Source of the DNA: a virus
DNA: 64,000 bases
Strand: one strand, 5' to 3'
IMG/VR virus record: IMGVR_UViG_3300037502_003029
Span: 1,052 to 65,051 of that record
Made by a program: the position numbers and the translations under genes
The notes under the pieces: model-generated
What the model was told of the DNA's origin: nothing
The model's database searches: none
Seen by the model: only the letters and a program-made list of their open reading frames with translations
Shown here: positions 1-64,000 of the stretch, in pieces
Position numbering within the stretch: the first letter of the stretch is position 1
Layout: the number at the start of each line of letters is the position of its first letter

Positions 1-1707
1 TCCTCCAACTCCTATTACAGGTGTAGATGCTTGCCATGTTATGGTAGAACCATCACAATTTTCAGAGGTTAATGTAAACTTTAATCCATCAATAGCATAT
101 ATATTAGACCAACAAGGACATCCTGCACTAGCTGCTATTACTATTTCATTGGTATTCTCAGTTATGGTTATATTTGATCCTTGGACAAGAGTTCTAAATT
201 GTAAGTCTACTCCAGATTTAGTTTTAAATACATCTGCACCTGTTCCTAAGTTTGAGGCAGTATTGACCTCACCCGAATCGGCAGCAGGAGCCCACGTACT
301 TCCATTCCATTTTAATACTTGCCCGTTAGTAGCTGCCTGTTGGGCTATTCTTAGAGGAGAGGCAGTAGTGCCATTACCGGCTAAAGTAGAGTCATGTTCT
401 ACAACTTGAGTTCCCCAGTTATCCCCAGTTCCACTTGTAGGGTAAGGGACAGAGGCAACGACATTATTATCTTGGTCTACTAATTTTAACATGTTATCAT
501 CTAATCTGATAATATATGTAGTATTAGTATCTAAATCAGTCCATGATGGTGATAATATTGTACCATCAGACATTGTTAAAGTTAAAGTTTTTGTAGTCGT
601 TCCAGTTACAGCTGCAGATTCTAAAAATGGATTATTCAAAAATTGAATACAACCGCAAGTATTTCTTACCCAAGCTGTTCCACTATACTCGTATACTGAA
701 ATAGCCCCTGGGTGATAAACGGTGATAACATCTCCCTTCTCTGGTGTATAGTTTTCTACGCTTGCTATGTAGTTTGATACATCTGCTGGCATGTTTGTAT
801 AAGGACAAGATGGGCAAGGATTATTTATCTCTTCACACTCTTCTTCAGAGCAGAAGACTAAATGTCTATTATCTTGTTCCCCTGTACAATTATGCCCCCA
901 ACCGCCAACTAAGTCTCCATCAGCATTGTAAATAACTTCCCAGCATAAGTCTTGAATTTGTTGGTTAGTTAATCCTGAATAAGCAGATTGACTTTTTAAG
1001 GTAGCAATCTCACCTGCTGTTAATGTAGAACCTTCTATAAAATTGGCAGTATGGTCAAAAACATCTTTATCTGCTATAATAGGATGAAGAGTCATAGTAT
1101 ATGTAGAACATATTGTAATGGTATCTTCACCTAGTATACAATTTAATCCCCAGGTAAATGAACCTGGTAGAGATGGATCTATATATTCATAATAACCCCT
1201 ACCAGTATCTTCATCAAAAGAAATTATATTTACATTTTCTTCTGAATCTGTTTCTATAAACCATTCAGATGTAGCTCCTTGTGTACATGGTGTACTACAA
1301 GTAGATAAATCAAATTCTAAACCAGTAGTACAATTTGTACCACCAGCTAAAGGATCACAAGATGCTACTTCAAATAAAATAGTATCTGTTTTTATATTAT
1401 TAACACCATTTGTATCTCCTGTTCCTGTAACAGTAGCTACAATAGTAAATTCTTCAGATATACCTGGAATTGGTCCATTAAAATTTAAAATTATATTTGC
1501 TGATAAAACCTGTCCAGCAGTCATAGCACCGATAGTCCATACGTTTGCTACAAGTGATCCTACTGGAAATATAGTTGTATTACTAATTGATATTTCAGGA
1601 GGTAATGTAAATGTTACTTGTACATTACTATTAGAAGTTGGACCATTAGTAATAGTAAGTGACCATGATAAATGATCGTTTATTGCTCTTACAATACCTA
1701 TTTGCAT
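1..1707 (-). CDS. Large Cys-rich virion protein (tail fibre/adhesin-like), partial: C-terminus lies beyond window start
   Basis: Manual reverse translation from ATG (complement of 1705-1707) gives [23 protein letters not shown]... with no stop seen to the window edge. The ORF track shows only two short plus ORFs here, consistent with a truncated minus ORF it did not list. Many Cys pairs. It sits beside other structural genes. Confidence 0.45.
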
Positions 1708-1722
1708 TTTATATTAGTTTTT

Positions 1723-2175
1723 TTAGCTTATTGAAATAGAAGGTACATTATTAATGCTAACTTCTGGTGGAATAGGAATACAATCTCCAGTGCACTTATC
1801 ACAAGTTTCATATTCATCGCAATTTACGTTTACACAATTATTAGTATAAACTATAATTATTTTACCAAAATCTGATAATCTACCACAAGCTACTTTATAA
1901 ACTATCTCACCGGGAGCGTAGTTATTATTTACAGGCGTAAATGTAACGGCTGTAGAAGTTATTGTAGGATTAGATACGTTTTTAGATGATATTATTGAGT
2001 ATACTGCAGGCGTGCTACCACAAGCTGCAATAACTGGAGATATATCAATATCAGTAACAGGATCACAAGCTGTAACTTGATCCGTAACTAACATGTTAGG
2101 TGTATATATACAGTTCCCACCGCACGCTGGTGCTGGTGGACTTATAACTGTAGGAGTACAAGTACAAAGACCCAT
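1723..2175 (-). CDS. Cys-rich hypothetical virion protein
   Basis: ORF track, 150 aa, 14 Cys, in the structural block. Confidence 0.4.
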   Translation of the reverse strand: MGLCTCTPTVISPPAPACGGNCIYTPNMLVTDQVTACDPVTDIDISPVIAACGSTPAVYSIISSKNVSNPTITSTAVTFTPVNNNYAPGEIVYKVACGRLSDFGKIIIVYTNNCVNVNCDEYETCDKCTGDCIPIPPEVSINNVPSISIS

Positions 2176-2195
2176 TATTAATTATTTATTAGTTA

Positions 2196-2741
2196 TTAAG
2201 GTGCTACTACTACAATTGCGCAAGTGGCTGTAAAGCCTCCATCAGTTGATGTAAATGTAATAGTAGATGTACCTGCAGCAATGGCTGTTACCAAACCGGA
2301 TGAATTAACTGTAGCTTTTGCAGTATTACTTGAAGTCCAATCACCTGTTTGTATTGCTCCTAGAGGTAATACAGTTGCTGTAAGTTGTCTTGTAGCACCA
2401 ACAGTTAAATTAGTACCTACTAAACATCCAGTAATAGTTACACTAGTAGCAGAAGGTGCAGCATTAGTTTTATAAGTACAAACAGCTTCAGCAGCATCTG
2501 CTAAAGTCATTATTGTTAATGAACCATCTACTACCATTAAAGCTACTTTTCTATCTATATCACCTGATACTGGATTAAAATCAGGTAAAACAATATAACC
2601 GTCAGGATGGATATAATATCCACACTCAGGGTCATTGTATATCATTTTCTCTACAGGAACTTTAGAACCATCTCTAGTAAAACGAGATGCTACTCCTCTA
2701 TGAAAATAAACAAAAGGGTCTTTAGGATTTATTCTTCCCAT
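2196..2741 (-). CDS. Bacterial Ig-like (Big_2-type) domain protein, possible capsid/tail decoration
   Basis: C-terminal ...GLVTAIAAGTSTITFTSTDGGFTATCAIVV resembles the Big_2 signature. Confidence 0.45.
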   Translation of the reverse strand: MGRINPKDPFVYFHRGVASRFTRDGSKVPVEKMIYNDPECGYYIHPDGYIVLPDFNPVSGDIDRKVALMVVDGSLTIMTLADAAEAVCTYKTNAAPSATSVTITGCLVGTNLTVGATRQLTATVLPLGAIQTGDWTSSNTAKATVNSSGLVTAIAAGTSTITFTSTDGGFTATCAIVVVAP

Positions 2742-2754
2742 TTTATATTAATTT

Positions 2755-3249
2755 TTAACATTTACAATTTAAGTGTTCAAACATTTTTTTTACAATTGTG
2801 TAGTGTTCTATAGCTTCAATAGTATTGCAAATTCGAGAGTTTGCTTTTATAAATTCTATTTCTTTAAATATTGGTAGTACAGAAGATTCGTACTTTTCTA
2901 AATCAGTAGTTATTAGTAATTTAGTATAAGAACACATTATATGTATTAGTATTGCTTCACATCTTGTATATATATCTCCACATGTTTCTATGATAAATTC
3001 GTATATACCATCGTTTCCGCAACCATTATCAGAAGGTAGATCACAATATTTTATTATTGTAGTTCCACCTACTCGTATATCTATTATTTTAGATTTATCT
3101 CCGTTTTTTATAGTTAGAGGGTGAGTTTCTAATGGAGAATTAAATTCAGAAGTAATCCATTCACTTTTATCAACAAATAATAAATAATCTTCTTTGTATT
3201 CAATTACAAAATTAAAATTATTATTTGCTATGCAGGAGCATTTCTTCAT
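2755..3249 (-). CDS. Hypothetical Cys-rich protein
   Basis: ORF track, 164 aa. Confidence 0.4.
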   Translation of the reverse strand: MKKCSCIANNNFNFVIEYKEDYLLFVDKSEWITSEFNSPLETHPLTIKNGDKSKIIDIRVGGTTIIKYCDLPSDNGCGNDGIYEFIIETCGDIYTRCEAILIHIMCSYTKLLITTDLEKYESSVLPIFKEIEFIKANSRICNTIEAIEHYTIVKKMFEHLNCKC

Positions 3250-3267
3250 TTATTTGTTATTTTAAAA

Positions 3268-3300
3268 GGATACTGCCGAAGCAGTACCCTTTTTATTTTT
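3268..3300. terminator. Hairpin GGATACTGC-CGAA-GCAGTACCC flanked by T/A runs (bidirectional terminator candidate)
   Basis: Inverted repeat read directly from the sequence, followed by TTTTTATTTTT; lies 3' of the minus gene 3306..4994. Confidence 0.45.
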
Positions 3301-3305
3301 AATTA

Positions 3306-4994
3306 TTAACCTCCGATTATGTTACCGTTTGCATTTCTATAACCTGCAGCGTTTACAGTATAGTTAGCATTCAGCGTCCTTTCAACTTGATCTTGATCTG
3401 AAGCGCATGTTACAGATTGGAAGAGTTTACCGGGTACAGAAGCAATCCACGGATTTATAATTGCTTCAAAAGATGTTTTAAACGCTGTATTAGTATTAGG
3501 TACAACAACAGTTAATCGTGTATGAATATCACTGTTATGAGCAAATACGGAAGTATCTTTAGTAACACCATCGTATTCAAAGTTGTAAATACATACAGTA
3601 TCAAAACTATCACAACCTTTAAAGATACCGTGACCCATTGCTGGAGTACGAGAACCAGGTGTAAAGTTTAAATACCTTCCAGAGAATTCATCATAACCCC
3701 AGCTAAATGGTTCGTTCATAGAAGTATCTTGTCTCAAGATATCATGAGCAACTTCGTAAACTAATCCACGAGGTATTTTGTAATCTTGGAATACAAACGT
3801 TTTGAATAAACCAATATTATTGTTGTTGTAACTAGTAGTTACGTTAATATCAGTATATAAAGTTTTTTTCCAATTATCAGGTCTATCAGCAAACTTATTG
3901 ATATCAATAGGTTTAGCAACTACCCTAATAAAGGCGCATGGAGTAACTGTAGTAGAAGTACCACAAGAACCACAATGACCTTGTTTAGTTACAGTATGAG
4001 TAGGTAATCCTGTATCGCATGGAGTAATAGGAGTAGCTTCATCACCTAACAATACGACAGGAACACAAGCGTTAATTAAAATTTTAACACCATCACAGCA
4101 AGGTTTTGCTGTACCTGTAAAAGTAGATGCGTTTAATGCATAACCTTTATCTCCTAAAGCATCGTTAATTTGTTTGATAATTTTATCTACATCAGATACT
4201 CTTGATAACGTATCATCTGCAGGATCTGTAGTTCCTACAAAAGTAGTAGTAACTTCATCCTCACCTTCTCCAATAGTAATACCAGTAATAGCAGAAATAG
4301 TATTACAACCTACACAAGCTGCATCTGCAGTAGTAAAACAGAATTGATAATCATATGGATGCAATACATATACGTGAAATGGACGATCTTTATCTTGATG
4401 CTGTCTAACCCTTCGTATTAAAGAGATATTATCTTTTAAAGAATAGTCTCTATCTTTACCATTAAATTTGTTAACAAGAGCACAAGCTACTTCTTTACAT
4501 TCTAAGGATTGTTCACAACCTTCGCAAGGATCAAAATCAAATTCTACAGTTTCAGTCCATCTTTCATAATCTCTATAATTATAGAAACGTTCTGTTTGCT
4601 CATCACGAGCTTCAATGGTCATAGAAAAAGAGTTACCTCTCTCCATACAACCAATACCTACGTCAATTATTTTAACTTGACCGCACTCAGGTGGTTCAGC
4701 AGTAACTGCATTAAGAGATGTAGCTGCAACTTTCTCAAAAGGAGCTTTTCTTAATACCATACCATCTTTTGTCTGCACACCTTGAGCTATACCCAAGTTA
4801 GGACAAGTACTAGCAGTAACACCAGCACCTACTGATACAAAAGTATCAGCATTATAGATAACGATTTGACCATCCCTAATATTAGGATTAAGTCCATAAA
4901 CATTACCTATTTCTACGAATATGGCTTGATTAGCTGGAAAAATATCTAAATTTTTATCAGCAACCAACCATCTGTCAAAAGCAATTCTAGACAT
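3306..4994 (-). CDS. Hypothetical virion structural protein (562 aa, multiple CxxC/CC clusters)
   Basis: Long ORF immediately downstream of the capsid-module genes. Confidence 0.45.
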   Translation of the reverse strand: MSRIAFDRWLVADKNLDIFPANQAIFVEIGNVYGLNPNIRDGQIVIYNADTFVSVGAGVTASTCPNLGIAQGVQTKDGMVLRKAPFEKVAATSLNAVTAEPPECGQVKIIDVGIGCMERGNSFSMTIEARDEQTERFYNYRDYERWTETVEFDFDPCEGCEQSLECKEVACALVNKFNGKDRDYSLKDNISLIRRVRQHQDKDRPFHVYVLHPYDYQFCFTTADAACVGCNTISAITGITIGEGEDEVTTTFVGTTDPADDTLSRVSDVDKIIKQINDALGDKGYALNASTFTGTAKPCCDGVKILINACVPVVLLGDEATPITPCDTGLPTHTVTKQGHCGSCGTSTTVTPCAFIRVVAKPIDINKFADRPDNWKKTLYTDINVTTSYNNNNIGLFKTFVFQDYKIPRGLVYEVAHDILRQDTSMNEPFSWGYDEFSGRYLNFTPGSRTPAMGHGIFKGCDSFDTVCIYNFEYDGVTKDTSVFAHNSDIHTRLTVVVPNTNTAFKTSFEAIINPWIASVPGKLFQSVTCASDQDQVERTLNANYTVNAAGYRNANGNIIGG

Positions 4995-5009
4995 GTTTTA
5001 AAATTTATT

Positions 5010-5729
5010 TTATTGATTAATATATACTTTTTCATTAAATAATATAGTTTCCATCGGTGTTTTAGGATTACCATTTAAATCCTTCTCAATTTGATATTCC
5101 ACTATATCTATTATTTTTCTCCAAACTATAGGGTTATCTATCATTAAATGTTTATCTTCTGTTATAGTTTCACCATCTTGATTAATATATAATCCATTTG
5201 CTACTCCACTATAATAAGCTACATCAGGTATCCATTTAAGATAATCTATGTAAACATCTGTAATATTCATTATATCTCCATGATATATATGTAAACCTTG
5301 TGAATCTTCGTTGCTAAATGTTTCTCTCCAATTAAAACTTGGTTGAACATTTACATCTCTAAGAGATTCTTCTATTTTGTGAGTTTGAATATCGTTTACA
5401 AATAAAGAATCTTCAAGTTCACATTCATATGATTTAGCTTTACAATATCTATTTAAAGTAGTATAATGATCAGAAGGTAATTTAAAAATAGTACTTTTAC
5501 TATTAGTAGATAACTTTTCTAGTTGTTTATTTTTTATTTCAAGAGATTTTAATTTATCTCCTAAAGTTCTGTTTTTCTCTACAATTGCTGAATAGTTTTC
5601 TAATAAAATCTCTTTGGCTTGATTAATATAAGCATCAATATCAACTACAGTAAGTGCTCGATCATAATCAGAGAATACTCTATTCATTCTCCGTTTAATT
5701 TCTGCATGTAATTTTTGTACTTTAATCAT
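5010..5729 (-). CDS. Hypothetical protein (head module)
   Basis: ORF track; start overlaps the upstream gene (ATGA-type coupling). Confidence 0.45.
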   Translation of the reverse strand: MIKVQKLHAEIKRRMNRVFSDYDRALTVVDIDAYINQAKEILLENYSAIVEKNRTLGDKLKSLEIKNKQLEKLSTNSKSTIFKLPSDHYTTLNRYCKAKSYECELEDSLFVNDIQTHKIEESLRDVNVQPSFNWRETFSNEDSQGLHIYHGDIMNITDVYIDYLKWIPDVAYYSGVANGLYINQDGETITEDKHLMIDNPIVWRKIIDIVEYQIEKDLNGNPKTPMETILFNEKVYINQ

Positions 5730-6702
5730 TTCCGCTGTTGAGTTTTACTGCACTCTTCATTCTTAAATAAATTTCGCTATTAGTAGGATTCATTAAATAA
5801 TCAATAACATTTTGTTTTTCTTTACCTATTGAGTTTCCAAATAAAACATAAGCTTGTGTTTCTCTATCTTTTTTGATAACACCAGTTCTCATTGCTTGAT
5901 CTATATATCTTCTAGCTTCTAAATCATCTGTAGATGATTTTGCTAAATGTATTAAGAACTGTTGCTTGCTCATTTTTAAATCTGGATTCATCTTAGTATC
6001 TAATGCTGCATCCTCTAACAACTCAGTTATATGGTCAATACTGCTATCTTCACTTCTAGTCAACCCTAAGATAAATGCTACTGCTCGTTTTTTATCATCA
6101 CTCATATTATTTATAAGTTCTTCTGCAGTTTTACGATTTTCTCTTACTTTTTTTCTAGCTTGTTTATCGACTTCAGTATCAACTATAATATATTTTGCTC
6201 TATTATTTAAAGCTGGATTTATATTTTCACCACCTATTTGAAATCTTGAATTAGATAAAGCACCTAAATATAAAAGATATTCTAAGGGGTGATCTGTATT
6301 TAAAACGCCATAACCTTCATCTAATCGTAATACTAATTTTAAATTATTAAAAAAAGGATCGTGAACATTATAAAGATCACAAGAAGTTATTGGTCTACCA
6401 TAATCAGGATGTTTTTTAATATCGTTAAATAAATTACATTTTTTTACTAGTTCATTTAATTCATCACTATTTGTATCGTGACCTTTTAAAATGTATCTTT
6501 TTTTACTAGTAGAATAACTTATTGTACGCTCTCCTTGATTAGAACCCGGTAAACGCTCTCTGTTGTATTCTCCCATACTTCTATAAGATTTTACACCAGA
6601 TTCATTTACTTCTTCTGCGTATTGAATCATTTGTCCATTTATTGAATTATTACCTCCAAATCTTTTGGATAATGGACTTGGTATTATTTTAACTATTGCC
6701 AT
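5722..6702 (-). CDS. Hypothetical head-associated protein
   Basis: ORF track; position after the capsid gene. Confidence 0.45.
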   Translation of the reverse strand: MAIVKIIPSPLSKRFGGNNSINGQMIQYAEEVNESGVKSYRSMGEYNRERLPGSNQGERTISYSTSKKRYILKGHDTNSDELNELVKKCNLFNDIKKHPDYGRPITSCDLYNVHDPFFNNLKLVLRLDEGYGVLNTDHPLEYLLYLGALSNSRFQIGGENINPALNNRAKYIIVDTEVDKQARKKVRENRKTAEELINNMSDDKKRAVAFILGLTRSEDSSIDHITELLEDAALDTKMNPDLKMSKQQFLIHLAKSSTDDLEARRYIDQAMRTGVIKKDRETQAYVLFGNSIGKEKQNVIDYLMNPTNSEIYLRMKSAVKLNSGND

Positions 6703-6826
6703 GCTTACTTACTATTTTTAATTTAAAAAAAAGAGGCTCGGTATCACACCTCTAATATATTGTCCTAAGAGTAACTATAACTTTTTGCACGAACGATGCA
6801 TGCCCGATTATTATACCGATATATTT

Positions 6827-8365
6827 TTAATATGTTACAGATGGTAACAATAATAAACACAAGTTTACGTCTTTGATTCTTGCTCCAAAAGTATCAGCAG
6901 CTACTAATTCATAACTTCTTCGCTTATGTTGAGCAGAGAATCCACCTTTACCGGATTTACCGTTGATAGGTCCAATTGGAGACCACAAACCGCAAATATA
7001 AGTAAATGCTTCTGCATCTTTTTTCTTTAACAATTCTACGTTACCGTGAGAACCTAAACCGTAATCCATTACAAAATACATGTAAGATGTTAATGGAAGT
7101 TTAGTATCAGGGTGAACAATACCACCATTTAATTCTCTATTATCAAGAATTGGTAAATGTTCAAATCGTAAAGAACCAAAAGGTAATAAATCTACTTCTA
7201 AGAAGGTAGGATTAAGTACTTTATAACCAGGACTGTTAGAACCAGGATATGCTTCACCAGATTTAACAAATTTATCCCAAGGAACTTGTACATTAAGCAT
7301 GTTATACAATTCACGAATAGAATCATGTGCTTGCATCATACCCGCTCTACCAGTTTTAACAACTATATTAGCGTTTTCTGGAGATATAGTGTCCCAACCA
7401 ACTTCTTGCATAAAATCTCTAAGAGCATCAATAGAGAAGTTACCTAAAGGATAAGTGACGATATTAGCATCTTCCATAAATTCCATGATCCCTGGACCAA
7501 TCCTTCTATGGTATCCTGAAGTCTTATCTATAATATTTTTACCAGCAGCCCTACCATACCAAATCATCAATTCTTTTTCCCATTTGGATTCTACTAAGAA
7601 TTCAGTTTCAACCCAAGATATAAGTTGTCTAGGTATTTGTTTAATCTCTAAACCCTTATCATTAACAGGTGTAAGAACTAAGTTGAGATCATGAGCTTTA
7701 TTAGTTACTTCTACAGATTTACCCCAATCGGATAACCAAGTTTTAAATCTAATATAAGAGTTATTTCCGGTAACTTGAAATGAACCATAACCTTCAGATC
7801 CTTCACTATAAGCAGCACCTACTTTAATCCATTTAAGATTTGGTTCTAACAAATCAGGATCAAAATAAGCGTTTGGATCCATTGTAACAACTTGACCAGT
7901 ATAAATATAATCCAAACCATCTTTAACAGGTAAGTATTGAATTATAATTTGCTGATCCCACGCTATTTCAGGAGCAATAATATCACCAGGTACAAAATTA
8001 GGATTATCTAATTTTACTTGTAACTCAGTAAAGTTGTGACCGGGGTATTTAACACCAGGCATCAAATTCTCTTTAGCTAAAGTTTCAATTTTACCTGAAC
8101 CTTTAAGTGACCATTCTACTTCATCCGCATCTACCGAGCGCTCTCTTCCTTGACCAATCAAAGAATCCCATAAAGTAGCTTTTTTACCACTAAGAGCTGG
8201 TCTAGCTGTAGCAGCATACTGCATAATCTTATCTGTAAGATCTGCAGCTTTTTTTGAATGAGGATGATTAACGAGTAAAACGTTTTCTGAGAAGTAATTA
8301 CCATAAGGTACTTCTTTAGCGGCTTCCTCGTATATCTCCCATTTAGTTGGTTTTAATCTTGCCAT
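6827..8365 (-). CDS. Putative major capsid protein
   Basis: 512 aa ORF directly following a scaffold-like acidic coiled-coil gene in a terminase-portal-scaffold-capsid order; the call is positional only. Confidence 0.4.
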   Translation of the reverse strand: MARLKPTKWEIYEEAAKEVPYGNYFSENVLLVNHPHSKKAADLTDKIMQYAATARPALSGKKATLWDSLIGQGRERSVDADEVEWSLKGSGKIETLAKENLMPGVKYPGHNFTELQVKLDNPNFVPGDIIAPEIAWDQQIIIQYLPVKDGLDYIYTGQVVTMDPNAYFDPDLLEPNLKWIKVGAAYSEGSEGYGSFQVTGNNSYIRFKTWLSDWGKSVEVTNKAHDLNLVLTPVNDKGLEIKQIPRQLISWVETEFLVESKWEKELMIWYGRAAGKNIIDKTSGYHRRIGPGIMEFMEDANIVTYPLGNFSIDALRDFMQEVGWDTISPENANIVVKTGRAGMMQAHDSIRELYNMLNVQVPWDKFVKSGEAYPGSNSPGYKVLNPTFLEVDLLPFGSLRFEHLPILDNRELNGGIVHPDTKLPLTSYMYFVMDYGLGSHGNVELLKKKDAEAFTYICGLWSPIGPINGKSGKGGFSAQHKRRSYELVAADTFGARIKDVNLCLLLLPSVTY

Positions 8366-8378
8366 TTGTTTTTAAAAT

Positions 8379-9515
8379 TTAATCTTCAAAATAATTTTTT
8401 CTTTTATTACTAGTAGAAGTATTTCTACTATTTAACAAATTAGTTAATTCGCTATTTACTTTAGTTTTTGCTTTATTAACAACAGATGTAAAATCAAATC
8501 CATTTGCTAATAATTGCATAAATGCTATTTGTTGTTCTAAATCTTTAGAAAATTCTTGATACCTTTTTTCTACCAAAGGTACTTTATAAGTAACTTTTCT
8601 ACCTTGGTTATCAACACCTTCAACTAATTCAGTTGGTTTAAATATCGCATCTTCCAAAGCTTTCTTTTCTAAAGCTAAACCTTTAGCAGTTCCTTTACTT
8701 ATAATTGCTTTTATTTGAGCATCTGTTTTTTGTTTCTCTTGTAACCATTGTTGTTTACGAGCTTCAGCTTCTCTTTGAGCACTTTGTAATACAATCATTT
8801 CTTGTTGCTTATGAAGAGCTATAGATTCTTCAGCTTTTTCAGCTAACAAACCTTTCTCTTTATAATTCTCGATGATATCATCTATTACATCAGGTGCTGT
8901 ATTTTTTAATTTCAAACCTGATTTAACAATAAATTCTAGATCTTCTTGCTCTTCTTCACCAGTTAAAACTACATCTGCTATATTTTTTAAGTACGCAGCA
9001 GTTTGAATAGTATCTTCATCAGCTCCATTCATTACTGCGTTTATATAATCAGCAATTTCAGCATATTGATTTGTAAGAATTTCTTTTTGTTCTTCTACTT
9101 TTTTGGTAACACTTTTTTTGATACCTTCAATCAAATCTTCTGCTTTTAGATCTTTAGATACTTCTGGTAACTCTAAAAGTTCAGAATCTACGTCTTTAAG
9201 AGCTAATGCTAATAAAGCTGTATTAGAATAATCATCAAAAGATTCAACACTATCTTCCGTAACAACAGAAGTATTGTCTACAACATCTGATACATCTTTA
9301 TCATCATTATCAGCATCATCATCTTCAGCAGATTCAATTGGATCATCAAAATCTTCATCTATTTCTGGTTCCAGAACATTTGAAGGATCATCATCCGCTT
9401 CATCTTGATAATCATCTAATAAATCAGATTCTCCGCTATCAAATAAATCTTCAATAGCATTGTTTACAAACATTTGTTCGCTTGTTTCTGTGAATTCTCC
9501 TACTTTTTTTCTCAT
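8379..9515 (-). CDS. Putative scaffolding protein
   Basis: Highly acidic N-terminus (D/E runs) plus long predicted coiled coil, between the portal and capsid genes. Confidence 0.5.
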   Translation of the reverse strand: MRKKVGEFTETSEQMFVNNAIEDLFDSGESDLLDDYQDEADDDPSNVLEPEIDEDFDDPIESAEDDDADNDDKDVSDVVDNTSVVTEDSVESFDDYSNTALLALALKDVDSELLELPEVSKDLKAEDLIEGIKKSVTKKVEEQKEILTNQYAEIADYINAVMNGADEDTIQTAAYLKNIADVVLTGEEEQEDLEFIVKSGLKLKNTAPDVIDDIIENYKEKGLLAEKAEESIALHKQQEMIVLQSAQREAEARKQQWLQEKQKTDAQIKAIISKGTAKGLALEKKALEDAIFKPTELVEGVDNQGRKVTYKVPLVEKRYQEFSKDLEQQIAFMQLLANGFDFTSVVNKAKTKVNSELTNLLNSRNTSTSNKRKNYFED

Positions 9516-9662
9516 ATTTTTTACTTTCTGTGTGCAAAGATATATATGATATATATATGAAAATAATAATGATACCTATTTAAAAAAGAAATTTTTTCAA
9601 CTTTATGTATTTTTGTTACCTTCGATATTTTATATCTATATAGTTTACACGGTTAATTAATA

Positions 9663-12194
9663 TTATTTTGAATTATTTTTTGATTTTGCAGCTATTTTAG
9701 CTTTTTCTATATCTGTTTTTAATTTTTTATCAATAATCTCTCTTTCTAAATCTCTATCTCTCTCTGCATCTTTTTGTTTAAGTTCTTCAACTTGTAAAAG
9801 ATCGCTTCTACCATCTTTATCAATATCCATTTGATTAGCCATAAGCATAGCTTTGATTTTATCTCTAAATTCATTAGATTCTCTATCTAATGCTTTTTCT
9901 CTAGATAACATCTCTTGCTGTTGTTTCATCATCTCTTGCTTCATAGCCTCAAGCTGCTGTGCTTGCTGTGCTTGTTGCTCTTGCATTTGCTGTTGTCTTT
10001 GCATCATCTTTTCTTCTGCTCTCTCAGCTATATTAAGAGCATCCGCCATATTATTAGCCATTTTTAATCTAATATATTCAGGAAAAGATATCATACCATT
10101 TTGTATCATAGCTTGACTATCCATTTTAATCTCTCTAAGATTATTAAAGTCTTCAGATGAATTTCTCAAACTAATACCAATTTCTGCACTATCTATAACT
10201 TCTTTATCTAACTCTAAATCTGCTATAGACATATCATCTAATACATAAGATGCAATATAAGTATTATCTTTTAATGCAATCTTTTCATTCTCTATGTGAC
10301 GATTTAATACTCTTTCTACAATCTCATTATGTAGAGTAAATAAATCTTGTGTTTGATATGTAGATTGTTGTATATTTTGTTGACTATTTCTAACAGCTTC
10401 TGTTGGTACAATTTGACCTAATCTCTGAGGATTATAGTTCATTGCTAAAGCAGCTTGTGCTCTAATCCAATCTAATTGTTGTAAATGACCAGCAATCTCG
10501 TTAAGTTGAGTTAAATCATACTGTTTAAATATTTGAGCATCAGTACCATTTATAAGCTCATTAGAAGTATTTAAAGGTAATATTTTACCATATTTAGCCA
10601 TTCTTAACCATTGAGCATAAGTCCACCCTTCAGGTTTATAAGTATCCGCTACGGTCATTATTTTACCGATATCAGTATTTTCTTTTTCTTGGATTATAGC
10701 TAATTTGATATTAAACTTATCTTGCCAAGGTTTAGCTAAATCTAGAGGAGCTACATTTTCTGTATTATTGAATAATTTAGAAAATTTAGCACCCATAAAA
10801 GGCATCTTAATATTCCAAGGTTCTAACATGTTTTTATATTGATTAGGTACTGGACCTAAATCAAAATATAAATAAGAATCTGTAGAACCATATTCTACTC
10901 TACAACCCATATACGCATGAGGAAACCAATGAGTAGTACAATATAAATCTTTTTTAGGATTTTTCTCATAAGTACCATCCACCCATATTTCTTCATACTC
11001 ATTCTTTTCTACATTATATCTAGTTACTAATTTAAACTTTCTAAGAGATTTAAAAGCAACTGTAGTACGAGTAAATAAAGTATCATTAGGATCTATATTA
11101 CCAAATTTACGGTGTAATTCTAAAAGTACTGATTGTCCTTCTTTTGATTTAATATTTGGTAACTTATCAAAGAATCCAGTTTCTGCATCAAACTGTGCTA
11201 CTTTAGTAGCCATTGGTTCAGGAAACTCTCCTCTAGTTCTTGTAATATTGTTATTATTAGAGGGATCAAATTCTCTTAACTTAGCTATATCTTTTTCAGT
11301 AATCTCATGACCATGATCTCTAAATAGAGTAGATAAACTTATATCTTCTCTATATACTTGCCAATCCATATCTTCTTCAAATAAAGCATCAGCAGGTCCA
11401 CCAGATAAATATCCTATAGGATTAATAATTTTGGTAAATGCTTTTTTATGCTTTATACCTGATTGATATATTTGTCTACCACTAATAAGCATATGTTTAA
11501 AATTCTCATCAGTCCAAAACTTTAACTTATCTCTTCGTATAGTAAACTCAGTAATCTTTTGTAGTAATGTTTCTCTAGGAGATTTATAATCTGAAGCCAT
11601 ATACCTTTCTATATCTTTAGGTAACATGGCTTTAGATTGTTGGTCTACCTGAGATTCAAATTCCTGTTGCATTTCAGGATCTAATTCTGATGGATCTTGT
11701 ATACTATTAGCTTGCATCCATTGCTGCATTGCTGTTTGACGAGCAGGTTCTATATATTCTTGTTGTAACCAATCTTGATATAATTCTAACTTTTTCTTTT
11801 TACGATAATTAACATTATCTACAGATGAGTCTGTAACTATTGGTTTAAAAGGCATCAATTGTTGTTGACCTAATAAAGATTTACCAATAGGCGTTATAAT
11901 ATCAAAATGAGGTATATCTTCACTATTAAAGTAATAACCAGAATCTTCTATATCATCTGCTATAAATGGACTAGAAACATCAGTTTTATAAATTCCTCTA
12001 GCATTCCATAATCTATAATTTAGTAAATCTTTTTCTAAAAGATCTGGATCGACGTAATCAAATTGATCCGCATAGTAATCAATCCAATCTTTTAACCATT
12101 TCCAGTTGTTAGCTTTTTTTTGAGAATGAGTAGTTCTATGTTGGCTAACACTTTGATGACTAATTGGTACACCTAATGTATTTAATGGTTCCAT
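9663..12194 (-). CDS. Putative portal protein with Q-rich coiled-coil C-terminal extension
   Basis: 843 aa ORF immediately downstream of and abutting terL (positional); C-terminus QQQMQEQQAQQAQQLEAMKQEMMKQQQEM. Confidence 0.4.
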   Translation of the reverse strand: MEPLNTLGVPISHQSVSQHRTTHSQKKANNWKWLKDWIDYYADQFDYVDPDLLEKDLLNYRLWNARGIYKTDVSSPFIADDIEDSGYYFNSEDIPHFDIITPIGKSLLGQQQLMPFKPIVTDSSVDNVNYRKKKKLELYQDWLQQEYIEPARQTAMQQWMQANSIQDPSELDPEMQQEFESQVDQQSKAMLPKDIERYMASDYKSPRETLLQKITEFTIRRDKLKFWTDENFKHMLISGRQIYQSGIKHKKAFTKIINPIGYLSGGPADALFEEDMDWQVYREDISLSTLFRDHGHEITEKDIAKLREFDPSNNNNITRTRGEFPEPMATKVAQFDAETGFFDKLPNIKSKEGQSVLLELHRKFGNIDPNDTLFTRTTVAFKSLRKFKLVTRYNVEKNEYEEIWVDGTYEKNPKKDLYCTTHWFPHAYMGCRVEYGSTDSYLYFDLGPVPNQYKNMLEPWNIKMPFMGAKFSKLFNNTENVAPLDLAKPWQDKFNIKLAIIQEKENTDIGKIMTVADTYKPEGWTYAQWLRMAKYGKILPLNTSNELINGTDAQIFKQYDLTQLNEIAGHLQQLDWIRAQAALAMNYNPQRLGQIVPTEAVRNSQQNIQQSTYQTQDLFTLHNEIVERVLNRHIENEKIALKDNTYIASYVLDDMSIADLELDKEVIDSAEIGISLRNSSEDFNNLREIKMDSQAMIQNGMISFPEYIRLKMANNMADALNIAERAEEKMMQRQQQMQEQQAQQAQQLEAMKQEMMKQQQEMLSREKALDRESNEFRDKIKAMLMANQMDIDKDGRSDLLQVEELKQKDAERDRDLEREIIDKKLKTDIEKAKIAAKSKNNSK

Positions 12195-14530
12195 TAATAT
12201 TTGTAGTATTGTTTAGTTAATAAAGTATTTCTTTTCGTAGTAAGTTGATTATAAAAATCATTTATAGTTTCTTTAGCTAGTTCACTACTTTGTTTTATAG
12301 GTACTTCTTTAGTTTGTTTAATCCATAACATAATTAATTTTAATGATGTTATATGGTCAAGTTTTGTTTTGTTTTCTCTAGTGTAAGCTATTAGTTGTTG
12401 AAGAATCATAGGTGATTTTAGCTTATTAAGGTTTAATAATTTAACACCATTTTCTTCTTTCCATTCAGTTAATAACCATTGTCTTATTAATTGTTCTGAT
12501 TGCTCATGTAACGCTGGAGAAGTCATATCTATACCAACATCATATTTTTTACCAGGGTTTTTAATAGAATCAGATATTGCTTTATAAGGTTTAGCCTGTA
12601 ATAAATGAGCATAACCTTCTCTTTTACAATAACGCACAAAATCCGGTATGTTTGTTTCTACCATTATTTTGGCATTATACATGATAGCTAATTGTACACA
12701 CAACTCATGTACATCCTCTACTCTATCCATCCTTCCTATATATTCTGCTACAATATCATCACTTAATCCTGTAGCCCAATTATTCTCCGATACTCCTTTA
12801 TACACTATTATAGAAGCTAATGATGGACCATCACCATCGTCCCTAACAGGGTCATATCCTATTTTATATAAAGAACTATTTTGATCTGGATTTGGTATAT
12901 TTGGTTCTGGAGCTTCATAAAATACTACCGCACCTTTTAGATTATTTTTGTATTGGTCTCTATTTAAACTTATAATAGGAATCAATCTATTTTGTAAATC
13001 TACTTCAAATATAACATCTGATTTATCTTTATTCCATTTTAGTTCACCAGTATAAGATAGTGTTTTAAATACATCTCTTATTTCTACATAAGTTAACTGT
13101 TCTCTTAATTTAGATATAGGAAATATATTTAACTGACCAGATAAAAACATTTCTGATGGTACAATAGGTCTATCCATCATATAAGCATCTAAAGCATAAT
13201 TGTTATCAGCTTTAGCTTTATCTGCTCGTATTCTCATTTCTTCCTCAAAAGCTGCTTCTAAATCTTGATTACCGTTTTCATCTCTAAATGAGTTATCAAC
13301 ATAATAACCAGGAATAAATAATCCAATAGGTTTTTTTCTACCTTCCCATAAATCAGGAAATCCTAAAAATAAATATTGTTCTGGATTCTCAAATACTGTT
13401 TTAGTATCATGAATCTTTTCCATATTACCTGCTGTACCAATACACAAATGAGAACCAAATTTATTATTTCTTTTTAAACCTGGTTCGTTAGCACCTAATA
13501 TTTTTAATAAATTAGTTACCAAACCCACCTCTTCTATAATAGAAGCTAAAGGTCCTTGTCCTACTGATGCTTCAGGATTATCTTCATAAGTAACGTGTAC
13601 TAAACGAGTACCTTTACCTTTTTTGATATCTACTCCGTTTACTTTCTCTATGTATTCATTTCTATATGGAGATTTTTGATTAGATGTGGTTAAACTACCT
13701 GATACTTGTTGATAAAACCATCCAGGTATAAAATTATCATCTTCTCCCCATGCACCAAAATTATTTTTATGGTATTCCTCTAAAAATGAAAAGTGCTTTA
13801 ATGTATCTGCAGATTTACCTAATACAGAACCAATAACAATTGCTGGTCCTCTCTTTAAGTTAAAATATTCTTCATCAAACCTAATAGCACCATGAAACTT
13901 AAATATATGAGAAAGTATTGCTACTAACCACATGGATTTACCTTGTCGTCTACTTGTAAGAACCATTATATTTAATGATTCATTTTCATATACTGGTAAA
14001 CCTAATGGTTTATCATGAGTTTTATATAAATATTCTCTAGGATCTATATATTTTTTATAACTACCATCTTTTTTATAGATATGTTTAAAATTCTTTAATT
14101 GAATTTTATCTTTAGTAGTTAATAACTCACCTGTTTCTATCTTTCTTAAAATATTATTACAACTATATTCTTCATCACCATCAAATCCGCTAAAACCTCT
14201 ACATATAAGCCAGTTATAAAAAAATAACCACTCTACATCTCGTAGTAGTGGTAAATCAATTCTAATTGAATTGGATATAGGATCTTCTTGCTCTATTGGA
14301 CAAAATGTAGAATACCAATATAGTTGTGGAGTACCATATCTCCAACCACCTTCTTGTGTTACTTCATCTTTATCTAATCCCCAATATCCTTCTACACATC
14401 TCCTTTCTTGCTCATTCCAATAATCACTATAATCTTTACTCTCTGGATGATATTCTGGATGATCCTTTATTAAAAAAGGTTTTAGATTATGGATTTTAGG
14501 AAATAATCTTACTACTTTAGCTTCACTCAT
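12194..14530 (-). CDS. terL: Terminase large subunit
   Basis: Walker A-like LTSRRQGKSMW (compare T4 gp17 SRQLGKT); 778 aa; placed upstream of portal/scaffold/capsid. Confidence 0.65.
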   Translation of the reverse strand: MSEAKVVRLFPKIHNLKPFLIKDHPEYHPESKDYSDYWNEQERRCVEGYWGLDKDEVTQEGGWRYGTPQLYWYSTFCPIEQEDPISNSIRIDLPLLRDVEWLFFYNWLICRGFSGFDGDEEYSCNNILRKIETGELLTTKDKIQLKNFKHIYKKDGSYKKYIDPREYLYKTHDKPLGLPVYENESLNIMVLTSRRQGKSMWLVAILSHIFKFHGAIRFDEEYFNLKRGPAIVIGSVLGKSADTLKHFSFLEEYHKNNFGAWGEDDNFIPGWFYQQVSGSLTTSNQKSPYRNEYIEKVNGVDIKKGKGTRLVHVTYEDNPEASVGQGPLASIIEEVGLVTNLLKILGANEPGLKRNNKFGSHLCIGTAGNMEKIHDTKTVFENPEQYLFLGFPDLWEGRKKPIGLFIPGYYVDNSFRDENGNQDLEAAFEEEMRIRADKAKADNNYALDAYMMDRPIVPSEMFLSGQLNIFPISKLREQLTYVEIRDVFKTLSYTGELKWNKDKSDVIFEVDLQNRLIPIISLNRDQYKNNLKGAVVFYEAPEPNIPNPDQNSSLYKIGYDPVRDDGDGPSLASIIVYKGVSENNWATGLSDDIVAEYIGRMDRVEDVHELCVQLAIMYNAKIMVETNIPDFVRYCKREGYAHLLQAKPYKAISDSIKNPGKKYDVGIDMTSPALHEQSEQLIRQWLLTEWKEENGVKLLNLNKLKSPMILQQLIAYTRENKTKLDHITSLKLIMLWIKQTKEVPIKQSSELAKETINDFYNQLTTKRNTLLTKQYYKY

Positions 14531-15054
14531 TTTCTACGTTTTTCTCTCATAGATAGTTGTGCATTACCTCGTATTTTATTTTTGTTTTTAGCTTCAATCA
14601 TATTATCTTTTACTGTTTGAAGACCCTTCCAAAAATTATGCAATTTATCCATGATGTTGATATATTTTTTATATTGACTATCATCAGATGGATCTAAGTC
14701 TTTAAGGTACGCAGTTAATTCTTCAAATTTAGTTATATGAATATTAAATAAAGCTTCTTCTTTACTTAAAATAAATTTAGTATAATCACTAACTAAGCCT
14801 TTATAGATTTCACTATTTATATCTACTTTATAATAGGATTTTTGAACTTCATTTATACGTTCTTCTCTATCTATAATACGAGCATAAGGATTATCATCAT
14901 CATCTGCTTCTTCTATCATATACATAGCCCAACAAATCTTACTTGCTATATCTGGTTTATTATCTTTATAAACTTTATTAAACCAAGAACAAGTAGTAAT
15001 TATTGGGTTTTGTTCTTTAAAATCAAACTCTGGTTTTCCTTTTATTGCTGACAT
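14527..15054 (-). CDS. Hypothetical protein; positional candidate for terminase small subunit
   Basis: 175 aa, basic C-terminus, overlaps the terL start. Confidence 0.3.
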   Translation of the reverse strand: MSAIKGKPEFDFKEQNPIITTCSWFNKVYKDNKPDIASKICWAMYMIEEADDDDNPYARIIDREERINEVQKSYYKVDINSEIYKGLVSDYTKFILSKEEALFNIHITKFEELTAYLKDLDPSDDSQYKKYINIMDKLHNFWKGLQTVKDNMIEAKNKNKIRGNAQLSMREKRRK

Positions 15055-15176
15055 ACTTCTTTACTTCACTATATGCAATATATACTAATAATAAAATTAT
15101 TAATATTAAGCTTGTTATAGAAAAATTATAAAAAATATTTACAGATAATGCACCTATAAATAAATAAATTAAACTA

Positions 15177-15374
15177 TTAACTATACTGCTCTTCATTCTC
15201 AATTATTACTATATCTCCTATATAAACAAATTCTTTTTCTTCTATCTCAAAATAACCAATCCCCGCCATTAGTTTATTACCATTCTCATCTTCTACAGAT
15301 CCTTCAGGAAAAAAAACTATTTCGCTATTTGCTGGTATATGTCTTAATGCTTCTTTTAAATCTCTTACTGTCAT
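15177..15374 (-). CDS. Hypothetical protein
   Basis: ORF track, 65 aa. Confidence 0.3.
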   Translation of the reverse strand: MTVRDLKEALRHIPANSEIVFFPEGSVEDENGNKLMAGIGYFEIEEKEFVYIGDIVIIENEEQYS

Positions 15375-15379
15375 AATTA

Positions 15380-15691
15380 TTAATTTATTTCATCAAGTAA
15401 TAAATGTATTACTCTATCATTAGCAACTACTTTTTTACCATTCTCATACTCTATTAAAAAACTAGGTAAAGTTCTTAATAGTGATATATCAAATTTTTTA
15501 TTATATTCTGTAAATGATGTATATACTTCGTCCCAATACGCTTTTATATCTGTAACTTTTTTATTCTCATCTATTAAAGATATATATTCATACTTAATAT
15601 TAGAATTTTTAAGTTTATTTTCAATAAGAGCTTTTGTTTGTTGACATCTTCCGCATTGTTTTGTACTAAATTGTATTATTTTACTTATCAT
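15380..15691 (-). CDS. Glutaredoxin/thioredoxin-like protein
   Basis: N-terminal CGRC (CxxC) motif in a ~100 aa protein. Confidence 0.45.
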   Translation of the reverse strand: MISKIIQFSTKQCGRCQQTKALIENKLKNSNIKYEYISLIDENKKVTDIKAYWDEVYTSFTEYNKKFDISLLRTLPSFLIEYENGKKVVANDRVIHLLLDEIN

Positions 15692-15706
15692 GCTATTTTA
15701 TTTAAG

Positions 15707-15778
15707 CGGGATATAAGAGAATCGAACTCTTATTACACGATAGACAGTCGTGGGTAATAACCATTATACCAATATCCC
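15707..15778 (-). tRNA. tRNA-Asp (anticodon GTC)
   Basis: Folded by hand: acceptor GGGATAT/ATATCCC, D-arm with GG, anticodon stem CACGA/TCGTG with loop CTGTCTA, T-arm AAGAG-TTCGATT-CTCTT. Confidence 0.75.
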
Positions 15779-15780
15779 AG

Positions 15781-15857
15781 TGGTAGCAGATGTGAGAATC
15801 AAACTCACCTTTATATAGGTTATGAGACTGATAAGTTCACCAGAACTTTAATCTGCG
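15781..15857 (-). ncRNA. tRNA-like RNA with encoded CCA but no foldable anticodon arm (pseudo-tRNA or Y-RNA-like tRNA mimic)
   Basis: Acceptor CGCAGAT/ATCTGCT (6 bp), U8-A9, D-stem AAGT/ACTT with GG, T-stem GTGAG/CTCAC with loop TTTGATT, 3' ACCA. No 5-bp stem could be found around the CTCATAA loop. Confidence 0.4.
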
Positions 15858-15867
15858 ATGTAGTAAT

Positions 15868-15905
15868 AAGAGGAGATTGTAGATGTCTCCTCTTATTATT
15901 TTTTG
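15868..15905. terminator. Perfect 9-bp hairpin AAGAGGAGA...TCTCCTCTT followed by a T-run
   Basis: Seen in sequence. Confidence 0.5.
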
Positions 15906-15971
15906 TACAGGAGAAGGAGTTGTACATAAAGAATATTATCTTGTAAGATTATACATTGAGTAATATTCCGA

Positions 15972-16337
15972 TTAGAGTTTTACTTGTCCTTTAAACGTTA
16001 ATTTAACGTGTTTCTTATCATTAAGTAATTTCTTATTTAAACCTTCTACTACCCAAATATCCTGTTCAGATTTTAAAAATACATTAATAGATTTACTAAA
16101 GTTAAATAAACCTGTAGGATAATTTTTTGGATCTTGTTTAGCACCATCACTTTCAGTAAATTTACATATTACTTTATTACCAGTATTTTGCCATTTACAA
16201 TCAGCAGTACATCCACAACTTGGTGATATGCTTTGTATTAGATTTTCATCACCTTCAAACTCAAATTCTATTGTTCTTACTTCTCCTTTTGTTAGAATAG
16301 GTTCTAACGTAATTGTTGGATTCTTAAATGTTATCAT
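15972..16337 (-). CDS. Hypothetical protein
   Basis: ORF track. Confidence 0.4.
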   Translation of the reverse strand: MITFKNPTITLEPILTKGEVRTIEFEFEGDENLIQSISPSCGCTADCKWQNTGNKVICKFTESDGAKQDPKNYPTGLFNFSKSINVFLKSEQDIWVVEGLNKKLLNDKKHVKLTFKGQVKL

Positions 16338-16725
16338 CTTTCTTTTCTATTTTTGCTGTAAATTGAATATTATAATTTTTTCTAAAAGTATTCATCTCTT
16401 CATCCGTAAGCATTGGTCCCCATTTATTTAGAGAACAAGCTTGATCTTTAGCACACATTTTACCGGAAATGTTACAACCACAATCTTTACATTTACCTAA
16501 TTCAACACAATCTGTACATTGAGATACTCTATATGCTACTTGTAAAAGTTCATTATCGGTTAATAAAAACGCATTAGGTTCTAACCAATTAAGATATCTT
16601 TTTAATAACCATACATATACTGCTTTCCACTTTTTAGGAGAGAATATATCTTTCCAAGCGTATCCTTGTTTATATCTCGCATGAAGTAGCAAAGCTATTA
16701 TTATTAATAAAATTAAATATATCAT
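16324..16725 (-). CDS. Hypothetical membrane-anchored Cys-rich protein
   Basis: N-terminal hydrophobic helix; CTDCVELGKCKDCGCN cluster. Confidence 0.4.
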   Translation of the reverse strand: MIYLILLIIIALLLHARYKQGYAWKDIFSPKKWKAVYVWLLKRYLNWLEPNAFLLTDNELLQVAYRVSQCTDCVELGKCKDCGCNISGKMCAKDQACSLNKWGPMLTDEEMNTFRKNYNIQFTAKIEKKDDNI

Positions 16726-17390
16726 TTCTTTTTTGTTTGTAAATATCTATCTGGAATACAAAATGTATGTTGATCATCCATAGAAGTATCCGTAAATGGA
16801 TTTACTTGATACATATATTGAGACCATTCGTTTAATCTACCTACATACATAGGTGGTTTAGGAAATTTTCTTTTTAAAGATGGTTGCTCTGTAGTTTGCT
16901 GCTCCCATTGAGTATATTGCTCACTAAGAATATTTTTAGCCATGGCAGCAGGTATATTAACTATATCACCTACGTTTACTTTTGGTGAGTTACTAGCTAC
17001 TACTTTAGCTATTGGAAATATTCGTAAATAACTTTCTTTTTCTTCATCTAAAATCAATAAACTTGAAGAAGGTACTTCGTAGTAATAAAATACTCTAATT
17101 ATAGCGTGATGATCTAGTACAACTTCTTCATTTACAAATTCTTTCTCATGTGGTATCTTTAACCATTCTTTAAATTTCTCTTGCGCTTTTTGTTCTAATT
17201 CAGCAACTTTTTGCTGTTCTTTAATTTTTTCTTCTAAACTACCTTTAGCAATTTCTTCCATTTTGGATTCTAATCGCTCTCTAGTTAATAGAGTATCTTC
17301 TGTATTTACAGGATCTTCACCAGCTCTTTTTTTAAACTGCATCTCACCTGATTTTTTAATTGTACCGTTTTTACTTCCTAAAATTTGCAT
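16722..17390 (-). CDS. Hypothetical protein
   Basis: ORF track. Confidence 0.4.
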   Translation of the reverse strand: MQILGSKNGTIKKSGEMQFKKRAGEDPVNTEDTLLTRERLESKMEEIAKGSLEEKIKEQQKVAELEQKAQEKFKEWLKIPHEKEFVNEEVVLDHHAIIRVFYYYEVPSSSLLILDEEKESYLRIFPIAKVVASNSPKVNVGDIVNIPAAMAKNILSEQYTQWEQQTTEQPSLKRKFPKPPMYVGRLNEWSQYMYQVNPFTDTSMDDQHTFCIPDRYLQTKKK

Positions 17391-17392
17391 AC

Positions 17393-17644
17393 TTAATTTT
17401 TAAAATAATTATTTTTTGTTTTATCAATGAATTCAATTGATTTAGGTTTTACATTTACCCTTAGCAATTGATTAATTTGTTCCTTTACACTTTCTATCTC
17501 ATCTATGTTATATACTGATTCTCTTATATATCCTCCACCTTTTGTATCAGGTTTGGTTCTACCATCTTGTAGAACAGATAAATATTGAATTAATAACTGT
17601 AAATGATGAGTTAATTCTAAACTTTCTACATCTTTAATTACCAT
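17393..17644 (-). CDS. Hypothetical protein
   Basis: ORF track. Confidence 0.35.
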   Translation of the reverse strand: MVIKDVESLELTHHLQLLIQYLSVLQDGRTKPDTKGGGYIRESVYNIDEIESVKEQINQLLRVNVKPKSIEFIDKTKNNYFKN

Positions 17645-17943
17645 AAATTAATATTTTTTTCTTCATTACTAATTGTATCTGTTTGTACATCTTCTTGAAT
17701 GTCTTCTTCAAGATACTTATCTAACTTACTCTTTTGCATCTTTGGAACTACGTATGTAACTCCTTTGTAATTAAAAAAGCTTTTACCTTGTAAGTAAGCT
17801 TTATAAGCTTTTTTAGTGTATGTCTTTGCATTAAACTCTGAATTAATTACATTACCTTCATCATCTTCAGGTATCTTCTTTAGAAGATGAGTTTGAGTAG
17901 TTAACGCAAAAACAAGCGGATCTTCTTGCTTATTCTTCTTCAT
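17638..17943 (-). CDS. Hypothetical protein
   Basis: ORF track. Confidence 0.35.
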   Translation of the reverse strand: MKKNKQEDPLVFALTTQTHLLKKIPEDDEGNVINSEFNAKTYTKKAYKAYLQGKSFFNYKGVTYVVPKMQKSKLDKYLEEDIQEDVQTDTISNEEKNINLW

Positions 17944-18310
17944 CTGATTTACTGTTTACTATATTTAATAAATTTTCTAATCCTTTTATAGGAGTTCTTT
18001 TGGTTTCTTCGCATACTCTCATATATGCTAGAATGTATTTACGAAGTCTAAGAGTTCTTTCTTTTGTTAATAGAGTAATATCTCTATTAATCATATTTTG
18101 AAAATTAAGTATTCTTTTTTCTAAAGTTGTAGCTCTAGCTGAAAACCTACCCCAATTATGTAAAAGTATATTTGGCATATCATCCATACTCATACATTCT
18201 CTTATAGAGAGAAAAGTATGTGATATTAATGCTTCTACCACATCTCTTTCTAATCTATATTTAGAAGATAGTTGTCCTATTATATCTTGATTTTTTTCGT
18301 AAAAACTCAT
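17930..18310 (-). CDS. Hypothetical protein
   Basis: ORF track. Confidence 0.35.
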   Translation of the reverse strand: MSFYEKNQDIIGQLSSKYRLERDVVEALISHTFLSIRECMSMDDMPNILLHNWGRFSARATTLEKRILNFQNMINRDITLLTKERTLRLRKYILAYMRVCEETKRTPIKGLENLLNIVNSKSDEEE

Positions 18311-18693
18311 TTTGTTATTGATAACTTATATTTAATCTCAATATCTTTAGGAATATTTCTATCACTATAATCTAAAGCACTTAATAATTCTAAACCATCT
18401 GGTGTTTGATTTAACCATCCTTTTCTTTTAAGAATGTTTCTATAATTATAAACATCATCTGGTTTAATTTTCATTAACTTACAAATAGTTTTAACAGTCT
18501 CAGAACTCTCTAAACTATAACCTTCATTAGATAAGATTATAGAGTGAATAAGAAACTCTTTTTCTCTATCTCTTAAATAATAATCATCACCTAGCTTTAA
18601 TGTGATTGCTAGATCAATCATTATTTTTAACAAATCATACTTACTATTTACTTTAATTACTTTCATATTTAAATATATAATACAAAGATACAA
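18307..18693 (-). CDS. Hypothetical protein
   Basis: ORF track. Confidence 0.35.
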   Translation of the reverse strand: MYLCIIYLNMKVIKVNSKYDLLKIMIDLAITLKLGDDYYLRDREKEFLIHSIILSNEGYSLESSETVKTICKLMKIKPDDVYNYRNILKRKGWLNQTPDGLELLSALDYSDRNIPKDIEIKYKLSITK

Positions 18694-18787
18694 TAAATTT
18701 TTTAAAAAAAATCAAGTATTATTAATATCTATATAAAATATATAGGACAAAGTGAATAATACCTATATTTTTTACATAATTATTTCG

Positions 18788-18795
18788 TATATTTG
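18788..18795 (+). promoter_or_regulatory. Bacteroidetes-type -7 promoter element TATATTTG (consensus TAnnTTTG)
   Basis: Motif 18 nt upstream of the 18813 ATG. Confidence 0.3.
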
Positions 18796-18812
18796 TAATT
18801 AAAATAATTAAT

Positions 18813-19655
18813 ATGATTTTTTCTGCAAAAGACCATAGCTATATAAAAGACGATAAAAAGTATACTTCAGTTTCTACTCTAATAGGTAAATATAAAAAAC
18901 CTTATAATGGAGAATACTGGAGTACTTATAAAGCATATGAAGCTGTGCTCGGTAAAGATGCTTTTAAAAAATTAAGAAAAGATGGTGGATTTAAACTAGA
19001 AGATCCAGCTTTTTTTGATTATTTAAAACCATTAACAGATTCGTTATTAGTAGAGCAAGCTAAACTTGATATCTTAAAGCAATGGGAGCATGAAAAAGAT
19101 AAATCTATTGTAAAAGGTAATAATTATCATTCGTTTAAAGAGAAACAATCAATAGAACTTGGCTATTGCACTAATCCTTATTTAAATAAAGATTTTAAAA
19201 CTATTGAATCTACTCTAGTAGAAAAGAAAGGTTCTAATGAGATTAGAAAACCTATAGTAACAAATCTATATGATTTAGAAGATGGGTTTCATCCTGAAGC
19301 TATTGTATGGAATGATGATGTAATGTTATCAGGACAAATAGATAAACTTTATATAGAAACTATAAAAGATAAAAGATTTATTGATATAGATGATTATAAA
19401 ACTAATAAGAAGATAGCTACTACAAATTTCTTTGGTAAAATGCTACCTCCTTTAGATCATTTAGATTGTTGTAACTATCATCATTATAGACTTCAAATAA
19501 GTACATACGCATGGTTATTAGAACAAGCAGGATTCATTCCTCGTTATATAGGATTTACTCATATAAATACACCTTATAGATTCGATTATAATCCTAAAGA
19601 AGTAGAGCTAATGCTAACCCATGCAGGTCTTTTAGAAACTAAATATGATTTTTAA
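18813..19655 (+). CDS. PD-(D/E)XK family nuclease (RecB/Cas4/lambda-exonuclease-like)
   Basis: Motifs SGQIDKL (GxID), DIDDYKT (D..D.K) and QISTYAWL (QxxxY). Confidence 0.5.
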   Translation: MIFSAKDHSYIKDDKKYTSVSTLIGKYKKPYNGEYWSTYKAYEAVLGKDAFKKLRKDGGFKLEDPAFFDYLKPLTDSLLVEQAKLDILKQWEHEKDKSIVKGNNYHSFKEKQSIELGYCTNPYLNKDFKTIESTLVEKKGSNEIRKPIVTNLYDLEDGFHPEAIVWNDDVMLSGQIDKLYIETIKDKRFIDIDDYKTNKKIATTNFFGKMLPPLDHLDCCNYHHYRLQISTYAWLLEQAGFIPRYIGFTHINTPYRFDYNPKEVELMLTHAGLLETKYDF

Positions 19656-19690
19656 AAAGAAAAGGAGAGTAAAAATACTCTCCTTTTTTG
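19656..19690. terminator. Bidirectional terminator between convergent genes (stem GGAGAGTA/TACTCTCC, A-run and T-run flanks)
   Basis: Seen in sequence. Confidence 0.6.
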
Positions 19691-19767
19691 TTAGCAGTTC
19701 TTTTTAACCTTACCACCTTTACCATACTTAGGTGTTTTAGGTTTTGGTTTTGTTTGTTTTTTCATAA

Positions 19768-20376
19768 TTAAGATTTTTGAGTAAATAAACCATCAGATTT
19801 AATATCATCTGTACTATTTGCAGACATAACACTACTTGTATATGTTTGATAAGCTAACGTTCTTTCTATACTTGCTTTCTCATATCCTAGTGATGTATCT
19901 GAAAAATACAATATATCATTAATTCCTATATTTTTAGCTACATCTAAAGCTTTTTCATCACAACCCATAAATGTTATTCCCCATCTATTTTCTTTACCTT
20001 TAGATATTAACTTTTTAGCTTCAATAGATGTACATTCTTTAGAAGAGTTTTCTTCTCCGTCTGTTATGATAGATACAAATACTCCATCTACTCCTGAAGG
20101 TATTAATTCAAATGATTTTTTAATAGCATCAAATAAAGAAGTCGATCCTCTAGTTTTATAGTTTTCTATAATATCTGCTGTTAAAAGTTTTGAATCAACA
20201 GTATTGATTAATACATTAAAATCATTAGAAAAATCACATACAATAGTATGCTGATTAATTCCTGTCTGTTGCTTAATATCAGAAAATAGTTTCATTAAAC
20301 CACCTTTAACATCGGATACTCTATTTTGCATACTTCCTGATGCGTCTACTAAAATTAAATTACAAAGTGTTTTCAT
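19768..20376 (-). CDS. von Willebrand factor A (vWA) domain protein
   Basis: MIDAS motif LVDASGSM (DxSxS) near the N-terminus. Confidence 0.55.
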   Translation of the reverse strand: MKTLCNLILVDASGSMQNRVSDVKGGLMKLFSDIKQQTGINQHTIVCDFSNDFNVLINTVDSKLLTADIIENYKTRGSTSLFDAIKKSFELIPSGVDGVFVSIITDGEENSSKECTSIEAKKLISKGKENRWGITFMGCDEKALDVAKNIGINDILYFSDTSLGYEKASIERTLAYQTYTSSVMSANSTDDIKSDGLFTQKS

Positions 20377-20654
20377 TAATATTTTATTTTTATATGTCCT
20401 ATAATATTGTGGTTATTAAATAGTATTAAACTATATGATTTATATGTTCCCATTATATTATCTGCTGCCATAAAAAATAATAAGTTATCAAATGCAGGAA
20501 CATGTATCATAGCTAATTCATCAAAAAAGTTTTCTTTTCTTAGCTTAACTAAGCTATTGTATCCACCTACTACATAAGTTACATCTAACTCTTCAAATAT
20601 AGGTTTGAGTTCTAACTTGTTATAATCTTCTATACTTACTTCAATTACTTTCAT
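20376..20654 (-). CDS. Hypothetical protein
   Basis: ORF track. Confidence 0.35.
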   Translation of the reverse strand: MKVIEVSIEDYNKLELKPIFEELDVTYVVGGYNSLVKLRKENFFDELAMIHVPAFDNLLFFMAADNIMGTYKSYSLILFNNHNIIGHIKIKY

Positions 20655-20875
20655 TAACTATTGTTTAATAAGTCTTCACCTAATTCTTTTACAAAATCTA
20701 CTAACTTATCTTCTGCTACTATAAAAAGATATAATTCATCTTTATTATAATACGCATCATTAAGTTCATCAAATTGATCTTTTCTCAATTCGGTTAATGT
20801 TCCAAAAGCTATAGTACCTGTATGGTCTGCTTTTACTTTAGGTTGGTGTGTTACTACTTTGTGTCTAATTATCAT
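20654..20875 (-). CDS. Hypothetical protein
   Basis: ORF track. Confidence 0.35.
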   Translation of the reverse strand: MIIRHKVVTHQPKVKADHTGTIAFGTLTELRKDQFDELNDAYYNKDELYLFIVAEDKLVDFVKELGEDLLNNS

Positions 20876-20881
20876 ATTTAT

Positions 20882-21253
20882 TTAATTTTTATTATTTAAA
20901 AAAGCAGCATTTTCATAATCTGTTACTCCACATAATTCTTTTGTATAATCAAGAGTAATCTCTTCTCCTGACATTATATTATATAATGGTGTTAATCTAT
21001 ATAAACTTATATTGTTAGTAATATCTTGTTTAGTTAGCGTACAGTTAGGTTTAGAAGAATGATTAATAAAACCTCCTAATGGAGTTCTTATTAACTGCTT
21101 ATTTTCTCCATTTGATATTATGTAATGTGTAATATGATCGTTATGATTTTTTACTTCTTCAGGTAAAAAACAATTAAATTTTACAAATATTCCCATACCA
21201 TGTATAGGAGATTGTTTTAATTCTAAGTATCTAGGAATTGGTAAATAACTCAT
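20882..21253 (-). CDS. SET-domain-like protein (candidate lysine methyltransferase)
   Basis: GFINHSSKPNC resembles SET motif (R)FINHSCxPNC; EEITLDY resembles ELxFDY; 123 aa, the size of minimal viral SET proteins. Confidence 0.4.
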   Translation of the reverse strand: MSYLPIPRYLELKQSPIHGMGIFVKFNCFLPEEVKNHNDHITHYIISNGENKQLIRTPLGGFINHSSKPNCTLTKQDITNNISLYRLTPLYNIMSGEEITLDYTKELCGVTDYENAAFLNNKN

Positions 21254-21265
21254 TTTTTTTTTAAT

Positions 21266-21595
21266 TTATGATTGTGAATAAACTGTTCCTATATAATGCA
21301 TATATTCTCCTATTTTAATTTTAGGGATTAACGCTTCAATATCAACTTTATTATTTTCTCCTGCTGCTATAATCTCGTATTCAAAACTTTTACCTTTTTT
21401 TATTGGAAAAGTTTGTACTACAAAAAAATGATTGGTATCATTTAATAACTGTAATATATTTCCTGGTATATAATAATCAACATCTAAATGTAAAGTTATT
21501 TTTAAACAAGATTTTATATTATAATATTCGGTTAATACATCTTTTATATCAGATATACGTATTATAGTAGCTTTATTAGAAACAGGAATATCCAT
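21266..21595 (-). CDS. Hypothetical protein
   Basis: ORF track. Confidence 0.35.
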   Translation of the reverse strand: MDIPVSNKATIIRISDIKDVLTEYYNIKSCLKITLHLDVDYYIPGNILQLLNDTNHFFVVQTFPIKKGKSFEYEIIAAGENNKVDIEALIPKIKIGEYMHYIGTVYSQS

Positions 21596-22107
21596 TATTT
21601 TAAAAGCTTTATATTAGGAAATAAATTTAAAGTCTCTTGTGCTGAAAAATATAAATCTTCTCCACGTTTAAATCTATCTATTTGCTCATCAGTAAGCCCT
21701 AGTTTTTTGAGTTCGTTTGCTATAATTGTATTATATTTTTTGATATGAGCATTACCAATAGGTTCATAACCTATAGGACGATGATTATACATCTGTGCAT
21801 CACTTTTATGTATCATACTATACATAAAGTCTTTAGTCATATAAATAGGAATATTGTATTTAGCTAGCTCCATTAACATTACAAAACCATTAGAAAACAT
21901 TTCAAAATTAATAAAAACTTTTATATAATCTTGGTATTTAACTAACGCATTAACCATAGGGTGTCTTGTATGTGAGACTCCACCATTAGTAGCTATATAT
22001 ACATCTATCCAATCTCCTTCTCTAAGAGAATATATTTTATTACTTAGCTCATCACAAAAATCAGCTACAGTATCAGGATTCATTTCGTTATCAAATATTA
22101 TCGTCAT
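21595..22107 (-). CDS. Hypothetical protein
   Basis: ORF track. Confidence 0.35.
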   Translation of the reverse strand: MTIIFDNEMNPDTVADFCDELSNKIYSLREGDWIDVYIATNGGVSHTRHPMVNALVKYQDYIKVFINFEMFSNGFVMLMELAKYNIPIYMTKDFMYSMIHKSDAQMYNHRPIGYEPIGNAHIKKYNTIIANELKKLGLTDEQIDRFKRGEDLYFSAQETLNLFPNIKLLK

Positions 22108-22109
22108 GT

Positions 22110-22499
22110 TTATATTTTTTCTAATAAATAAATAAATTCCATTTCAACATTACGAAGTTCTCTTTTTATTGTTTTAATATCATCTTTTACATTAGGAGAT
22201 GTATCTAATATTTTATTAATATCTTTTATATGTTCATAAATTTGTTGTTGACAATCAAGTATATCTTTTAATGTTAAAGTTACTTTAACTGATTTATTTA
22301 CAGTAGACTTAACATCTTCTTTTTTAAGAAGTTTTTTTCTACTAAAAGATAATTCACTTTCTTTCCCATTAGGTCTATATAATGGAGAGCAACCTGTTTC
22401 AAAATCTTCCCATGAGTAACACATATCTTTATTTTTTAAATTTTCATATCTAATTAAACCGTAGGGTGTTTGTATTCCCCATGCCGTTATAATAATCAT
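22110..22499 (-). CDS. Hypothetical protein
   Basis: ORF track. Confidence 0.35.
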   Translation of the reverse strand: MIIITAWGIQTPYGLIRYENLKNKDMCYSWEDFETGCSPLYRPNGKESELSFSRKKLLKKEDVKSTVNKSVKVTLTLKDILDCQQQIYEHIKDINKILDTSPNVKDDIKTIKRELRNVEMEFIYLLEKI

Positions 22500-22705
22500 T
22501 GTTCTTTTGTTTTTTGTAATAATTCTTTTAATTCTTGATTGCTTAATTTTTTATAATCTTTGGGTGATTTATGTACTTGAGGTTCTTTTCTTTTTCTACC
22601 ACCATCAGGATTCATGAATCTATCAAAGTATTTATTTGTTCGTGACATTATTTTATAAGTTTAAGTATTTAATAAATCTTTTCCATAATTAAACTCTATA
22701 TATCC

Positions 22706-23107
22706 TCAAGGAGAAGTATTTCTAAATATAACTAACATTGAAGGAAAAGGTGCTGAGTTTTTAGAATCTCCAAACTTTAATCTACCTTTAATAAATCTTA
22801 TCTCTGCTTTATTATAAACGTAATCATGAAACCATCGAGTGTCTGTTCTAGCAGGTACTAAATATACTAAAGTTTTAGCATTACCTTTTTTTAATTCTTC
22901 TAATCCTTTTTCTAAAAAAGCTTTTATATTAGAATAAGGGGGATTAATAAAAACGTTACCTATCCAATCTTTTTGTAAACCATTTTCACTACTTTTTAGA
23001 GGACATGGATCAAAATCAAAATTAAACTCTTTATCTAGCTTGTTATAAAACTCTTTTGGTGTAGACCAATCATCTGTTTTCTTACTAAACATTACTTCTG
23101 TATTCAT
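22706..23107 (-). CDS. dam: Phage-type DNA N6-adenine methyltransferase (Dam family)
   Basis: N-terminal DDWSTP and catalytic NPPY motif (VFINPPYS). Confidence 0.65.
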   Translation of the reverse strand: MNTEVMFSKKTDDWSTPKEFYNKLDKEFNFDFDPCPLKSSENGLQKDWIGNVFINPPYSNIKAFLEKGLEELKKGNAKTLVYLVPARTDTRWFHDYVYNKAEIRFIKGRLKFGDSKNSAPFPSMLVIFRNTSP

Positions 23108-23811
23108 ATTATATTTTAAATCTTTTCACAAAGATACAAAAAATAATTAACATAATATAGGGTATTAAAAAAAAAATCCCCATCTTAATTAAAAGATAGG
23201 GATTAATTATTTTGAGATTAAATATACTTATAGCAAAAAATAATAAGAAATATTATTTTCTTTTTTAAAGAACGGTGTACCCAGTGAAATTTTCCACTGC
23301 GGTACAAAATATAATCATAACCATATGCATTGTATATAATCTTGTTTTAGTAGGTCTCCTTAAATCATACCGCTAAAGCGGGTTAGATGTGGGGATAATG
23401 AACAATACATTTATTACTCAATGAGCGTATCCCTAAAACTTGTATTATATAATTAACAGCATCTTATAAAATCCTGTTACACCAGAGTTTCCTCTCAAAA
23501 ACAGGGTATAAGAGTTTATGCTCAAATACATAGCACAAAGATAATAAATAAAAAATTAATAAAAGGGGGTATTATGAAAATAATTAAAAAACTATATAAA
23601 AAGTATAGCATAAGCTCTATTAGGAAAGAAGTATATAGCGTGATTAGAGGTATATTTAATAATAAGTTGTGTTACTATGTGCATAGATTCAATATTGAGT
23701 TGTGCTACTATGCGTGTAGATATGTACCCCACCACCCCCCCACCAAAAATTCTACAAAAGAACATCCCCCCCTTCGCGTTTGTGGTTAAGCTTTTCTGTG
23801 TCCTAGCAGTG

Positions 23812-23826
23812 TTTTTTTTATTAACA
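23812..23826 (+). promoter_or_regulatory. T8-ATTAACA box, copy 1 of 4
   Basis: Repeated motif seen four times in 23.8-24.6 kb. Confidence 0.35.
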
Positions 23827-24005
23827 ACCACTTAGCCTATCTTTGCGTGTGTTTGTTACTCATGGGTAGCTATTGCTTAGCATCATGTGCTTGGGTAGAT
23901 ATGATTATCTACTATCAAGCTAGTGCTTAGCATTGCTGGTCCTGGGTAGCTACTGCTAACAAATGCTCTTCGAGCGCTTGCTCGTGGGATGCATATAATA
24001 AGCAG

Positions 24006-24020
24006 TTTTTTTTATTAACA
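24006..24020 (+). promoter_or_regulatory. T8-ATTAACA box, copy 2 of 4
   Basis: Same motif; 55 nt upstream of the 24075 ORF. Confidence 0.35.
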
Positions 24021-24074
24021 CACGCAGAGTTAATATTTGGTTGAGTAGTTTGCTTAACCATCAAATCTTACGTT

Positions 24075-24338
24075 ATGAACATTGCAGAAATCAAATCGAC
24101 CATCGGTATTACGCAGCTTCCGCTCAATAACCTAACAAACAAGGATGGTAGTCCATCCGAGTTTATGGGTGCATGGATGGATAACCCTCGTAGAAGGGTC
24201 TTGATCCATAAGGACGTAGCTGCAAAAGCGGCTACATCCGAAGCGCTGTTTGTTAAAGTAAACGAGATGGAAGGCCCAAAGGGGTCTTACACCCGTTACA
24301 TCATCTGTGAGGGAAAAGAACCAGATATGGTGCTTTAA
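24075..24338 (+). CDS. Hypothetical protein (higher-GC small gene)
   Basis: ORF track; followed by a strong terminator. Confidence 0.45.
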   Translation: MNIAEIKSTIGITQLPLNNLTNKDGSPSEFMGAWMDNPRRRVLIHKDVAAKAATSEALFVKVNEMEGPKGSYTRYIICEGKEPDMVL

Positions 24339-24343
24339 CCCTC

Positions 24344-24406
24344 AAACCCAGTCACGCTAAGGGAGCGTGGTAAGTAGTGCACCTCATGCGCTCACTGGGT
24401 TTTTTA
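24344..24406 (+). terminator. Rho-independent terminator (stem AACCCAGT/ACTGGGTT with nested CACGCT/AGCGTG hairpin, then T6)
   Basis: Seen in sequence. Confidence 0.55.
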
Positions 24407-24419
24407 CTTTTGTGCTTTT

Positions 24420-24436
24420 GTTTTTTTTTATTAACA
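24420..24436 (+). promoter_or_regulatory. T10-ATTAACA box, copy 3 of 4
   Basis: Repeated motif. Confidence 0.35.
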
Positions 24437-24605
24437 AACACTCTGTTTATCTATGCGGAAATATAATATATATTGTATATTTATTTTTGCAACTATATAT
24501 ATAATGCGTACGAATTGTATATATAGAATAGAGTAAAGGGTTATAATAATATCTACAACATGGTTGAGAGTTATAAGCCTCGTAAATCCCTTGTAGATAT
24601 TATTA

Positions 24606-24622
24606 TTTTTTTTTTATTAACA
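24606..24622 (+). promoter_or_regulatory. T10-ATTAACA box, copy 4 of 4 (preceded by 11-bp hairpin AATATCTACAA...TTGTAGATATT)
   Basis: Repeated motif. Confidence 0.35.
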
Positions 24623-25064
24623 CTCACTCTGACTATCTTAGGCGCATTGATTAAACATGGTGCGCTTATTCTTAGCATTTTCATGCTATGTTTTGGGTGT
24701 TATGGATAGATGCCCGATGTAATTTTGTAGATTACGCTGCATATGTGGTGTAATATTTGTTTGGTTTTATGATGTACGAAGGATTTCGTAGATGTTGTAA
24801 TAACCATCAATAGCAAAATTAGCACATCCATAACACCCATTCCTTACCCATAATAACGGGTAATTATATGTATTTTTGTTACGAATAACTACTAAAAGAC
24901 GCATTAAAACAAATCCTATTACATAGTGATTACATGTAATAGCACGTTTAATAATGAATGAAGTTTATAAATAATAAAAACATAGTAGTAGTCTAATCAA
25001 CAATATCTACAGTATGTTCTTCATTCTTTTTTATTTGCATTTTATAACCATCAAATCATAAACC

Positions 25065-25547
25065 ATGAAATCTTTAATTTTCTTTTTATTAGTAATATTG
25101 AGTTCTTGTTCAACATCAAAAAAGGATAAAGACTTAATAATAAGTTTCTATACAATTTCAGACATTTATTATGCCAATCCTAATTCACTTGAGATTACAA
25201 GCGAATCAGGACAAACATCAATAAAATGCACATCTTATAAAGAAATGTTGCAAAAAATTGATTCAATAAGTGCTGATAACACATCAATGAAACACCTAAA
25301 GTTTCATCTTGATTGGTTGATAGAAAGCGGTTATCTTACCGCTAACATCTATCCAACCATAGACACCACCTGTAAAGTTACTGATCCAATAGGTGAAGTA
25401 ATATTACAGTACTATGGTCCAGATTGGACTGTAGATGCAACAAACGATATAGAAATGCAATTAGGTACTTTTTATTTAAAAGATACCCTAAGTTTGCGTT
25501 GTTCGGATAAAATCCTAACCTGGTACAACATATCAGGTCAGGACTAA
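25065..25547 (+). CDS. Predicted lipoprotein
   Basis: Signal peptide plus lipobox LSSC. Confidence 0.45.
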   Translation: MKSLIFFLLVILSSCSTSKKDKDLIISFYTISDIYYANPNSLEITSESGQTSIKCTSYKEMLQKIDSISADNTSMKHLKFHLDWLIESGYLTANIYPTIDTTCKVTDPIGEVILQYYGPDWTVDATNDIEMQLGTFYLKDTLSLRCSDKILTWYNISGQD

Positions 25548-25643
25548 GACTTACGTTAGGTGTACGCGTTAAACACCAAAATCCAAATAACTATGCATGA
25601 TATACAGTAGCTCTGTATTGATTGCATAGTGTATTTGGTAAAT

Positions 25644-25726
25644 GCTGCGGTGGTGGAATTGGTATACACGTAGGACTTAAAATCCTATTCCATAATGGAT
25701 TGTGGGTTCGAGTCCCACCCGCAGTA
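25644..25726 (+). tRNA. tRNA-Leu (anticodon TAA), type II with long variable arm
   Basis: Acceptor GCTGCGG/CCGCAGT, anticodon stem TAGGA/TCCTA with loop CTTAAAA, variable arm TCCAT-AAT-ATGGA, T-arm GTGGG-TTCGAGT-CCCAC. Confidence 0.75.
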
Positions 25727-25980
25727 CAATAGCTATAAATCTTTCACATATGTAAATACATGAAAGATTTGATGGTTAGTAAACCTCGCAGTGAAGGTTT
25801 GACCATAGTAGACAACTCTACATTGGTATTTTGGAAGCTGCACTTTTTTTGATTATATAACCATTTAAATCATAAATATGTTTTCAACAATTACCTACAC
25901 AAAAGAAGCGTTATTACATTTGCAAAACGCAACACCTCAACAACAACGCATTCTAAGCAGAATGCAAAAAACAGGTAAAA

Positions 25981-26367
25981 ATGTTTGTATTATATTTCCT
26001 AACAAAAAGAAAAAATATCAATATGAAGCATCGTAATTTATGGTATTTGTTCATAATCTTTGCTATAGTTATAGCAGGGTTAGCTGGGGTGCAAGGCCAG
26101 TCCATTACAAAATCTGCAAATTCAGTAACTGTATCGTATCCTCTTGAAGATTACGAAAAAGCAGTAAAAGCGTCTTCAGCACAAATTGCATCCAAAGAAG
26201 GATGTAGTTGGACTGTTGACGGAATTAAGTGGGAAACCACATTTGTAAACTCGATCTACGCGCTGCGCAGAAATGGTGTTGAAATTTATTCCTCAACTAC
26301 AATTGCAGCAATCCGCGCAAAATACTTATCGGAGCTTTTAGGAGTTCCGTTTAAGAATCCGAGTTAA
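25981..26367 (+). CDS. Hypothetical secreted/membrane protein (alternative start at 26023)
   Basis: Hydrophobic segment LWYLFIIFAIVIAGLAG. Confidence 0.4.
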   Translation: MFVLYFLTKRKNINMKHRNLWYLFIIFAIVIAGLAGVQGQSITKSANSVTVSYPLEDYEKAVKASSAQIASKEGCSWTVDGIKWETTFVNSIYALRRNGVEIYSSTTIAAIRAKYLSELLGVPFKNPS

Positions 26368-26463
26368 TATACTCCATAAATCTACTCAACCATAAAAGTA
26401 TGGTTGGGTAGTTTTTCAATTGTCTTAATTTTTCTTTTTACATAACCTTTAAAAATAATTATT

Positions 26464-26805
26464 ATGGCAACTAAAACGCCTACCAAAAAACTGTCTCTTG
26501 AGAATTTAAAAGCTCAACCTGAGCTCAAGAATCTACCCGAAGTTATCGTTATTCCTTTGGATAATGGTAAAATCACCGGTAAAAGTAAGTTTAATTTAGG
26601 AGACCTGCTCTTTAAGATGAATTCAAATCTCAAACATGTATTGTATACCAAAGTTCTTGAAAACTTAGGTATTACAATTTACGAAGGTAAACTGTATGAT
26701 GCCGGTCAAACTAAAGCTCGAAGCTACTTTGAGCAGTGGTTAGAGCAAAAAGCTCGTCACGAATCAGCGTTGATGGGAGAGAAAACCGCAATAGCTAAAG
26801 ATTAA
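26464..26805 (+). CDS. Hypothetical protein (higher-GC island)
   Basis: ORF track. Confidence 0.45.
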   Translation: MATKTPTKKLSLENLKAQPELKNLPEVIVIPLDNGKITGKSKFNLGDLLFKMNSNLKHVLYTKVLENLGITIYEGKLYDAGQTKARSYFEQWLEQKARHESALMGEKTAIAKD

Positions 26806-26868
26806 CTCTTTATAGATAAATATTTGTAGATTATATTTTTTTTTATCATTTATCAAAAATCATTTATC

Positions 26869-27225
26869 ATGTCAAAATTATCTTGGACACCAAACCCGGT
26901 TACTGGTCAATTAACTGCATCATTCAATGCAAAATTGATTAACGTTGGCGACACCGTAATCAAAAACAGCAACAACACCGAGTACGTAATCGCAACAATC
27001 GAAATGCCATCCGGTAAACAAGTAAGCGGACGTATGTACGTCAAAAACGCTAACCGAGTAACACCGGAAACAATCGGTCAATCAGTATTATGTACAGCTA
27101 CGCAGTATGATGGCGGTATCGACATTACTGTATCTCACCTCACATCTGCTCCGAGAGTTACTCTCGCAGATTTTGAGCAGGAATTCGGTAGAGTCGAAGC
27201 ACCAGCAGCTGTTGCCGCTAACTAA
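26869..27225 (+). CDS. Hypothetical protein (higher-GC island)
   Basis: ORF track; about 43 % GC versus the flanking ~28 %. Confidence 0.45.
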   Translation: MSKLSWTPNPVTGQLTASFNAKLINVGDTVIKNSNNTEYVIATIEMPSGKQVSGRMYVKNANRVTPETIGQSVLCTATQYDGGIDITVSHLTSAPRVTLADFEQEFGRVEAPAAVAAN

Positions 27226-27238
27226 AACCGGGTTACAT

Positions 27239-27278
27239 CGTAGAGATTAGGAGAAATCCTTTCTCTACGGTGTTTTTA
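27239..27278 (+). terminator. Terminator: CGTAGAGA...TCTCTACG with nested AGGA/TCCT, then T-run
   Basis: Seen in sequence. Confidence 0.5.
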
Positions 27279-27379
27279 ATTATGCTGTACAATTTATATC
27301 TTGATTATATATATGAATATAAAACTATAATATTTGTTATATATATTATAATTAACATAAGTTTAATACCTTATTTATT

Positions 27380-27535
27380 ATGAGATATTTTAAATTTAAA
27401 TTAGCATTAATAAAACTATTTCCTGATACAAAAGAATTAATTAAAAATTCTGATGTACATGGAAATGACATTTATATTCCAGAATCAGAATTATTAAAAT
27501 ATAATAATACTAACCCTCAATCTCAAATCAAATGA
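27380..27535 (+). CDS. Small hypothetical protein (51 aa) absent from the ORF track, ATGA-coupled to the next gene
   Basis: Manual translation MRYFKFKLALIKLFPDTKELIKNSDVHGNDIYIPESELLKYNNTNPQSQIK. Confidence 0.25.
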   Translation: MRYFKFKLALIKLFPDTKELIKNSDVHGNDIYIPESELLKYNNTNPQSQIK

Positions 27536-28155
27536 AATCATATTGTGATATAGATTTTTCTAAAAGAAGAAAAAAAAGGTTTATTCAAACTTTTTTTTAT
27601 TCATCATCTAAAACAAAAAAAAGTAGTGCATTAATATTATGTGGACCTGATTTAGATTCTCATGTATCTGATTTTAAAATTTTAAGTAATGCTTATTTAT
27701 GTAGTTTACATATTTATGAGTTAGATAAAAAAACTTATTTAAAAAATTTAAAAGATTCTGAGAAATATTCTAAATTAAAAATTAATATTGTAAATGATAA
27801 TATTATAAATGCACGGATATGTAGATTTGTAGACTTAGACTTTTGTACTTCATTACATACAAATTTTCCTACGATAGAATCTATATATAATAAAATGAAA
27901 AACATAAAGCCTTATAACGAAAAAGTTCTAAACAAACATATTATAATAACTTTCTCACTAAGAGATGGTAGTTTTGGTACTAAACTAGAAGATTCAATTC
28001 AACAATTATGTGATTTATTTGGTATATCTAATAATTTTAAACCATTAGATTTATTACCTAAATCTTATATTATGAAGCATGCAACTAAAGATTGTATGTA
28101 TTCTACATATAAAGATGGAGCAACTATGTGTACATTTTCTTATCAGTTTAAATAA
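27532..28155 (+). CDS. Hypothetical protein
   Basis: ORF track. Confidence 0.4.
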   Translation: MKSYCDIDFSKRRKKRFIQTFFYSSSKTKKSSALILCGPDLDSHVSDFKILSNAYLCSLHIYELDKKTYLKNLKDSEKYSKLKINIVNDNIINARICRFVDLDFCTSLHTNFPTIESIYNKMKNIKPYNEKVLNKHIIITFSLRDGSFGTKLEDSIQQLCDLFGISNNFKPLDLLPKSYIMKHATKDCMYSTYKDGATMCTFSYQFK

Positions 28156-28316
28156 TCAAAATATGTCTAAAGAAAAAGAACCCATGTTAATTACATTAAC
28201 TGAGGCAATTAGAATATATGAAGAAGAAGAGAAAAAGAAAAAAAATAAAAAAAAAAAACTCAGCTAGGGAGAGTATAAAATTTTTTGCTGACGAGACCTA
28301 GACGAATAAAGACCGA

Positions 28317-28375
28317 AGACCTATAAGAAGAATCATAACCAAAGAGTATTATAGGTCTTTTTTTAATTAACTAAC
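28317..28375 (+). terminator. 10-bp perfect stem AGACCTATAA...TTATAGGTCT (32-nt loop) plus T7; terminator or small structured RNA
   Basis: Seen in sequence. Confidence 0.4.
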
Positions 28376-28389
28376 AAAAATAACAAAAG

Positions 28390-30054
28390 ATGTTTAACAG
28401 CAAACAAACTCAACTAATTTCAAAAGATGAAACTAAACAAAAAACATCTGCTTTTGTTAATGCTGGTTTAAAAAAATCAGCAGAAACAACTTCAGGTAAT
28501 GGTGCTTTAAAATATAGCACTACTGGTAATGATTTTGTAGATCAATTTGGTAAACTTGGTTCATATAAATCACCAAGAAGTTTTGAAGATATATCTCGTG
28601 ATATGTCTACATTATGGGCTCAAAACGCCTTACTTACTGTATGTTTTGTATTTTTTATAAGAATGATAACTCGTGTAGTTCAGTTCTTTGATAATACTAA
28701 AACATCAACTGTACAACGTGGAGCAGGATTAAAACATGAAGGTATTTTTAGAATGATATGGATTCATATACATCATAAAGATACCTTTTGGAAAAACATA
28801 TCATTATGGATTTCTATAGGTAGCTGGAAAGATATTATAACCATGCTCTCTTATGATCTTCAATATAATGGATGGAAAGATAGAAAATTAGATTGGGATA
28901 GTTTTGGTAAACTAATTTTAGCAGGATTAGAAAATCCTAATACTGTTAATTTAGTAAAAAAATATTTACCACAAATAAAATCTAACTCACAATGTACAAC
29001 ATTAGAAGCGCAAGCTGATAATATAATTGCAAAGTGGATATGTTCTTTATTATTTGGTAGTAAAGAAACTCCATCTAGTTATAAAAAATATAGAAAACTT
29101 AAAGCTTCAGGTACAGCGCATCAATGGCAGCAATTAATATCTCAACGTAAGCATAATCTTATTGATTTTAATACTGTTCACGGTAGAGCACTATCTCAAT
29201 TAGTATCTAGTAAATATTTGAAAAATCAAGGTTTAGAAGCTAAATATCAGAAGTGGATAGAATCTAAACCTATAGCTAAATTTACTGGATATGTACATGA
29301 ATTGTTTCACAAACTACCTCAAACAAAATATCAAATAGATACTTTAAATGCTCAATTTAATGGATTAGTAGAAACAGCAAAAAAAAATGCTACAACTGCT
29401 ACATCTATGATTGTAGTTAGAGATACATCTTATTCTATGAGAAGTTTTGCAACTGGTACTAATATGGCATGTTATAACGTTGCAAAAGCTCTTGCTTTGT
29501 TTTTTAGTGAAATGCTACCTAATGGTGCATTTGCTAATTCATGGATTGAATTTAATTCAAGTGCAAAAATGCGTACATGGAAAGGATCTACTCCATATGA
29601 AAAATGGACAAATGATACATCCAGTTATATTGGTAGTACAAACTTTCAATCAGTAATAAAACTTTTTTGTAATATTAAAGAGCAAGGAATCTCTGAATCA
29701 GAATTTCCAACAGGTATTATCTGTATAAGTGATAGTGAATTTAATCCTGCAGGTTTAAATAAGACTAATGTACAAACCGCCTTATCTACTTTAAGAAAAG
29801 AAGGTTTTTCTGAAGAATATGTTTCTAATTTTAAAATAGTTCTTTGGAATTTACAATCTAAAGCATATGGAGGAGCAGGAAATAAATTTGAAACCTATGG
29901 TAATGTACCTAATGTTTATTACTTTAGTGGTTTTGATGGTTCTATTGTAGCATTTCTCACTGGAGTAGAAGGTAAAACTTTTACACCAAGCACTGCTGAA
30001 GAATTATTTTTAGCAGCAATGGATCAAGAGATTTTGAAAAAGATAGTAGTATAA
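28390..30054 (+). CDS. vWA/MIDAS-domain protein with Ro60/Rsr-like architecture (N-terminal helical ~330 aa, C-terminal vWA)
   Basis: MIDAS IVVRDTSYSM (DxSxS) at about aa 340 of 554; the size and domain order match TROVE+vWA Ro60 orthologues. The TROVE assignment itself is inferred and not verified. Confidence 0.4.
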   Translation: MFNSKQTQLISKDETKQKTSAFVNAGLKKSAETTSGNGALKYSTTGNDFVDQFGKLGSYKSPRSFEDISRDMSTLWAQNALLTVCFVFFIRMITRVVQFFDNTKTSTVQRGAGLKHEGIFRMIWIHIHHKDTFWKNISLWISIGSWKDIITMLSYDLQYNGWKDRKLDWDSFGKLILAGLENPNTVNLVKKYLPQIKSNSQCTTLEAQADNIIAKWICSLLFGSKETPSSYKKYRKLKASGTAHQWQQLISQRKHNLIDFNTVHGRALSQLVSSKYLKNQGLEAKYQKWIESKPIAKFTGYVHELFHKLPQTKYQIDTLNAQFNGLVETAKKNATTATSMIVVRDTSYSMRSFATGTNMACYNVAKALALFFSEMLPNGAFANSWIEFNSSAKMRTWKGSTPYEKWTNDTSSYIGSTNFQSVIKLFCNIKEQGISESEFPTGIICISDSEFNPAGLNKTNVQTALSTLRKEGFSEEYVSNFKIVLWNLQSKAYGGAGNKFETYGNVPNVYYFSGFDGSIVAFLTGVEGKTFTPSTAEELFLAAMDQEILKKIVV

Positions 30055-30355
30055 ATCAAAACGAAGTAACAGAAAGAATTGGTGTATATAGCACATCTGT
30101 TATTTTTTTACATGGGGGATAATAGGCAATCGACTAATAATAAAAAATATACAATCAGCAGTGAGAATGGTAGTAGTCTCACTATAATAACTTATACCAA
30201 ACATTAAATGGCAATTTATTTAACAAATTGACTGAAGGTGCTAAAGTAGTATCTTTGGTTTCAAGTTTTAAACCACAAGTAGCAGTTGCTGCTTGATCTT
30301 GAGCAAACAAAGGTTTTTTATAATTTCTCTATTTTAGTATTAATATAAATAGAGT

Positions 30356-30480
30356 GGTGGATGCTTAACCGTACTGGTTAGCCCTTTTTATTCTTGTAGG
30401 TAGTAAAAGAACCTTCATTAAGCTGTATAAATTGTATATCGTATATTATTAACACACGGGTTCGAGTCCCGTATCCTCCA
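30356..30480 (+). ncRNA. tRNA-like/Y-RNA-like element
   Basis: Canonical T-arm ACGGG-TTCGAGT-CCCGT at 30456-30472 and acceptor 3' strand ATCCTCC+A. The only complementary 5' strand is GGTGGAT, 111 nt upstream. An internal hairpin CTTTT...AAAAG is present. Confidence 0.35.
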
Positions 30481-30505
30481 CAAATAAGCAAATTATAGTT
30501 TTTAT

Positions 30506-30578
30506 TGACTCATAGTGTAATGGTTTAGCACCACAGTTTTTGAAGCTGTTAGTTTAGGTTCAAATCCTAATGAGTCAT
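30506..30578 (+). tRNA. tRNA-Gln (anticodon TTG)
   Basis: Acceptor TGACTCA/TGAGTCA, D-stem GTGT/GCAC, anticodon stem ACAGT/GCTGT with loop TTTTGAA, T-arm TTAGG-TTCAAAT-CCTAA. Confidence 0.8.
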
Positions 30579-30599
30579 CACTTTATTAAATTTTAAATC

Positions 30600-31067
30600 A
30601 TGAAAAATGATATAGTTGTATTAAATAAAAATCATGTTGGTAAATATATATCTTTTTATTATAATAATCTTTTTTATGATAAAGGTCTTATTGTAAAAGA
30701 AAACGATATTATATATATATTAAATAACTGTCGTTCTAATAGTAATAAACATAGAATATCTAAAAATAAATATAAATATTCTTTAAGATTTGATGCGTGG
30801 GAGTATTTGAATAGTTGCATAAAAAATATAAAAATACTTGATAATGAATCATCTTTAGCATCAGATATAGAATCTAAAAAAGTTAATTCATTAGATATAC
30901 CAATATCATATATTAATTGTATTCCAGATATAATTATTTCTAAAATAGATAAAACTATAAAAACTGATATAAATATACCTAATATAGATATTCCTAAAAA
31001 GAGTTTAAAAATAAAGTTTTTTTTGAAAAATATTATTACACAACCAATTAAAAAAATCCATATATAA
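30600..31067 (+). CDS. Hypothetical protein
   Basis: ORF track. Confidence 0.4.
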   Translation: MKNDIVVLNKNHVGKYISFYYNNLFYDKGLIVKENDIIYILNNCRSNSNKHRISKNKYKYSLRFDAWEYLNSCIKNIKILDNESSLASDIESKKVNSLDIPISYINCIPDIIISKIDKTIKTDINIPNIDIPKKSLKIKFFLKNIITQPIKKIHI

Positions 31068-31432
31068 TGGCTAAAACATTATCTTATCGCGAATTACTAC
31101 TTCAAAGCAAAGATGATATAGCAAATGAACAATTAGAGTTTAAAATTGAAGAAGCGTCCTTAAAATTTAAACAAGGATTATTATCTGTAGAATCTCAAAT
31201 TATTGAACAAAAAGCTTGTGTATCTAAAAAAGAAAATGCTTTAAAAGTTGCAGAAAATTCATTAGTAACTGCAAAAAGATCTGAGCCTTCAGCTTTAGTA
31301 AATAATATCATTAAAGCAAGAGTAGATATGCTCAATGCAGAGCAAGAAATAATTGCAGCAAAAGAAAGATTACAATATCTTGAAGAAATTTATAACTATT
31401 TAGTAAATACTCAAAAAGAATTAAAATTATGA
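31067..31432 (+). CDS. Hypothetical coiled-coil protein
   Basis: ORF track. Confidence 0.4.
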   Translation: MAKTLSYRELLLQSKDDIANEQLEFKIEEASLKFKQGLLSVESQIIEQKACVSKKENALKVAENSLVTAKRSEPSALVNNIIKARVDMLNAEQEIIAAKERLQYLEEIYNYLVNTQKELKL

Positions 31433-31590
31433 TTATAAAATTATTCCCTTGGATATTTCTATTTAGTTTATTTGGCACTATTATGTATTTTGTATATAAA
31501 TACGAAAAAAAAATAGAAAAGGACAATGAAACTAAATATAAAGATTTTGATAAAGATGATTATGTAGGAGATGATTATTCTAATTTTTAA
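31429..31590 (+). CDS. Small membrane protein (53 aa) absent from the ORF track, ATGA-coupled
   Basis: Manual translation MIIKLFPWIFLFSLFGTIMYFVYKYEKKIEKDNETKYKDFDKDDYVGDDYSNF. Confidence 0.3.
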   Translation: MIIKLFPWIFLFSLFGTIMYFVYKYEKKIEKDNETKYKDFDKDDYVGDDYSNF

Positions 31591-31610
31591 CAAATCTTAA
31601 CAAAAAATAA

Positions 31611-32393
31611 ATGAAAAAATATTTTGTAATTTTATTATTTAGTTTTATCTTTGTGGCCTGTACTTCAGTAGATTCAGGACATAAAGGTGTAGAAGTATCA
31701 TGGGGTGGTAAGACCAACATGAACAAAATTTATGATGAAGGTCTGCATTCGGGATTGCACTGGATACTTGATGATATGATAGAATATGATGTAAGAGAAA
31801 GAACTCTAACCAAAAAATTTGAGTTTAACGATAAAAATAATATGAAAACTGGTGTAGAATTATCAGTTGATTATTCTTTACAAGCAAATGCTGTTAATAC
31901 TATTCATAGTAAAATAGGTAAAGACCAAATTGAAGTTAAAATTTTAACTACTATTAGTTCAGCAGCTAAACAAGTTATTCCTCAATATTCTGCAACAGAA
32001 CTCAATTTAAATAAACGAGAAGAAGCTGAAGATAAATTTTTGGAAATAGTAAAAAAAGAATTTCCAGATTTTTATGTAAATGCTTCAAGAGTTCGTATTA
32101 CTGATGTAGATATTCCTAATCAAATTGCTGAAGCTGCAGAAGCTAATGCTAAACAGCAAGAGCTTAATAAGTTATCTCAATCTAAAGTTGAACAAGCTAA
32201 AAATGAGTTTAATGCTGCTGAATATAATGCTAAAACAAAAGCTATTCTATCTAAACCAGAAATGCTTGAACTACAACGTGTAGAAAATGAGCGTTTAATG
32301 TGGGAAGGATTTAAAACCCATGGTAAATCACCATATGGTGAACATAACGTATTCGGAGGAAATCTTTTATTATCAAAACCTTTAAATAATTAA
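31611..32393 (+). CDS. SPFH/Band-7 (prohibitin/HflKC-like) lipoprotein
   Basis: Lipobox FVACTS; SGHKGVEVSWGG resembles the SPFH N-terminal motif; long C-terminal coiled coil. Confidence 0.4.
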   Translation: MKKYFVILLFSFIFVACTSVDSGHKGVEVSWGGKTNMNKIYDEGLHSGLHWILDDMIEYDVRERTLTKKFEFNDKNNMKTGVELSVDYSLQANAVNTIHSKIGKDQIEVKILTTISSAAKQVIPQYSATELNLNKREEAEDKFLEIVKKEFPDFYVNASRVRITDVDIPNQIAEAAEANAKQQELNKLSQSKVEQAKNEFNAAEYNAKTKAILSKPEMLELQRVENERLMWEGFKTHGKSPYGEHNVFGGNLLLSKPLNN

Positions 32394-32394
32394 A

Positions 32395-32688
32395 ATGCTT
32401 TATTTTCATTCCAAACATGCCCGAAACAGAGTAACTGTTTGCGGTGATTTTTGTGAAGATGGTCTTTGTTTAACTGCAGCTAGATGTAGTGATAAAGATA
32501 ATTTTTGTAGAAAAGAAGGTAGAATACGTGCAGAAGGACGCTTTAACAAAAAGCGTACTTGCGTAACAGTACCGGTTGAAGAAGCTAATTTAAAAACTTT
32601 TGTAGATTTAGCTTCAAAATTCGCTGATTTTGTATCAGCAAACATTAAATTTAAAGACCTTTTAAAACAGGGCGTAAAGCCATTTTAA
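32395..32688 (+). CDS. Hypothetical Cys-rich protein
   Basis: ORF track. Confidence 0.35.
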   Translation: MLYFHSKHARNRVTVCGDFCEDGLCLTAARCSDKDNFCRKEGRIRAEGRFNKKRTCVTVPVEEANLKTFVDLASKFADFVSANIKFKDLLKQGVKPF

Positions 32689-32711
32689 AGGTTAAGTAAA
32701 ATTAAGAATTA

Positions 32712-32780
32712 GGAAATCTTACAGCAAATTAATAACAATTTTGTTCGACCATATTTAAATTAAATTTTATATAGATTTCC
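32712..32780 (+). ncRNA. Structured RNA unit A (terminal helix GGAAATCT/AGATTTCC; ACAGCAAATTAATA box)
   Basis: Perfect 8-bp inverted repeat closing a 69-nt unit; conserved box directly 3' of the 5' strand. Confidence 0.5.
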
Positions 32781-32785
32781 GATAA

Positions 32786-32850
32786 GAACAGTTACAGCAA
32801 ATTAATACAAGCACCAAACTTTTAATTTGACACGCTAATTAATACTGTTC
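32786..32850 (+). ncRNA. Structured RNA unit B (GAACAGT/ACTGTTC; ACAGCAAATTAATA box)
   Basis: As unit A; GATAAG linker on both sides. Confidence 0.5.
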
Positions 32851-32855
32851 TGATA

Positions 32856-32964
32856 AGTACACACACAGCAAATATTAAAAAAAACGGATCAACAACATTA
32901 ATTTCTATTTAATACTTGTAAATCCTAGTTGGTTCAAATCCAGCAGGTTGAAATAAAGTGTACT
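32856..32964 (+). ncRNA. Structured RNA unit C (AGTACAC/GTGTACT) containing anticodon-like hairpin ATTTA-ATACTTG-TAAAT and T-arm GTTGG-TTCAAAT-CCAGC
   Basis: Seen in sequence. Confidence 0.5.
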
Positions 32965-32968
32965 GATA

Positions 32969-33104
32969 AAGATAGTAACAGCAACTTTTATGTTAAAGAA
33001 GATCTGTGGGTCACAAGTTCAAATCTTGTATTCTTATGTAAATAAGAATTAGCTCAGTTGGTAGAGCAATGGAATAAAACAAAATACTATCTTGTTTTTT
33101 TTTT
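32969..33104 (+). ncRNA. Structured RNA unit D (AAGATAGTA/TACTATCTT, then T10) with circularly permuted tRNA module: T-arm + acceptor 3' strand ATTCTTA, 6-nt spacer, acceptor 5' strand TAAGAAT + canonical D-arm AGCTCAGTTGGTAGAGC
   Basis: Seen in sequence; both acceptor strands are perfectly complementary but in reversed gene order. Confidence 0.5.
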
Positions 33105-33122
33105 AATTTTAAAACTTAAAAA

Positions 33123-33620
33123 ATGAATCTTAAAACAGACGATTTTTTAGTAAAATTATATAACGAAGTATATGACAAATTACCTACAAATGTATGTAGT
33201 TTTTTTTGGGGAACATTTTATATTATGTTAAATTTTTTAACAACTATATTTGGAATTATCCAATTAAGTGTTTCATATTATTATTATAATAAAGATAAAT
33301 CAAGTGCAATTGATGCTATAATTGGAATAACTTATTTAGAAAGATTTTTACAAGTCCTATTTATTAGTAATATTATTCAAAATCTTAAAATTACTACAAA
33401 TTATATACTTTTAGATTATATAATATTTATATCGTTAATAGTAGTTACTATTATTTTATTTTATTTTTTAACTAATTTTATAGGGTTTATTAGTGATATT
33501 ATAAGTAATTATTCAAATAGTCCGAGTAAACAAAAAAATAATAAACAACCTGGTTTAATAAAAACTTATTTTAAAAGTATAAAAGAAAAGTATTGTGAAT
33601 TAATCACATATACTGATTAA
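33123..33620 (+). CDS. Hypothetical multi-pass membrane protein
   Basis: Three or four hydrophobic helices. Confidence 0.45.
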   Translation: MNLKTDDFLVKLYNEVYDKLPTNVCSFFWGTFYIMLNFLTTIFGIIQLSVSYYYYNKDKSSAIDAIIGITYLERFLQVLFISNIIQNLKITTNYILLDYIIFISLIVVTIILFYFLTNFIGFISDIISNYSNSPSKQKNNKQPGLIKTYFKSIKEKYCELITYTD

Positions 33621-33628
33621 TATTATAT

Positions 33629-33744
33629 GGGGGCAGATGGAAATTTTAATCAGTATTGATTAATAACAGCAAATTATAATTAAATAAATAGCACAAATTG
33701 TCACTTTGTAGTTCATTACATCCTGAAAGTAATTGCCCCCGCCA
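33629..33744 (+). ncRNA. Structured RNA unit U1 (GGGGGCA ... TGCCCCC-G-CCA: acceptor-like stem with encoded CCA; internal hairpin TTAATCA/TGATTAA; ACAGCAAATTATAA box)
   Basis: Seen in sequence. Confidence 0.45.
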
Positions 33745-33746
33745 CA

Positions 33747-33820
33747 AGATATCATACAGCAAATTAAAAATATTTAAACACAAAAATAGGGATTTTGCAA
33801 GTTTTTATAAAATGATATCT
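33747..33820 (+). ncRNA. Structured RNA unit U2 (AGATATCAT/ATGATATCT; ACAGCAAATTAAAAA box)
   Basis: Perfect 9-bp terminal helix. Confidence 0.5.
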
Positions 33821-33828
33821 GTTTAATA

Positions 33829-33926
33829 AATTCTCATACAGCAAGTATATATATAAAAAAATCTTTTTCTAAACAAAAGCGAAGCCTGGATGGTGGGTAT
33901 TAAGGGTTCGATTCCCTACGAGAATT
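33829..33926 (+). ncRNA. Structured RNA unit U3 (AATTCTCAT/ACGAGAATT, 8 of 9 bp) containing T-arm-like AGGG-TTCGATT-CCCT
   Basis: Seen in sequence. Confidence 0.45.
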
Positions 33927-33931
33927 GATAA

Positions 33932-33992
33932 GAGTACATACAGCAAATTTAAAAACACCCTGATTTATAATTTGGTTATGTAAAATGTACTC
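33932..33992 (+). ncRNA. Structured RNA unit U4 (GAGTACAT/ATGTACTC; ACAGCAAATTTAAAAA box)
   Basis: Perfect 8-bp terminal helix. Confidence 0.5.
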
Positions 33993-33997
33993 TGATA

Positions 33998-34070
33998 AGA
34001 AGCGAAACAGCAAATTAATTATAGGACTAGACTTTTAATCTAACATTCTAAATAATCGCTTCTGTTTTTT
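33998..34070 (+). ncRNA. Structured RNA unit U5 (AGAAGCGA/TCGCTTCT, then T6) with anticodon-like loop CTTTTAA on stem TAGA/TCTA
   Basis: Seen in sequence. Confidence 0.5.
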
Positions 34071-34166
34071 AACTTTAAAAATAAAATAACATGTTTGATA
34101 TTATTATTGCTGGTTTAATTGTATATGCGTTTATAGGTATAATAATATATTTAGATAAATATACAG

Positions 34167-34535
34167 ATGAGCAAAATCAGTCTAGAAAGATTTAAACAAA
34201 GTATTAAATCAGGTAAAATACCTATTAAAAAAAGATACGGCGGTAAGCTAAAATGGTTCGGAGAACTTGCAGTTTTTGGTGATTATGTATTGGATTCAGT
34301 AACCGCAGAATTTGATTATAAAGGAGTTGATAAAAATAAAATTAAAAACTTTTTAAATTCAAATGAATTTATGCGATTTTGTACTCCAAAATTATATCCC
34401 AAAAACTGCACTTATTATAGCGGTCCATTTTTAGCTGATGCTGCCGAAGCTTATATAGGTAGATTATTTTTAAACAGTGGCGAAAAAGCTGTAACAGAAT
34501 ATATATTACACAATTTAAGAAAATATATAGAATAA
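34167..34535 (+). CDS. Hypothetical protein
   Basis: ORF track. Confidence 0.4.
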   Translation: MSKISLERFKQSIKSGKIPIKKRYGGKLKWFGELAVFGDYVLDSVTAEFDYKGVDKNKIKNFLNSNEFMRFCTPKLYPKNCTYYSGPFLADAAEAYIGRLFLNSGEKAVTEYILHNLRKYIE

Positions 34536-34588
34536 TCTCTTAATTTTTTTAAAGTCTTATAAATATTATTATAAAATTATTAATAAAT

Positions 34589-34915
34589 ATGAAGCATAAA
34601 GTATTAAAAAAACATTTAAAAGAAGGAAATATATTACCAATATATATAAATTGGCAAGAACAACAAGGTTTTAGAGGTAATGCAGTATTATTAAAACGAT
34701 TGGTAAGTAGAGAACCACCAGAAGAAGATAAAATTTATTTATTTAAAGAAATAGGTGATATAATAAAAGATCGCTTAAAAGATAAAATAAATATACTTTA
34801 TTCTTATCAGTGGTGGAGAATTGAATTTATTGATGGTCCAAATTCAGGATTTGTAACTGCTGTAAAAATAGCATATTACAAAAGAACTTTTTGGCAAACA
34901 GAAGAAGAAGAATAA
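34589..34915 (+). CDS. Hypothetical protein
   Basis: ORF track. Confidence 0.4.
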   Translation: MKHKVLKKHLKEGNILPIYINWQEQQGFRGNAVLLKRLVSREPPEEDKIYLFKEIGDIIKDRLKDKINILYSYQWWRIEFIDGPNSGFVTAVKIAYYKRTFWQTEEEE

Positions 34916-34917
34916 CT

Positions 34918-36063
34918 ATGACAATAAGATTTTTTGATTTAGAAATATATCCAAACTTATTTGTAGCTGTATTTTATAATCCTTATGATAAAGAATATAC
35001 AACTTTTACATTATGGGAGCATAATGGATTAGCACAAATAAATGAATTACCGCAATTAAAAAAATATCTTAAAGATAATTCAGATATTTATTTTTGTGGA
35101 TATAATTCTTTAGGATATGATATGCAAATTCTTACAGAAATTATAAAAAAGAATTTGTGTACTACAGACCAGATTAAGCAATTTAATGATTACTTAATAT
35201 CACAGGAATGGCCTATATATAGAGAAAAAGATTTATGTGGTAAAACACTAGATTTAATGCTTATCAATAATTATGGACCAAAAAGCGCTAAAAGTACATC
35301 ATTAAAAAAACTTGAGTTTAATCTTAGAAAAAAGAAAATACAAGATTTACCATATCATTTTAATGATTTAATAACAAAAGAATCTGAAGTAAATGATATT
35401 ATAAAATATTGTAAGTATGACGTAGAAGTTACTGTAGATGTATTTAGATTGAGTAAAGAACTTATTAATTTAAGATTAGAATTTGAACCTATAATTGGAG
35501 AATCTGTATTAAATTCACCTGAACCTGATTTAGCTAAAAAGTTTGTTTATAAAGAATTAGCTAATTATATGGATATTGATGTTAATACTTTTAAGAAACT
35601 AAGAACTTATCATGAAGAAATAAAAGTTAAAGATTTAATATTACCTTTTATTAACTTTACAAAAGAACATTATAAAGAAGTATTAGATTATTATAACGGA
35701 CTAGTTTTAAATGCTACTAATAAATCAGTATTAGGAAATCAAAAAGTAATAAACTTAAAAAATGCAGTAAACAAAACTATTAATTATGATGGTTTAGAAA
35801 CTGTATACGGTAGTGGAGGTATTCACGCTTCAGTAGAAGCTGGTGTATATTCAGAGTCTGAAGAATATATGATTACTACTGCTGATTTTACATCTTATTA
35901 TCCTCATTTACAGTTTATACATGATTGTATAGCAGGACATATACCATCTGAATTATATTCTAAATTAGTTAAATATCTTTTTGCAGAAAGAAAAAAACAT
36001 GCTAAAGGAACAAGCTTAAACTATGTATATAAAATTATGATTAATTTACTTTACGGTGGTTAA
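34918..36063 (+). CDS. Family-B DNA polymerase, exon 1 (3'-5' exonuclease domain through polymerase motif B); alternative start at 34891
   Basis: Exo I FDLEIYPN, Exo II GYNSLGYDMQIL (YGYNxxxFDxxxL), Exo III YCKYDVEV. The ORF ends exactly at motif B, KIMINLLYGG (Kx3NSxYG). Confidence 0.55.
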   Translation: MTIRFFDLEIYPNLFVAVFYNPYDKEYTTFTLWEHNGLAQINELPQLKKYLKDNSDIYFCGYNSLGYDMQILTEIIKKNLCTTDQIKQFNDYLISQEWPIYREKDLCGKTLDLMLINNYGPKSAKSTSLKKLEFNLRKKKIQDLPYHFNDLITKESEVNDIIKYCKYDVEVTVDVFRLSKELINLRLEFEPIIGESVLNSPEPDLAKKFVYKELANYMDIDVNTFKKLRTYHEEIKVKDLILPFINFTKEHYKEVLDYYNGLVLNATNKSVLGNQKVINLKNAVNKTINYDGLETVYGSGGIHASVEAGVYSESEEYMITTADFTSYYPHLQFIHDCIAGHIPSELYSKLVKYLFAERKKHAKGTSLNYVYKIMINLLYGG

Positions 36064-37035
36064 TATTATGTTAATTTCTTATTATTATTATTATATTTAT
36101 AATTATTTTTTATGCATATTTGTATAAAAATATATAAACGAGAAAATAATATAATAGATAGATACAGCCGCTTATTAGAGCAATCTAATATGAAAAACTC
36201 CTTAAATTCGGTGGACGCTCCAGAACAGAGTAATACCGAGCCAAGCATTAATTTAAATGATTAATGAAGGTGTAACGACTAGAGAAATAATTAAAACAAT
36301 TTAAAATCACAAATTAGTGTATTATGCAAAATAGAGAAAAATCATTGTTAATTGCTATGTGCATCGGAGACGGTCACATAGTAAAAGATCCTAATTCCAA
36401 ATCATGTTCGCTTATAATAAGACATTCTACAAAACAAATAGAATGGATAGAAAAAAAACATGAATTGATAGTTTCTATATTAGGAGGGTATGTTCCTAAA
36501 TTAACTAAATTTAATAATTCAGGTTATCCTGGAATTAGATTTAGTAAAAGTTCAAAATACTTTAGGGTATTAAGAAAATGGATATATCCAAATAATAAAA
36601 AAAATATATCAAGATATATATTAAATAAACTTGATGAAGAAGGTATTGCTATATGGTATATGGATGACGGTGGATTGAGTGCTAAAAGAAGAAATGGGAA
36701 AATACATGCTTATAATCTGTTTTTGAATACTCATCTTACTATTGAAGAAAATCAAATAATAATCAATTATTTTAAAGAAGTTTGGGATATTAATTTTCAG
36801 CAAGTAAAAAATAAAGGTCATTATAGATTAAGAATGGGTACTAAAGAAATTAGAAAATTTATACCATTAATTTCAAAATACATCATTCCTTCTATGCAAT
36901 ATAAGATAACAATGAATTTTAATTGAAATTATTTTTCCACGAAAAAGGAGCATCCTACAGGGATGAAGATATAGTCTGGACTGCATATATAGTTCATAAA
37001 TAAAAATGCAGAACTACAAGATAAAGAGCTTGTAG
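36064..37035 (+). other. Intervening sequence in the DNA polymerase gene (candidate group I intron carrying a homing-endonuclease ORF); the 3' boundary lies somewhere in 37036..37113
   Basis: The polymerase frame stops immediately after motif B. A LAGLIDADG ORF sits in another frame, and the polymerase reading frame reopens at 37036. Confidence 0.45.
36324..36926 (+). CDS. LAGLIDADG-family homing endonuclease
   Basis: Two LAGLIDADG-like motifs, LIAMCIGDGHI and IAIWYMDDGGL. Confidence 0.55.
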   Translation: MQNREKSLLIAMCIGDGHIVKDPNSKSCSLIIRHSTKQIEWIEKKHELIVSILGGYVPKLTKFNNSGYPGIRFSKSSKYFRVLRKWIYPNNKKNISRYILNKLDEEGIAIWYMDDGGLSAKRRNGKIHAYNLFLNTHLTIEENQIIINYFKEVWDINFQQVKNKGHYRLRMGTKEIRKFIPLISKYIIPSMQYKITMNFN

Positions 37036-37113
37036 GATAACAAATCGTTAAGTAATTCTGAATACTCTGCATTATTTGATACTAAAGCTACTCTTAAAAC
37101 TACTATAAACGGT

Positions 37114-37869
37114 ATGCTTAGTATTAGTATGATAGCTGATAAAATATATGATATTCCTAAAGCTAGAATATTAATGAAAAATACAGATGGTTTAGAAGTA
37201 TATCATTTAAGAACTGATAAAGATCTTGTTGAAAAAATACTAAATGAAATATCTGAATTGATTAATATACCTATTGAAATAGGTTATTATAGTAAAATGA
37301 TTATATTAAATGTTAACAACTATATAGCTGTAGATGTTAATAAAAAAGTAAAAACAAAAGGTCTTTTTGAAGATTATAATGATATAATAATCGCTGGTAT
37401 GTATCATAAAGATACTTCAGCTATGATAATTCCTAAAGCATTAAAAGCTTTTTTTGTTAATGATATTCCAGTAGAACAAACTATTAATGAAGAAAATTCT
37501 ATTTATGAGTTTTGTTATGGTAATAAAGGTAGTAGTTCATATAAATGGATGTTAACAGAATACGATCCTGAATTAAAAGTAGCAACTTCAGAATTATTTG
37601 ATTCTAGGTTTATACGATATTATGCAGGAGGATATCAAACTATATCACAACTTTGGACAAATGGTAAAAAAGCAGGTCAAATACAAGCAGTACAAGCTAA
37701 AACGCCTGTTACTTTAGCTATGAATATTCCAAAAGAAGATATTTTTGATTATAAAAAAGGAGAGCGTATATATAAAGAAAAAGAACGCTATCCTAATTTA
37801 AATAGGGAATGGTATATTTCAGAATGTTATAAAATTATTAACCAAATTTTAAATAATGAAAAAGTTTAG
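37114..37869 (+). CDS. Family-B DNA polymerase, exon 2 (C-terminal palm/thumb; the frame is open upstream to 37036)
   Basis: Follows the interrupted polymerase gene; KNTDGLEVY is a possible variant of motif C (YGDTDS). Confidence 0.4.
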   Translation: MLSISMIADKIYDIPKARILMKNTDGLEVYHLRTDKDLVEKILNEISELINIPIEIGYYSKMIILNVNNYIAVDVNKKVKTKGLFEDYNDIIIAGMYHKDTSAMIIPKALKAFFVNDIPVEQTINEENSIYEFCYGNKGSSSYKWMLTEYDPELKVATSELFDSRFIRYYAGGYQTISQLWTNGKKAGQIQAVQAKTPVTLAMNIPKEDIFDYKKGERIYKEKERYPNLNREWYISECYKIINQILNNEKV

Positions 37870-38200
37870 TTTACTTTTATTTTTGTTGTTTTCTTTGAGT
37901 TTATCAGCTCAAGAAAACTTTATTACTACATCTGTAGCAGCTAAGCAAGGTATTTTTACAAGTGCTAAACAGTACAATGTAGTTAGTTTTATAAATATTT
38001 ATGATAACTCAATATATCATATTGTTGATAACAAAACATATGTTTATTTAATTAATAATAGACAAATTACGCATGATTATATTATTTATACTTGCTATAG
38101 AGATGGTAAAAATTGGCAAATAAAAAAATCTAATAATCAAATAAGTTTTAAAAATGTATTTTCTAATGATGAAGTAATTTTTTATTATGAAACATATTGA
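37856..38200 (+). CDS. Hypothetical secreted protein
   Basis: Signal peptide MKKFSLLLFLLFSLSLSAQ. Confidence 0.4.
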   Translation: MKKFSLLLFLLFSLSLSAQENFITTSVAAKQGIFTSAKQYNVVSFINIYDNSIYHIVDNKTYVYLINNRQITHDYIIYTCYRDGKNWQIKKSNNQISFKNVFSNDEVIFYYETY

Positions 38201-38498
38201 TGGTCGAATATTTTTATGGGGACCAATCATACTTTATATTATATATTATATAGTTTCATTAATAACAAATCATTTAGATGGTTTAGTCGGAGAAGAAAGA
38301 GATATTTTTATACAAGACGTTGTAGTAGTTAGTTGTTTAATTTTAATAGCGTGGTCAGTATTTTCTGTATGTATGCATGTATTTTATGATAATCAGATGT
38401 ATATAATTTATAGTCCTTCAGTTATATTTATTCTTTTATGGATATTTATAGAAAAATTAAACAAATTTTTTAAAAAACATTTTACAATAAAGTTATGA
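38187..38498 (+). CDS. Small membrane protein, paralog 1 of 6 (C-terminal KKHFTIKL)
   Basis: Shared N-terminal hydrophobic pattern and C-terminal motif; ATGA overlap with the next gene. Confidence 0.45.
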   Translation: MKHIDGRIFLWGPIILYIIYYIVSLITNHLDGLVGEERDIFIQDVVVVSCLILIAWSVFSVCMHVFYDNQMYIIYSPSVIFILLWIFIEKLNKFFKKHFTIKL

Positions 38499-38818
38499 AA
38501 GGTAGAATTTTTTTTCAATTAATATTAGTAAATATAATATTATACTATTTATATATTTATATACCTATATTATGGAAATCTGAAGTGTTTAAAGCAGTTG
38601 TTTTTATATTGGGTATAATTTATATTGTATTGTCTATTGTAGTATTTTTTTCATTAATACAAAACATATTAGATGATGGTTGGAAAAACACAATTAATAC
38701 AATGTATTTAGATTACTCTTCTTATGATTATATTATGCACTGGTTATTTTGCCCTTTACCAATACTATATGAATTAATAGCTGAATTTTTTGACAAACAT
38801 TTTACAATTAAATCATGA
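38495..38818 (+). CDS. Small membrane protein, paralog 2 of 6 (C-terminal DKHFTIKS)
   Basis: As above. Confidence 0.45.
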   Translation: MKGRIFFQLILVNIILYYLYIYIPILWKSEVFKAVVFILGIIYIVLSIVVFFSLIQNILDDGWKNTINTMYLDYSSYDYIMHWLFCPLPILYELIAEFFDKHFTIKS

Positions 38819-39108
38819 AAATACCAGGTTTGACATTTATAATTGTTCCTATAATTATCTATTTAATATACTTATATTTTCCTGATATTGTTTGTTTTTT
38901 TTCAGAAGCTGACGGTGAAAGTATTCTTAAATTTATATTGTTTTTTACTTTTTTTAATGCAATATTAATAATAATACTTGGAATAAGTGGTGTAGAAAAT
39001 TCAGATCCTGAAATATTGTTTGATAAATATCTATATGTATGGGTAATTAGTAAAATAATGTTTAAAATTCTAATATATATTAATGAAAAATTAACAATTA
39101 AATTATGA
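38815..39108 (+). CDS. Small membrane protein, paralog 3 of 6 (C-terminal EKLTIKL)
   Basis: As above. Confidence 0.45.
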   Translation: MKIPGLTFIIVPIIIYLIYLYFPDIVCFFSEADGESILKFILFFTFFNAILIIILGISGVENSDPEILFDKYLYVWVISKIMFKILIYINEKLTIKL

Positions 39109-39449
39109 TACGAGGATATTGGTTTTTATATGGTCCTGTTATAATAAGTATTTTATATTATTTAATAAGTTTAATAGATTTTTCTTTAATAATCGAAAAT
39201 TGGAAACAATTAGATGAACATGGTAAAATGGATTTTATTTATTTACTTATATTGATATGTTTTACATGGATACTAATATTTTCTCCACCTATTTGCTCAT
39301 ATGGAAGCGAAGATTGGTATAAATTTACTATCTTACAAAAGATGCTTATGATTATAAATCCACTTTTTATAATTTCAAATTTATTAGATTTAATATTAAA
39401 TATTCATAAATTTTTAGACAAATATTTAACAATAAAATTAAAAAAATGA
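39105..39449 (+). CDS. Small membrane protein, paralog 4 of 6 (C-terminal DKYLTIKLKK)
   Basis: As above. Confidence 0.45.
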   Translation: MIRGYWFLYGPVIISILYYLISLIDFSLIIENWKQLDEHGKMDFIYLLILICFTWILIFSPPICSYGSEDWYKFTILQKMLMIINPLFIISNLLDLILNIHKFLDKYLTIKLKK

Positions 39450-39693
39450 AGCTAAGTCTATGTACTTATCAAACGCTTAGACAAATAATTGGATTTGGAT
39501 TATTAGGTTTATTTAACTATATGTTAATACCTAGTAATCCATCTTCATTACAGGTATTTTTACTATTTTTGCAAATAGTATAGGATTATTTTCTGTTCTT
39601 AAATTTGCTAGTGAAGGTTCTTTAAAACATATTGAGTTTGATTTTAGAACTGAAGAAGAAAAAATAACAGATGATATTAAACATAAACATGAA

Positions 39694-39939
39694 ATGATAG
39701 AAGCAGGTATGAATAACTTAATAATGAAAGCAGTACATGGAGAGATAAGTCAAGCTAAATTAAAAGATAGTTTGCAGTCTCTAGAAGAAATAAAACTTTT
39801 TATAGATTCTCAAGCTAAAACTAGATTACTTGCTGCACCAAAAGAAGAAGAAGATGATGATTCTTTTTTAATTATGCCTACAAAAAAAGAAGAATTGACT
39901 GAAGAACAAGTATTTCAAATTTTAAATCAAAAAATATGA
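39694..39939 (+). CDS. Hypothetical acidic protein
   Basis: ORF track. Confidence 0.35.
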   Translation: MIEAGMNNLIMKAVHGEISQAKLKDSLQSLEEIKLFIDSQAKTRLLAAPKEEEDDDSFLIMPTKKEELTEEQVFQILNQKI

Positions 39940-40253
39940 GAATTCCAGGTTATTGGTTTTTATATTATCCTATATATTTATTTTGTGTATATTTAATTGT
40001 TAGTAATTTTCCTACTTGGTCAGAAAATAATCAAGTAATTTTTTTAATAATTTATTTTATTATTGATATTTTATGGCTTATATATATAACTCCTGCATAC
40101 GAAGAGGATCCACTCTTTAAGTTATATAAAAGTCCAAAAGCATATATTTCTATATCAGCAATATGTATAATTATATTAGACAGATTAACAGCTATGTTTA
40201 AATATATTCATAATTTTTTAGAAGAGCATTTAACCATTAATGATGAAAGGTAG
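39936..40253 (+). CDS. Small membrane protein, paralog 5 of 6 (C-terminal EEHLTINDER)
   Basis: As above. Confidence 0.45.
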   Translation: MRIPGYWFLYYPIYLFCVYLIVSNFPTWSENNQVIFLIIYFIIDILWLIYITPAYEEDPLFKLYKSPKAYISISAICIIILDRLTAMFKYIHNFLEEHLTINDER

Positions 40254-40653
40254 ATATTTTGTATTACTTCCTATATTTATATTTTTAGGATGGTATCTTT
40301 TTACTTTAAACATAGGATATTTTATAGCATATATGATTCTTTTATACATTGCATCTTGTTTAAATATGCATTATTATCTTGCAGATATATATAAATATAG
40401 ATATAGACCTATAGGACCTAGAGGTGAAGAAAAGCATGAATTATATAATCTTTATTTACATGATGGTTGGAGTAACGGTGATTATTCTGTATGGTGGGAT
40501 ATTGAAAAAGTTATAAAACATACAAAAGATCTTAGTTTTATATATTCTATATCACCAGTATTTTTAATTATTACACCGTGGATTGTAGTAGACTACGTAA
40601 TAAAATATACAAATAAAGCTTTAATTTGGTTAGATAACAATCTAAAAATATGA
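40240..40653 (+). CDS. Small membrane protein, paralog 6 of 6 (divergent, 137 aa)
   Basis: N-terminal MMKGRYFVLLPIFIFLGWYLFTL matches the family pattern. Confidence 0.4.
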   Translation: MMKGRYFVLLPIFIFLGWYLFTLNIGYFIAYMILLYIASCLNMHYYLADIYKYRYRPIGPRGEEKHELYNLYLHDGWSNGDYSVWWDIEKVIKHTKDLSFIYSISPVFLIITPWIVVDYVIKYTNKALIWLDNNLKI

Positions 40654-41078
40654 AATATTTAATTATTTTTATATTAAATTTTTATTCAGTAGAAATTATT
40701 AATAGTTCGTTAATTAATAGAAATCTTTATGATTATATCTCTAATGATGATTTATTAATAGCTTCTACTATACAATCAGAATGTAATTATTGTTCTGATT
40801 ATGAAAAAGATTTAATCATTTCTTCAATTTTAAATCGTTGCGATAATGAGAATTATCCTATTTCTATTACAAGTGTTCTTTCAGCATACTCTACTAAAAA
40901 TAGTGAGAAGATTTCTGAAAATAATATCAAAAAAGTAATATATTTTAACAATCGAAATTACGATGTATTTTATTTTTTTAATGCTAAAAAAAGTACAGAT
41001 AAATCATTTATTAGAAAAATTCGTAAAGTTACAAACTTAATTTACAAATCCAAATACCATGAGTATAGAGGAAATTAA
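40650..41078 (+). CDS. Hypothetical secreted protein
   Basis: ORF track; hydrophobic N-terminus. Confidence 0.35.
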   Translation: MKYLIIFILNFYSVEIINSSLINRNLYDYISNDDLLIASTIQSECNYCSDYEKDLIISSILNRCDNENYPISITSVLSAYSTKNSEKISENNIKKVIYFNNRNYDVFYFFNAKKSTDKSFIRKIRKVTNLIYKSKYHEYRGN

Positions 41079-41394
41079 AAAAAAATTAATACAATATTTT
41101 GTAGAAGATGCTATAAATAAACGTCATTTAGAAATATTAGATGAAGGATCTGCTACTGCTAATATAAGAGGTTATTATACCGGAGTATCTATTCCATATA
41201 TAAAAAAATTTGTTTTAGAAAATGAAAAAATTTCTAATGAAAAATTATTTTTTGTATTAGGTCAACTTCATATTGAAAAACAAATTGGTATTTTGTTTTG
41301 TGGAGATATACGGAAAACTGTAATAGAAAATTATACGTTAAGAGCAAATCCTATAAACGGAATATTTGCTAATCAAGCATTAAATCAAATATGA
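41059..41394 (+). CDS. Hypothetical protein
   Basis: ORF track. Confidence 0.35.
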   Translation: MSIEEIKKKLIQYFVEDAINKRHLEILDEGSATANIRGYYTGVSIPYIKKFVLENEKISNEKLFFVLGQLHIEKQIGILFCGDIRKTVIENYTLRANPINGIFANQALNQI

Positions 41395-42452
41395 GACCTT
41401 TAACTCAAGCACAATTAGATTGTCAACAAAAATTAGATTTAGTAAAAAATCCATTAATTATAAAATCAATAAGAAGTGGTAAAACTCTTTGTATATTGGA
41501 TTATATTGAATCTCGTAAAATATCTCAAGTGCTATGGATAGTGCCATATACTACTAATATAATAGGTGTTTATGAAGAAATAGATAAATGGGATATACAA
41601 GGTATAAATGTTAAAGCTATTTGTTATCAAAGTTTAAAAAATTATATTGATAAAGAGTTTGATTTGATTGTTTTAGATGAGATACATAAAATTACCGAAA
41701 CGTATTACGATTATATTTCTAATATAAAACATAATCGGATTATAGGTATGACAGGTACTTATCCTAAAAAATTTAACAAACGTCATATAATTGAAAACTT
41801 ATTGCGTTTGCAGTGTGTTTATACTTATACAGTAAAAGACGCAGTAAAAGATCAAAACGTAGCGCCTTATAATATTATTATTATAAAAAAAAATTTATCA
41901 CAAGAAAAAAATATATTAGTAAAGTATATAGATAAAAAAACAAATCAACCTAAAAGTTTCTATGCTTCTGAACAATCTACTTATAATAACTTATCTAATA
42001 GAATAGAATTAAGTAGTGGTAAAAGACAAATGATGCTTCGTTTGGAAAGAATGCGATTTGTAAATACTTTAGATTCTACAATCGAATACATAAAAGAATA
42101 TATACAAAGAAACAAATCAAAAAGATTTCTTGTATTTGTAGCTACTAAAGATATGGCTGAAAGATGTTCAGAGTATTGTTACTATGGTGGTAAAACAGAT
42201 AAATACTTTAAACTTTTTCAAGAAGGTAAAATTAACCACTTAATACTTGTTGAAAAAGCAACTGTTGGCGTTACTTATGAAAATTTAGATCAAGTTTTAT
42301 TAACTAACATTAATAGTAGTAACGCCTCTGTTCAACAAAAAATATTTAGAGCTATATTATTTAGACCTGATTATGAAGCACAAATAGATATTTTGATTAA
42401 TAATAACACAGAACAAGAAAAATGGATACAATATAGTATTTCAGATATTTAA
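41391..42452 (+). CDS. SF2 (DEAD/DEAH-box) helicase
   Basis: Walker A RSGKTL, motif II VLDEIHK (DEIH), motif III-like GMTGT. Confidence 0.55.
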   Translation: MRPLTQAQLDCQQKLDLVKNPLIIKSIRSGKTLCILDYIESRKISQVLWIVPYTTNIIGVYEEIDKWDIQGINVKAICYQSLKNYIDKEFDLIVLDEIHKITETYYDYISNIKHNRIIGMTGTYPKKFNKRHIIENLLRLQCVYTYTVKDAVKDQNVAPYNIIIIKKNLSQEKNILVKYIDKKTNQPKSFYASEQSTYNNLSNRIELSSGKRQMMLRLERMRFVNTLDSTIEYIKEYIQRNKSKRFLVFVATKDMAERCSEYCYYGGKTDKYFKLFQEGKINHLILVEKATVGVTYENLDQVLLTNINSSNASVQQKIFRAILFRPDYEAQIDILINNNTEQEKWIQYSISDI

Positions 42453-42462
42453 AACAATAAAT

Positions 42463-42705
42463 ATGAACGTAAAAACATTAAATGTAAAACGATATGAGCC
42501 TGTAAAAGGTATGGATATTTTTAGCGATTTTGCAATAACAAATAAAAATATAAACAAATATGAAATAATTAACGGAGTATACCTAAGAAAAAATAGATTA
42601 TCAACAGTAATAACTGTAGATAGTTATGGAAATATTTTAAATATCGAAGGTGAAAATAAAAAACAATATAAAATAGGAGATAATATATATGAAGAACGAA
42701 ACTAA
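42463..42705 (+). CDS. Hypothetical protein
   Basis: ORF track. Confidence 0.35.
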   Translation: MNVKTLNVKRYEPVKGMDIFSDFAITNKNINKYEIINGVYLRKNRLSTVITVDSYGNILNIEGENKKQYKIGDNIYEERN

Positions 42706-43174
42706 ATTGAAATTAATAAGTTTAATAGAACCCCAGGTAATAGCTAGCTTAATAGCAAGAGGTTATGTTGAGCAAATCAATAAAGACCTTACTTGGGATT
42801 CTATAATAATAACTGATTATACTGAAGCGCTTTTATCAAAAATGGAAGATTCTTCTACAGAGTTTTTAAAACAATATAGAGAACTATTTCCTATACAATG
42901 GAGAGATCCGGTACATGTTTTAGAAAAGCGATATAAATCATGGAGAAAAAAAACACAATATGATATATCAGAAGATGAAATATTATTTTTAACTAATGAT
43001 TATATAAATAATACAGATTCTCGATTTATTGGAACTTCAGCTTATTTTTTATTTAAATATGATAAAGGAATATATTTATCTAGATTAGAAAAAAAATATG
43101 AAGAATATTTAGAGTATATAAAACAAATACAACATAGCAGTGATGAAAGGATGATGAAACCTGATCGAAGCTAA
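42689..43174 (+). CDS. Hypothetical protein
   Basis: ORF track. Confidence 0.35.
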   Translation: MKNETKLKLISLIEPQVIASLIARGYVEQINKDLTWDSIIITDYTEALLSKMEDSSTEFLKQYRELFPIQWRDPVHVLEKRYKSWRKKTQYDISEDEILFLTNDYINNTDSRFIGTSAYFLFKYDKGIYLSRLEKKYEEYLEYIKQIQHSSDERMMKPDRS

Positions 43175-43209
43175 TTTTTATAAATATTTAAATAACGATT
43201 AATAGAAAT

Positions 43210-44163
43210 ATGAAACATATATCACAAGCTATAAAAGAGCACAAAGAATTTGTAGATAGAATACTACAAGAAGGTAGTGGATGGATGACTCCATATACTT
43301 ATCTTAATAATGAATTAATGCCTGGAATACCTTTTAACACTATTACAGCAATTGGTGGTCATTCAGGAGTAGGTAAAACTTCTTTTTTATTAAGCTTAAT
43401 ATTTAATGCTCCAATTTTAAATCCTAAAATGGAGTGCCATGTATTTAGTTTAGAAATGCCAGCTAGAGCTTTAATGGCTCGTAGACACAGTTTTGTATCT
43501 GGTAAACCTGTAAAAGAAATAATTACTGAAGAAGTTGATTTATCTTTATTTACAGATGTAGAAAATTTACCAATATATTTTTATGAACATGATATTCAAC
43601 TAGAAAGAATTTATTCTATAATAGATGAAGTTTGTAAAAAAAGTCCCGATAAAGATATACTAGTAGCTATAGACCATTCTTTATTAATAGATGCAGGAGA
43701 TAGAGATGATGATAATAAACGAGTTAAAAGAGTAGTAGATACTATGTTACATTTAAAAATGACTCATAAAAACTTTAATTGTATAATCATATCTCAATTA
43801 AATGACGCTATGATGAAGGATGAAAGATTAAAAAAGAAAGGAGAATTAATGTTTCCTCAATATACAGATATGATGAATGGTAGACAATTATATCAATTAT
43901 GCGATACTGTTATGATTTTAAATGAGCCTGCTAAGTATGTAGAAAGATCTACAGATCCTAAATTAGCAGGTGTAGAATATAACGGGTTTCCATTAACATA
44001 TATAGGACCAGGTGGTACTAGAGGAACATATATTTATCTACACACATTAAAAGGTAGAGATACCGGTACATCTATTTTAGCATATAAAAATAGATTGTAT
44101 AAAAATCATTTAGAAGAAATAGATATAAGTAAAATTAATAAAAACTTTAGCGTAGCAGTATGA
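43210..44163 (+). CDS. DnaB-family (RecA-fold) replicative helicase domain protein
   Basis: Walker A GGHSGVGKTSF; IIISQLN resembles the DnaB SQLNR motif. Confidence 0.5.
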   Translation: MKHISQAIKEHKEFVDRILQEGSGWMTPYTYLNNELMPGIPFNTITAIGGHSGVGKTSFLLSLIFNAPILNPKMECHVFSLEMPARALMARRHSFVSGKPVKEIITEEVDLSLFTDVENLPIYFYEHDIQLERIYSIIDEVCKKSPDKDILVAIDHSLLIDAGDRDDDNKRVKRVVDTMLHLKMTHKNFNCIIISQLNDAMMKDERLKKKGELMFPQYTDMMNGRQLYQLCDTVMILNEPAKYVERSTDPKLAGVEYNGFPLTYIGPGGTRGTYIYLHTLKGRDTGTSILAYKNRLYKNHLEEIDISKINKNFSVAV

Positions 44164-44645
44164 GACTAATAAATAGAGAAGAATTAGTAAAACTAGTTCA
44201 AAACAGATTGCATGATTCTAATATAACAAATGTAGGAATTTTTTTACTTAAAAAAGGTAGTAAAATTTCAGTATTTAAAGATATGTTGGAAAGAGCAGCA
44301 AATGGAAAACCTTTATATATTGTTATTCCATCTAAATCAGATAAAGATACTAATGGGAATTGGATGCATGATTTAGTTAATTTTAAAATATATAAAGCAG
44401 ATAAATCATATTTACAAAGGTATGATTTAGTAGATCCTTTTGCAAATTTAGGAAATAATGTAGAATTACCAATATCTAATGATATTTTAATCTATGATTC
44501 TTCACAAGGAGAAGTACAAGCTAAGACTGAATACAGCGAGCTTAATATGTATCAAAAAGTATGTTTAGAATTAAAATTACCAATGTCAGGATTAGATTGG
44601 TTAGATAATTTAATAAAAATTTATAACAACAAAAATAATAAGTAA
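44160..44645 (+). CDS. Hypothetical protein
   Basis: ORF track. Confidence 0.35.
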   Translation: MRLINREELVKLVQNRLHDSNITNVGIFLLKKGSKISVFKDMLERAANGKPLYIVIPSKSDKDTNGNWMHDLVNFKIYKADKSYLQRYDLVDPFANLGNNVELPISNDILIYDSSQGEVQAKTEYSELNMYQKVCLELKLPMSGLDWLDNLIKIYNNKNNK

Positions 44646-44647
44646 AA

Positions 44648-45160
44648 ATGGGATTACGTATCGCAGTAGTGGGAGAACCCACAAAAGGAAAAAGTACAGG
44701 TATTTACCCTAACAAAGATTACGGTATTAAAGGATTAGATCCTGCAGAAACTGTAATATTAACATTTAGTGGTAAACAACCGCCAGTAAGAGGAGCTAAC
44801 ACCATGTATCCTAAAGATAAAAAGATTTCTGAAGGAGGTAATTACATGTATGTACAAGATGTAAAATCATTACCAAAAATTATTTCTTTTATATCAGATA
44901 ATAGACCTGATATTAAAAATATAGTACTTGAGGACGCACAATATAGCATGAGTTTAGACTTTATGAATAGAGCTAAAGAAAAAGGGTATGATAAATTTAC
45001 AGATATTGGTGTAGCATTTGCAAATTGGATGACTGAAGCACAAAACTCAAGAGAAGATCTTAAAGTATTTGTAATCTGGCATCCAGAAAAAGATAGAGAT
45101 GGAGAGTTTAAAATGAAAACTGTAGGTAGTATGGTAGAATGTCTGCCATTATCTGCTTAA
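44648..45160 (+). CDS. P-loop NTPase domain protein
   Basis: Walker A GEPTKGKST. Confidence 0.4.
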   Translation: MGLRIAVVGEPTKGKSTGIYPNKDYGIKGLDPAETVILTFSGKQPPVRGANTMYPKDKKISEGGNYMYVQDVKSLPKIISFISDNRPDIKNIVLEDAQYSMSLDFMNRAKEKGYDKFTDIGVAFANWMTEAQNSREDLKVFVIWHPEKDRDGEFKMKTVGSMVECLPLSA

Positions 45161-45379
45161 TTGCTGGAAACCCCTAAAGATTTAACAACTACAAAGTAAT
45201 CTGTAAAGATAAGCTTGAATGTTAAAAAATAGTTAAATATGTATAATTATTAAACAATTAATTAAATAATTTGTTTAGTAATTATTAAATGGGCAATCAG
45301 CAGCGAAGATCCCTTATAGGGATAACGTTCAGAGACTATCTCCTTTGTAGGAGAGTACATTTAAAACTAATTACTTTAA

Positions 45380-46018
45380 ATGGAAACAGCAGATACTAAT
45401 AATTATTTTATTTATTGCTTAAAAGATCCTATTTCTTTAGAAATACGATATATAGGTTTTACTAGTAAAACTTTAAAATATAGATTATCAAAACATATTG
45501 ATAACGCAAAATATAATAAACACAATAAACATTTGTGTAATTGGATTTTGAAATATTTAAAGTTAGATTTAAAACCTATTATTGAACTAATAGAAATTTG
45601 TAATGAAGATAATTGGATAGAACGTGAAAAATATTGGATAAAATGTTATTCAAATCTATTAAATATTTCAGAAGGTGGAGATAAAAATATAATAAATCAC
45701 ACAGAAGAAACAAAACAATTATTAAGAATACAAAAATTAGGTAAAAAACCTAGTAAAGAAACTTTAGAAAAAAGAAGTAAATCTTTAAAAGGTAGAATTT
45801 TTTCAGAAGAGCATAAGAAAAAAATTTCTGAATCTAATAAAAAGAGATCTTTAGAAAAAAATAAAATAAAAGTTATTGATATAGTTAATAATATTGAAAC
45901 TATTTATTTAGGTAGACAGGCTGTAAAAGAAGCTTGTAATATAGGTTTAATGACTATATATAGAAATCTAAATAAAGATAAAATTATTAAAAATCAATAC
46001 AAATTAGTAAAGATATAG
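45380..46018 (+). CDS. GIY-YIG homing endonuclease with NUMOD-like C-terminal repeats
   Basis: YFIYCL...RYIGFTSKTLKYRLSKHI is a GIY-YIG module; repeated K.S..LKG / EEHKKKISESNKKR segments are NUMOD3-like. Confidence 0.65.
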   Translation: METADTNNYFIYCLKDPISLEIRYIGFTSKTLKYRLSKHIDNAKYNKHNKHLCNWILKYLKLDLKPIIELIEICNEDNWIEREKYWIKCYSNLLNISEGGDKNIINHTEETKQLLRIQKLGKKPSKETLEKRSKSLKGRIFSEEHKKKISESNKKRSLEKNKIKVIDIVNNIETIYLGRQAVKEACNIGLMTIYRNLNKDKIIKNQYKLVKI

Positions 46019-46341
46019 TCCAAACTATATAGAAATATATAGAGTATATACTGGGTTTAAGTAATTAATAAACTAATTAAACAGTATTTACAAAAAATGA
46101 GACAATTATTTAACTCCCGAAGGTTTAATGGATATTATTTTATACGCTACTTGTACAAAAGGAGCAAATGGAGTAATGGAATATCGTTTTGTAACTAATA
46201 ATGATGGTACGTTTCCAGCAAGAAGTCCAATAGGTATGTTTGAAGATATTACAATACCAAATGATTTTGGATATATTGTAGAAAAAATTGATGAATATTA
46301 TAATTAAAATTAATTAATAAGAAATAGTAAATAAATAAAGT

Positions 46342-46980
46342 ATGTTTGATTTTAGTAAAAAAAGTGAAGGTGGAAATCAAAAAGTAGATTTCCCATTAGG
46401 AATTGCAGTAGATAATGTAGTTTTAAGAAATATTGAAGTAAATCGTAATATCTTAGGATTACAATTTAATTTTCAAAGAGTGTTAAATGGTACTATAGCG
46501 TTTTTATCAGATACCTTATTACCACCTAAACAAGAGTGGTTTACAGAAGATAAACAAATAGGAGATAAACTTTTATCTGCTGAAGAGCAATATAATTTGC
46601 AAATACGTGTATTTTCAGGTTATGTAAGACATTTATTAACTAATTGTGGTTTAGATAATAATGATTTAGCAAAAGTACCACCTTCTGAAGATTTGAAGGA
46701 ATATTTAATAAAATTTTGTGAGATTATTAATCCTATTATTGAAAGAAAAAGAATACCTGTATACTTAAAAACAGTAGTTGATAAGCAAGGGTATATTAAA
46801 TTACCTAAATTTAGAGGCAAAGGTGTAGCATCTCCTATGGATGCTGGTAAACCAGCTTTTGAGTATAGTGAGTATGAATTAGAACTTATACAAGGTTCTA
46901 GAAAGGAAGGAGTAGAAGAAGTTACTCAAGCAGGAGATAATACTCCTAAAGCTACTACAGGTACAGGTATGGATTTTTAA
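46342..46980 (+). CDS. Hypothetical protein
   Basis: ORF track. Confidence 0.4.
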   Translation: MFDFSKKSEGGNQKVDFPLGIAVDNVVLRNIEVNRNILGLQFNFQRVLNGTIAFLSDTLLPPKQEWFTEDKQIGDKLLSAEEQYNLQIRVFSGYVRHLLTNCGLDNNDLAKVPPSEDLKEYLIKFCEIINPIIERKRIPVYLKTVVDKQGYIKLPKFRGKGVASPMDAGKPAFEYSEYELELIQGSRKEGVEEVTQAGDNTPKATTGTGMDF

Positions 46981-47004
46981 AATCTGTTATTAATTAATTT
47001 TAAT

Positions 47005-47038
47005 AAGCAGGGGGAGAAATCCTCCTGCTTTTTTTTTA
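47005..47038 (+). terminator. Terminator (AGCAGG...CCTGCT then T9)
   Basis: Seen in sequence. Confidence 0.5.
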
Positions 47039-47039
47039 T

Positions 47040-48008
47040 ATGATAGATATAAATGATTTTGAAGTAAATCTTAGCGATTTAAATGGTAAAGTATCTGATG
47101 AAGATATATATTATCATTATTTAGGAGATTTTGAAGATAATAGTTGGTTTTCTGCTCCTTGGAGAAGCGATACTGATCCTTCATTACGAATTTCTTATTA
47201 TAAAAACAGATGGGTATGGACTGATTTTGGAGAAGATAATAGACCTAAACATGCTATCAATTTTGTAATGCGTTTATACAATATAACGTATTTTGAAGCA
47301 TTAGAAAGAATTTATAAAGAAGTATATTTAAATAATGAACCTAATAACAAAAGTAAATCAGTAATTAAAACTGAATCAACATCTTATTGTAAGATAAGAC
47401 AAGAATTTTTTACTTTTGAGTTAGATTATTGGAAACCTGCGGATATAACTAAACAAGATTTACTGTATTGGGATATATATTCAGGAGAAATAAGACATAA
47501 TGGTAGAGTATGGCATCAATCTAAAGAATCTGATCCATTATTTATATATATGTTTGATAAAAAAATTCCAATATATAAAGGTTATAGACCATATGCTAAA
47601 GATAAACATTGTAAATTTTATGCTAAAAATGTATCAAATCATATACAAGGTTTAGATAAATTAACAGGTAAATCAAAAATATTAATCATAACTAAAAGTT
47701 ATAAAGATGTAATAGTTTGGAACAAATTAGGATATGATGCTATAGCTCCTCATACGGAAAATATGTTTATAAGTCCTTTTGATTTTTATGATTTACAATT
47801 AAAATATCCTATAATATATGTAAATTATGATAACGATGATGTAGGTGTAAAAAAGTCAATAGAATATACTAATATGTATGGTATTAATTACTTTAATATT
47901 CCTTTAAGTACATGCTGTAAAGATGTGTTTGAATTTGTATGTAATAACTCTTATAAGGAATTAGATGAATTATTTAAACAAAAATTAAAAAGAGATAATG
48001 TCTATTAA
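47040..48008 (+). CDS. Hypothetical protein; weak primase-like (TOPRIM-like) features
   Basis: Sits in the replication block after the DnaB-like helicase; no zinc-finger Cys seen; low confidence. Confidence 0.25.
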   Translation: MIDINDFEVNLSDLNGKVSDEDIYYHYLGDFEDNSWFSAPWRSDTDPSLRISYYKNRWVWTDFGEDNRPKHAINFVMRLYNITYFEALERIYKEVYLNNEPNNKSKSVIKTESTSYCKIRQEFFTFELDYWKPADITKQDLLYWDIYSGEIRHNGRVWHQSKESDPLFIYMFDKKIPIYKGYRPYAKDKHCKFYAKNVSNHIQGLDKLTGKSKILIITKSYKDVIVWNKLGYDAIAPHTENMFISPFDFYDLQLKYPIIYVNYDNDDVGVKKSIEYTNMYGINYFNIPLSTCCKDVFEFVCNNSYKELDELFKQKLKRDNVY

Positions 48009-48357
48009 ACTTACAGAAGAGCAAAAAGATAAGATTTTAGAAATGTGTAAAGTATTATTTCCTGAATATGATTTTGTATTTTACCATACAATATCTAAAG
48101 CAAATATGCTTACAGGATTTTTAAAAACAAATGATTCAGACCTTTATGATAATTGTGACATATTTATACATTGGTTTGAGTTTTGTATGACTCATTTAGC
48201 TGAAAAAATAGCTAAACATGATAGATATGATGATTTAAATCTACATGTTGATACTATACTAGCTTGTTGGGTAAACCATACAGAGAATTTTCCTAGAAAA
48301 CACCCAGTAGATTATTTATATGAAAAATTTAAAAGAATAAAAAATGAGAATACATGA
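47998..48357 (+). CDS. Hypothetical protein
   Basis: ORF track. Confidence 0.35.
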   Translation: MSIKLTEEQKDKILEMCKVLFPEYDFVFYHTISKANMLTGFLKTNDSDLYDNCDIFIHWFEFCMTHLAEKIAKHDRYDDLNLHVDTILACWVNHTENFPRKHPVDYLYEKFKRIKNENT

Positions 48358-48510
48358 GTCTATAACTTGTGATTTAAAATTAGTAGATGAAGAAGTTAAT
48401 AAATATTTAAGAGAATATCCTCCTGCAGGATACGGAACTCGTGAAACAAAGCGAGAAATTAACAATAATAAAGTAACAATAACATTTATAAGATCTAAAA
48501 GTTGTGATTA

Positions 48511-49458
48511 ATGAAAAATAAAGTAATTTTAACAGCTCAACATGGAAGACCTAGTACTAAGTTAGTTTGGTCTAAAGTGCAACACAATCGTGAAAACCCT
48601 ATTGTATTAGTACAACGAAGAAGATTTACTAAAAGAAATGGTAAAGTTGTATCTTATTATAGAGTGTTTGGAGATCCAAATGTATATAATGAAAAACAAC
48701 TATATCAGTTAAAAATGAAAACATTTAATTTTAATAATACTGTATTAATTAGATGGGGAACTAGAGAAGAGATTGAAGGTGAAAACTTAATAGTTTATAA
48801 TCAATCTAAATCTATTAAAAATGCTACTGATAAAAAATTAAGTAGAGAAATATTTGAGCAAAACAACGTATCTACTCCGAGATTATTAAAAAGTGTTAAT
48901 GATTGGAATAATGTTTGGGTAATTGCTAGACCTTCAGTACATTCTAAAGGTAAAAACTTTGTAATATTAAAAACAAAAGATGAGTTAAGACAACATTGGA
49001 GACAAGGTTGGTATTATAGCGAATTTATTAATAAACAAAGAGAATTTAGAGTACATGTAGGTCATTCTAAGGTATTAGCATTAATGGAAAAACATAATCC
49101 TAATAATGGTAATATTGCTTGGAATAGAGCAATAAATCAAAATGATCCTTTTACTTGGGTAGGCCAACAGCAAAGCGATAACGAAAATTTAAAACCTGTA
49201 TTAATAGAAGCCATTAAAGCAGTAAATGCTTTAGGTTTAGATATGGGAGGAGTAGATGTAATGTTACGAGATGGAGTAGCTTATGTTTTAGAAGTAAATA
49301 CTGCACCTACATTAAATACTTCACCTAAAGTTGCTAATATGTGGGCTAAATATTGGGAATTTTTATTAAGAAGAGACGATAGAAGATTGCATTGGAATTA
49401 TAAACAATTTACTAAGGCTAGTAGTTTATTTTGGAAACAAAATCAACTTGAAGAATGA
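48511..49458 (+). CDS. ATP-grasp fold ligase (RimK/glutathione-synthetase-like)
   Basis: WVIARPSVHSKGKNFVIL, EFRVHVG and GLDMGGVDVMLRDGVAYVLEVNTAPTL are typical ATP-grasp motifs. Confidence 0.55.
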   Translation: MKNKVILTAQHGRPSTKLVWSKVQHNRENPIVLVQRRRFTKRNGKVVSYYRVFGDPNVYNEKQLYQLKMKTFNFNNTVLIRWGTREEIEGENLIVYNQSKSIKNATDKKLSREIFEQNNVSTPRLLKSVNDWNNVWVIARPSVHSKGKNFVILKTKDELRQHWRQGWYYSEFINKQREFRVHVGHSKVLALMEKHNPNNGNIAWNRAINQNDPFTWVGQQQSDNENLKPVLIEAIKAVNALGLDMGGVDVMLRDGVAYVLEVNTAPTLNTSPKVANMWAKYWEFLLRRDDRRLHWNYKQFTKASSLFWKQNQLEE

Positions 49459-49823
49459 ATTTAATTGCAACACCTTTTGATGAATATTGTTTTTATAAAG
49501 TAGATAGTAAAGTATTTGTAGCATGGACAGGCGCATTTGGTAATTGCCAAAATATTACAATTAGATTTTGTAATTACTTGTTAACAGAATCATCTACTTA
49601 TATAAATAATTATTTTTTTGAATTATATAATAAAACAGGTAGACCTTATGTAATAATTGACATAAATTATATCTACTTTAACAAATTAACTGAATTTATG
49701 AAAGAAAACTCATTGAGTAAATTAAAAATAGTTTCACACCAACCTTATAAAAATGGTAATGGTTCTAATATGAACCTGATAGTTTTAGATATTAAAAATT
49801 TAAGAAAAATAACAAATGAATAA
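49455..49823 (+). CDS. Hypothetical protein
   Basis: ORF track. Confidence 0.35.
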   Translation: MNLIATPFDEYCFYKVDSKVFVAWTGAFGNCQNITIRFCNYLLTESSTYINNYFFELYNKTGRPYVIIDINYIYFNKLTEFMKENSLSKLKIVSHQPYKNGNGSNMNLIVLDIKNLRKITNE

Positions 49824-50661
49824 TTTTATACTTGGAGCAGATCCTGAATTTTTTGCTCGAAACGTAAAAACAGGTGAATATATTAGTTTAGTACCTTTTT
49901 TAAAGGGTACTAAAAGTAAACCAGAAGTATTAAAAATACCATTAGTAGATGGTTGTTTTAAATTAAAAGATAATGTTGCTGTAGAATTTAATATGCCTCC
50001 AGTACCTGAATACTGGATGCTAAAGATTTTAATTGATCAATGCATACAAGAAACTAACGATTGGTTAAAATCTATAGATCCTGATTTAGAGTTGGCTATA
50101 ACATCATCTGCTGAATTTGATGATAGAGAATTAAGCTCTGAAGAAGCAATGGAGTTTGGATGTGAACCTGCATATTCTGTATATTCTGAAGATGTAGTTT
50201 ATAGACCTTCTCCAGTAGAAGTAGGTAATTTAAGAACATCCTCATATCATATTCATTATGGATGGGATAAGAATTATAGTAGAGAAGATTTATTTAAATT
50301 TATAGTTTTAAACGATGTATTTTTAGGTTTTCCAGCTATTTTTAAAGATGAAACTGATAAATTACGAAAAGTAGTATATGGTAGTTTATCTGAACATAGA
50401 ATTAAAGCTAAAGAGCATTATTTTCATATCGAAGCTGCTAATAGAATAGAATATCGAAGCTTAGGTGCAGGTATACATAATCATCCTGAATTTGTAAATA
50501 ATGGTATAAATTTAATTAGAAAAAATACTCAAAATATAGATGATATCTATGATAGATATTTTGATGATTTATATTTATTAAACTATGATTTATATAACGA
50601 TAAATTAAAAACTAATTTAAAAAATAAATTAATAAAAAATGGACATTGGAACAACGCGTAA
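49816..50661 (+). CDS. Putative carboxylate-amine ligase (amidoligase/GCS2-like)
   Basis: N-terminal GADPEFF (GxExE-like) and HIHYG motif; lies within the ligation cassette. Confidence 0.35.
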   Translation: MNNFILGADPEFFARNVKTGEYISLVPFLKGTKSKPEVLKIPLVDGCFKLKDNVAVEFNMPPVPEYWMLKILIDQCIQETNDWLKSIDPDLELAITSSAEFDDRELSSEEAMEFGCEPAYSVYSEDVVYRPSPVEVGNLRTSSYHIHYGWDKNYSREDLFKFIVLNDVFLGFPAIFKDETDKLRKVVYGSLSEHRIKAKEHYFHIEAANRIEYRSLGAGIHNHPEFVNNGINLIRKNTQNIDDIYDRYFDDLYLLNYDLYNDKLKTNLKNKLIKNGHWNNA

Positions 50662-51007
50662 GTTAGCTGTTTATGGTACACTAAGAAACGGTTTTGGTAA
50701 TCACCGGTATTTAAAAAATTCAAAATTTATAGGAACAGGGAAAACTGTAGAAAGTTTTACACTAAGTGCAAATGGTATTCCATTTGTACATAAAGATCCT
50801 TTACATAATGTAGTAGTAGAAGTATATGAAGTAGATGATAATGATTTTAAAAATATAGATTCATTAGAAGGTCATCCTAACTGGTATAAAAGAGAAATAA
50901 CTGATATCCAAATAGGAAATCAGATAATACCAGCATGGTTATATTTTTATCCTAAAAAAGCAAATGAAATAATAGAATCAGGTGATTATAAAGATTATAA
51001 ATTATGA
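50639..51007 (+). CDS. Gamma-glutamyl cyclotransferase (GGCT/AIG2-like)
   Basis: LAVYGTLRNGFGNH (YGTL motif) and LEGHPNWYKRE (E..Y.R). Confidence 0.55.
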   Translation: MDIGTTRKLAVYGTLRNGFGNHRYLKNSKFIGTGKTVESFTLSANGIPFVHKDPLHNVVVEVYEVDDNDFKNIDSLEGHPNWYKREITDIQIGNQIIPAWLYFYPKKANEIIESGDYKDYKL

Positions 51008-51774
51008 TAGTAAGTTCTCAAAACTATGCTAAAATAAAACAAAATAGTGATGTTCGTCTATACACAAAATACGACTGTAACGGTTGGTATAAAAATTCTA
51101 GACATAAAGGTGAAGATCCTAAATTTTATGTAGATAAATCAATTGCCGATCAAACTTTAAACTTTTGGAATATTTCTTTAGAAAGATTTTTAGAAGAATT
51201 ATCTTTAATAGGTTTTACTTTTAGTGTAACTGTTTATAATCGTAAATTAAAATGGAAAAATAATAATGAGATGACTCCGCATTATGAGTTTAAATTATTA
51301 GTACCTAAAAAATACAAAGAGTCATCCTATTATAGATATTTAGGTTTTTGTTTATTTCGTCATTTATATTATTATCAAAATTATTTTAAAATATATTTTG
51401 ATTATATAGATAACAATACAACTGAACATACTAAAATTCTTGTATTAGGTTTGTTAAGAGGTATACCAACGCATACTTATTTGCAAGCTACACCAACAAA
51501 AGTTACTACGTTTGCAGAATTATTAGAAAAATTATTAAAAAATGGTAGTAATTATAGTGTAGATGGTAGTGATGCTTCTTTGCGTTTTAATTTTCTAGCG
51601 ATGAATAGTGCGTTAGTTAATAAAAAAATACTTAACGATGTACTATCTATAATTCATTTATCAAGAAATGAGTTGCTTAAATTAAATAACGATTTATTTA
51701 AAGTATCAACACCTATTTATGGAAATATTAATCAATTAAATTACAAAAAAATCCAAAACGCTTTAAGATTTTAA
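51004..51774 (+). CDS. Hypothetical protein
   Basis: ORF track. Confidence 0.35.
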   Translation: MIVSSQNYAKIKQNSDVRLYTKYDCNGWYKNSRHKGEDPKFYVDKSIADQTLNFWNISLERFLEELSLIGFTFSVTVYNRKLKWKNNNEMTPHYEFKLLVPKKYKESSYYRYLGFCLFRHLYYYQNYFKIYFDYIDNNTTEHTKILVLGLLRGIPTHTYLQATPTKVTTFAELLEKLLKNGSNYSVDGSDASLRFNFLAMNSALVNKKILNDVLSIIHLSRNELLKLNNDLFKVSTPIYGNINQLNYKKIQNALRF

Positions 51775-51775
51775 C

Positions 51776-53251
51776 ATGTGCGGACTTGCTGGTTTTTATC
51801 CCAAAAAAGGAAAAATGGCAAATATAGATTTTATATTTGCAATGGGAATTATGAATGAAAATAGAGGTACTGATTCTTGTGGAATTAGTATAGGAGATTA
51901 TGTAGAAAAAGGTATAGCTAAAGAATCAGATGCTAGAACTTTTATTGAGATTAATAAAAAAAAAATCACAAATAGATTAACATCAGAACCTATAATATTT
52001 CATACAAGAAAAAGTACTTACGGTACTCATACTTATGATAATGCACACCCTTTTCATTGGTATATGCCAAATGATAAAAAGAATTATTTCGTATTTGCAC
52101 ATAATGGTACTTTAGACGCTTGGAGAAATATGATTGATAGTTGGAATATTCAAGGAGATTCAAAACTAGCAACTATAGATTCTCACGCCTTAGGTTTAGC
52201 AATGTTTAAAGCTATAAGAAACGGACAAGATTTTGATCGCATATTAACCAAATATAAAGGTGCTGCTGCATTTTTAGGTTATACTGGTGATACATTTTTT
52301 GTATGGAAAGGTGCTAGTAATAACATTGTAGAAAGACCGATGTATTATATAGAAAATGCTGATGGTTGGTATTTTCATTCTCAAGAAATAGTACTAAGTT
52401 TATTATTTCCTAATAAACATGTTTATGAAGTAGATAATAATACTCTAATAACGTTTAAAAATAATAAACTATTTAGCAAAACTGAATATAAAAGAGAATT
52501 TAAAACTATAGCAGAAACTGCTCATACAGCATCGCAAAACGTTAAAGAGTTATTTAAAAAGATTAATCCATTACATATGTTAATCTTAAATTCTAAAACG
52601 TTAATTAAAAGAAAAGCTAATAAATTCGATAAATATGAATCTAAAAAAAGTAGAAAACATAAAGCAAAATATCAAACAGATAGTCAAATGATGATACCAT
52701 TTGATGTTGATAATACTGAAGAAGAAGAAGATCTTTTATTAGATTTTAATTTTCCATATTCTTGTGGTGTAAATGCAAATATAAACTCTTATAATTATGC
52801 AAAATATACATCGTCTAAAGGAGCTATTTTAAATGGTACATACTATTTTAAACTTAGTAAAATAAATGATGATTTTATTATTGAAAATAAATATTCACAT
52901 AATCCACCTGATAATGGTTATATACCTATAATATTTATCAATGGAATTGCCTTCTATAATATAACAAATTCTTTAAAAATATCTGATACTATTTCGGTAC
53001 TTACTGAAAAAATTGAATCTTGTACAAACATTCAACAATTAAATGAATTAGTAGATAAAGAATATAGATCTAGTATATTTAAAAATTTAGCAAGTTATAT
53101 GCATGTATATAATGATATATTAGGTAAACATGTTGTCATATATAAATCAGTTAATGGCTTGGTTTATGCAGAAGTAACAGAAGATGTACCAACATTGATT
53201 ACTTTTTATGAAGAGGTTGTAGGAGTAAAAACATTTAAAGCGCTTGTATGA
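51776..53251 (+). CDS. Class-II glutamine amidotransferase (Ntn) domain protein
   Basis: N-terminus MCGLAG (catalytic Cys2), as in GlmS/AsnB-type GATases. Confidence 0.5.
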   Translation: MCGLAGFYPKKGKMANIDFIFAMGIMNENRGTDSCGISIGDYVEKGIAKESDARTFIEINKKKITNRLTSEPIIFHTRKSTYGTHTYDNAHPFHWYMPNDKKNYFVFAHNGTLDAWRNMIDSWNIQGDSKLATIDSHALGLAMFKAIRNGQDFDRILTKYKGAAAFLGYTGDTFFVWKGASNNIVERPMYYIENADGWYFHSQEIVLSLLFPNKHVYEVDNNTLITFKNNKLFSKTEYKREFKTIAETAHTASQNVKELFKKINPLHMLILNSKTLIKRKANKFDKYESKKSRKHKAKYQTDSQMMIPFDVDNTEEEEDLLLDFNFPYSCGVNANINSYNYAKYTSSKGAILNGTYYFKLSKINDDFIIENKYSHNPPDNGYIPIIFINGIAFYNITNSLKISDTISVLTEKIESCTNIQQLNELVDKEYRSSIFKNLASYMHVYNDILGKHVVIYKSVNGLVYAEVTEDVPTLITFYEEVVGVKTFKALV

Positions 53252-55212
53252 AAAAGATATTAAAAAAAAAGATAAGAAACCGATGGTATCCTATGTCAGA
53301 GGTAGTTATTGATACATATACTAATGAGTATGAAGTAAAAAAGAAAACTAAAGCTTATTTAGGTTTAGACAATACTATACAATTTAGTAGTAAAGTAGTT
53401 GATTATTATAATATTAAAAATCGTAATTATCAATCTATATGTCTTTCGATTATTGAAAAAAATATAGATTCTTTTATTTTCTATAAAAATGCATATTATC
53501 ATTTAACAGCTACCAATAACTTTCCCAAATATAAAAAACCTAATAATAAAATATATGAAATTCGTAGTTATCCGTTTATTGTAAATGAACCTATAGTTAA
53601 TATTCCAAATAAATTATCAAATATATTAAAGAATACAACTATTGGAATTGAGTTAGAAACTTCTAGTAGCGTAATACCAAAAATAGAAGCAGAAAAGTTA
53701 CATTTTGCTGAATTATATGATGGATCAATTAAAGGTCCTGAGTATACTTCTAAAGTCTTTACAGCTAATAATTTACATTATGTATATAAGATGTTAACAT
53801 TGTTAAAATGTATGACAACTTCTGATGAATATTGTTCTCTTCATATACATTTTGGTAACATTCCTTTTAGTGATGATAATTTATTAGCTATTTATAACTT
53901 ATACCAAAGATTACAAGATGAGTTAAATTTTATAATTGCGCCCTTTAGAAAAGATTATAGGTATTTAGCAAGCAAAGATAAAGATCATTGCAAAAATCTT
54001 CCTAAGTTATTAAATAATACTTCTAAAGAGATTTATCAATTATTAAAATTAGATAATTTATCACAAGAAGACTTACGACAATATAAAGATAGAAATAATA
54101 AATGGAATATTTTAGGAAGATATTATAATATCAATTTTATTAATTTTATTTGTAATAACTCTAATAGTAAAACTATTGAAGTAAGACCTTTACAAATGAC
54201 TACTAATTTTGATTATTTTATAACATTTTTACTTGTTAATTATTATATAATTAATTATGCTACAAATCATGTATCAGTAATAAATAATAAAGAAAAAAAG
54301 ATAGAATTATCTGATGTAATTTCATATCATAAAGATGAAATATCATCTACAGTATACAAAAACATTGTAATTATAAAAGATTTTTTCTATAACTTATTTC
54401 ATATAAAAAATTTAGATATAAGAAATATAGCAAAAATTGATTTAGATTTAGCTAAAAATATAATACCATATAATTTATTTCCTGATACTATAAATTTTGA
54501 TATATATAATAAATTAGTATCATTAGATTATAATGTATATATTAAATATTTAGCAGAAAATAATTTAATTAGTGACCATATCGAGTTAATAGAAAAAAGT
54601 AAATATTTTAATAAATCTATAAAATATGATAAAACAACTAGTTTTTTTGATTATTTGTATAAAACTGACGAGAGCGATGATATTAAACAAAAGCTTTTAA
54701 GTTCATTTATTATTAATTCTATAGTACATTATAATAGTCATATAAGAAATGATTATTATAGAAATGAGCAAGAATCTCTTTATGATTTAAATACTAACAA
54801 TTATGACTCAGGATCTTCTACATCTTCTGCTTATGTAACTTTTAATCATTTTGATGGTGATGAACAAAAATTATCAGCTAAACTTGATAAATCATCTTTT
54901 TTAAAATTAAAAATGAACTTAGATTCTGTATACTTAGATATGGAAAATATGTTTTTAAAAAATGATGATGTTGGTAGCATAGCAGTACTAGAAAATGGTA
55001 TAATAATTAAAAGAGAATTTTCTGATATATTTACTGCTATATTAGATGATACTTGTTTTTATTTACCTATAACTAAAAATATGGTTAATAGATATTTTAC
55101 TTTAAATCCTAATTTATCTATACCTGAAAAATATAAAAAACTTATTACTGAAAAACATTTTAATAAATCTTATACTGTTTTTAATCTCAGAGATGTTGAA
55201 GAAGAAGAATGA
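53248..55212 (+). CDS. Amidoligase-family domain protein (654 aa)
   Basis: GIELETSS (GiElE), ELYDGSI, SLHIHFGN. Confidence 0.45.
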   Translation: MKKILKKKIRNRWYPMSEVVIDTYTNEYEVKKKTKAYLGLDNTIQFSSKVVDYYNIKNRNYQSICLSIIEKNIDSFIFYKNAYYHLTATNNFPKYKKPNNKIYEIRSYPFIVNEPIVNIPNKLSNILKNTTIGIELETSSSVIPKIEAEKLHFAELYDGSIKGPEYTSKVFTANNLHYVYKMLTLLKCMTTSDEYCSLHIHFGNIPFSDDNLLAIYNLYQRLQDELNFIIAPFRKDYRYLASKDKDHCKNLPKLLNNTSKEIYQLLKLDNLSQEDLRQYKDRNNKWNILGRYYNINFINFICNNSNSKTIEVRPLQMTTNFDYFITFLLVNYYIINYATNHVSVINNKEKKIELSDVISYHKDEISSTVYKNIVIIKDFFYNLFHIKNLDIRNIAKIDLDLAKNIIPYNLFPDTINFDIYNKLVSLDYNVYIKYLAENNLISDHIELIEKSKYFNKSIKYDKTTSFFDYLYKTDESDDIKQKLLSSFIINSIVHYNSHIRNDYYRNEQESLYDLNTNNYDSGSSTSSAYVTFNHFDGDEQKLSAKLDKSSFLKLKMNLDSVYLDMENMFLKNDDVGSIAVLENGIIIKREFSDIFTAILDDTCFYLPITKNMVNRYFTLNPNLSIPEKYKKLITEKHFNKSYTVFNLRDVEEEE

Positions 55213-55838
55213 AATTTGAAAAGATATTTAAAAAGTATAATACAAGTTTAGTATTAATTTTACCTATATTTAAAAAAATTATCCAACACGTAAAAAATAG
55301 ATATAATCAAAACTATTCTATTCAAGGATTATTTTGTCAATATGGTTTGATTAATACTTACTTGTATAATACTAACGGGTTTAATGGTACTTTAAAATTA
55401 TTATTTGATTCTAATAAATTACTAGATTGTAAATTAAAAGCTCAAGTTCAACAACCTATTAATAATTTATTAGATTTAATAATAAATTCTGAATATTTTT
55501 ATTCTATCGTTTATAGGGAAAAACATATATTAATTGAATTAAAAATTCCTGAAGAATTTTTAAACGATATTAAGTTAATTGAAAATTCTCAGTATTCAAA
55601 AGTATCTGATAAATATAAAGAATATATTAAATATGTAGGTAGTTATATCTTAACAGAAGATGATGTTTTAAATTATTTATATATTGAAAACATACCATCT
55701 AAAATAATAGAAAAGAAAAAAAGTTTAGAAGATATAATTAGGAAAACTTTTGGTTTAGATACAAGCATATCTTCAGAAGAGCTTGAAGAGTATTATTCAC
55801 AATTTAATAAAAAAAAAGAAACATATTCTAATGAATAA
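55209..55838 (+). CDS. Hypothetical protein
   Basis: ORF track. Confidence 0.35.
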   Translation: MKFEKIFKKYNTSLVLILPIFKKIIQHVKNRYNQNYSIQGLFCQYGLINTYLYNTNGFNGTLKLLFDSNKLLDCKLKAQVQQPINNLLDLIINSEYFYSIVYREKHILIELKIPEEFLNDIKLIENSQYSKVSDKYKEYIKYVGSYILTEDDVLNYLYIENIPSKIIEKKKSLEDIIRKTFGLDTSISSEELEEYYSQFNKKKETYSNE

Positions 55839-56337
55839 ATTATATGACCTTTTAGAAAGTTTTAGAAAACAACATTTATCTGCTTCGGATAGAAAATCTT
55901 CTTCTGCTATTATATTTGTTAAATTTTTATCTTTATATTCAGATGTTTATTCAAAATATAATGATGAAAATGTAAAAGATACAAAAGAATTTATTGAAAA
56001 AGTAGAGCATCTTATAGTATGGACGTTATTATTAAAGCATTCTACAATAAAAGATTTAGTTTATGTAGAAGGTGATTTTACAGAATCTTCATATGCTACT
56101 AATCAAGTGTTTTCGTTATCGAACGTTGCTGAGACTATATATACATATTTAAATACCAATATTGATACTCTTCCTTATAATAGTATTTGGAATTTTAGAG
56201 TATTTGTTAATACAGTACTTAACGATTCTATTGATATGTTAAATTATGCAGTAGATAAAAAACTTTTAATACCTTTTTTTATAGATCTTTTTGAATTATA
56301 TATGGATGACAAAAAAATTATCGAATCAAGAATTTAA
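55831..56337 (+). CDS. Hypothetical protein (start moved to the ATGA-coupled Met; the ORF track begins at 55783)
   Basis: ORF track plus overlap logic. Confidence 0.35.
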   Translation: MNKLYDLLESFRKQHLSASDRKSSSAIIFVKFLSLYSDVYSKYNDENVKDTKEFIEKVEHLIVWTLLLKHSTIKDLVYVEGDFTESSYATNQVFSLSNVAETIYTYLNTNIDTLPYNSIWNFRVFVNTVLNDSIDMLNYAVDKKLLIPFFIDLFELYMDDKKIIESRI

Positions 56338-56749
56338 TGAATTATTACTTTTACATACGGATTATGTAAAGAATATTCGATCATATGCAATAAAGATACA
56401 GTTATCTAATACTAAAGACGTAGATATATTAACAGATAATTTTAACTCAATAACTGAAAAATTAACATTAAATATTTTAAAGTTTTGCAACATTTTAGAT
56501 TTAAGACCTGTAGAAGTTTTTAATCTTAAATCAAAAGATGAAAAAATGTATGATTATTTAATAATTAGTACTTTTATATTAAACTTAAAAGAAGATTTAA
56601 ACGTAGGAGAAAATAAAAAAACATTATTTACTAAAGTATTTAATAGTTTATTTAAGTTATTGCAAACTAATAACCCAAACCTAGATTTATATGATATTAT
56701 GCTTAAACAAATAGAAAATAAAAAATATTATGGATTTAAAAAAATATGA
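56291..56749 (+). CDS. Hypothetical protein (start uncertain, possibly 56306)
   Basis: ORF track. Confidence 0.3.
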   Translation: MNYIWMTKKLSNQEFNELLLLHTDYVKNIRSYAIKIQLSNTKDVDILTDNFNSITEKLTLNILKFCNILDLRPVEVFNLKSKDEKMYDYLIISTFILNLKEDLNVGENKKTLFTKVFNSLFKLLQTNNPNLDLYDIMLKQIENKKYYGFKKI

Positions 56750-57227
56750 AACAATAATAGCTCAAACAGCAGTATATCCTAGAACAGTAGAAAACTTTGA
56801 TGTTGCTTACTGTTATTTAGGAATAATAGATGAAACATTTGAATTATTTGAAAAAATAGAAAATAATGCTTCTGATATTGAAATAAAAAAAGAAATAGGT
56901 GACGTAATATGGTATCTTACAGCTTTTGCTGTATTTTATAAAATACCATTAGAAACCGTATTTATAACACTTTTAAACCCGGATTATGAAGAGGATATGT
57001 TTTTATTTTATCGTTTTGCAGGTAAAGTTAAAAAGTTTTATAGAGATAATAAAGAAATTCCTAAAGAAGAAGTATCTAGATTTATAACTATTGTTTGGAA
57101 TAGATTACTCCAATATACTTCTCAAGAAGATATTGGTAGCATTCTTCAAATGAATTACGATAAATTAATTAAAAGGAGAGAAACCGATACTTTACACGGA
57201 GATGGTGATAATCGAGAAATACAATAA
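56730..57227 (+). CDS. MazG-like nucleoside triphosphate pyrophosphohydrolase
   Basis: EIGDVIWYL (E.GD.LWYL) is typical of all-alpha NTP-PPases. Confidence 0.55.
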   Translation: MDLKKYETIIAQTAVYPRTVENFDVAYCYLGIIDETFELFEKIENNASDIEIKKEIGDVIWYLTAFAVFYKIPLETVFITLLNPDYEEDMFLFYRFAGKVKKFYRDNKEIPKEEVSRFITIVWNRLLQYTSQEDIGSILQMNYDKLIKRRETDTLHGDGDNREIQ

Positions 57228-57229
57228 TT

Positions 57230-58030
57230 ATGGAACATAAAGGATTAAGATATAATAAAGGTAAACTAAGATATGATTTAGTTCATCCTGATGCTCATCA
57301 AGAAATGGTTAAAGTATTAACTATGGGAGCAGAAAAATATGCAGAACGCAATTGGGAAAAAGGTATGAAGTGGAGTAATATAATTGCTTCACTTAAACGT
57401 CATATTGCAGCTATTGAGATGGGTGAAGATTATGATGCAGAATCTGGGTTATTGCATGCTGCTCATGTGGCGTGTAATGCTCATTTTCTTACTGCGTATT
57501 ATAAAATATACCCACAAGGTGATGATAGACCTCATTCATATTTAAACTCTTTAAAAATAGGATTAGACATAGATGGTGTACTTGCTGATTTTGACTTACA
57601 TTTATGTAATACTGTAGGTATAGATTTGCATAATATTACACATTGGAATGATCCTATTATTAAAAAACATTATGAAGCAATAAAACATGATGAAAACTTT
57701 TGGTTAACTATGCCTACGCTTATTAAACCAGAAGATATTCCTTTTGAACCTCACGTTTATATAACTAGTAGAAGTATAGATAGTAAGATAACAAAAAAAT
57801 GGTTACATGATAATGGATTTCCTGATGCTCCTGTGCATAGTATAGGTACTAATGAATCTAAGGTAGATACTGCTATAAAATCAAATATTGATATATTTAT
57901 AGATGATAAATGGCAGAATTTTATAGAATTAAATGCATCAGGTATATGTACATTTTTAATGGATGCTCCTCATAATAGAAAATATAACGTAGGTTATAAA
58001 AGAATTTTTAATTTTGATAATTTTAAATAA
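57230..58030 (+). CDS. Fusion: N-terminal dATP/dGTP-pyrophosphohydrolase-like domain + C-terminal HAD 5'(3')-deoxyribonucleotidase
   Basis: GAEKYAERNW...DAESGLLHAAHVACNAHFL N-domain; LDIDGVLADFD (DxDGVLxDF) HAD motif I and IFIDD C-terminal motif. Confidence 0.5.
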   Translation: MEHKGLRYNKGKLRYDLVHPDAHQEMVKVLTMGAEKYAERNWEKGMKWSNIIASLKRHIAAIEMGEDYDAESGLLHAAHVACNAHFLTAYYKIYPQGDDRPHSYLNSLKIGLDIDGVLADFDLHLCNTVGIDLHNITHWNDPIIKKHYEAIKHDENFWLTMPTLIKPEDIPFEPHVYITSRSIDSKITKKWLHDNGFPDAPVHSIGTNESKVDTAIKSNIDIFIDDKWQNFIELNASGICTFLMDAPHNRKYNVGYKRIFNFDNFK

Positions 58031-58033
58031 GAT

Positions 58034-59140
58034 ATGATTAAAGCAGAAGTAGTAGCTGATAGTTTATCACCACAAGGTGATAGACTTATTAGCTTATTGG
58101 TTACATTCCCTAGAATTATTCTTGCTGAAGTTAATACACATCGTATGCTTTCTAAGAATACATCTAGTAGTAGAGCTATACCATTTAATAAAATGGTAGA
58201 ATCTGTGCAAAATGATCCTTTTATACCTATTGCTTGGCAAAAAGAACATAAAGGAATGCAAGGTAGTGAGTATATTAATGATGAAAACGATATTTGGTTA
58301 GCAAAAGCCAATTGGTTAAGAGCAAGAGATTATGCTATTGATTATGCTAAACATAATAATGAGCAGGTTGGAGTAACCAAACAACTATGCAATAGACTTC
58401 TTGAACCTTTTATGTGGACTACTATGTTAATTACAGGTAGTAGAGAAGGTTGGGATAATTTTTTTAAATTAAGATGTCCTCAATATCATTTTCCAGTAGA
58501 TACACATTTTCGCTATAAAAGTAAAAAAGACTGTATTGCTGCTCATAGTAACCCTATTAATTTAGAAATATTTGAAAAGTTTTCAACAGTAGATTGGTTA
58601 AAAATTAATGAAGGTCAAGCCGAAATTCACATGATGGCTTTAGCTGAATCTATTTGGGATTCAGTTAATGAAAGTAAACCCAAACAATTACAAACTGGTG
58701 AATGGCATATACCTTTTGAGAATAAGATAAATTTACAAGATTGGTATAATAATAATAAAAGACCTACAGTAGCTTTTTGGAATGAGTTAGAAGGGTATGA
58801 AATGGATAAATATAAAGTTAAAGTATCTACAGCTATGGCTGCTCATACTTCTTATACAGTAGTAAGTAATGAAGCTGTTAAAGATTATTCTAGATGGGTA
58901 GAGTTACATGACAAATTAATAGCTTATGATCCACCTCATAGTAGTCCACTAGAACATTGCGCTAAGGTTATGGGTTATAATGAATATTATGATTATTTAA
59001 AAACTAATGGTGAAGTAATTGATTATACTCTTGATGGAGATAATATATATTCAGAGAGAAGTTTTGGTTGGTGTGGACCTTATAAAGGATTTATGTCTTA
59101 TAGATATTTTATTGATAATAAAATAAATGCTTTTAATTAA
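58034..59140 (+). CDS. thyX: Flavin-dependent thymidylate synthase (ThyX-like), unusually long at 368 aa
   Basis: ThyX signature NTHRMLSKNTSSSRA (RHR...S...S.R). Confidence 0.5.
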   Translation: MIKAEVVADSLSPQGDRLISLLVTFPRIILAEVNTHRMLSKNTSSSRAIPFNKMVESVQNDPFIPIAWQKEHKGMQGSEYINDENDIWLAKANWLRARDYAIDYAKHNNEQVGVTKQLCNRLLEPFMWTTMLITGSREGWDNFFKLRCPQYHFPVDTHFRYKSKKDCIAAHSNPINLEIFEKFSTVDWLKINEGQAEIHMMALAESIWDSVNESKPKQLQTGEWHIPFENKINLQDWYNNNKRPTVAFWNELEGYEMDKYKVKVSTAMAAHTSYTVVSNEAVKDYSRWVELHDKLIAYDPPHSSPLEHCAKVMGYNEYYDYLKTNGEVIDYTLDGDNIYSERSFGWCGPYKGFMSYRYFIDNKINAFN

Positions 59141-59146
59141 TAAAGT

Positions 59147-60205
59147 ATGAATCTTAATCAACTTAAAAAAAGTGGATGGATAATTCATGAATGCATAGTA
59201 GGTTCACATTTATATAACACTAACAAAGAAGGTAGTGATGTTGATGTAAAAGGTGTTTATATACAACCTACAAAAGAAATATTAAAAGGTAATTATATTG
59301 AACAAATAAGCGATGATAAACAAGATCATACTTATTATGAAATTGGTAGATTTATAGAGTTATTATGTAAAGCTAACCCTAATATGTTAGATATTATAGG
59401 AAGCGATCAGATACTTTATACTACAAATTTATGGAAACAATATTTTTCTAATCCTCAAGAATATATAACAAAAAAAATAAAACATACTTTTAATGGATAT
59501 GCACATAGTCAGATTCAAAAAGCTAAAGGTATGAATAAAAAAACTAATTGGGAAAAATCCAGAATGGAACGTAAAACACCATTAGATTTTTGTTATATAC
59601 TTTTAAATAATGAAAGTTCTATTAAAATTAAAGATTTTTTTGAAATACCAGAAAACGAATTTAATAAATTTAGACATTGGGGGTTAGCGTCTATAAATAA
59701 TTTTCCTGATTGTTATGCTATGTATTATTTTAAAGAAGGAAACGCAGGAATATGTAATAAAGAGTCTAATGATATTTGTTTAACATCTATACCTAAAAAC
59801 TATAATAGAAAGTATATATTACGTTTTGATCGGAATGCTTATTCTACTCATTGTAAAGATTATAGAGAATATCAAGAATGGTTAGAAAAACGTAATCCTC
59901 TTAGATATCAAGATAATGCTAAAGTAGATGATGAATATGATACAAAAAATATGATGCATTGTGTTAGATTATTGCTTACATGTAAAGATTTACTTTTAGG
60001 TAAAGGTTTACTATTAAAGCGACCTGAAAGAGATTTATTATTAAGTATTAGAAATGGTGAAGTTTCATATAATAGCATCATAGAGTTATCTGAATCATTA
60101 AAATTAGAAGTTGAAAGTTTATATGAAACTTCTAAATTACCAAGAGAAGTAAATATTAATATGGTTAAAGAGTTATTATTAAAAATCAGATTAAATCATT
60201 TATGA
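59147..60205 (+). CDS. Pol-beta superfamily nucleotidyltransferase domain protein
   Basis: VGSHLYNTNKEGSDVDVKGV matches hG[GS]x(9-13)DxD. Confidence 0.45.
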   Translation: MNLNQLKKSGWIIHECIVGSHLYNTNKEGSDVDVKGVYIQPTKEILKGNYIEQISDDKQDHTYYEIGRFIELLCKANPNMLDIIGSDQILYTTNLWKQYFSNPQEYITKKIKHTFNGYAHSQIQKAKGMNKKTNWEKSRMERKTPLDFCYILLNNESSIKIKDFFEIPENEFNKFRHWGLASINNFPDCYAMYYFKEGNAGICNKESNDICLTSIPKNYNRKYILRFDRNAYSTHCKDYREYQEWLEKRNPLRYQDNAKVDDEYDTKNMMHCVRLLLTCKDLLLGKGLLLKRPERDLLLSIRNGEVSYNSIIELSESLKLEVESLYETSKLPREVNINMVKELLLKIRLNHL

Positions 60206-61509
60206 ATTTACAAATAGCGAAAGATAGCGAAAATTATGCAGGAATAGTTTGTAAAGTATCTAATATAATTCCTATAGAAGGTGCTGATAAAATACAACTT
60301 GCAATAGTAGAAGGTAATAGTGTAGTAGTTAGTAAATCTACTAAAGTAGGAGATTTAGGTCTTTTCTTTTGTTCTGGAACGCAGTTATCTGAAGATTATT
60401 GTAAACTTAACAATTTATATGATGATCCTAATAAAAATTTAGATACTTCTGAAAAAGGTTATATATCTTCAAGACAAAGAAGAGTAAAAGCTATAAAACT
60501 CAGAGGAGTTATATCTAATGGTATGTTTATGCCTATTCATTCTTTGGATTATATATCTGAAGATGTATTTAATTTAAAAGAAGGTCAGTCATTTACCTCT
60601 ATAAATGGGTTAGAAGTATGTAGAAAGTTTATAGTTGTAGAACAAAAAGGTCCTGCTAATACACTAGCAAAACCTAAAAGTCCTAAGTTTAATAGATTAA
60701 TTGATAACCAATTTATTCTTCATAATAATACATCTAATTTAAGACATAATATTAAAAATATCGAACCAGAGGATATTATAGGAATTCATTACAAAAAGCA
60801 TGGTACAAGTGCTGTTTTTGCTAATATTCCTACGTTACGAAAATTAAGTTGGTGGGAAAGATTTTTAATGAAAATAGGTATTAAAATTAACACAACTGTA
60901 TATGATATAATATACTCTTCTAGAACTGTAATTAAAAATAAAAATATTAATTTAGAAAGCGGAGAAGGGTATTATGGAGAAGATATATGGAAAGTTGTTA
61001 AAAATGAGATATCTCATTTAATACCTAAAAATTGGACTTTATATGGTGAGATTATAGGATTTATGCCTTCAGGTCAATCTATACAAAAAAAGTATGATTA
61101 TGGTTGCAAATTAGGAGAACATAAATTTTATGTATATAAAATATCAGTAAATAATCCTGACGGTAAAGTAATTTATCTAACAGATTTACAAATAAAAGAA
61201 TTTTGTGATTCTGTTGGTTTATTATATTCTGATACTTTTATGTACTATGGTAAAGCTAAAGATCTATTTCCTATTCGTAAAAATGGTAATATAAAAACTT
61301 GGAGACAAAACTTTTTAGAGTTTTTAGAAAAAACTTATAACGATAAAGATTGTTATATGTGTATTAATAAAGTACCAGAAGAAGGAATAGTGTTGCGTAA
61401 AGAGTCTTTATTTAGTTATGAAGCTTATAAATTAAAAAGTAAAGGGTTTATATTACAAGAATCTAAACAACAAGAAGATAATGAGTACAACATCGAAGAT
61501 GAAGCTTAG
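60202..61509 (+). CDS. ATP-dependent RNA ligase (Rnl2/Rnl5-like nucleotidyltransferase domain preceded by an N-terminal domain)
   Basis: Motif I KKHGTS (KxHGT[NS]) at about aa 199; Rnl-like downstream motifs. Confidence 0.5.
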   Translation: MNLQIAKDSENYAGIVCKVSNIIPIEGADKIQLAIVEGNSVVVSKSTKVGDLGLFFCSGTQLSEDYCKLNNLYDDPNKNLDTSEKGYISSRQRRVKAIKLRGVISNGMFMPIHSLDYISEDVFNLKEGQSFTSINGLEVCRKFIVVEQKGPANTLAKPKSPKFNRLIDNQFILHNNTSNLRHNIKNIEPEDIIGIHYKKHGTSAVFANIPTLRKLSWWERFLMKIGIKINTTVYDIIYSSRTVIKNKNINLESGEGYYGEDIWKVVKNEISHLIPKNWTLYGEIIGFMPSGQSIQKKYDYGCKLGEHKFYVYKISVNNPDGKVIYLTDLQIKEFCDSVGLLYSDTFMYYGKAKDLFPIRKNGNIKTWRQNFLEFLEKTYNDKDCYMCINKVPEEGIVLRKESLFSYEAYKLKSKGFILQESKQQEDNEYNIEDEA

Positions 61510-61906
61510 AGTAGAATTTGCAGTTAATAAATATCAAATATTATGCAATAATACATATACTGGAGCTTTTTTTGTTAAAACAACTAATTGTAAAATAAAT
61601 ATTTTTCAAAATTTTAATTCTCTCATGTATTATATTAGGAAAGAAATTCCTGATATTACTAAGGAAGAGTTTAAAAAACTTTTTATAACCGTTTTAAAAG
61701 AATGTGATATAACAGTATTATTTGATATAACTAATGATGAGTTTGTTCCATACTTATTAGAAAATTTTGAATATTATTATGCAATGCAAATTCCAATAGG
61801 TTATGGAAAAAATCCTACAACAATGATATGTTTAAAAAATCAGCATAGTAGTAATAATAATTATCATAAATATTTATTAGACAAATCATTAGTAAATAAC
61901 TTATAG
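61481..61906 (+). CDS. Hypothetical protein
   Basis: ORF track. Confidence 0.35.
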   Translation: MSTTSKMKLRVEFAVNKYQILCNNTYTGAFFVKTTNCKINIFQNFNSLMYYIRKEIPDITKEEFKKLFITVLKECDITVLFDITNDEFVPYLLENFEYYYAMQIPIGYGKNPTTMICLKNQHSSNNNYHKYLLDKSLVNNL

Positions 61907-61930
61907 GAGGGGTTTTCCCTCCATTTTTTT
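61906..61930 (+). terminator. Terminator (GGAGGG-TTTT-CCCTCC then T7)
   Basis: Seen in sequence. Confidence 0.5.
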
Positions 61931-61941
61931 AATTTAAAAAC

Positions 61942-62460
61942 ATGAAACATATTATTATATGTGTAGGTATATCAGGAAGTGGTAAATCTACATGGAGTGA
62001 AAATTTTATGGCATTAAATCCTTCATTTTTAAGGATAAATAGAGATGATATACGAAGAGTATTAGTTAAAAATCTAGTAGGATATTACAATAGTAAGAGA
62101 GTAAGTTATGTAGAACCTATAGTTAATACTATTGAATATGATATGTTTTTAAGATTATCGGCTAAAGAAGCTGATATTATAATTGATAATACAAATCTTA
62201 CTAGAGATTATATTAAAAACTGGATAAAAATATCTGAATTTAATAATTACGACATTAAGTTTAAATTATTTGATTCTAAAGTAAAAGATGCTAAATGTAG
62301 AGTTTTAAACAGAGATTATAAAGAACTTGTTGAAGATTTAGATAGTCCTATGAGTATTAGACCTACTTTAGAAAACTTAGAATATATAGATAATCAATAT
62401 AATCAATATAAAGAAATTTCAAAATGGATTTTAGAAAACTTTAAAGATAAAGTTATATGA
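61942..62460 (+). CDS. Polynucleotide 5'-kinase (T4 Pnk kinase-domain-like P-loop kinase)
   Basis: MKHIIICVGISGSGKSTWSENF closely resembles the T4 Pnkp N-terminal P-loop. Confidence 0.55.
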   Translation: MKHIIICVGISGSGKSTWSENFMALNPSFLRINRDDIRRVLVKNLVGYYNSKRVSYVEPIVNTIEYDMFLRLSAKEADIIIDNTNLTRDYIKNWIKISEFNNYDIKFKLFDSKVKDAKCRVLNRDYKELVEDLDSPMSIRPTLENLEYIDNQYNQYKEISKWILENFKDKVI

Positions 62461-63164
62461 TTAAAAAAATTTGGTTAATTAGTGATACACATTGTAACCA
62501 CAAGCAGTTGCGTGTTCCAGAAGTTGATTTAGTTATTCACGCAGGTGATAGTACTAATAGTAAAGGTTTTATGAATTATGACCAAGCTAGCGATTTTTTT
62601 GAATGGTATCACAATTTACCAATAAAAGATAAATTATTAATCGCTGGAAATCATGATTATTCTTTATATAATAAAGTATTTAATCTTGTTCAATATTCTT
62701 TTAAATATTTAGAACAAGATATTTATAAATATTATAAAAATCAGATTTATGGAACACCATATACTCCTGAATTTAGTGATTGGTATTTTATGTTATCTAA
62801 AGAGAAAGAAGAAGCTCATGCTAAAAATATTCCACCATGTGATATTCTTATTACTCATGGTCCTCCTAAATTTATTTTAGATAGTGTTTATAGAGAAAAT
62901 ATATTTTACGAACATTGTGGTGATTTAAGCTTATATCATAGAGTTATTAAAATAAAACCAAAATTACATGTTTTTGGTCATATCCATTCTTCACATAATA
63001 ATAAATATCCTGAAAATAATGGAGTATTTTTTAACGGAGATACATGGTTCGTAAATGCAAGTTGCTGTGTAGATGGTAATATGACTAATATATATACTCA
63101 TGGTTTTATTTGTGAATATGATATAGAAACTAAAGAAGTACTTAAAATTTATAGAAATAAATGA
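62457..63164 (+). CDS. Calcineurin-like metallophosphoesterase (candidate RNA 2',3'-phosphatase)
   Basis: ISDTHCNH, AGDSTN, IAGNHDY, ITHGPP and HVFGHIH are MPE motifs. Confidence 0.55.
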   Translation: MIKKIWLISDTHCNHKQLRVPEVDLVIHAGDSTNSKGFMNYDQASDFFEWYHNLPIKDKLLIAGNHDYSLYNKVFNLVQYSFKYLEQDIYKYYKNQIYGTPYTPEFSDWYFMLSKEKEEAHAKNIPPCDILITHGPPKFILDSVYRENIFYEHCGDLSLYHRVIKIKPKLHVFGHIHSSHNNKYPENNGVFFNGDTWFVNASCCVDGNMTNIYTHGFICEYDIETKEVLKIYRNK

Positions 63165-63346
63165 TACGAGTATGTTTTATAGTTAATCATCAACTTATAG
63201 TAAAAGATGTTATAAGCGATACTTATGATGATCTTGTAAATTTTATGTTAAATTATGAGCAAGATATATTAGAGCAAATACCTGTAGCCACTAATATTAA
63301 ATTAGTTAGTGGTTACATTACTATAGGTGAATGTTAAATTAATTTT

Positions 63347-63814
63347 ATGAAAACAAAAATATATATTCTAACACCTAAATCTCCACCTTTAAAACTTGAA
63401 GGTAAATCTAAATCAATATTTTTAGCAGGTACTATAGATAATGGAGATAGTGAAGATTGGCAGTCTAAGTTTATAGATAAAATATTAGAAAAAGAACATG
63501 CTAGATCAGAACAACTAGTAATATTTAATCCAAGAAGAAATAATTGGAATAATAATGCTACAGAACAAGAACAACATGCTCAAATAGATTGGGAATTTAA
63601 AGCTTTACACAAAGCAGATTATATAATAATGAATTTATTACCAGATAGTAAATCCCCAATAAGTCTTTTAGAACTAGGATTATTTGCTGATAAAAAAAAG
63701 TTAATAATTATATGTCCTAAAGAATTTTATAGATATTATAATGTATATTATATAGCTAAAGCATATAACCTTCCAATATTTGAATCTATTGAGCAAGTAT
63801 ATGAATTTATATAA
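63347..63814 (+). CDS. Nucleoside 2-deoxyribosyltransferase-like protein
   Basis: SIFLAGTIDNGDSEDW and LLELGLFADKKK resemble NDT family motifs. Confidence 0.35.
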   Translation: MKTKIYILTPKSPPLKLEGKSKSIFLAGTIDNGDSEDWQSKFIDKILEKEHARSEQLVIFNPRRNNWNNNATEQEQHAQIDWEFKALHKADYIIMNLLPDSKSPISLLELGLFADKKKLIIICPKEFYRYYNVYYIAKAYNLPIFESIEQVYEFI

Positions 63815-63822
63815 TTAATTAT

Positions 63823-64000
63823 ATGTCAAGATCAATAAAAAAAACTCTAATAATAAAATCTGGTAGATGGTTAAAATCTACATGGTGGAAAATTATAAGA
63901 AAAAATTGGAAACAAGAATTAAAAATTAAAGGAGAAGATGCTGAATTTAAAAATCAATATGCTATAAATAATCAATGTAATCATTGTGATTATAAGTATA
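63823..64000 (+). CDS. Hypothetical protein, partial (runs off the window end)
   Basis: Manual translation MSRSIKKTLIIKSGRWLKSTWWKIIRKNWKQELKIKGEDAEFKNQYAINNQCNHCDYKY... with no stop to the edge. Confidence 0.35.
   Translation, partial: MSRSIKKTLIIKSGRWLKSTWWKIIRKNWKQELKIKGEDAEFKNQYAINNQCNHCDYKY

What the first reader, a model, noticed from the sequence alone, without database searches (positions are those of the whole stretch)
48511..55212. ATP-grasp + amidoligase (x2) + class-II glutamine amidotransferase + GGCT/AIG2 cassette
Six co-oriented, tightly packed genes encode an ATP-grasp ligase, two amidoligase-like carboxylate-amine ligases (GxExE/HIH motifs), a GATase-II with an N-terminal Cys and a gamma-glutamyl cyclotransferase-like protein. 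Comparative-genomics literature has proposed this domain combination as a system that synthesises and removes gamma-glutamyl or other peptide tags or small metabolites. Its substrate in phage infection is unknown.
Basis: partly seen in the sequence, partly recalled or inferred. Interest (0 to 1): 0.65.

Follow-up and report, generated by a model that had tools for sequence, protein, structure and literature searches.

The report
Phage amide-ligase gene cassette, function unknown
This is a divergent copy, in an uncultured crAss-like phage, of a gene cassette already annotated in many phages; it encodes three amide-bond-forming enzymes and two glutamine/gamma-glutamyl-cleaving enzymes, its enzyme types are clear, and nobody has yet identified its substrate.

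Summary
The interval 48511-55212 contains seven overlapping same-strand genes, not six. Five have the proposed enzyme domains:
- a RimK-like ATP-grasp ligase;
- a phiEco32-type COOH-NH2 ligase;
- a GGACT/AIG2 cyclotransferase;
- a class-II glutamine amidotransferase domain with an N-terminal Cys and no synthetase domain;
- a divergent Amidoligase_2 with a glutamine-synthetase fold.

The ATP-grasp is not a standard D-Ala-D-Ala ligase and the amidotransferase is not AsnB.

One of the two extra genes (O5) is a free-standing copy of a domain that relatives fuse to the N-terminus of this ATP-grasp.

The cassette is the crAss-type version of the phage "amidoligase module" predicted by Iyer et al. 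(2009). It is already annotated in Cellulophaga phage phi14:2, crAss phage cr108_1, LUZ24/PaP3-like phages and others.

Across 86 related loci:
- the order COOH-NH2 ligase, then amidotransferase, then amidoligase is nearly invariant;
- ATP-grasp and GGCT are accessory;
- every complete locus has a Peptidase_C26 gene, a GGCT gene, or both. This window has only GGCT.

No experimental function turned up in the searchable literature. It most likely makes and trims glutamate/glutamine-based amide bonds on a cytoplasmic acceptor. This is a new member of a known kind, of moderate interest.

The parts
47005..47030 (+). Terminator-like hairpin (11-bp stem, T-run) just upstream of the primase gene. It marks the probable start of the transcription unit that contains the cassette.
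   Evidence: the strongest terminator-like site in 46000-58500. No comparable site lies inside 48-56 kb.
47040..48511 (+). Context: DNA primase (47040-48008) and two small overlapping ORFs (47998-48357, 48344-48511) that run directly into O1.
   Evidence: Primase PHROG 12622, 4.4e-18; ORF coordinates. In phi14:2, cr108_1 and most crAss-like loci the cassette also follows the primase.
48511..49458 (+). O1: ATP-grasp amino-acid ligase, closest to the RimK / MptN / CofF alpha-L-glutamate ligases.
   Evidence: Pfam RimK 1.1e-5, ATP-grasp_3 2.2e-5. PHROG 2599 1e-29. NCBIfam MptN 4.7e-11 and rimK_fam 1.2e-9, all far below the equivalog cut-offs. The family profile hits PurD-like, cyanophycin synthase, Ddl, RimK and LysX structures. 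Invariant K108, E178, R180, H182, K194, D249, E261, N263.
49455..49823 (+). O2: small protein of unknown function, specific to this lineage.
   Evidence: No Pfam or PHROG hit. The only homologue is at the same position in L004 (phmmer 2.4e-10 in the locus set; gene order).
49816..50661 (+). O3: phiEco32-type COOH-NH2 (carboxylate-amine) ligase, type 2.
   Evidence: PHROG 3815 8.4e-30. tblastn finds 129 phage records. 11 of 15 aligned members hit PF14395. Invariant G7, D9, E11, D52, E57, R140, H145, H147, R184, R195, E212, R214.
50639..51007 (+). O4: gamma-glutamyl(amine) cyclotransferase, AIG2/GGACT family.
   Evidence: PF06094 3.9e-25, 89 bits against a cut-off of 22.8. PHROG 2520 3.5e-30. 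PDB sequence matches to PH0828 (2e-10), YtfP and human GGACT 3jub. The YGTLR (12-16) and L-E77-G motifs can be read directly from the sequence.
51004..51774 (+). O5: free-standing copy of a domain that relatives fuse to the N-terminus of the cassette's ATP-grasp ligase. Motifs: N-T-x-N-F/Y, G-C-N, R-Y-Y-A-F-C-x-x-R-H-x-Y-Y-Y-Q.
   Evidence: No Pfam or PHROG hit. The exhaustive search finds 8 hits besides O5's own entry, 7 of them genuine relatives. Five of those are 551-610 aa long, with the O5-like domain at residues ~40-200 and an O1-type ATP-grasp at the C-terminus (O1 HMM E 1e-75 to 1e-86). The L007 611-aa protein has the same fusion.
51776..52510 (+). O6 N-terminal domain (aa 1-245): class-II (Ntn) glutamine amidotransferase / gamma-glutamyl amidohydrolase domain, with Cys2 as nucleophile.
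52514..53251 (+). O6 linker (aa 247-323, predicted disordered) and a small beta-rich C-terminal domain (aa ~325-470) found only in this phage family. It is not an asparagine-synthetase, SIS or PRTase domain.
53248..53604 (+). O7 N-terminal beta-rich domain (aa ~1-90) plus linker. Present only in the window's clade of long O7 proteins.
   Evidence: AF2 pLDDT ~90 for residues 10-50 and 64-90 beyond, with nine short strands. Aligned among P0002-P0014. Most other loci match O7 only from residue ~119-131 onward.
53605..54567 (+). O7 catalytic domain (aa ~120-440): divergent Amidoligase_2, glutamine-synthetase / glutamate-cysteine-ligase fold.
54568..55212 (+). O7 C-terminal extension (aa 441-654): poorly modelled, variable, and ending in an acidic tail (..RDVEEEE).
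   Evidence: pLDDT mostly <60. The tails are EEEE / DEEE / FDEEE / DEDDE only in a few of the closest relatives.
55209..55838 (+). O8: conserved Crassvirales protein of unknown function that follows O7. Probably a syntenic neighbour rather than a cassette member.
   Evidence: Found in 25 of 86 loci. In phi14:2 the homologue is g047, 3 kb downstream and separated from the cassette by UDG, RusA and an exonuclease. No Pfam, PHROG or NCBIfam hit of note.

Best explanation
This is the crAss-type version of the phage-specific 'amidoligase module'. I read it as a cytoplasmic pathway, co-transcribed with the replication genes, that forms and trims glutamate/glutamine-based amide bonds on one acceptor molecule.

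Shown:
- Three ATP-dependent carboxylate-amine ligases are present with their conserved motif residues intact: O1 (ATP-grasp), O3 (PF14395 type) and O7 (Amidoligase_2, GS fold).
- Two enzymes that recognise a glutamine or gamma-glutamyl group are present: O6 (class-II Ntn domain) and O4 (GGACT).
- The order O3, O6, O7 is conserved in 84-86 of 86 related loci.

Inferred:
1. O6 and O7, always adjacent, act as a split glutamine-dependent amidoligase. O7 would activate a carboxylate as an acyl-phosphate, as glutamine synthetase does. O6 would supply ammonia from glutamine. Alternatively O6 acts like EgtC or Dug3 and hydrolyses a gamma-glutamyl amide.
2. O3 forms a second amide, probably a gamma-glutamyl-amine bond. 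In most relatives it is paired in the same way with a Peptidase_C26 / class-I amidotransferase gene that this phage lacks.
3. O1, helped by the detached O5 domain, adds an amino acid, most likely glutamate.
4. O4 removes a gamma-glutamyl group from an amine as 5-oxoproline. That makes it a deprotection or recycling step.

The acceptor is unknown. My ranking is: a small peptide or amine metabolite, including the murein precursor peptide proposed in 2009 (most likely); then a protein; then DNA.
For: - Domain and catalytic-residue evidence.
- Conserved order: O3 in 84, O6 in 85 and O7 in 86 of 86 loci, always in that order.
- A Peptidase_C26-type gene (Pfam 3.1e-14) lies next to O3 in 79 of 86 loci.
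- Among 78 complete loci none lacks both C26 and GGCT. The four that lack C26 all carry GGCT, as does the window.
- GGCT occurs with the ATP-grasp in 24 of 25 complete loci (Fisher p 4e-4, not corrected for phylogeny).
- The O5 domain is fused to the ATP-grasp in five database proteins and in L007.
- Operon structure: overlapping ORFs and a terminator only upstream of the primase.
- Restricted to phages: only 2 hits, both on short MAG contigs, among one genome for each of 185,579 species.
- The same module is annotated in phi14:2, cr108_1, PaP3-like phages and Cronobacter phage A24.
Against: - No substrate, product or phenotype is known for any member.
- The O6-O7 complex and ammonia channelling are inferred from adjacency alone.
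- The sequence cannot tell a glutaminase from a gamma-glutamyl amidohydrolase, because both use the same residues.
- In PaP3-like phages the amidoligase precedes the amidotransferase, and their amidoligase is not detected by the O7 HMM. The module is therefore heterogeneous.
- O3 and O7 themselves fall below Pfam thresholds.
- O2, the O6 C-terminal domain and the O7 N- and C-terminal regions are unexplained.
Confidence: 0.55

Rival explanations
1. Peptidoglycan-precursor modification, as proposed by Iyer et al. 2009. The ligases would add amide or peptide linkages to the free carboxylates of the cytoplasmic murein stem peptide (D-iGlu alpha-COOH, mDAP COOH, terminal D-Ala). This would change cross-linking or hydrolase sensitivity, for superinfection exclusion or lysis timing. 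It is a target-specific version of the main explanation.
For: - It is the only published proposal, and it is repeated for this gene set in PMC11945000 and PMC10580990.
- Three ligases would match three free carboxylates.
- From my own knowledge, known murein amidation uses the same logic of an amidotransferase plus a ligase: GatD/MurT (class I) and AsnB/LtsA (class II). That parallels the C26+O3 and O6+O7 pairs.
- The ATP-grasp profile also hits D-Ala-D-Ala ligases.
- Isolated carriers infect bacteria that have murein.
Against: - There is no experimental support.
- No Mur-ligase, transpeptidase or lipid-II-related gene occurs among the conserved neighbours, which are replication and nucleotide-metabolism genes.
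- Amidoligase and GATase genes are reported in a virus assigned computationally to murein-less Poseidoniales archaea.
- A GGACT acts on L-gamma-glutamyl amines, not on the D-iGlu linkage of murein (own knowledge).
Confidence: 0.2
2. Protein tagging. The ATP-grasp and GS-fold ligases would add glutamate or another residue to a host or phage protein, as RimK does on S6, LysX on LysW and PafA with Pup. O6 and O4 would act as erasers.
For: - O1's nearest named relatives are RimK-family ligases.
- The O7 fold matches PafA and Dop.
- O7 and a few close relatives end in EEEE/DEEE, resembling RimK and LysX acceptor tails.
- O5 could be a target-recognition domain.
- PMC4431377 proposes host-protein modification for a different phage ATP-grasp clade, R2K.2.
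Against: - The acidic tail is limited to a handful of relatives.
- The ATP-grasp is absent from 23 of 78 complete loci, so it is not core.
- No carrier protein of the Pup or LysW type is conserved in the loci.
- GGACT and C26 enzymes typically act on small gamma-glutamyl compounds (own knowledge).
Confidence: 0.1
3. DNA or nucleotide hypermodification, or counter-defence. The ligases would amidate or extend an amino-acid-bearing base, or consume a nucleotide-derived immune signal.
For: - The cassette sits inside the replication and nucleotide-metabolism block here and in unrelated phage groups. It is next to the primase or primase-helicase in crAss-like and PaP3-like phages.
- Lee et al. (PMC8989533) report Pfam amidoligase and amidotransferase genes of unknown function beside 5-HMUDK and aGPT-Pplase2 thymidine-hypermodification genes in viral contigs.
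- Its patchy distribution across unrelated phage groups is what one expects of an arms-race module.
Against: - PHROG scans of 49 window ORFs found no hydroxymethylase, 5-HMUDK, aGPT-Pplase, glycosyltransferase or base-flipping enzyme.
- A ThyX thymidylate synthase is present.
- None of the abundant neighbour clusters in the 86 loci that I scanned or recognised is a DNA-modifying enzyme; only a subset of the clusters was checked.
- No nucleic-acid-binding domain was detected in any cassette protein.
Confidence: 0.08
4. Nutrient or redox salvage. The cassette would break down or rebuild host gamma-glutamyl compounds (glutathione-like thiols, gamma-glutamyl polyamines) to free glutamate, amines or nitrogen for phage production. 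This would be a gamma-glutamyl-cycle or Puu-like auxiliary metabolic pathway.
For: - The enzyme set mirrors the gamma-glutamyl cycle: a GCL-fold ligase, an ATP-grasp synthetase, an Ntn hydrolase and GGCT.
- It also mirrors PuuA (GS-like) plus PuuD (Peptidase_C26).
- An M42 glutamyl aminopeptidase gene adjoins the cassette on contigs that are mostly 100-350 kb long, probably jumbo phages.
Against: - Three ATP-consuming ligases are not needed for catabolism.
- No oxidase, dehydrogenase or 5-oxoprolinase accompanies the cassette.
- The proteins are far from the housekeeping enzymes, with bit scores well below every equivalog cut-off.
Confidence: 0.07

Closest known systems
Phage 'amidoligase / peptidoglycan-modification module' (Iyer, Abhiman, Burroughs & Aravind 2009), as annotated in Cellulophaga phage phi14:2 (g037-g041), crAss phage cr108_1 (gp028-gp034), PaP3/LUZ24-like Bruynoghevirus, phiEco32-like phages and Cronobacter phage A24
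   Same: It has the same five enzyme families, the same position beside the primase, and the same O3, O6, O7 order as phi14:2 and cr108_1. HMMs built from the crAss-type set recognise the PaP3 and A24 ATP-grasp, COOH-NH2 ligase, GGCT (PaP3 only; none was detected in the A24 locus) and amidotransferase. The terminase places the phage nearest phi14:2 in Crassvirales (34.5% identity).
   Different: - Only 23-36% protein identity to any GenBank phage and no nucleotide match.
- It lacks the Peptidase_C26 gene present in 79 of 86 loci.
- The O5 domain is detached from the ATP-grasp.
- It has an extra small gene, O2.
- O7 is enlarged to 654 aa, with an N-terminal beta domain and an acidic tail.
Ergothioneine EgtA/EgtC and glutathione Dug3 logic: a GCL-type ligase adds a gamma-glutamyl group and a stand-alone class-II amidotransferase-like Ntn hydrolase removes it
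   Different: No EgtB, EgtD or EgtE-type genes are present. O6 carries an extra C-terminal domain. Sequence identity is only 11-17%. The roles of EgtC and Dug3 are stated from my own knowledge.
Gamma-glutamyl-amine pathways: PuuA/PuuD (putrescine), GmaS (methylamine), NpaA1 (1-naphthylamine), PA5508
   Same: These GS-fold ligases gamma-glutamylate amines and are among the best structural matches of O7 (4hpp, 8wwu, 9qur). The PuuD-type Peptidase_C26 is the partner gene in most related loci.
   Different: The window lacks the C26 gene. No oxidase or dehydrogenase steps are present. Sequence identity is 8-13%.
Butirosin BtrJ (ATP-grasp) and BtrG (GGCT-like): gamma-glutamyl protection and deprotection (own knowledge)
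   Same: It shows the same pairing of an ATP-grasp ligase with an AIG2/GGCT-family enzyme. Here GGCT co-occurs with the ATP-grasp in 24 of 25 complete loci.
   Different: There is no acyl-carrier protein and no aminoglycoside genes. Homology to BtrJ and BtrG was not tested.
RimK-family alpha-L-glutamate ligases (RimK, MptN, CofF, LysX)
   Same: These are the best named matches of O1.
   Different: O1 scores 42 bits against cut-offs of 143-350, so it is not a member of any of these equivalogs. It works with a phage-specific accessory domain, O5.

Membership tests
Phage amidoligase module (phiEco32 / LUZ24 / crAss type) | PF14395-type COOH-NH2 ligase | tested here: met
   PHROG 3815 8.4e-30. 11 of 15 aligned family members hit PF14395, although the window protein itself does not at E<=0.01. 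Conserved D/E, HxH and ExR residues.
Phage amidoligase module (phiEco32 / LUZ24 / crAss type) | Amidoligase_2 (PF12224) ligase with GS-like fold | tested here: met
Phage amidoligase module (phiEco32 / LUZ24 / crAss type) | Class-II amidotransferase (Ntn) protein with N-terminal Cys and no fused synthetase domain | tested here: met
Phage amidoligase module (phiEco32 / LUZ24 / crAss type) | ATP-grasp ligase in the same gene string | tested here: met
   Present in 55 of 78 complete related loci.
Phage amidoligase module (phiEco32 / LUZ24 / crAss type) | A gamma-glutamyl-cleaving partner: AIG2/GGCT and/or a GATase-like thiol peptidase (Peptidase_C26) | tested here: met
   GGACT 3.9e-25. The C26 HMM finds nothing in the six-frame window. 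Every complete locus has at least one of the two.
Phage amidoligase module (phiEco32 / LUZ24 / crAss type) | Encoded in a phage genome, in the early/replication gene block | tested here: met
   Terminase, portal and major head protein at 6.8-14.5 kb. TerL is nearest phi14:2. DnaB, Sak4 and primase lie upstream; MazG and ThyX lie downstream.
D-alanine--D-alanine ligase (Ddl) | Score at or above the NCBIfam/Pfam cut-off for Ddl models | tested here: not met
   PRK01372 21.4 bits against 243; TIGR01205 20.4 against 245.65. Dala_Dala_lig_C 19 bits against 24.
RimK-family alpha-L-glutamate ligases (RimK, MptN, CofF, LysX) | Score at or above the family or equivalog cut-off | tested here: not met
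   These are the best hits but far below cut-off: MptN 42.3 against 350; rimK_fam 37.9 against 143.4. The Pfam RimK domain model is passed (25.6 against 21). O1 therefore has a RimK-like ATP-grasp domain but is not an orthologue.
Asparagine synthetase B (AsnB) | C-terminal Asn_synthase (PP-loop ATPase) domain after the class-II GATase domain | tested here: not met
GGACT / AIG2-like gamma-glutamyl cyclotransferases (PF06094) | Pfam gathering score; YGTLR substrate pocket; catalytic Glu | tested here: met
   89.2 bits against 22.8. YGTLR at residues 12-16 and L-E77-G are read from the sequence. Equating E77 with the catalytic Glu of human GGACT is an inference.
Thymidine hypermodification clusters (5-HMUDK + aGPT-Pplase; PMC8989533) | dU/dC hydroxymethylase, 5-HMUDK kinase and aGPT-Pplase genes near the amidoligase and amidotransferase genes | tested here: inconclusive
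   None was reported among the 49 window ORFs scanned with PHROGs, nor among the neighbour clusters I checked. No dedicated models for these enzymes were run, and small ORFs were not scanned.
Split glutamine-dependent amidoligase (glutaminase subunit plus ligase subunit) | Physical complex and ammonia transfer between O6 and O7 | not testable with these tools
   Only adjacency is shown (85 of 86 loci). No O6-O7 fusion was seen by reading the 12 longest O6 homologues; no O7 profile was run on them.

The most novel reading that the evidence does not exclude
The cassette is not a cell-wall or housekeeping pathway. Instead it is a phage counter-defence or genome-protection device. Expressed with the replisome, it would make a so-far undescribed glutamyl or carboxamide adduct on DNA, on a nucleotide, or on a host immune or replication protein. 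The O5 domain and the family-specific O6 and O7 end domains would select the target.
Probability: 0.12. Interest if true: 0.8.

Novelty: new member of a known kind. Interest (0 to 1): 0.35.

Why it matters
This module occurs in well over a hundred sequenced phages, including crAss-like gut and marine phages, therapeutic Pseudomonas phages and probable jumbo phages. It has had no experimentally known function since it was predicted in 2009.

This window does not solve that problem, but the comparison of 86 loci sharpens it:
- The invariant core is COOH-NH2 ligase + class-II amidotransferase + Amidoligase_2, usually with a Peptidase_C26 gene.
- ATP-grasp and GGCT form an accessory pair.
- C26 and GGCT appear able to substitute for each other.
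- A previously unnamed domain (O5) belongs to the ATP-grasp.

These rules indicate which genes to reconstitute together and which deletions to compare. Cultured carriers such as phi14:2 and LUZ24/PaP3 are better experimental systems than this uncultured phage.

Tried and rejected
- **Nucleotide search.** A search of the cassette against 50,697 phage records found no match.
- **O5 homologues.** The word-indexed search found only O5 itself, and tblastn against phages found nothing. Only the exhaustive phmmer search found relatives.
- **Profile drift.** My first iterative O5 profile drifted into ATP-grasp proteins through the L007 fusion. I re-read that result as evidence of a domain fusion, not of homology.
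- **O5 versus c5.** I asked whether O5 equals 'c5', a ~263-aa unknown gene that follows the ATP-grasp in 40 loci. hhalign gave E 0.024 and probability 2%, and the c5 HMM finds nothing in the window. This is unresolved. The c5 cluster also turned out to be contaminated with C26 sequence.
- **O8 as a cassette member or UDG.** Rejected. The phi14:2 homologue is g047, 3 kb away, not the adjacent UDG.
- **Acidic O7 tail as a general ATP-grasp acceptor.** Rejected as general, because only a few close relatives have it.
- **O3 related to O7.** Profile comparison aligns only the HxH segment (E 0.009). They are at best distant members of one superfamily.
- **O6-O7 fusion proteins.** None was seen by reading the 12 longest O6 homologues; no O7 profile was run on them.
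- **Cellular homologues.** The pattern scan of one genome for each of 185,579 species gave only 2 short MAG contigs that carry the same phage-type string.
- **Sigma-70 promoter scan.** Fewer sites than in shuffled sequence, so it is uninformative for a probable Bacteroidota phage.
- **Rfam.** Nothing inside the cassette.
- **Iyer et al. 2009.** The paper could not be read. Its content is cited second-hand.
- **Structure prediction of O5 and O2.** Not attempted. Only single sequences were admissible, and the two available jobs went to O7 and O6.

Full report
**What is in the interval.** Seven ORFs on the + strand fill 48511-55212 with no non-coding space:
- O1: 48511-49458 (315 aa)
- O2: 49455-49823 (122 aa)
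- O3: 49816-50661 (281 aa)
- O4: 50639-51007 (122 aa)
- O5: 51004-51774 (256 aa)
- O6: 51776-53251 (491 aa)
- O7: 53248-55212 (654 aa)

Neighbours overlap by 4-23 nt or are 1 nt apart. The string continues upstream, without a break, through two small ORFs to the primase gene at 47040. A strong terminator-like hairpin sits at 47005-47030, and none of comparable quality lies inside the cassette. With 25% G+C, about one codon in ten would be a stop by chance. Frames of 256-654 codons are therefore not chance.

**Domain assignments.**
- *O1* is an ATP-grasp protein. Pfam RimK (1.1e-5) and ATP-grasp_3 (2.2e-5) both pass their cut-offs, and PHROG 2599 scores 1e-29. Its nearest named relatives are the RimK-family alpha-L-glutamate ligases (MptN 4.7e-11, rimK_fam 1.2e-9). 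These scores are far below the family cut-offs, and the D-Ala-D-Ala ligase models score even lower (21 bits against 243).
- *O3* matches PHROG 3815 'COOH.NH2 ligase' at 8.4e-30. It falls below Pfam's reach on its own. In an alignment with 14 relatives, 11 hit PF14395, the phiEco32-like COOH-NH2 ligase type 2. The D/E, H145-x-H147 and E212-x-R214 residues are invariant.
- *O4* is a clear GGACT/AIG2 protein (3.9e-25).

**The two unassigned genes.**
- *O2* has a single homologue, at the same position in the closest long contig (L004).
- *O5* looked like an orphan until every representative protein was scored. Five of its seven genuine relatives are 551-610 aa long. They carry the O5-like domain at the N-terminus and an O1-type ATP-grasp at the C-terminus (E 1e-75 to 1e-86 with the O1 profile). 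The L007 protein has the same fusion. O5 is therefore a detached accessory domain of the cassette's ATP-grasp ligase and probably contributes to substrate choice. Its fold is unknown.

**The genome it comes from.** The minus-strand half of the window encodes the terminase, portal and major head protein. The terminase is most similar to that of Cellulophaga phage phi14:2, followed by crAss-like Bacteroides and Flavobacterium phages. Upstream of the cassette lie a DNA polymerase, helicases, Sak4 and the primase. Downstream lie MazG, a dATP/dGTP pyrophosphohydrolase fusion, ThyX and an RNA-repair-like set. An identical O7 protein is recorded on a 72,953-bp JGI contig. The window is thus from an uncultured, distant member of Crassvirales.

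**Relation to what is known.**
- phi14:2 carries primase, GGCT, ATP-grasp, COOH.NH2 ligase, amidotransferase and 'amidoligase enzyme' in a row.
- crAss phage cr108_1 carries a similar string.
- The window proteins match these at 23-36% identity.
- PaP3/LUZ24-like Pseudomonas phages and Cronobacter phage A24 carry the same families beside their primase-helicase.
- The COOH-NH2 ligase alone is found in 129 phage records.
- Papers on these phages call the set a putative 'peptidoglycan modification module', citing Iyer et al. 2009. I could not read that paper.
- Nine full-text searches produced no experimental work on the module.

**Comparison of 86 loci.** Eighty IMG/VR loci and six others containing an O7 relative were clustered.
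- O3, O6 and O7 are present in 84, 85 and 86 loci, always in that order.
- A ~212-aa Peptidase_C26 / class-I amidotransferase gene (Pfam 3.1e-14) lies next to O3 in 79 loci. It is absent from the whole window.
- The ATP-grasp is present in 55 of 78 complete loci and GGCT in 25.
- GGCT is accompanied by the ATP-grasp in 24 of those 25.
- No complete locus lacks both C26 and GGCT.
- Large contigs, mostly 100-350 kb and probably jumbo phages, carry only the C26-O3-O6-O7 core, next to an M42 glutamyl aminopeptidase.
- The O7 clade is essentially confined to phages: one genome for each of 185,579 prokaryotic species yielded two short MAG contigs with the same string.

**Mechanism.**

*Shown:* three intact ATP-dependent carboxylate-amine ligases, two enzymes that recognise a glutamine or gamma-glutamyl group, fixed gene order, and co-transcription with replication genes.

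*Inferred:*
1. O6 and O7, always adjacent, form a split glutamine-dependent amidoligase. O7 would make an acyl-phosphate as glutamine synthetase does, and O6 would deliver ammonia. Alternatively O6 works like EgtC, removing a gamma-glutamyl group.
2. O3 makes a second amide. In most relatives it is paired with the C26 enzyme.
3. O1 plus O5 adds an amino acid, probably glutamate.
4. O4 releases an amine by cyclising a gamma-glutamyl group to 5-oxoproline. This resembles the ATP-grasp/GGCT protection-deprotection pair in butirosin biosynthesis (own knowledge).

The recurring theme is glutamate and gamma-glutamyl chemistry. It runs through the RimK-like ligase, the GS/GCL-fold ligases, the C26 peptidase, GGCT, the class-II amidotransferase and the M42 glutamyl aminopeptidase neighbour.

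**The acceptor.**
- The murein precursor peptide remains the only published candidate. It fits the 'amidotransferase plus ligase' logic of GatD/MurT and AsnB/LtsA (own knowledge). No cell-wall gene is ever linked to the module, however, and amidoligase and amidotransferase genes are reported in a virus assigned to murein-less archaea.
- A DNA target is suggested by the location and by amidoligase and amidotransferase genes beside thymidine-hypermodification genes in other contigs. This window, though, has ThyX and no detectable hydroxymethylase, kinase or transferase.
- A protein target is suggested by the RimK, PafA and Dop similarities and by the EEEE tail of O7. That tail is limited to a few relatives.

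I cannot decide among these with sequence data.

**Verdict.** The object is a divergent new member of a known, computationally predicted but functionally uncharacterised phage module. Its lineage-specific features are loss of the C26 gene, a detached ATP-grasp accessory domain, an extra small gene and an enlarged amidoligase. It is worth noting, but it is not the best system in which to solve the open question.

Noticed in passing
window 44648-46307: The Sak4-like annealing protein gene appears split. A 170-aa N-terminal part lies at 44648-45160 and a 59-aa C-terminal part at 46128-46307, with a GIY-YIG homing endonuclease ORF (45380-46018) between them. Sub-threshold Rfam group I intron matches flank the endonuclease: 45151-45394 (26.5 bits) and 46008-46040 (26.2 bits).
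   Followed up: partly
window 34891-37869: The DNA polymerase gene is in two pieces. One is 34891-36063 (PHROG 1252 positions 51-412) and the other is 37114-37869 (positions 435-656). A LAGLIDADG homing endonuclease ORF (36324-36926) separates them. There is a weak group I intron hit at 36205-36283 (19 bits, E 0.039).
   Followed up: partly
window 59147-63164; L004, L006: An RNA-repair-like gene set lies downstream of the cassette: a RlaP-type nucleotidyltransferase, an RNA ligase, a polynucleotide kinase and a metallophosphoesterase. Close relatives also encode a Thg1-like protein and a peptide deformylase.
   Followed up: no
window 57230-58030: This 266-aa protein fuses a dATP/dGTP pyrophosphohydrolase-like N-terminal domain (PHROG 801, 9.5e-40; PF18909 in relatives) to a nucleotidase/PNK-like C-terminal domain. 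It lies next to MazG and a long (368 aa) ThyX.
   Followed up: no
window 55191-55212 (O7 C-terminus): O7 ends in ..RDVEEEE. A few of its closest relatives end in DEEE, FDEEE or DEDDE. This resembles the acidic acceptor tails of RimK and LysX substrates, but it is not conserved across the family.
   Followed up: partly
proteins P0065, P0066, P0068-P0070, P0073, P0074 (O6 homologues): Several homologues of the amidotransferase have a 25-35-residue hydrophobic stretch before the catalytic Cys. This could be a propeptide removed by autoprocessing, as in some PurF enzymes, or a mis-called start.
   Followed up: no
loci L012-L028, L085 (IMG/VR contigs, mostly 100-350 kb): Large contigs that are probably jumbo phages carry a reduced cassette of c5, Peptidase_C26, O3, O6 and O7, with no ATP-grasp or GGCT. 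Next to it lie an M42 glutamyl aminopeptidase on the opposite strand and a 355-aa Met/Gly-rich protein.
   Followed up: partly
L001 6445-8358; cluster c5 in 40 loci: One or two ~260-330-aa proteins of unknown function lie between the ATP-grasp and the C26 gene in many loci. They share a helix motif ([I/F]R-x-[L/M]-x-E-x-P) that loosely resembles the O5 motif RYYAFCxxRHxYY. Profile comparison was inconclusive.
   Followed up: partly
window 15707-15778 (-), 25644-25726 (+), 30506-30578 (+): Three tRNA genes.
   Followed up: no

Follow-up and report, generated by a model that had tools for sequence, protein, structure and literature searches.

Between positions 59147 and 63164 of the 64,000-nucleotide stretch analysed here (the window), five closely packed, co-directional open reading frames lie on the + strand of a crAss-like phage, whose host we infer to be a member of the Bacteroidota (Table 1). 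Four of them encode the enzymes named in a preliminary description of this DNA, namely a nucleotidyltransferase (RlaP), an RNA ligase, a polynucleotide kinase and a metallophosphoesterase (MPE235), at the positions, on the strand and with the motifs given there. The contiguous block envisaged in that description stands as regards the close packing of the four enzymes, but a fifth gene between the ligase and the kinase, ORF141, had been overlooked. Adjacent genes overlap by 4 nt (RlaP/ligase), 29 nt (ligase/ORF141) and 4 nt (kinase/MPE235), with a further 4-nt overlap at the MPE235/ORF58 junction, while ORF141 and the kinase are 35 nt apart. Such packing is fit for co-expression. The ORF141/kinase gap holds a terminator-like site, GGAGGGG-TTT-TCCCTCC then ATTTTTTT, with a folding energy of -11.7 kcal/mol (z -1.9). 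This GC-rich hairpin is not conserved in the two 94%-identical relatives (L018 and L019); it could conceivably be an intrinsic terminator or attenuator, and two transcription units may result from it. The identical cassette also occurs in Logan SRR12611921, a separate and independent public assembly, and nucleotide-metabolism genes surround it (MazG, dATP/dGTP diphosphohydrolase, ThyX-like and deoxyribosyltransferase-like).

Table 1. Features of the cassette and allied genes of the phage (positions in the window).
Feature	Position	Strand	Size	Description
RlaP	59147-60205	+	352 aa	Pol-beta nucleotidyltransferase
RNA ligase	60202-61509	+	435 aa	Rnl5 architecture, ATP-dependent
ORF141	61481-61906	+		Small protein between ligase and kinase genes
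Hairpin + T7 run	61906-61922	+		Sole true intergenic gap of the cassette
Polynucleotide kinase	61942-62460	+	172 aa	T4-Pnk-type kinase domain
MPE235	62457-63164	+	235 aa	Binuclear metallophosphoesterase, MPPED2 / class III phosphodiesterase type
Ro60/TROVE-fold protein	28390-30054	+	554 aa	With vWA domain; allied context, outside the operon
tmRNA	30114-30483	+		Divergent; full-length match to Rfam RF00023; allied context

The first gene product matches Pfam PF10127 (E 2e-19, 70.7 bits against a cutoff of 23) and, over its full length, phrog_388 (E 2e-52). Its motif reads G19-S...D31-V-D33, and G19, S20 and the catalytic D31, D33 and D60 are invariant across seven RlaPs with identity down to 22%, the T4-type NrdC.11 included. 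Both profiles and the intact catalytic Asp residues thus bear out its initial recognition as a Pol-beta nucleotidyltransferase. Relatives were found in 1,289 phage records, those of cultured phages being only 22-35% identical to the cassette protein. Characterised RlaPs add 1-2 NMP onto RNA 3'-OH ends, favour a broken-tRNA mimic and do not use DNA, and their product suits 5'-phosphate ligases (PMC12776372); the cassette RlaP is predicted to add 1-2 NMP to RNA 3'-OH in the same manner. A ligase of the cassette type was found near RlaP at none of seven other RlaP loci sampled.

The ligase is matched by the profiles PHA02142-OB (E 6e-10), RNA_ligase (E 3e-7) and phrog_968 (E 3e-59), and its motif K198-K-H-G-T, with K198 as the predicted nucleophile, agrees with the KxHGT RNA ligase first proposed. 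An N-terminal OB domain, which resembles tRNA-binding EMAP/Trbp111 modules, precedes a C-terminal NTase domain. Compared with the Rnl5 enzymes of Deinococcus (DraRnl) and Naegleria (NgrRnl), it falls far under the TIGR02306 cutoff (36 bits against 151, the match being confined to the OB domain), has a motif I of KxHG as in Rnl2, where NgrRnl has KxDG, and is ~95 residues longer, with two low-confidence insertions (residues 147-173 and 248-259), belonging to a phage 'PHA02142'/phrog_968 branch. The family is found in 499 phage records, and roughly 1% of phage records have the ligase anywhere in the genome; many members are annotated 'RNA ligase', and cultured-phage examples show 32-37% identity. 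Rnl5 enzymes join 3'-OH(RNA)/5'-PO4 nicks (PMC7261155); their physiological substrates have been called 'uncharted', and the radiation-resistance phenotype of DraRnl suggests DNA repair (PMC5397189).

The kinase is a kinase domain alone, with no fused phosphatase. Among solved structures it is closest to the kinase domain of T4 Pnk (E 4e-12), followed by Pnkp1 (E 3e-8); the profiles that match it are AAA_33 (E 3e-14) and phrog_505, 'polynucleotide kinase' (E 7e-26). The P-loop GISGSGKS spans residues 9-16; K15, S16 and the acceptor-binding D35 and R38 are conserved, and R124 is aligned with T4 R126. Profile and fold searches gave no match to dNMP-kinase families, and with the T4 relationship and the retained D35 and R38 this sustains the Pnk-like P-loop kinase of the preliminary description. 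That description had set in advance, as refuting it, an assignment to DNA ligase, capping-enzyme or dNMP-kinase families; when looked for, none was found.

A reading that we hold to be of low probability is that the cassette does not serve tRNA but repairs nicks in duplex nucleic acid, either the phage genome or intermediates of its replication. In this case, nicks with 5'-OH and 3'-phosphate ends would be cleaned by the kinase and the phosphoesterase, and those whose 3' side ends in ribonucleotides, for example in RNA-primed or ribonucleotide-patched DNA, would be closed by the Rnl5-type ligase. DNA ends are also substrates of T4 Pnk, and the cassette has replication as well as nucleotide-metabolism genes around it. 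For Rnl5 enzymes the nick must lie in a duplex and its 3'-OH strand must be RNA, but the 5'-PO4 strand and the template may be DNA; Deinococcus without DraRnl is sensitive to ionising radiation, and whether Rnl2/Rnl5 serve DNA repair, RNA repair or both was left open by the authors (PMC5397189; PMC7261155). However, the substrate range of the characterised RlaPs, inactive on DNA (PMC12776372), speaks for RNA, as do the tRNA-binding likeness of the OB domain, the presence of Thg1, a tRNA 5'-end repair polymerase, beside the ligase of relatives, and the tRNAs, tmRNA and Ro60-like protein all encoded by the phage.

MPE235 is closest to MPPED2 among solved structures (E 2e-23) and matches Metallophos (E 3e-9). 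It carries the motifs D10xH, G30D, G64NHD and G174HIH, and D10, H12, D31, N65, H66, H134, H175 and H177 are invariant in 37 homologues. Its description as a calcineurin-type phosphoesterase is correct at the superfamily level, but not its ascription to the Clostridium Pnkp type, since MPPED2 is nearest, the Arg with which the monoesterase activity of CthPnkp and lambda-Pase is linked is absent (residue comparison; PMC2190708) and the solved Pnkp1 chain 4xrp_A gave no match, though the kinase does match Pnkp1. CthPnkp heals 2',3'-cyclic ends by its binuclear metallophosphoesterase (PMC2190708). MPPED-type enzymes hydrolyse diesters and show no monoesterase activity, a fly member preferring 2',3'-cAMP (PMC10547211). 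MPE235 is predicted to be a 2',3'-cyclic phosphodiesterase; with no monoesterase activity in its type and the Arg missing, removal of a 3'-phosphate is unaccounted for inside the cassette.

ORF141 has no match in Pfam, PHROG or NCBIfam. In L018 and L019 the corresponding slot holds a counterpart of 65-67% identity, and among 1.84 billion proteins only 12 cluster representatives are related at E <=1e-3; by this sequence distribution, ORF141 is a lineage-specific gene. In more distant relatives its slot is taken by a metallophosphoesterase (L001) or an HNH-like ORF (L002).

The order ThyX-RlaP-ligase-ORF141-kinase is retained in L018 and L019, and the exact gene set was found again only in these 94%-identical relatives. 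Nevertheless, ligase and kinase recur together elsewhere, sometimes with a phosphoesterase: of 13 viral loci anchored on the ligase, 10 have a kinase homologue <=3.5 kb from it, L001 has the order Thg1-ligase-MPE206-kinase, and an independent, unrelated locus (L072) holds a contiguous MPE235-MPE206-kinase-ligase. In Stenotrophomonas phage Jojan60 the ligase adjoins an annotated polynucleotide kinase as the next gene, with MazG and ThyX nearby; that gene, however, has a bifunctional-Pnkp size (~310 aa), and neither RlaP nor a separate metallophosphoesterase is present. Mycobacterium phage Omega shares the ligase family, but no annotated healing partner lies near its ligase. The separate kinase and phosphatase with an added nucleotidyltransferase had been called a less common arrangement; the exact set is indeed rare in our sample, yet this composition is a documented 'syntax' (PMC7824862; PMC12776372).

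The distribution of MPE235 bears on a narrower and somewhat improbable scenario, in which RlaP, ligase and kinase form the repair unit, 3'-end healing is left to MPE206 or a host enzyme, and the MPPED2-like MPE235 does something else. It might break down the cyclic nucleotides or oligonucleotides that signal in immunity (CBASS, type III CRISPR, Thoeris-like), or free 2',3'-cNMP, or it might act in nucleotide metabolism. The solved protein nearest to it is a cyclic-nucleotide phosphodiesterase, the MPPED enzymes lack monoesterase activity, and phage phosphodiesterases against cyclic-phosphate signals have been discussed (PMC7824862). Within 8 kb of MPE235 relatives at 80 viral loci we found the ligase in four cases, the kinase in two and RlaP in none. 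In L021, a partial set with RlaP 5 kb from MPE235, an anti-Gabija Gad1 homologue is ~0.6 kb from the MPE235 homologue; in L022 that homologue is alone; and it is MPE206, not MPE235, that adjoins the ligase in L001 and sits 2 kb from RlaP in L016. Yet 4/80 is well above the ~1% of phage records with the ligase anywhere, MPE235 overlaps the kinase gene in the present phage, and in L020, another partial set, it lies directly 3' of a ligase-derived OB-only gene with a 4-nt overlap. The contiguous L072 locus also speaks against this scenario, and a cyclic phosphodiesterase acting on RNA ends would need to prefer 2',3'-cyclic phosphate in exactly this way.

We propose, with a probability of about 0.6, that the whole cassette is a phage RNA end-healing, nucleotide-restoring and sealing pathway by which translation RNAs, most likely tRNAs, are kept working when a host ribonuclease, or one from a competing element, cuts them. 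All profile and fold tests agree with the core of the preliminary description, a healing-and-sealing cassette of nucleotidyltransferase, RNA ligase, kinase and metallophosphoesterase, and the profile matches greatly exceed what chance would give. The enzymes would share one substrate, a ribotoxin-cleaved tRNA, and act in order. A metal-independent ribotoxin would leave 2',3'-cyclic phosphate and 5'-OH ends, sometimes with a nucleotide removed as well. MPE235 would open the cyclic phosphate; for the leftover monophosphate a second phosphoesterase is probably needed, and a candidate is the 206-aa MPE206, ~2.2 kb downstream and just beyond the window end. The kinase would phosphorylate the 5'-OH, and the ligase, adenylylated at K198, would transfer AMP onto the 5'-phosphate and seal the break, presumably best where a duplex-like context holds the ends together. 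Damage by anticodon nucleases is a plausible candidate target.

The same enzyme set has been described in jumbo phages (PMC7824862), and the RNA-repair 'syntax' was already set out by Burroughs and Aravind (2016) and by Iyer et al. (2021), RlaP having since been characterised biochemically. With RlaP-associated systems the cassette shares a PF10127 nucleotidyltransferase with three catalytic Asp directly beside an RNA ligase gene and the general combination of ligase, nucleotidyltransferase and kinase/phosphatase (Burroughs and Aravind 2016; PMC12776372, PMC7824862). However, the characterised PfRlaP and PaRlaP are encoded in RtcB-RlaP-RtcA operons (PMC12776372, PMC7824862), whereas in this crAss-like phage the place of RtcB is taken by an ATP-dependent OB-NTase ligase for 5'-phosphate ends, so that the 3'-OH product of RlaP would be directly compatible with it. 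The T4 Pnkp+Rnl type invoked at the outset applies in part. The kinase and the T4 Pnk kinase domain are homologous, and K15, S16, D35 and R38 occupy the same positions in both; by its sequence motifs (KxHGT) the NTase domain of the ligase is nearest T4 Rnl2, RlaP is homologous to NrdC.11, and the heal-then-seal logic is shared. In contrast, the ligase has a nick-sealing Rnl5 architecture, in which an OB domain at the N terminus stands in for the C-terminal domains of Rnl1 and Rnl2, and is not of the T4 Rnl1 tRNA-repair type; a separate binuclear metallophosphoesterase replaces the kinase-fused HAD (DxDxT) phosphatase; and the cassette is contiguous, while nrdC.11 in a T4-like genome is flanked by mobD.1 and nrdC.10, not pnk/rnl. 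Clostridium thermocellum Pnkp/Hen1 and Capnocytophaga Pnkp1-Rnl-Hen1 likewise bring together a P-loop 5'-kinase and an ATP-dependent ligase with a binuclear metallophosphoesterase that heals 3' ends. Here, though, the domains are separate proteins, the phosphoesterase is of MPPED2/class III type without the lambda-Pase-type Arg, Hen1 methyltransferase is absent, the ligase is not Rnl4, and RlaP is added.

Allied genes lie elsewhere in the phage, the Ro60-fold gene being 29 kb from the cassette. The tmRNA scores 23.4 bits (E 6e-7), below the RF00023 gathering score of 47; its acceptor stem has G3.U70, a T-arm is present, and the candidate tag is GNLFNKLTEGAKVVSLVSSFKPQVAVAA* (tag frame 30210-30296). 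Relatives have tmRNAs at the same position that are above threshold and called by ARAGORN as well. An SPFH protein and a candidate hammerhead ribozyme are also present. A Y-RNA-like array had been suggested too; searches of the window detected no Y RNA, though a Ro60-fold protein is encoded.

Hammerhead cleavage leaves 2',3'-cyclic-phosphate and 5'-OH ends. A further, very unlikely, possibility is that the cassette heals and joins ends from the phage's own self-cleaving ribozymes or tmRNA/tRNA processing. It would then serve to mature or circularise phage RNAs by programmed cutting and joining, and not to counter toxins of the host. The hammerhead (RAGATH-1) match is full-length (49 bits, E 1.4e-6), 46 nt upstream of the Ro60-like gene, with tmRNA and tRNA genes clustered beside it. 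However, it is under the Rfam gathering score of 56.3, was not found in two relatives and is 29 kb away from the cassette; nor is there evidence of permuted or split RNA genes, the tmRNA being in one piece and all three tRNA genes intact. Under the proposed tRNA-repair pathway, the three tRNA genes, the tmRNA and the Ro60-fold protein would fit an investment of this phage in protecting translation.

All four enzymes of the RNA-repair cassette announced in the preliminary description are present, and the interval 59147-63164 holds five co-directional open reading frames on the plus strand instead of four (table). The genes are tightly packed. RlaP and ligase, kinase and MPE235, and MPE235 and the next gene overlap by 4 nt of start and stop codon, and the sole true gap in the cassette is one of 35 nt between ORF141 and the kinase. 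The same DNA occurs in an independent public assembly (Logan SRR12611921, a 43.6-kb contig), which reaches 7.5 kb past the window end. No family in four libraries matches ORF141, which is conserved in the closest relatives only and has just 12 distant representatives among 1.84 billion proteins. A hairpin at 61906-61922 was considered as a terminator and rejected, being absent from the 94%-identical relatives and having a z of only -1.9; it stays as a weak feature alone.

Features of the cassette and of the translation-RNA region in the window
Feature	Position	Strand	Length or evidence
Candidate hammerhead ribozyme	28257-28344	+	RAGATH-1 full-length match, 46 nt upstream of Ro-like gene
tmRNA	30114-30483	+	directly after Ro-like gene; Rfam full-length match, sub-threshold, 23.4 bits, E 6e-7
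SPFH/Band-7 protein	31611-32393	+	Pfam E 9e-22
RlaP	59147-60205	+	352 aa
Ligase	60202-61509	+	435 aa
ORF141	61481-61906	+	141 aa
Kinase	61942-62460	+	172 aa
MPE235 phosphoesterase	62457-63164	+	235 aa

The window, which is AT-rich (GC about 25%), belongs to a tailed phage; its genes for the major head protein, the portal and the large terminase are found at 6.8-14.5 kb, on the minus strand. Because the terminase is nearest to those of Cellulophaga phage phi14:2 (34.5%), the Flavobacterium FpV4 phages and Bacteroides crAss-like phages, the source is assigned on sequence grounds to the crAss-like phages, probably with a Bacteroidota host. A nucleotide search of GenBank phages returned just two short matches of about 70% identity; the phage thus has no close cultured relative and no close DNA-level relative in that set. 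The cassette is set in a block of nucleotide-metabolism genes (window 56730-59140 and 63347-63814, continuing downstream on L017, a locus that extends beyond the window). These encode MazG, a long ThyX-like protein (phrog_85, E 2e-51), a protein resembling nucleoside 2-deoxyribosyltransferases, and a fusion of a dATP/dGTP diphosphohydrolase N-domain with a HAD/NT5C-like domain; further downstream on L017 are a GIY-YIG endonuclease and an intein-containing class II ribonucleotide reductase. This block may point to modified DNA bases. A separate cluster at 48511-53251 (+) may encode a pathway for a small molecule or for base modification; its genes resemble ATP-grasp (faintly), GGACT (gamma-glutamyl cyclotransferase-like) and GATase_4 families.

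The product of ORF 60202-61509 is an ATP-dependent RNA ligase. It matches phrog_968 "RNA ligase" (E 3e-59) and shows the Rnl5 layout, in which an N-terminal OB domain (Pfam PHA02142 OB) is fused to a C-terminal nucleotidyltransferase domain (Pfam RNA_ligase). Motifs I (K198-x-H200-G201), III (E283), IV (E394-G395) and V (K410-x-K412) are invariant in sets of 39 and 50 homologues. Fold ranking ruled out both a DNA ligase and a capping enzyme, which upholds the original reading as an RNA ligase. Motif I nevertheless departs from that of the Rnl5 enzyme NgrRnl: there it is KxDG, with an Asp (D172) that touches the catalytic metal (PMC7261155), whereas the cassette ligase carries K198-K-H200-G201-T, the KxHG of the Rnl2 type. 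Since it scores 36 bits against the 151-bit cutoff of NCBIfam TIGR02306 (the DRB0094 equivalog), with the OB region alone aligning, the ligase is best classified as a divergent phage branch with Rnl5 architecture and not as a DraRnl equivalog. The gene is not intact everywhere. In L014, another of the compared viral loci, the coding sequence is split into 8066-8605 and 10001-10771, about 1.4 kb apart, which suggests an insertion; L020 retains just the OB domain (6411-7004), as a 197-aa gene overlapping an MPE235 homologue.

Rnl5 enzymes seal 3'-OH(RNA)/5'-PO4 nicks via a lysyl-AMP intermediate (PMC7261155). In an alternative scenario, the module would mend nicked DNA duplexes or RNA-DNA hybrids. 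This would fit both the open question on Rnl5 physiology (PMC5397189) and the nucleotide-metabolism genes around the cassette, and we consider it quite improbable.

The kinase identification likewise holds, as a polynucleotide kinase and not a dNMP kinase: the protein matches the kinase domain of T4 Pnk (E 4e-12 to both 1ly1 and 1ltq) and, at E 3e-8, Pnkp1, and no dNMP-kinase family matches it. Of the residues that bind acceptor and ATP, K15, S16, D35 and R38 are numbered identically to T4, and R124 aligns with T4 R126. The likeness to the bifunctional T4 Pnkp ends with the P-loop kinase domain. With 172 aa, an alignment that stops near T4 residue 122 and no DxDxT motif, the cassette kinase lacks the fused C-terminal HAD 3'-phosphatase. 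The HAD-like C-terminal half of the upstream ORF 57230-58030 was considered as this missing 3'-phosphatase; it matches phrog_415 "polynucleotide kinase" (E 4e-5), while Pfam NT5C falls below threshold and no PDB sequence matches, and it is more likely a nucleotidase.

RlaP is a Pol-beta nucleotidyltransferase that scores 70.7 bits with Pfam PF10127 (E 2e-19), above the curated threshold of 23, and matches phrog_388 over its full length (E 2e-52). Its Pol-beta signature (G19, S20, D31, D33, D60) is invariant when it is aligned with six further RlaPs of as little as 22% identity, among them a T4-type NrdC.11. The three Asp residues D31, D33 and D60 form the same catalytic set as the three strictly conserved in PfRlaP (PMC12776372). 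Its family is represented in 1,289 phage records, the majority from T4-like phages. The adjacency of RlaP to the ligase gene is kept in L018 and L019, the 94%-identical relatives, and no OB-NTase ligase lies within 1-10 kb of RlaP at seven other loci (L016, L021, PTm1, ABPH49, PP01, LR745206 and Lak-C1). Biochemically, RlaP extends an RNA 3'-OH, but not DNA, by one or two NMPs, a property known for PfRlaP and PaRlaP only; it favours the 5' half of a broken-tRNA mimic, and tRNA missing a nucleotide partly regains aminoacylation (PMC12776372). The same study notes that the 3'-OH product fits 5'-phosphate ligases and flags the pairing of RlaP with RtcB as problematic (PMC12776372). In the cassette RlaP is paired with a 5'-phosphate ligase, a chemically compatible partner.

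For the phosphoesterase, the original assignment needs revision. MPE235 is indeed a binuclear metallophosphoesterase, with a complete metal-ligand set (DxH, GD, GNHD, H, GHxH) in which 37 homologues share D10, H12, D31, N65, H66, H134, H175 and H177 without exception, but the Clostridium Pnkp type originally proposed is the wrong clade. The nearest solved relative is the cyclic-nucleotide phosphodiesterase MPPED2 (E 2e-23), which places MPE235 with the MPPED / class III metallophosphodiesterases, no PDB match to Pnkp1 (4xrp_A) appears at an E of 1 or better, and motif II reads GDSTNSKG, without the Arg of the GDxxDR expected for a lambda-Pase-like CthPnkp domain. The arrangement differs as well: in the CthPnkp/Hen1 system the phosphoesterase is fused to the kinase (and ligase), whereas here they are separate ORFs, and no methyltransferase domain that could represent the Hen1 2'-O-methyltransferase partner was found among the scanned neighbours (56.7-63.8 kb and 7.5 kb downstream). 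In CthPnkp and lambda-Pase, monoesterase activity goes together with the Arg that MPE235 lacks (PMC2190708), and dMpped and rMPPED1/2 are reported to be diesterases that prefer 2',3'-cNMP and have no detectable monoesterase activity, the fly enzyme favouring 2',3'-cAMP (PMC10547211). We infer from the missing Arg that MPE235 would be a diesterase devoid of monoesterase activity. Given also the diesterase character of MPPED-type enzymes, one healing step, removal of the 3'-monophosphate, would not be covered by it.

A second metallophosphoesterase, MPE206 (206 aa; best PDB match aq_1665, E 1e-4), lies just outside the window, about 2.2 kb downstream (L017 15172-15792, about 65.4-66.0 kb in window coordinates). 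Its homologues are found beside the ligase in L001, beside MPE235 in L072, L082 and L092, and 2 kb from RlaP in L016. The positions in L001 and L016 make it a candidate for the missing step: MPE206 may supply what MPE235 lacks, or may itself be the true healing enzyme.

The distribution of these genes across phages provides additional clues. The order ThyX-RlaP-ligase-ORF141-kinase is preserved in both 94%-identical relatives. Of 13 IMG/VR loci chosen for a distant relative of the ligase (29-38% identity), 10 have a homologous kinase no more than 3.5 kb away; many of these contigs share one study, which makes them non-independent. In Stenotrophomonas phage Jojan60 an annotated polynucleotide kinase adjoins the ligase, with MazG and ThyX close by. 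Other combinations exist: L001 has the order Thg1-ligase-MPE206-kinase, and in L072, from an unrelated lineage, MPE235, MPE206, kinase and ligase are adjacent. L021 carries RlaP and MPE235 homologues 5 kb apart, with a homologue of the anti-Gabija protein Gad1 (PF25705) between them at 5389-6384, which suggests an anti-defence island. The repair genes are thus a modular, shuffled system, in agreement with the literature's account of RNA-repair loci. Within 8 kb of MPE235 relatives at 80 viral loci, ligase was found at 4, kinase at 2 and RlaP at none. MPE235 might then play an unrelated role, in degradation of an immune signal or in nucleotide metabolism, leaving RlaP, ligase and kinase as the only repair unit, a reading that we regard as unlikely.

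The best-supported model remains one of healing, restoring and sealing in four steps. The metallophosphoesterase, or both of them, would open the cyclic phosphate and clear the 3' end; the kinase would phosphorylate the 5' end; RlaP would restore a nucleotide, as an optional step; and the ligase would seal the break. The enzymes themselves are identified here; we infer the cooperation, the order of the steps and the substrate.

Elsewhere in the window there are several genes related to translation RNAs. The Ro-like gene (28390-30054, +) encodes a protein in which the TROVE ring and the vWA fold are both present, and tRNA-Leu and tRNA-Gln lie in the same region. The divergent tmRNA that follows was not called by ARAGORN. 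Its acceptor stem carries G3.U70, its T-arm is canonical, and its tag frame (30210-30296) reads GNLFNKLTEGAKVVSLVSSFKPQVAVAA* and ends VAVAA. Two relatives, L111 and L112, carry above-threshold tmRNAs (72 and 59 bits; tags ending LVAA and ALVA) at the same place after the Ro-like gene. The candidate hammerhead scores 49 bits (E 1.4e-6), short of the gathering score of 56.3, and was not found in the two relatives scanned; if real, it would produce 2',3'-cyclic-phosphate and 5'-OH ends. That the module processes the phage's own RNAs seems to us most improbable. The SPFH/Band-7 domain type was reportedly proposed as a scaffold of RNA-repair systems by Burroughs and Aravind in 2016.

The preliminary description had also suggested that the cassette could service a Y-RNA-like array, which probably corresponds to a nearly ORF-free, higher-GC stretch of about 2 kb between divergent gene blocks (23107-25065). 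This contains four copies of TTTTTTTTATTAACA, starting at 23811, 24005, 24421 and 24607, each followed by a short GC-richer unit, one of which contains a small ORF (about 24076-24338). No Rfam model matches the stretch, which may be a set of promoters with short transcripts, and the window gave no match to Y_RNA or YrlA, whether thresholds were set at gathering or at permissive level. In L112 a sub-threshold match to YrlA (bacterial Y RNA-like; 36 bits, E 8e-5, full model length) lies at 5270-5377, about 570 nt after the Ro-like gene.

The tmRNA, tRNAs, Ro-like protein, hammerhead and SPFH protein fit a phage that invests heavily in protecting or managing translation RNAs, which does not imply that the cassette acts on them. 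A broader proposal would make the cassette one arm of an integrated phage RNA surveillance and repair system together with the Ro60-fold protein, tmRNA, tRNAs, SPFH protein and hammerhead; the 3'-end work would be split, with 2',3'-cyclic phosphates opened by MPE235 and the monophosphate removed by MPE206, after which RlaP and the Rnl2/Rnl5-hybrid ligase would rebuild and seal both toxin-cut host tRNAs and the phage's own ribozyme-cleaved or processed RNAs. To this whole we give little credence, judging it very improbable.

The RlaP family takes its name from exactly this association with RNA ligases. In a survey of jumbo phages, ATP-dependent RNA ligases are accompanied by polynucleotide kinases, phosphoesterases (calcineurin-like in a minority) and RlaP, the latter being "the most prevalent" accessory nucleotidyltransferase, with a distribution that mirrors that of the ligases (PMC7824862). 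The cassette therefore belongs to an already known kind, and its particularities are modest: the ligase combines Rnl5 architecture with a motif I of the Rnl2 type, the Pnk is a kinase alone, the esterase is of the MPPED2 type and the background is a crAss-like phage. The existing view of such systems is unchanged and the gain incremental. The cassette is also a compact group of four enzymes that suits in vitro reconstitution, and in which an MPPED-type diesterase might heal RNA ends by itself or together with a second esterase. Because phages use RNA-repair modules against abortive-infection ribonucleases, infection success is partly set by such modules, and the system of RlaP, ligase, kinase and phosphoesterase now extends to a crAss-like phage lineage.
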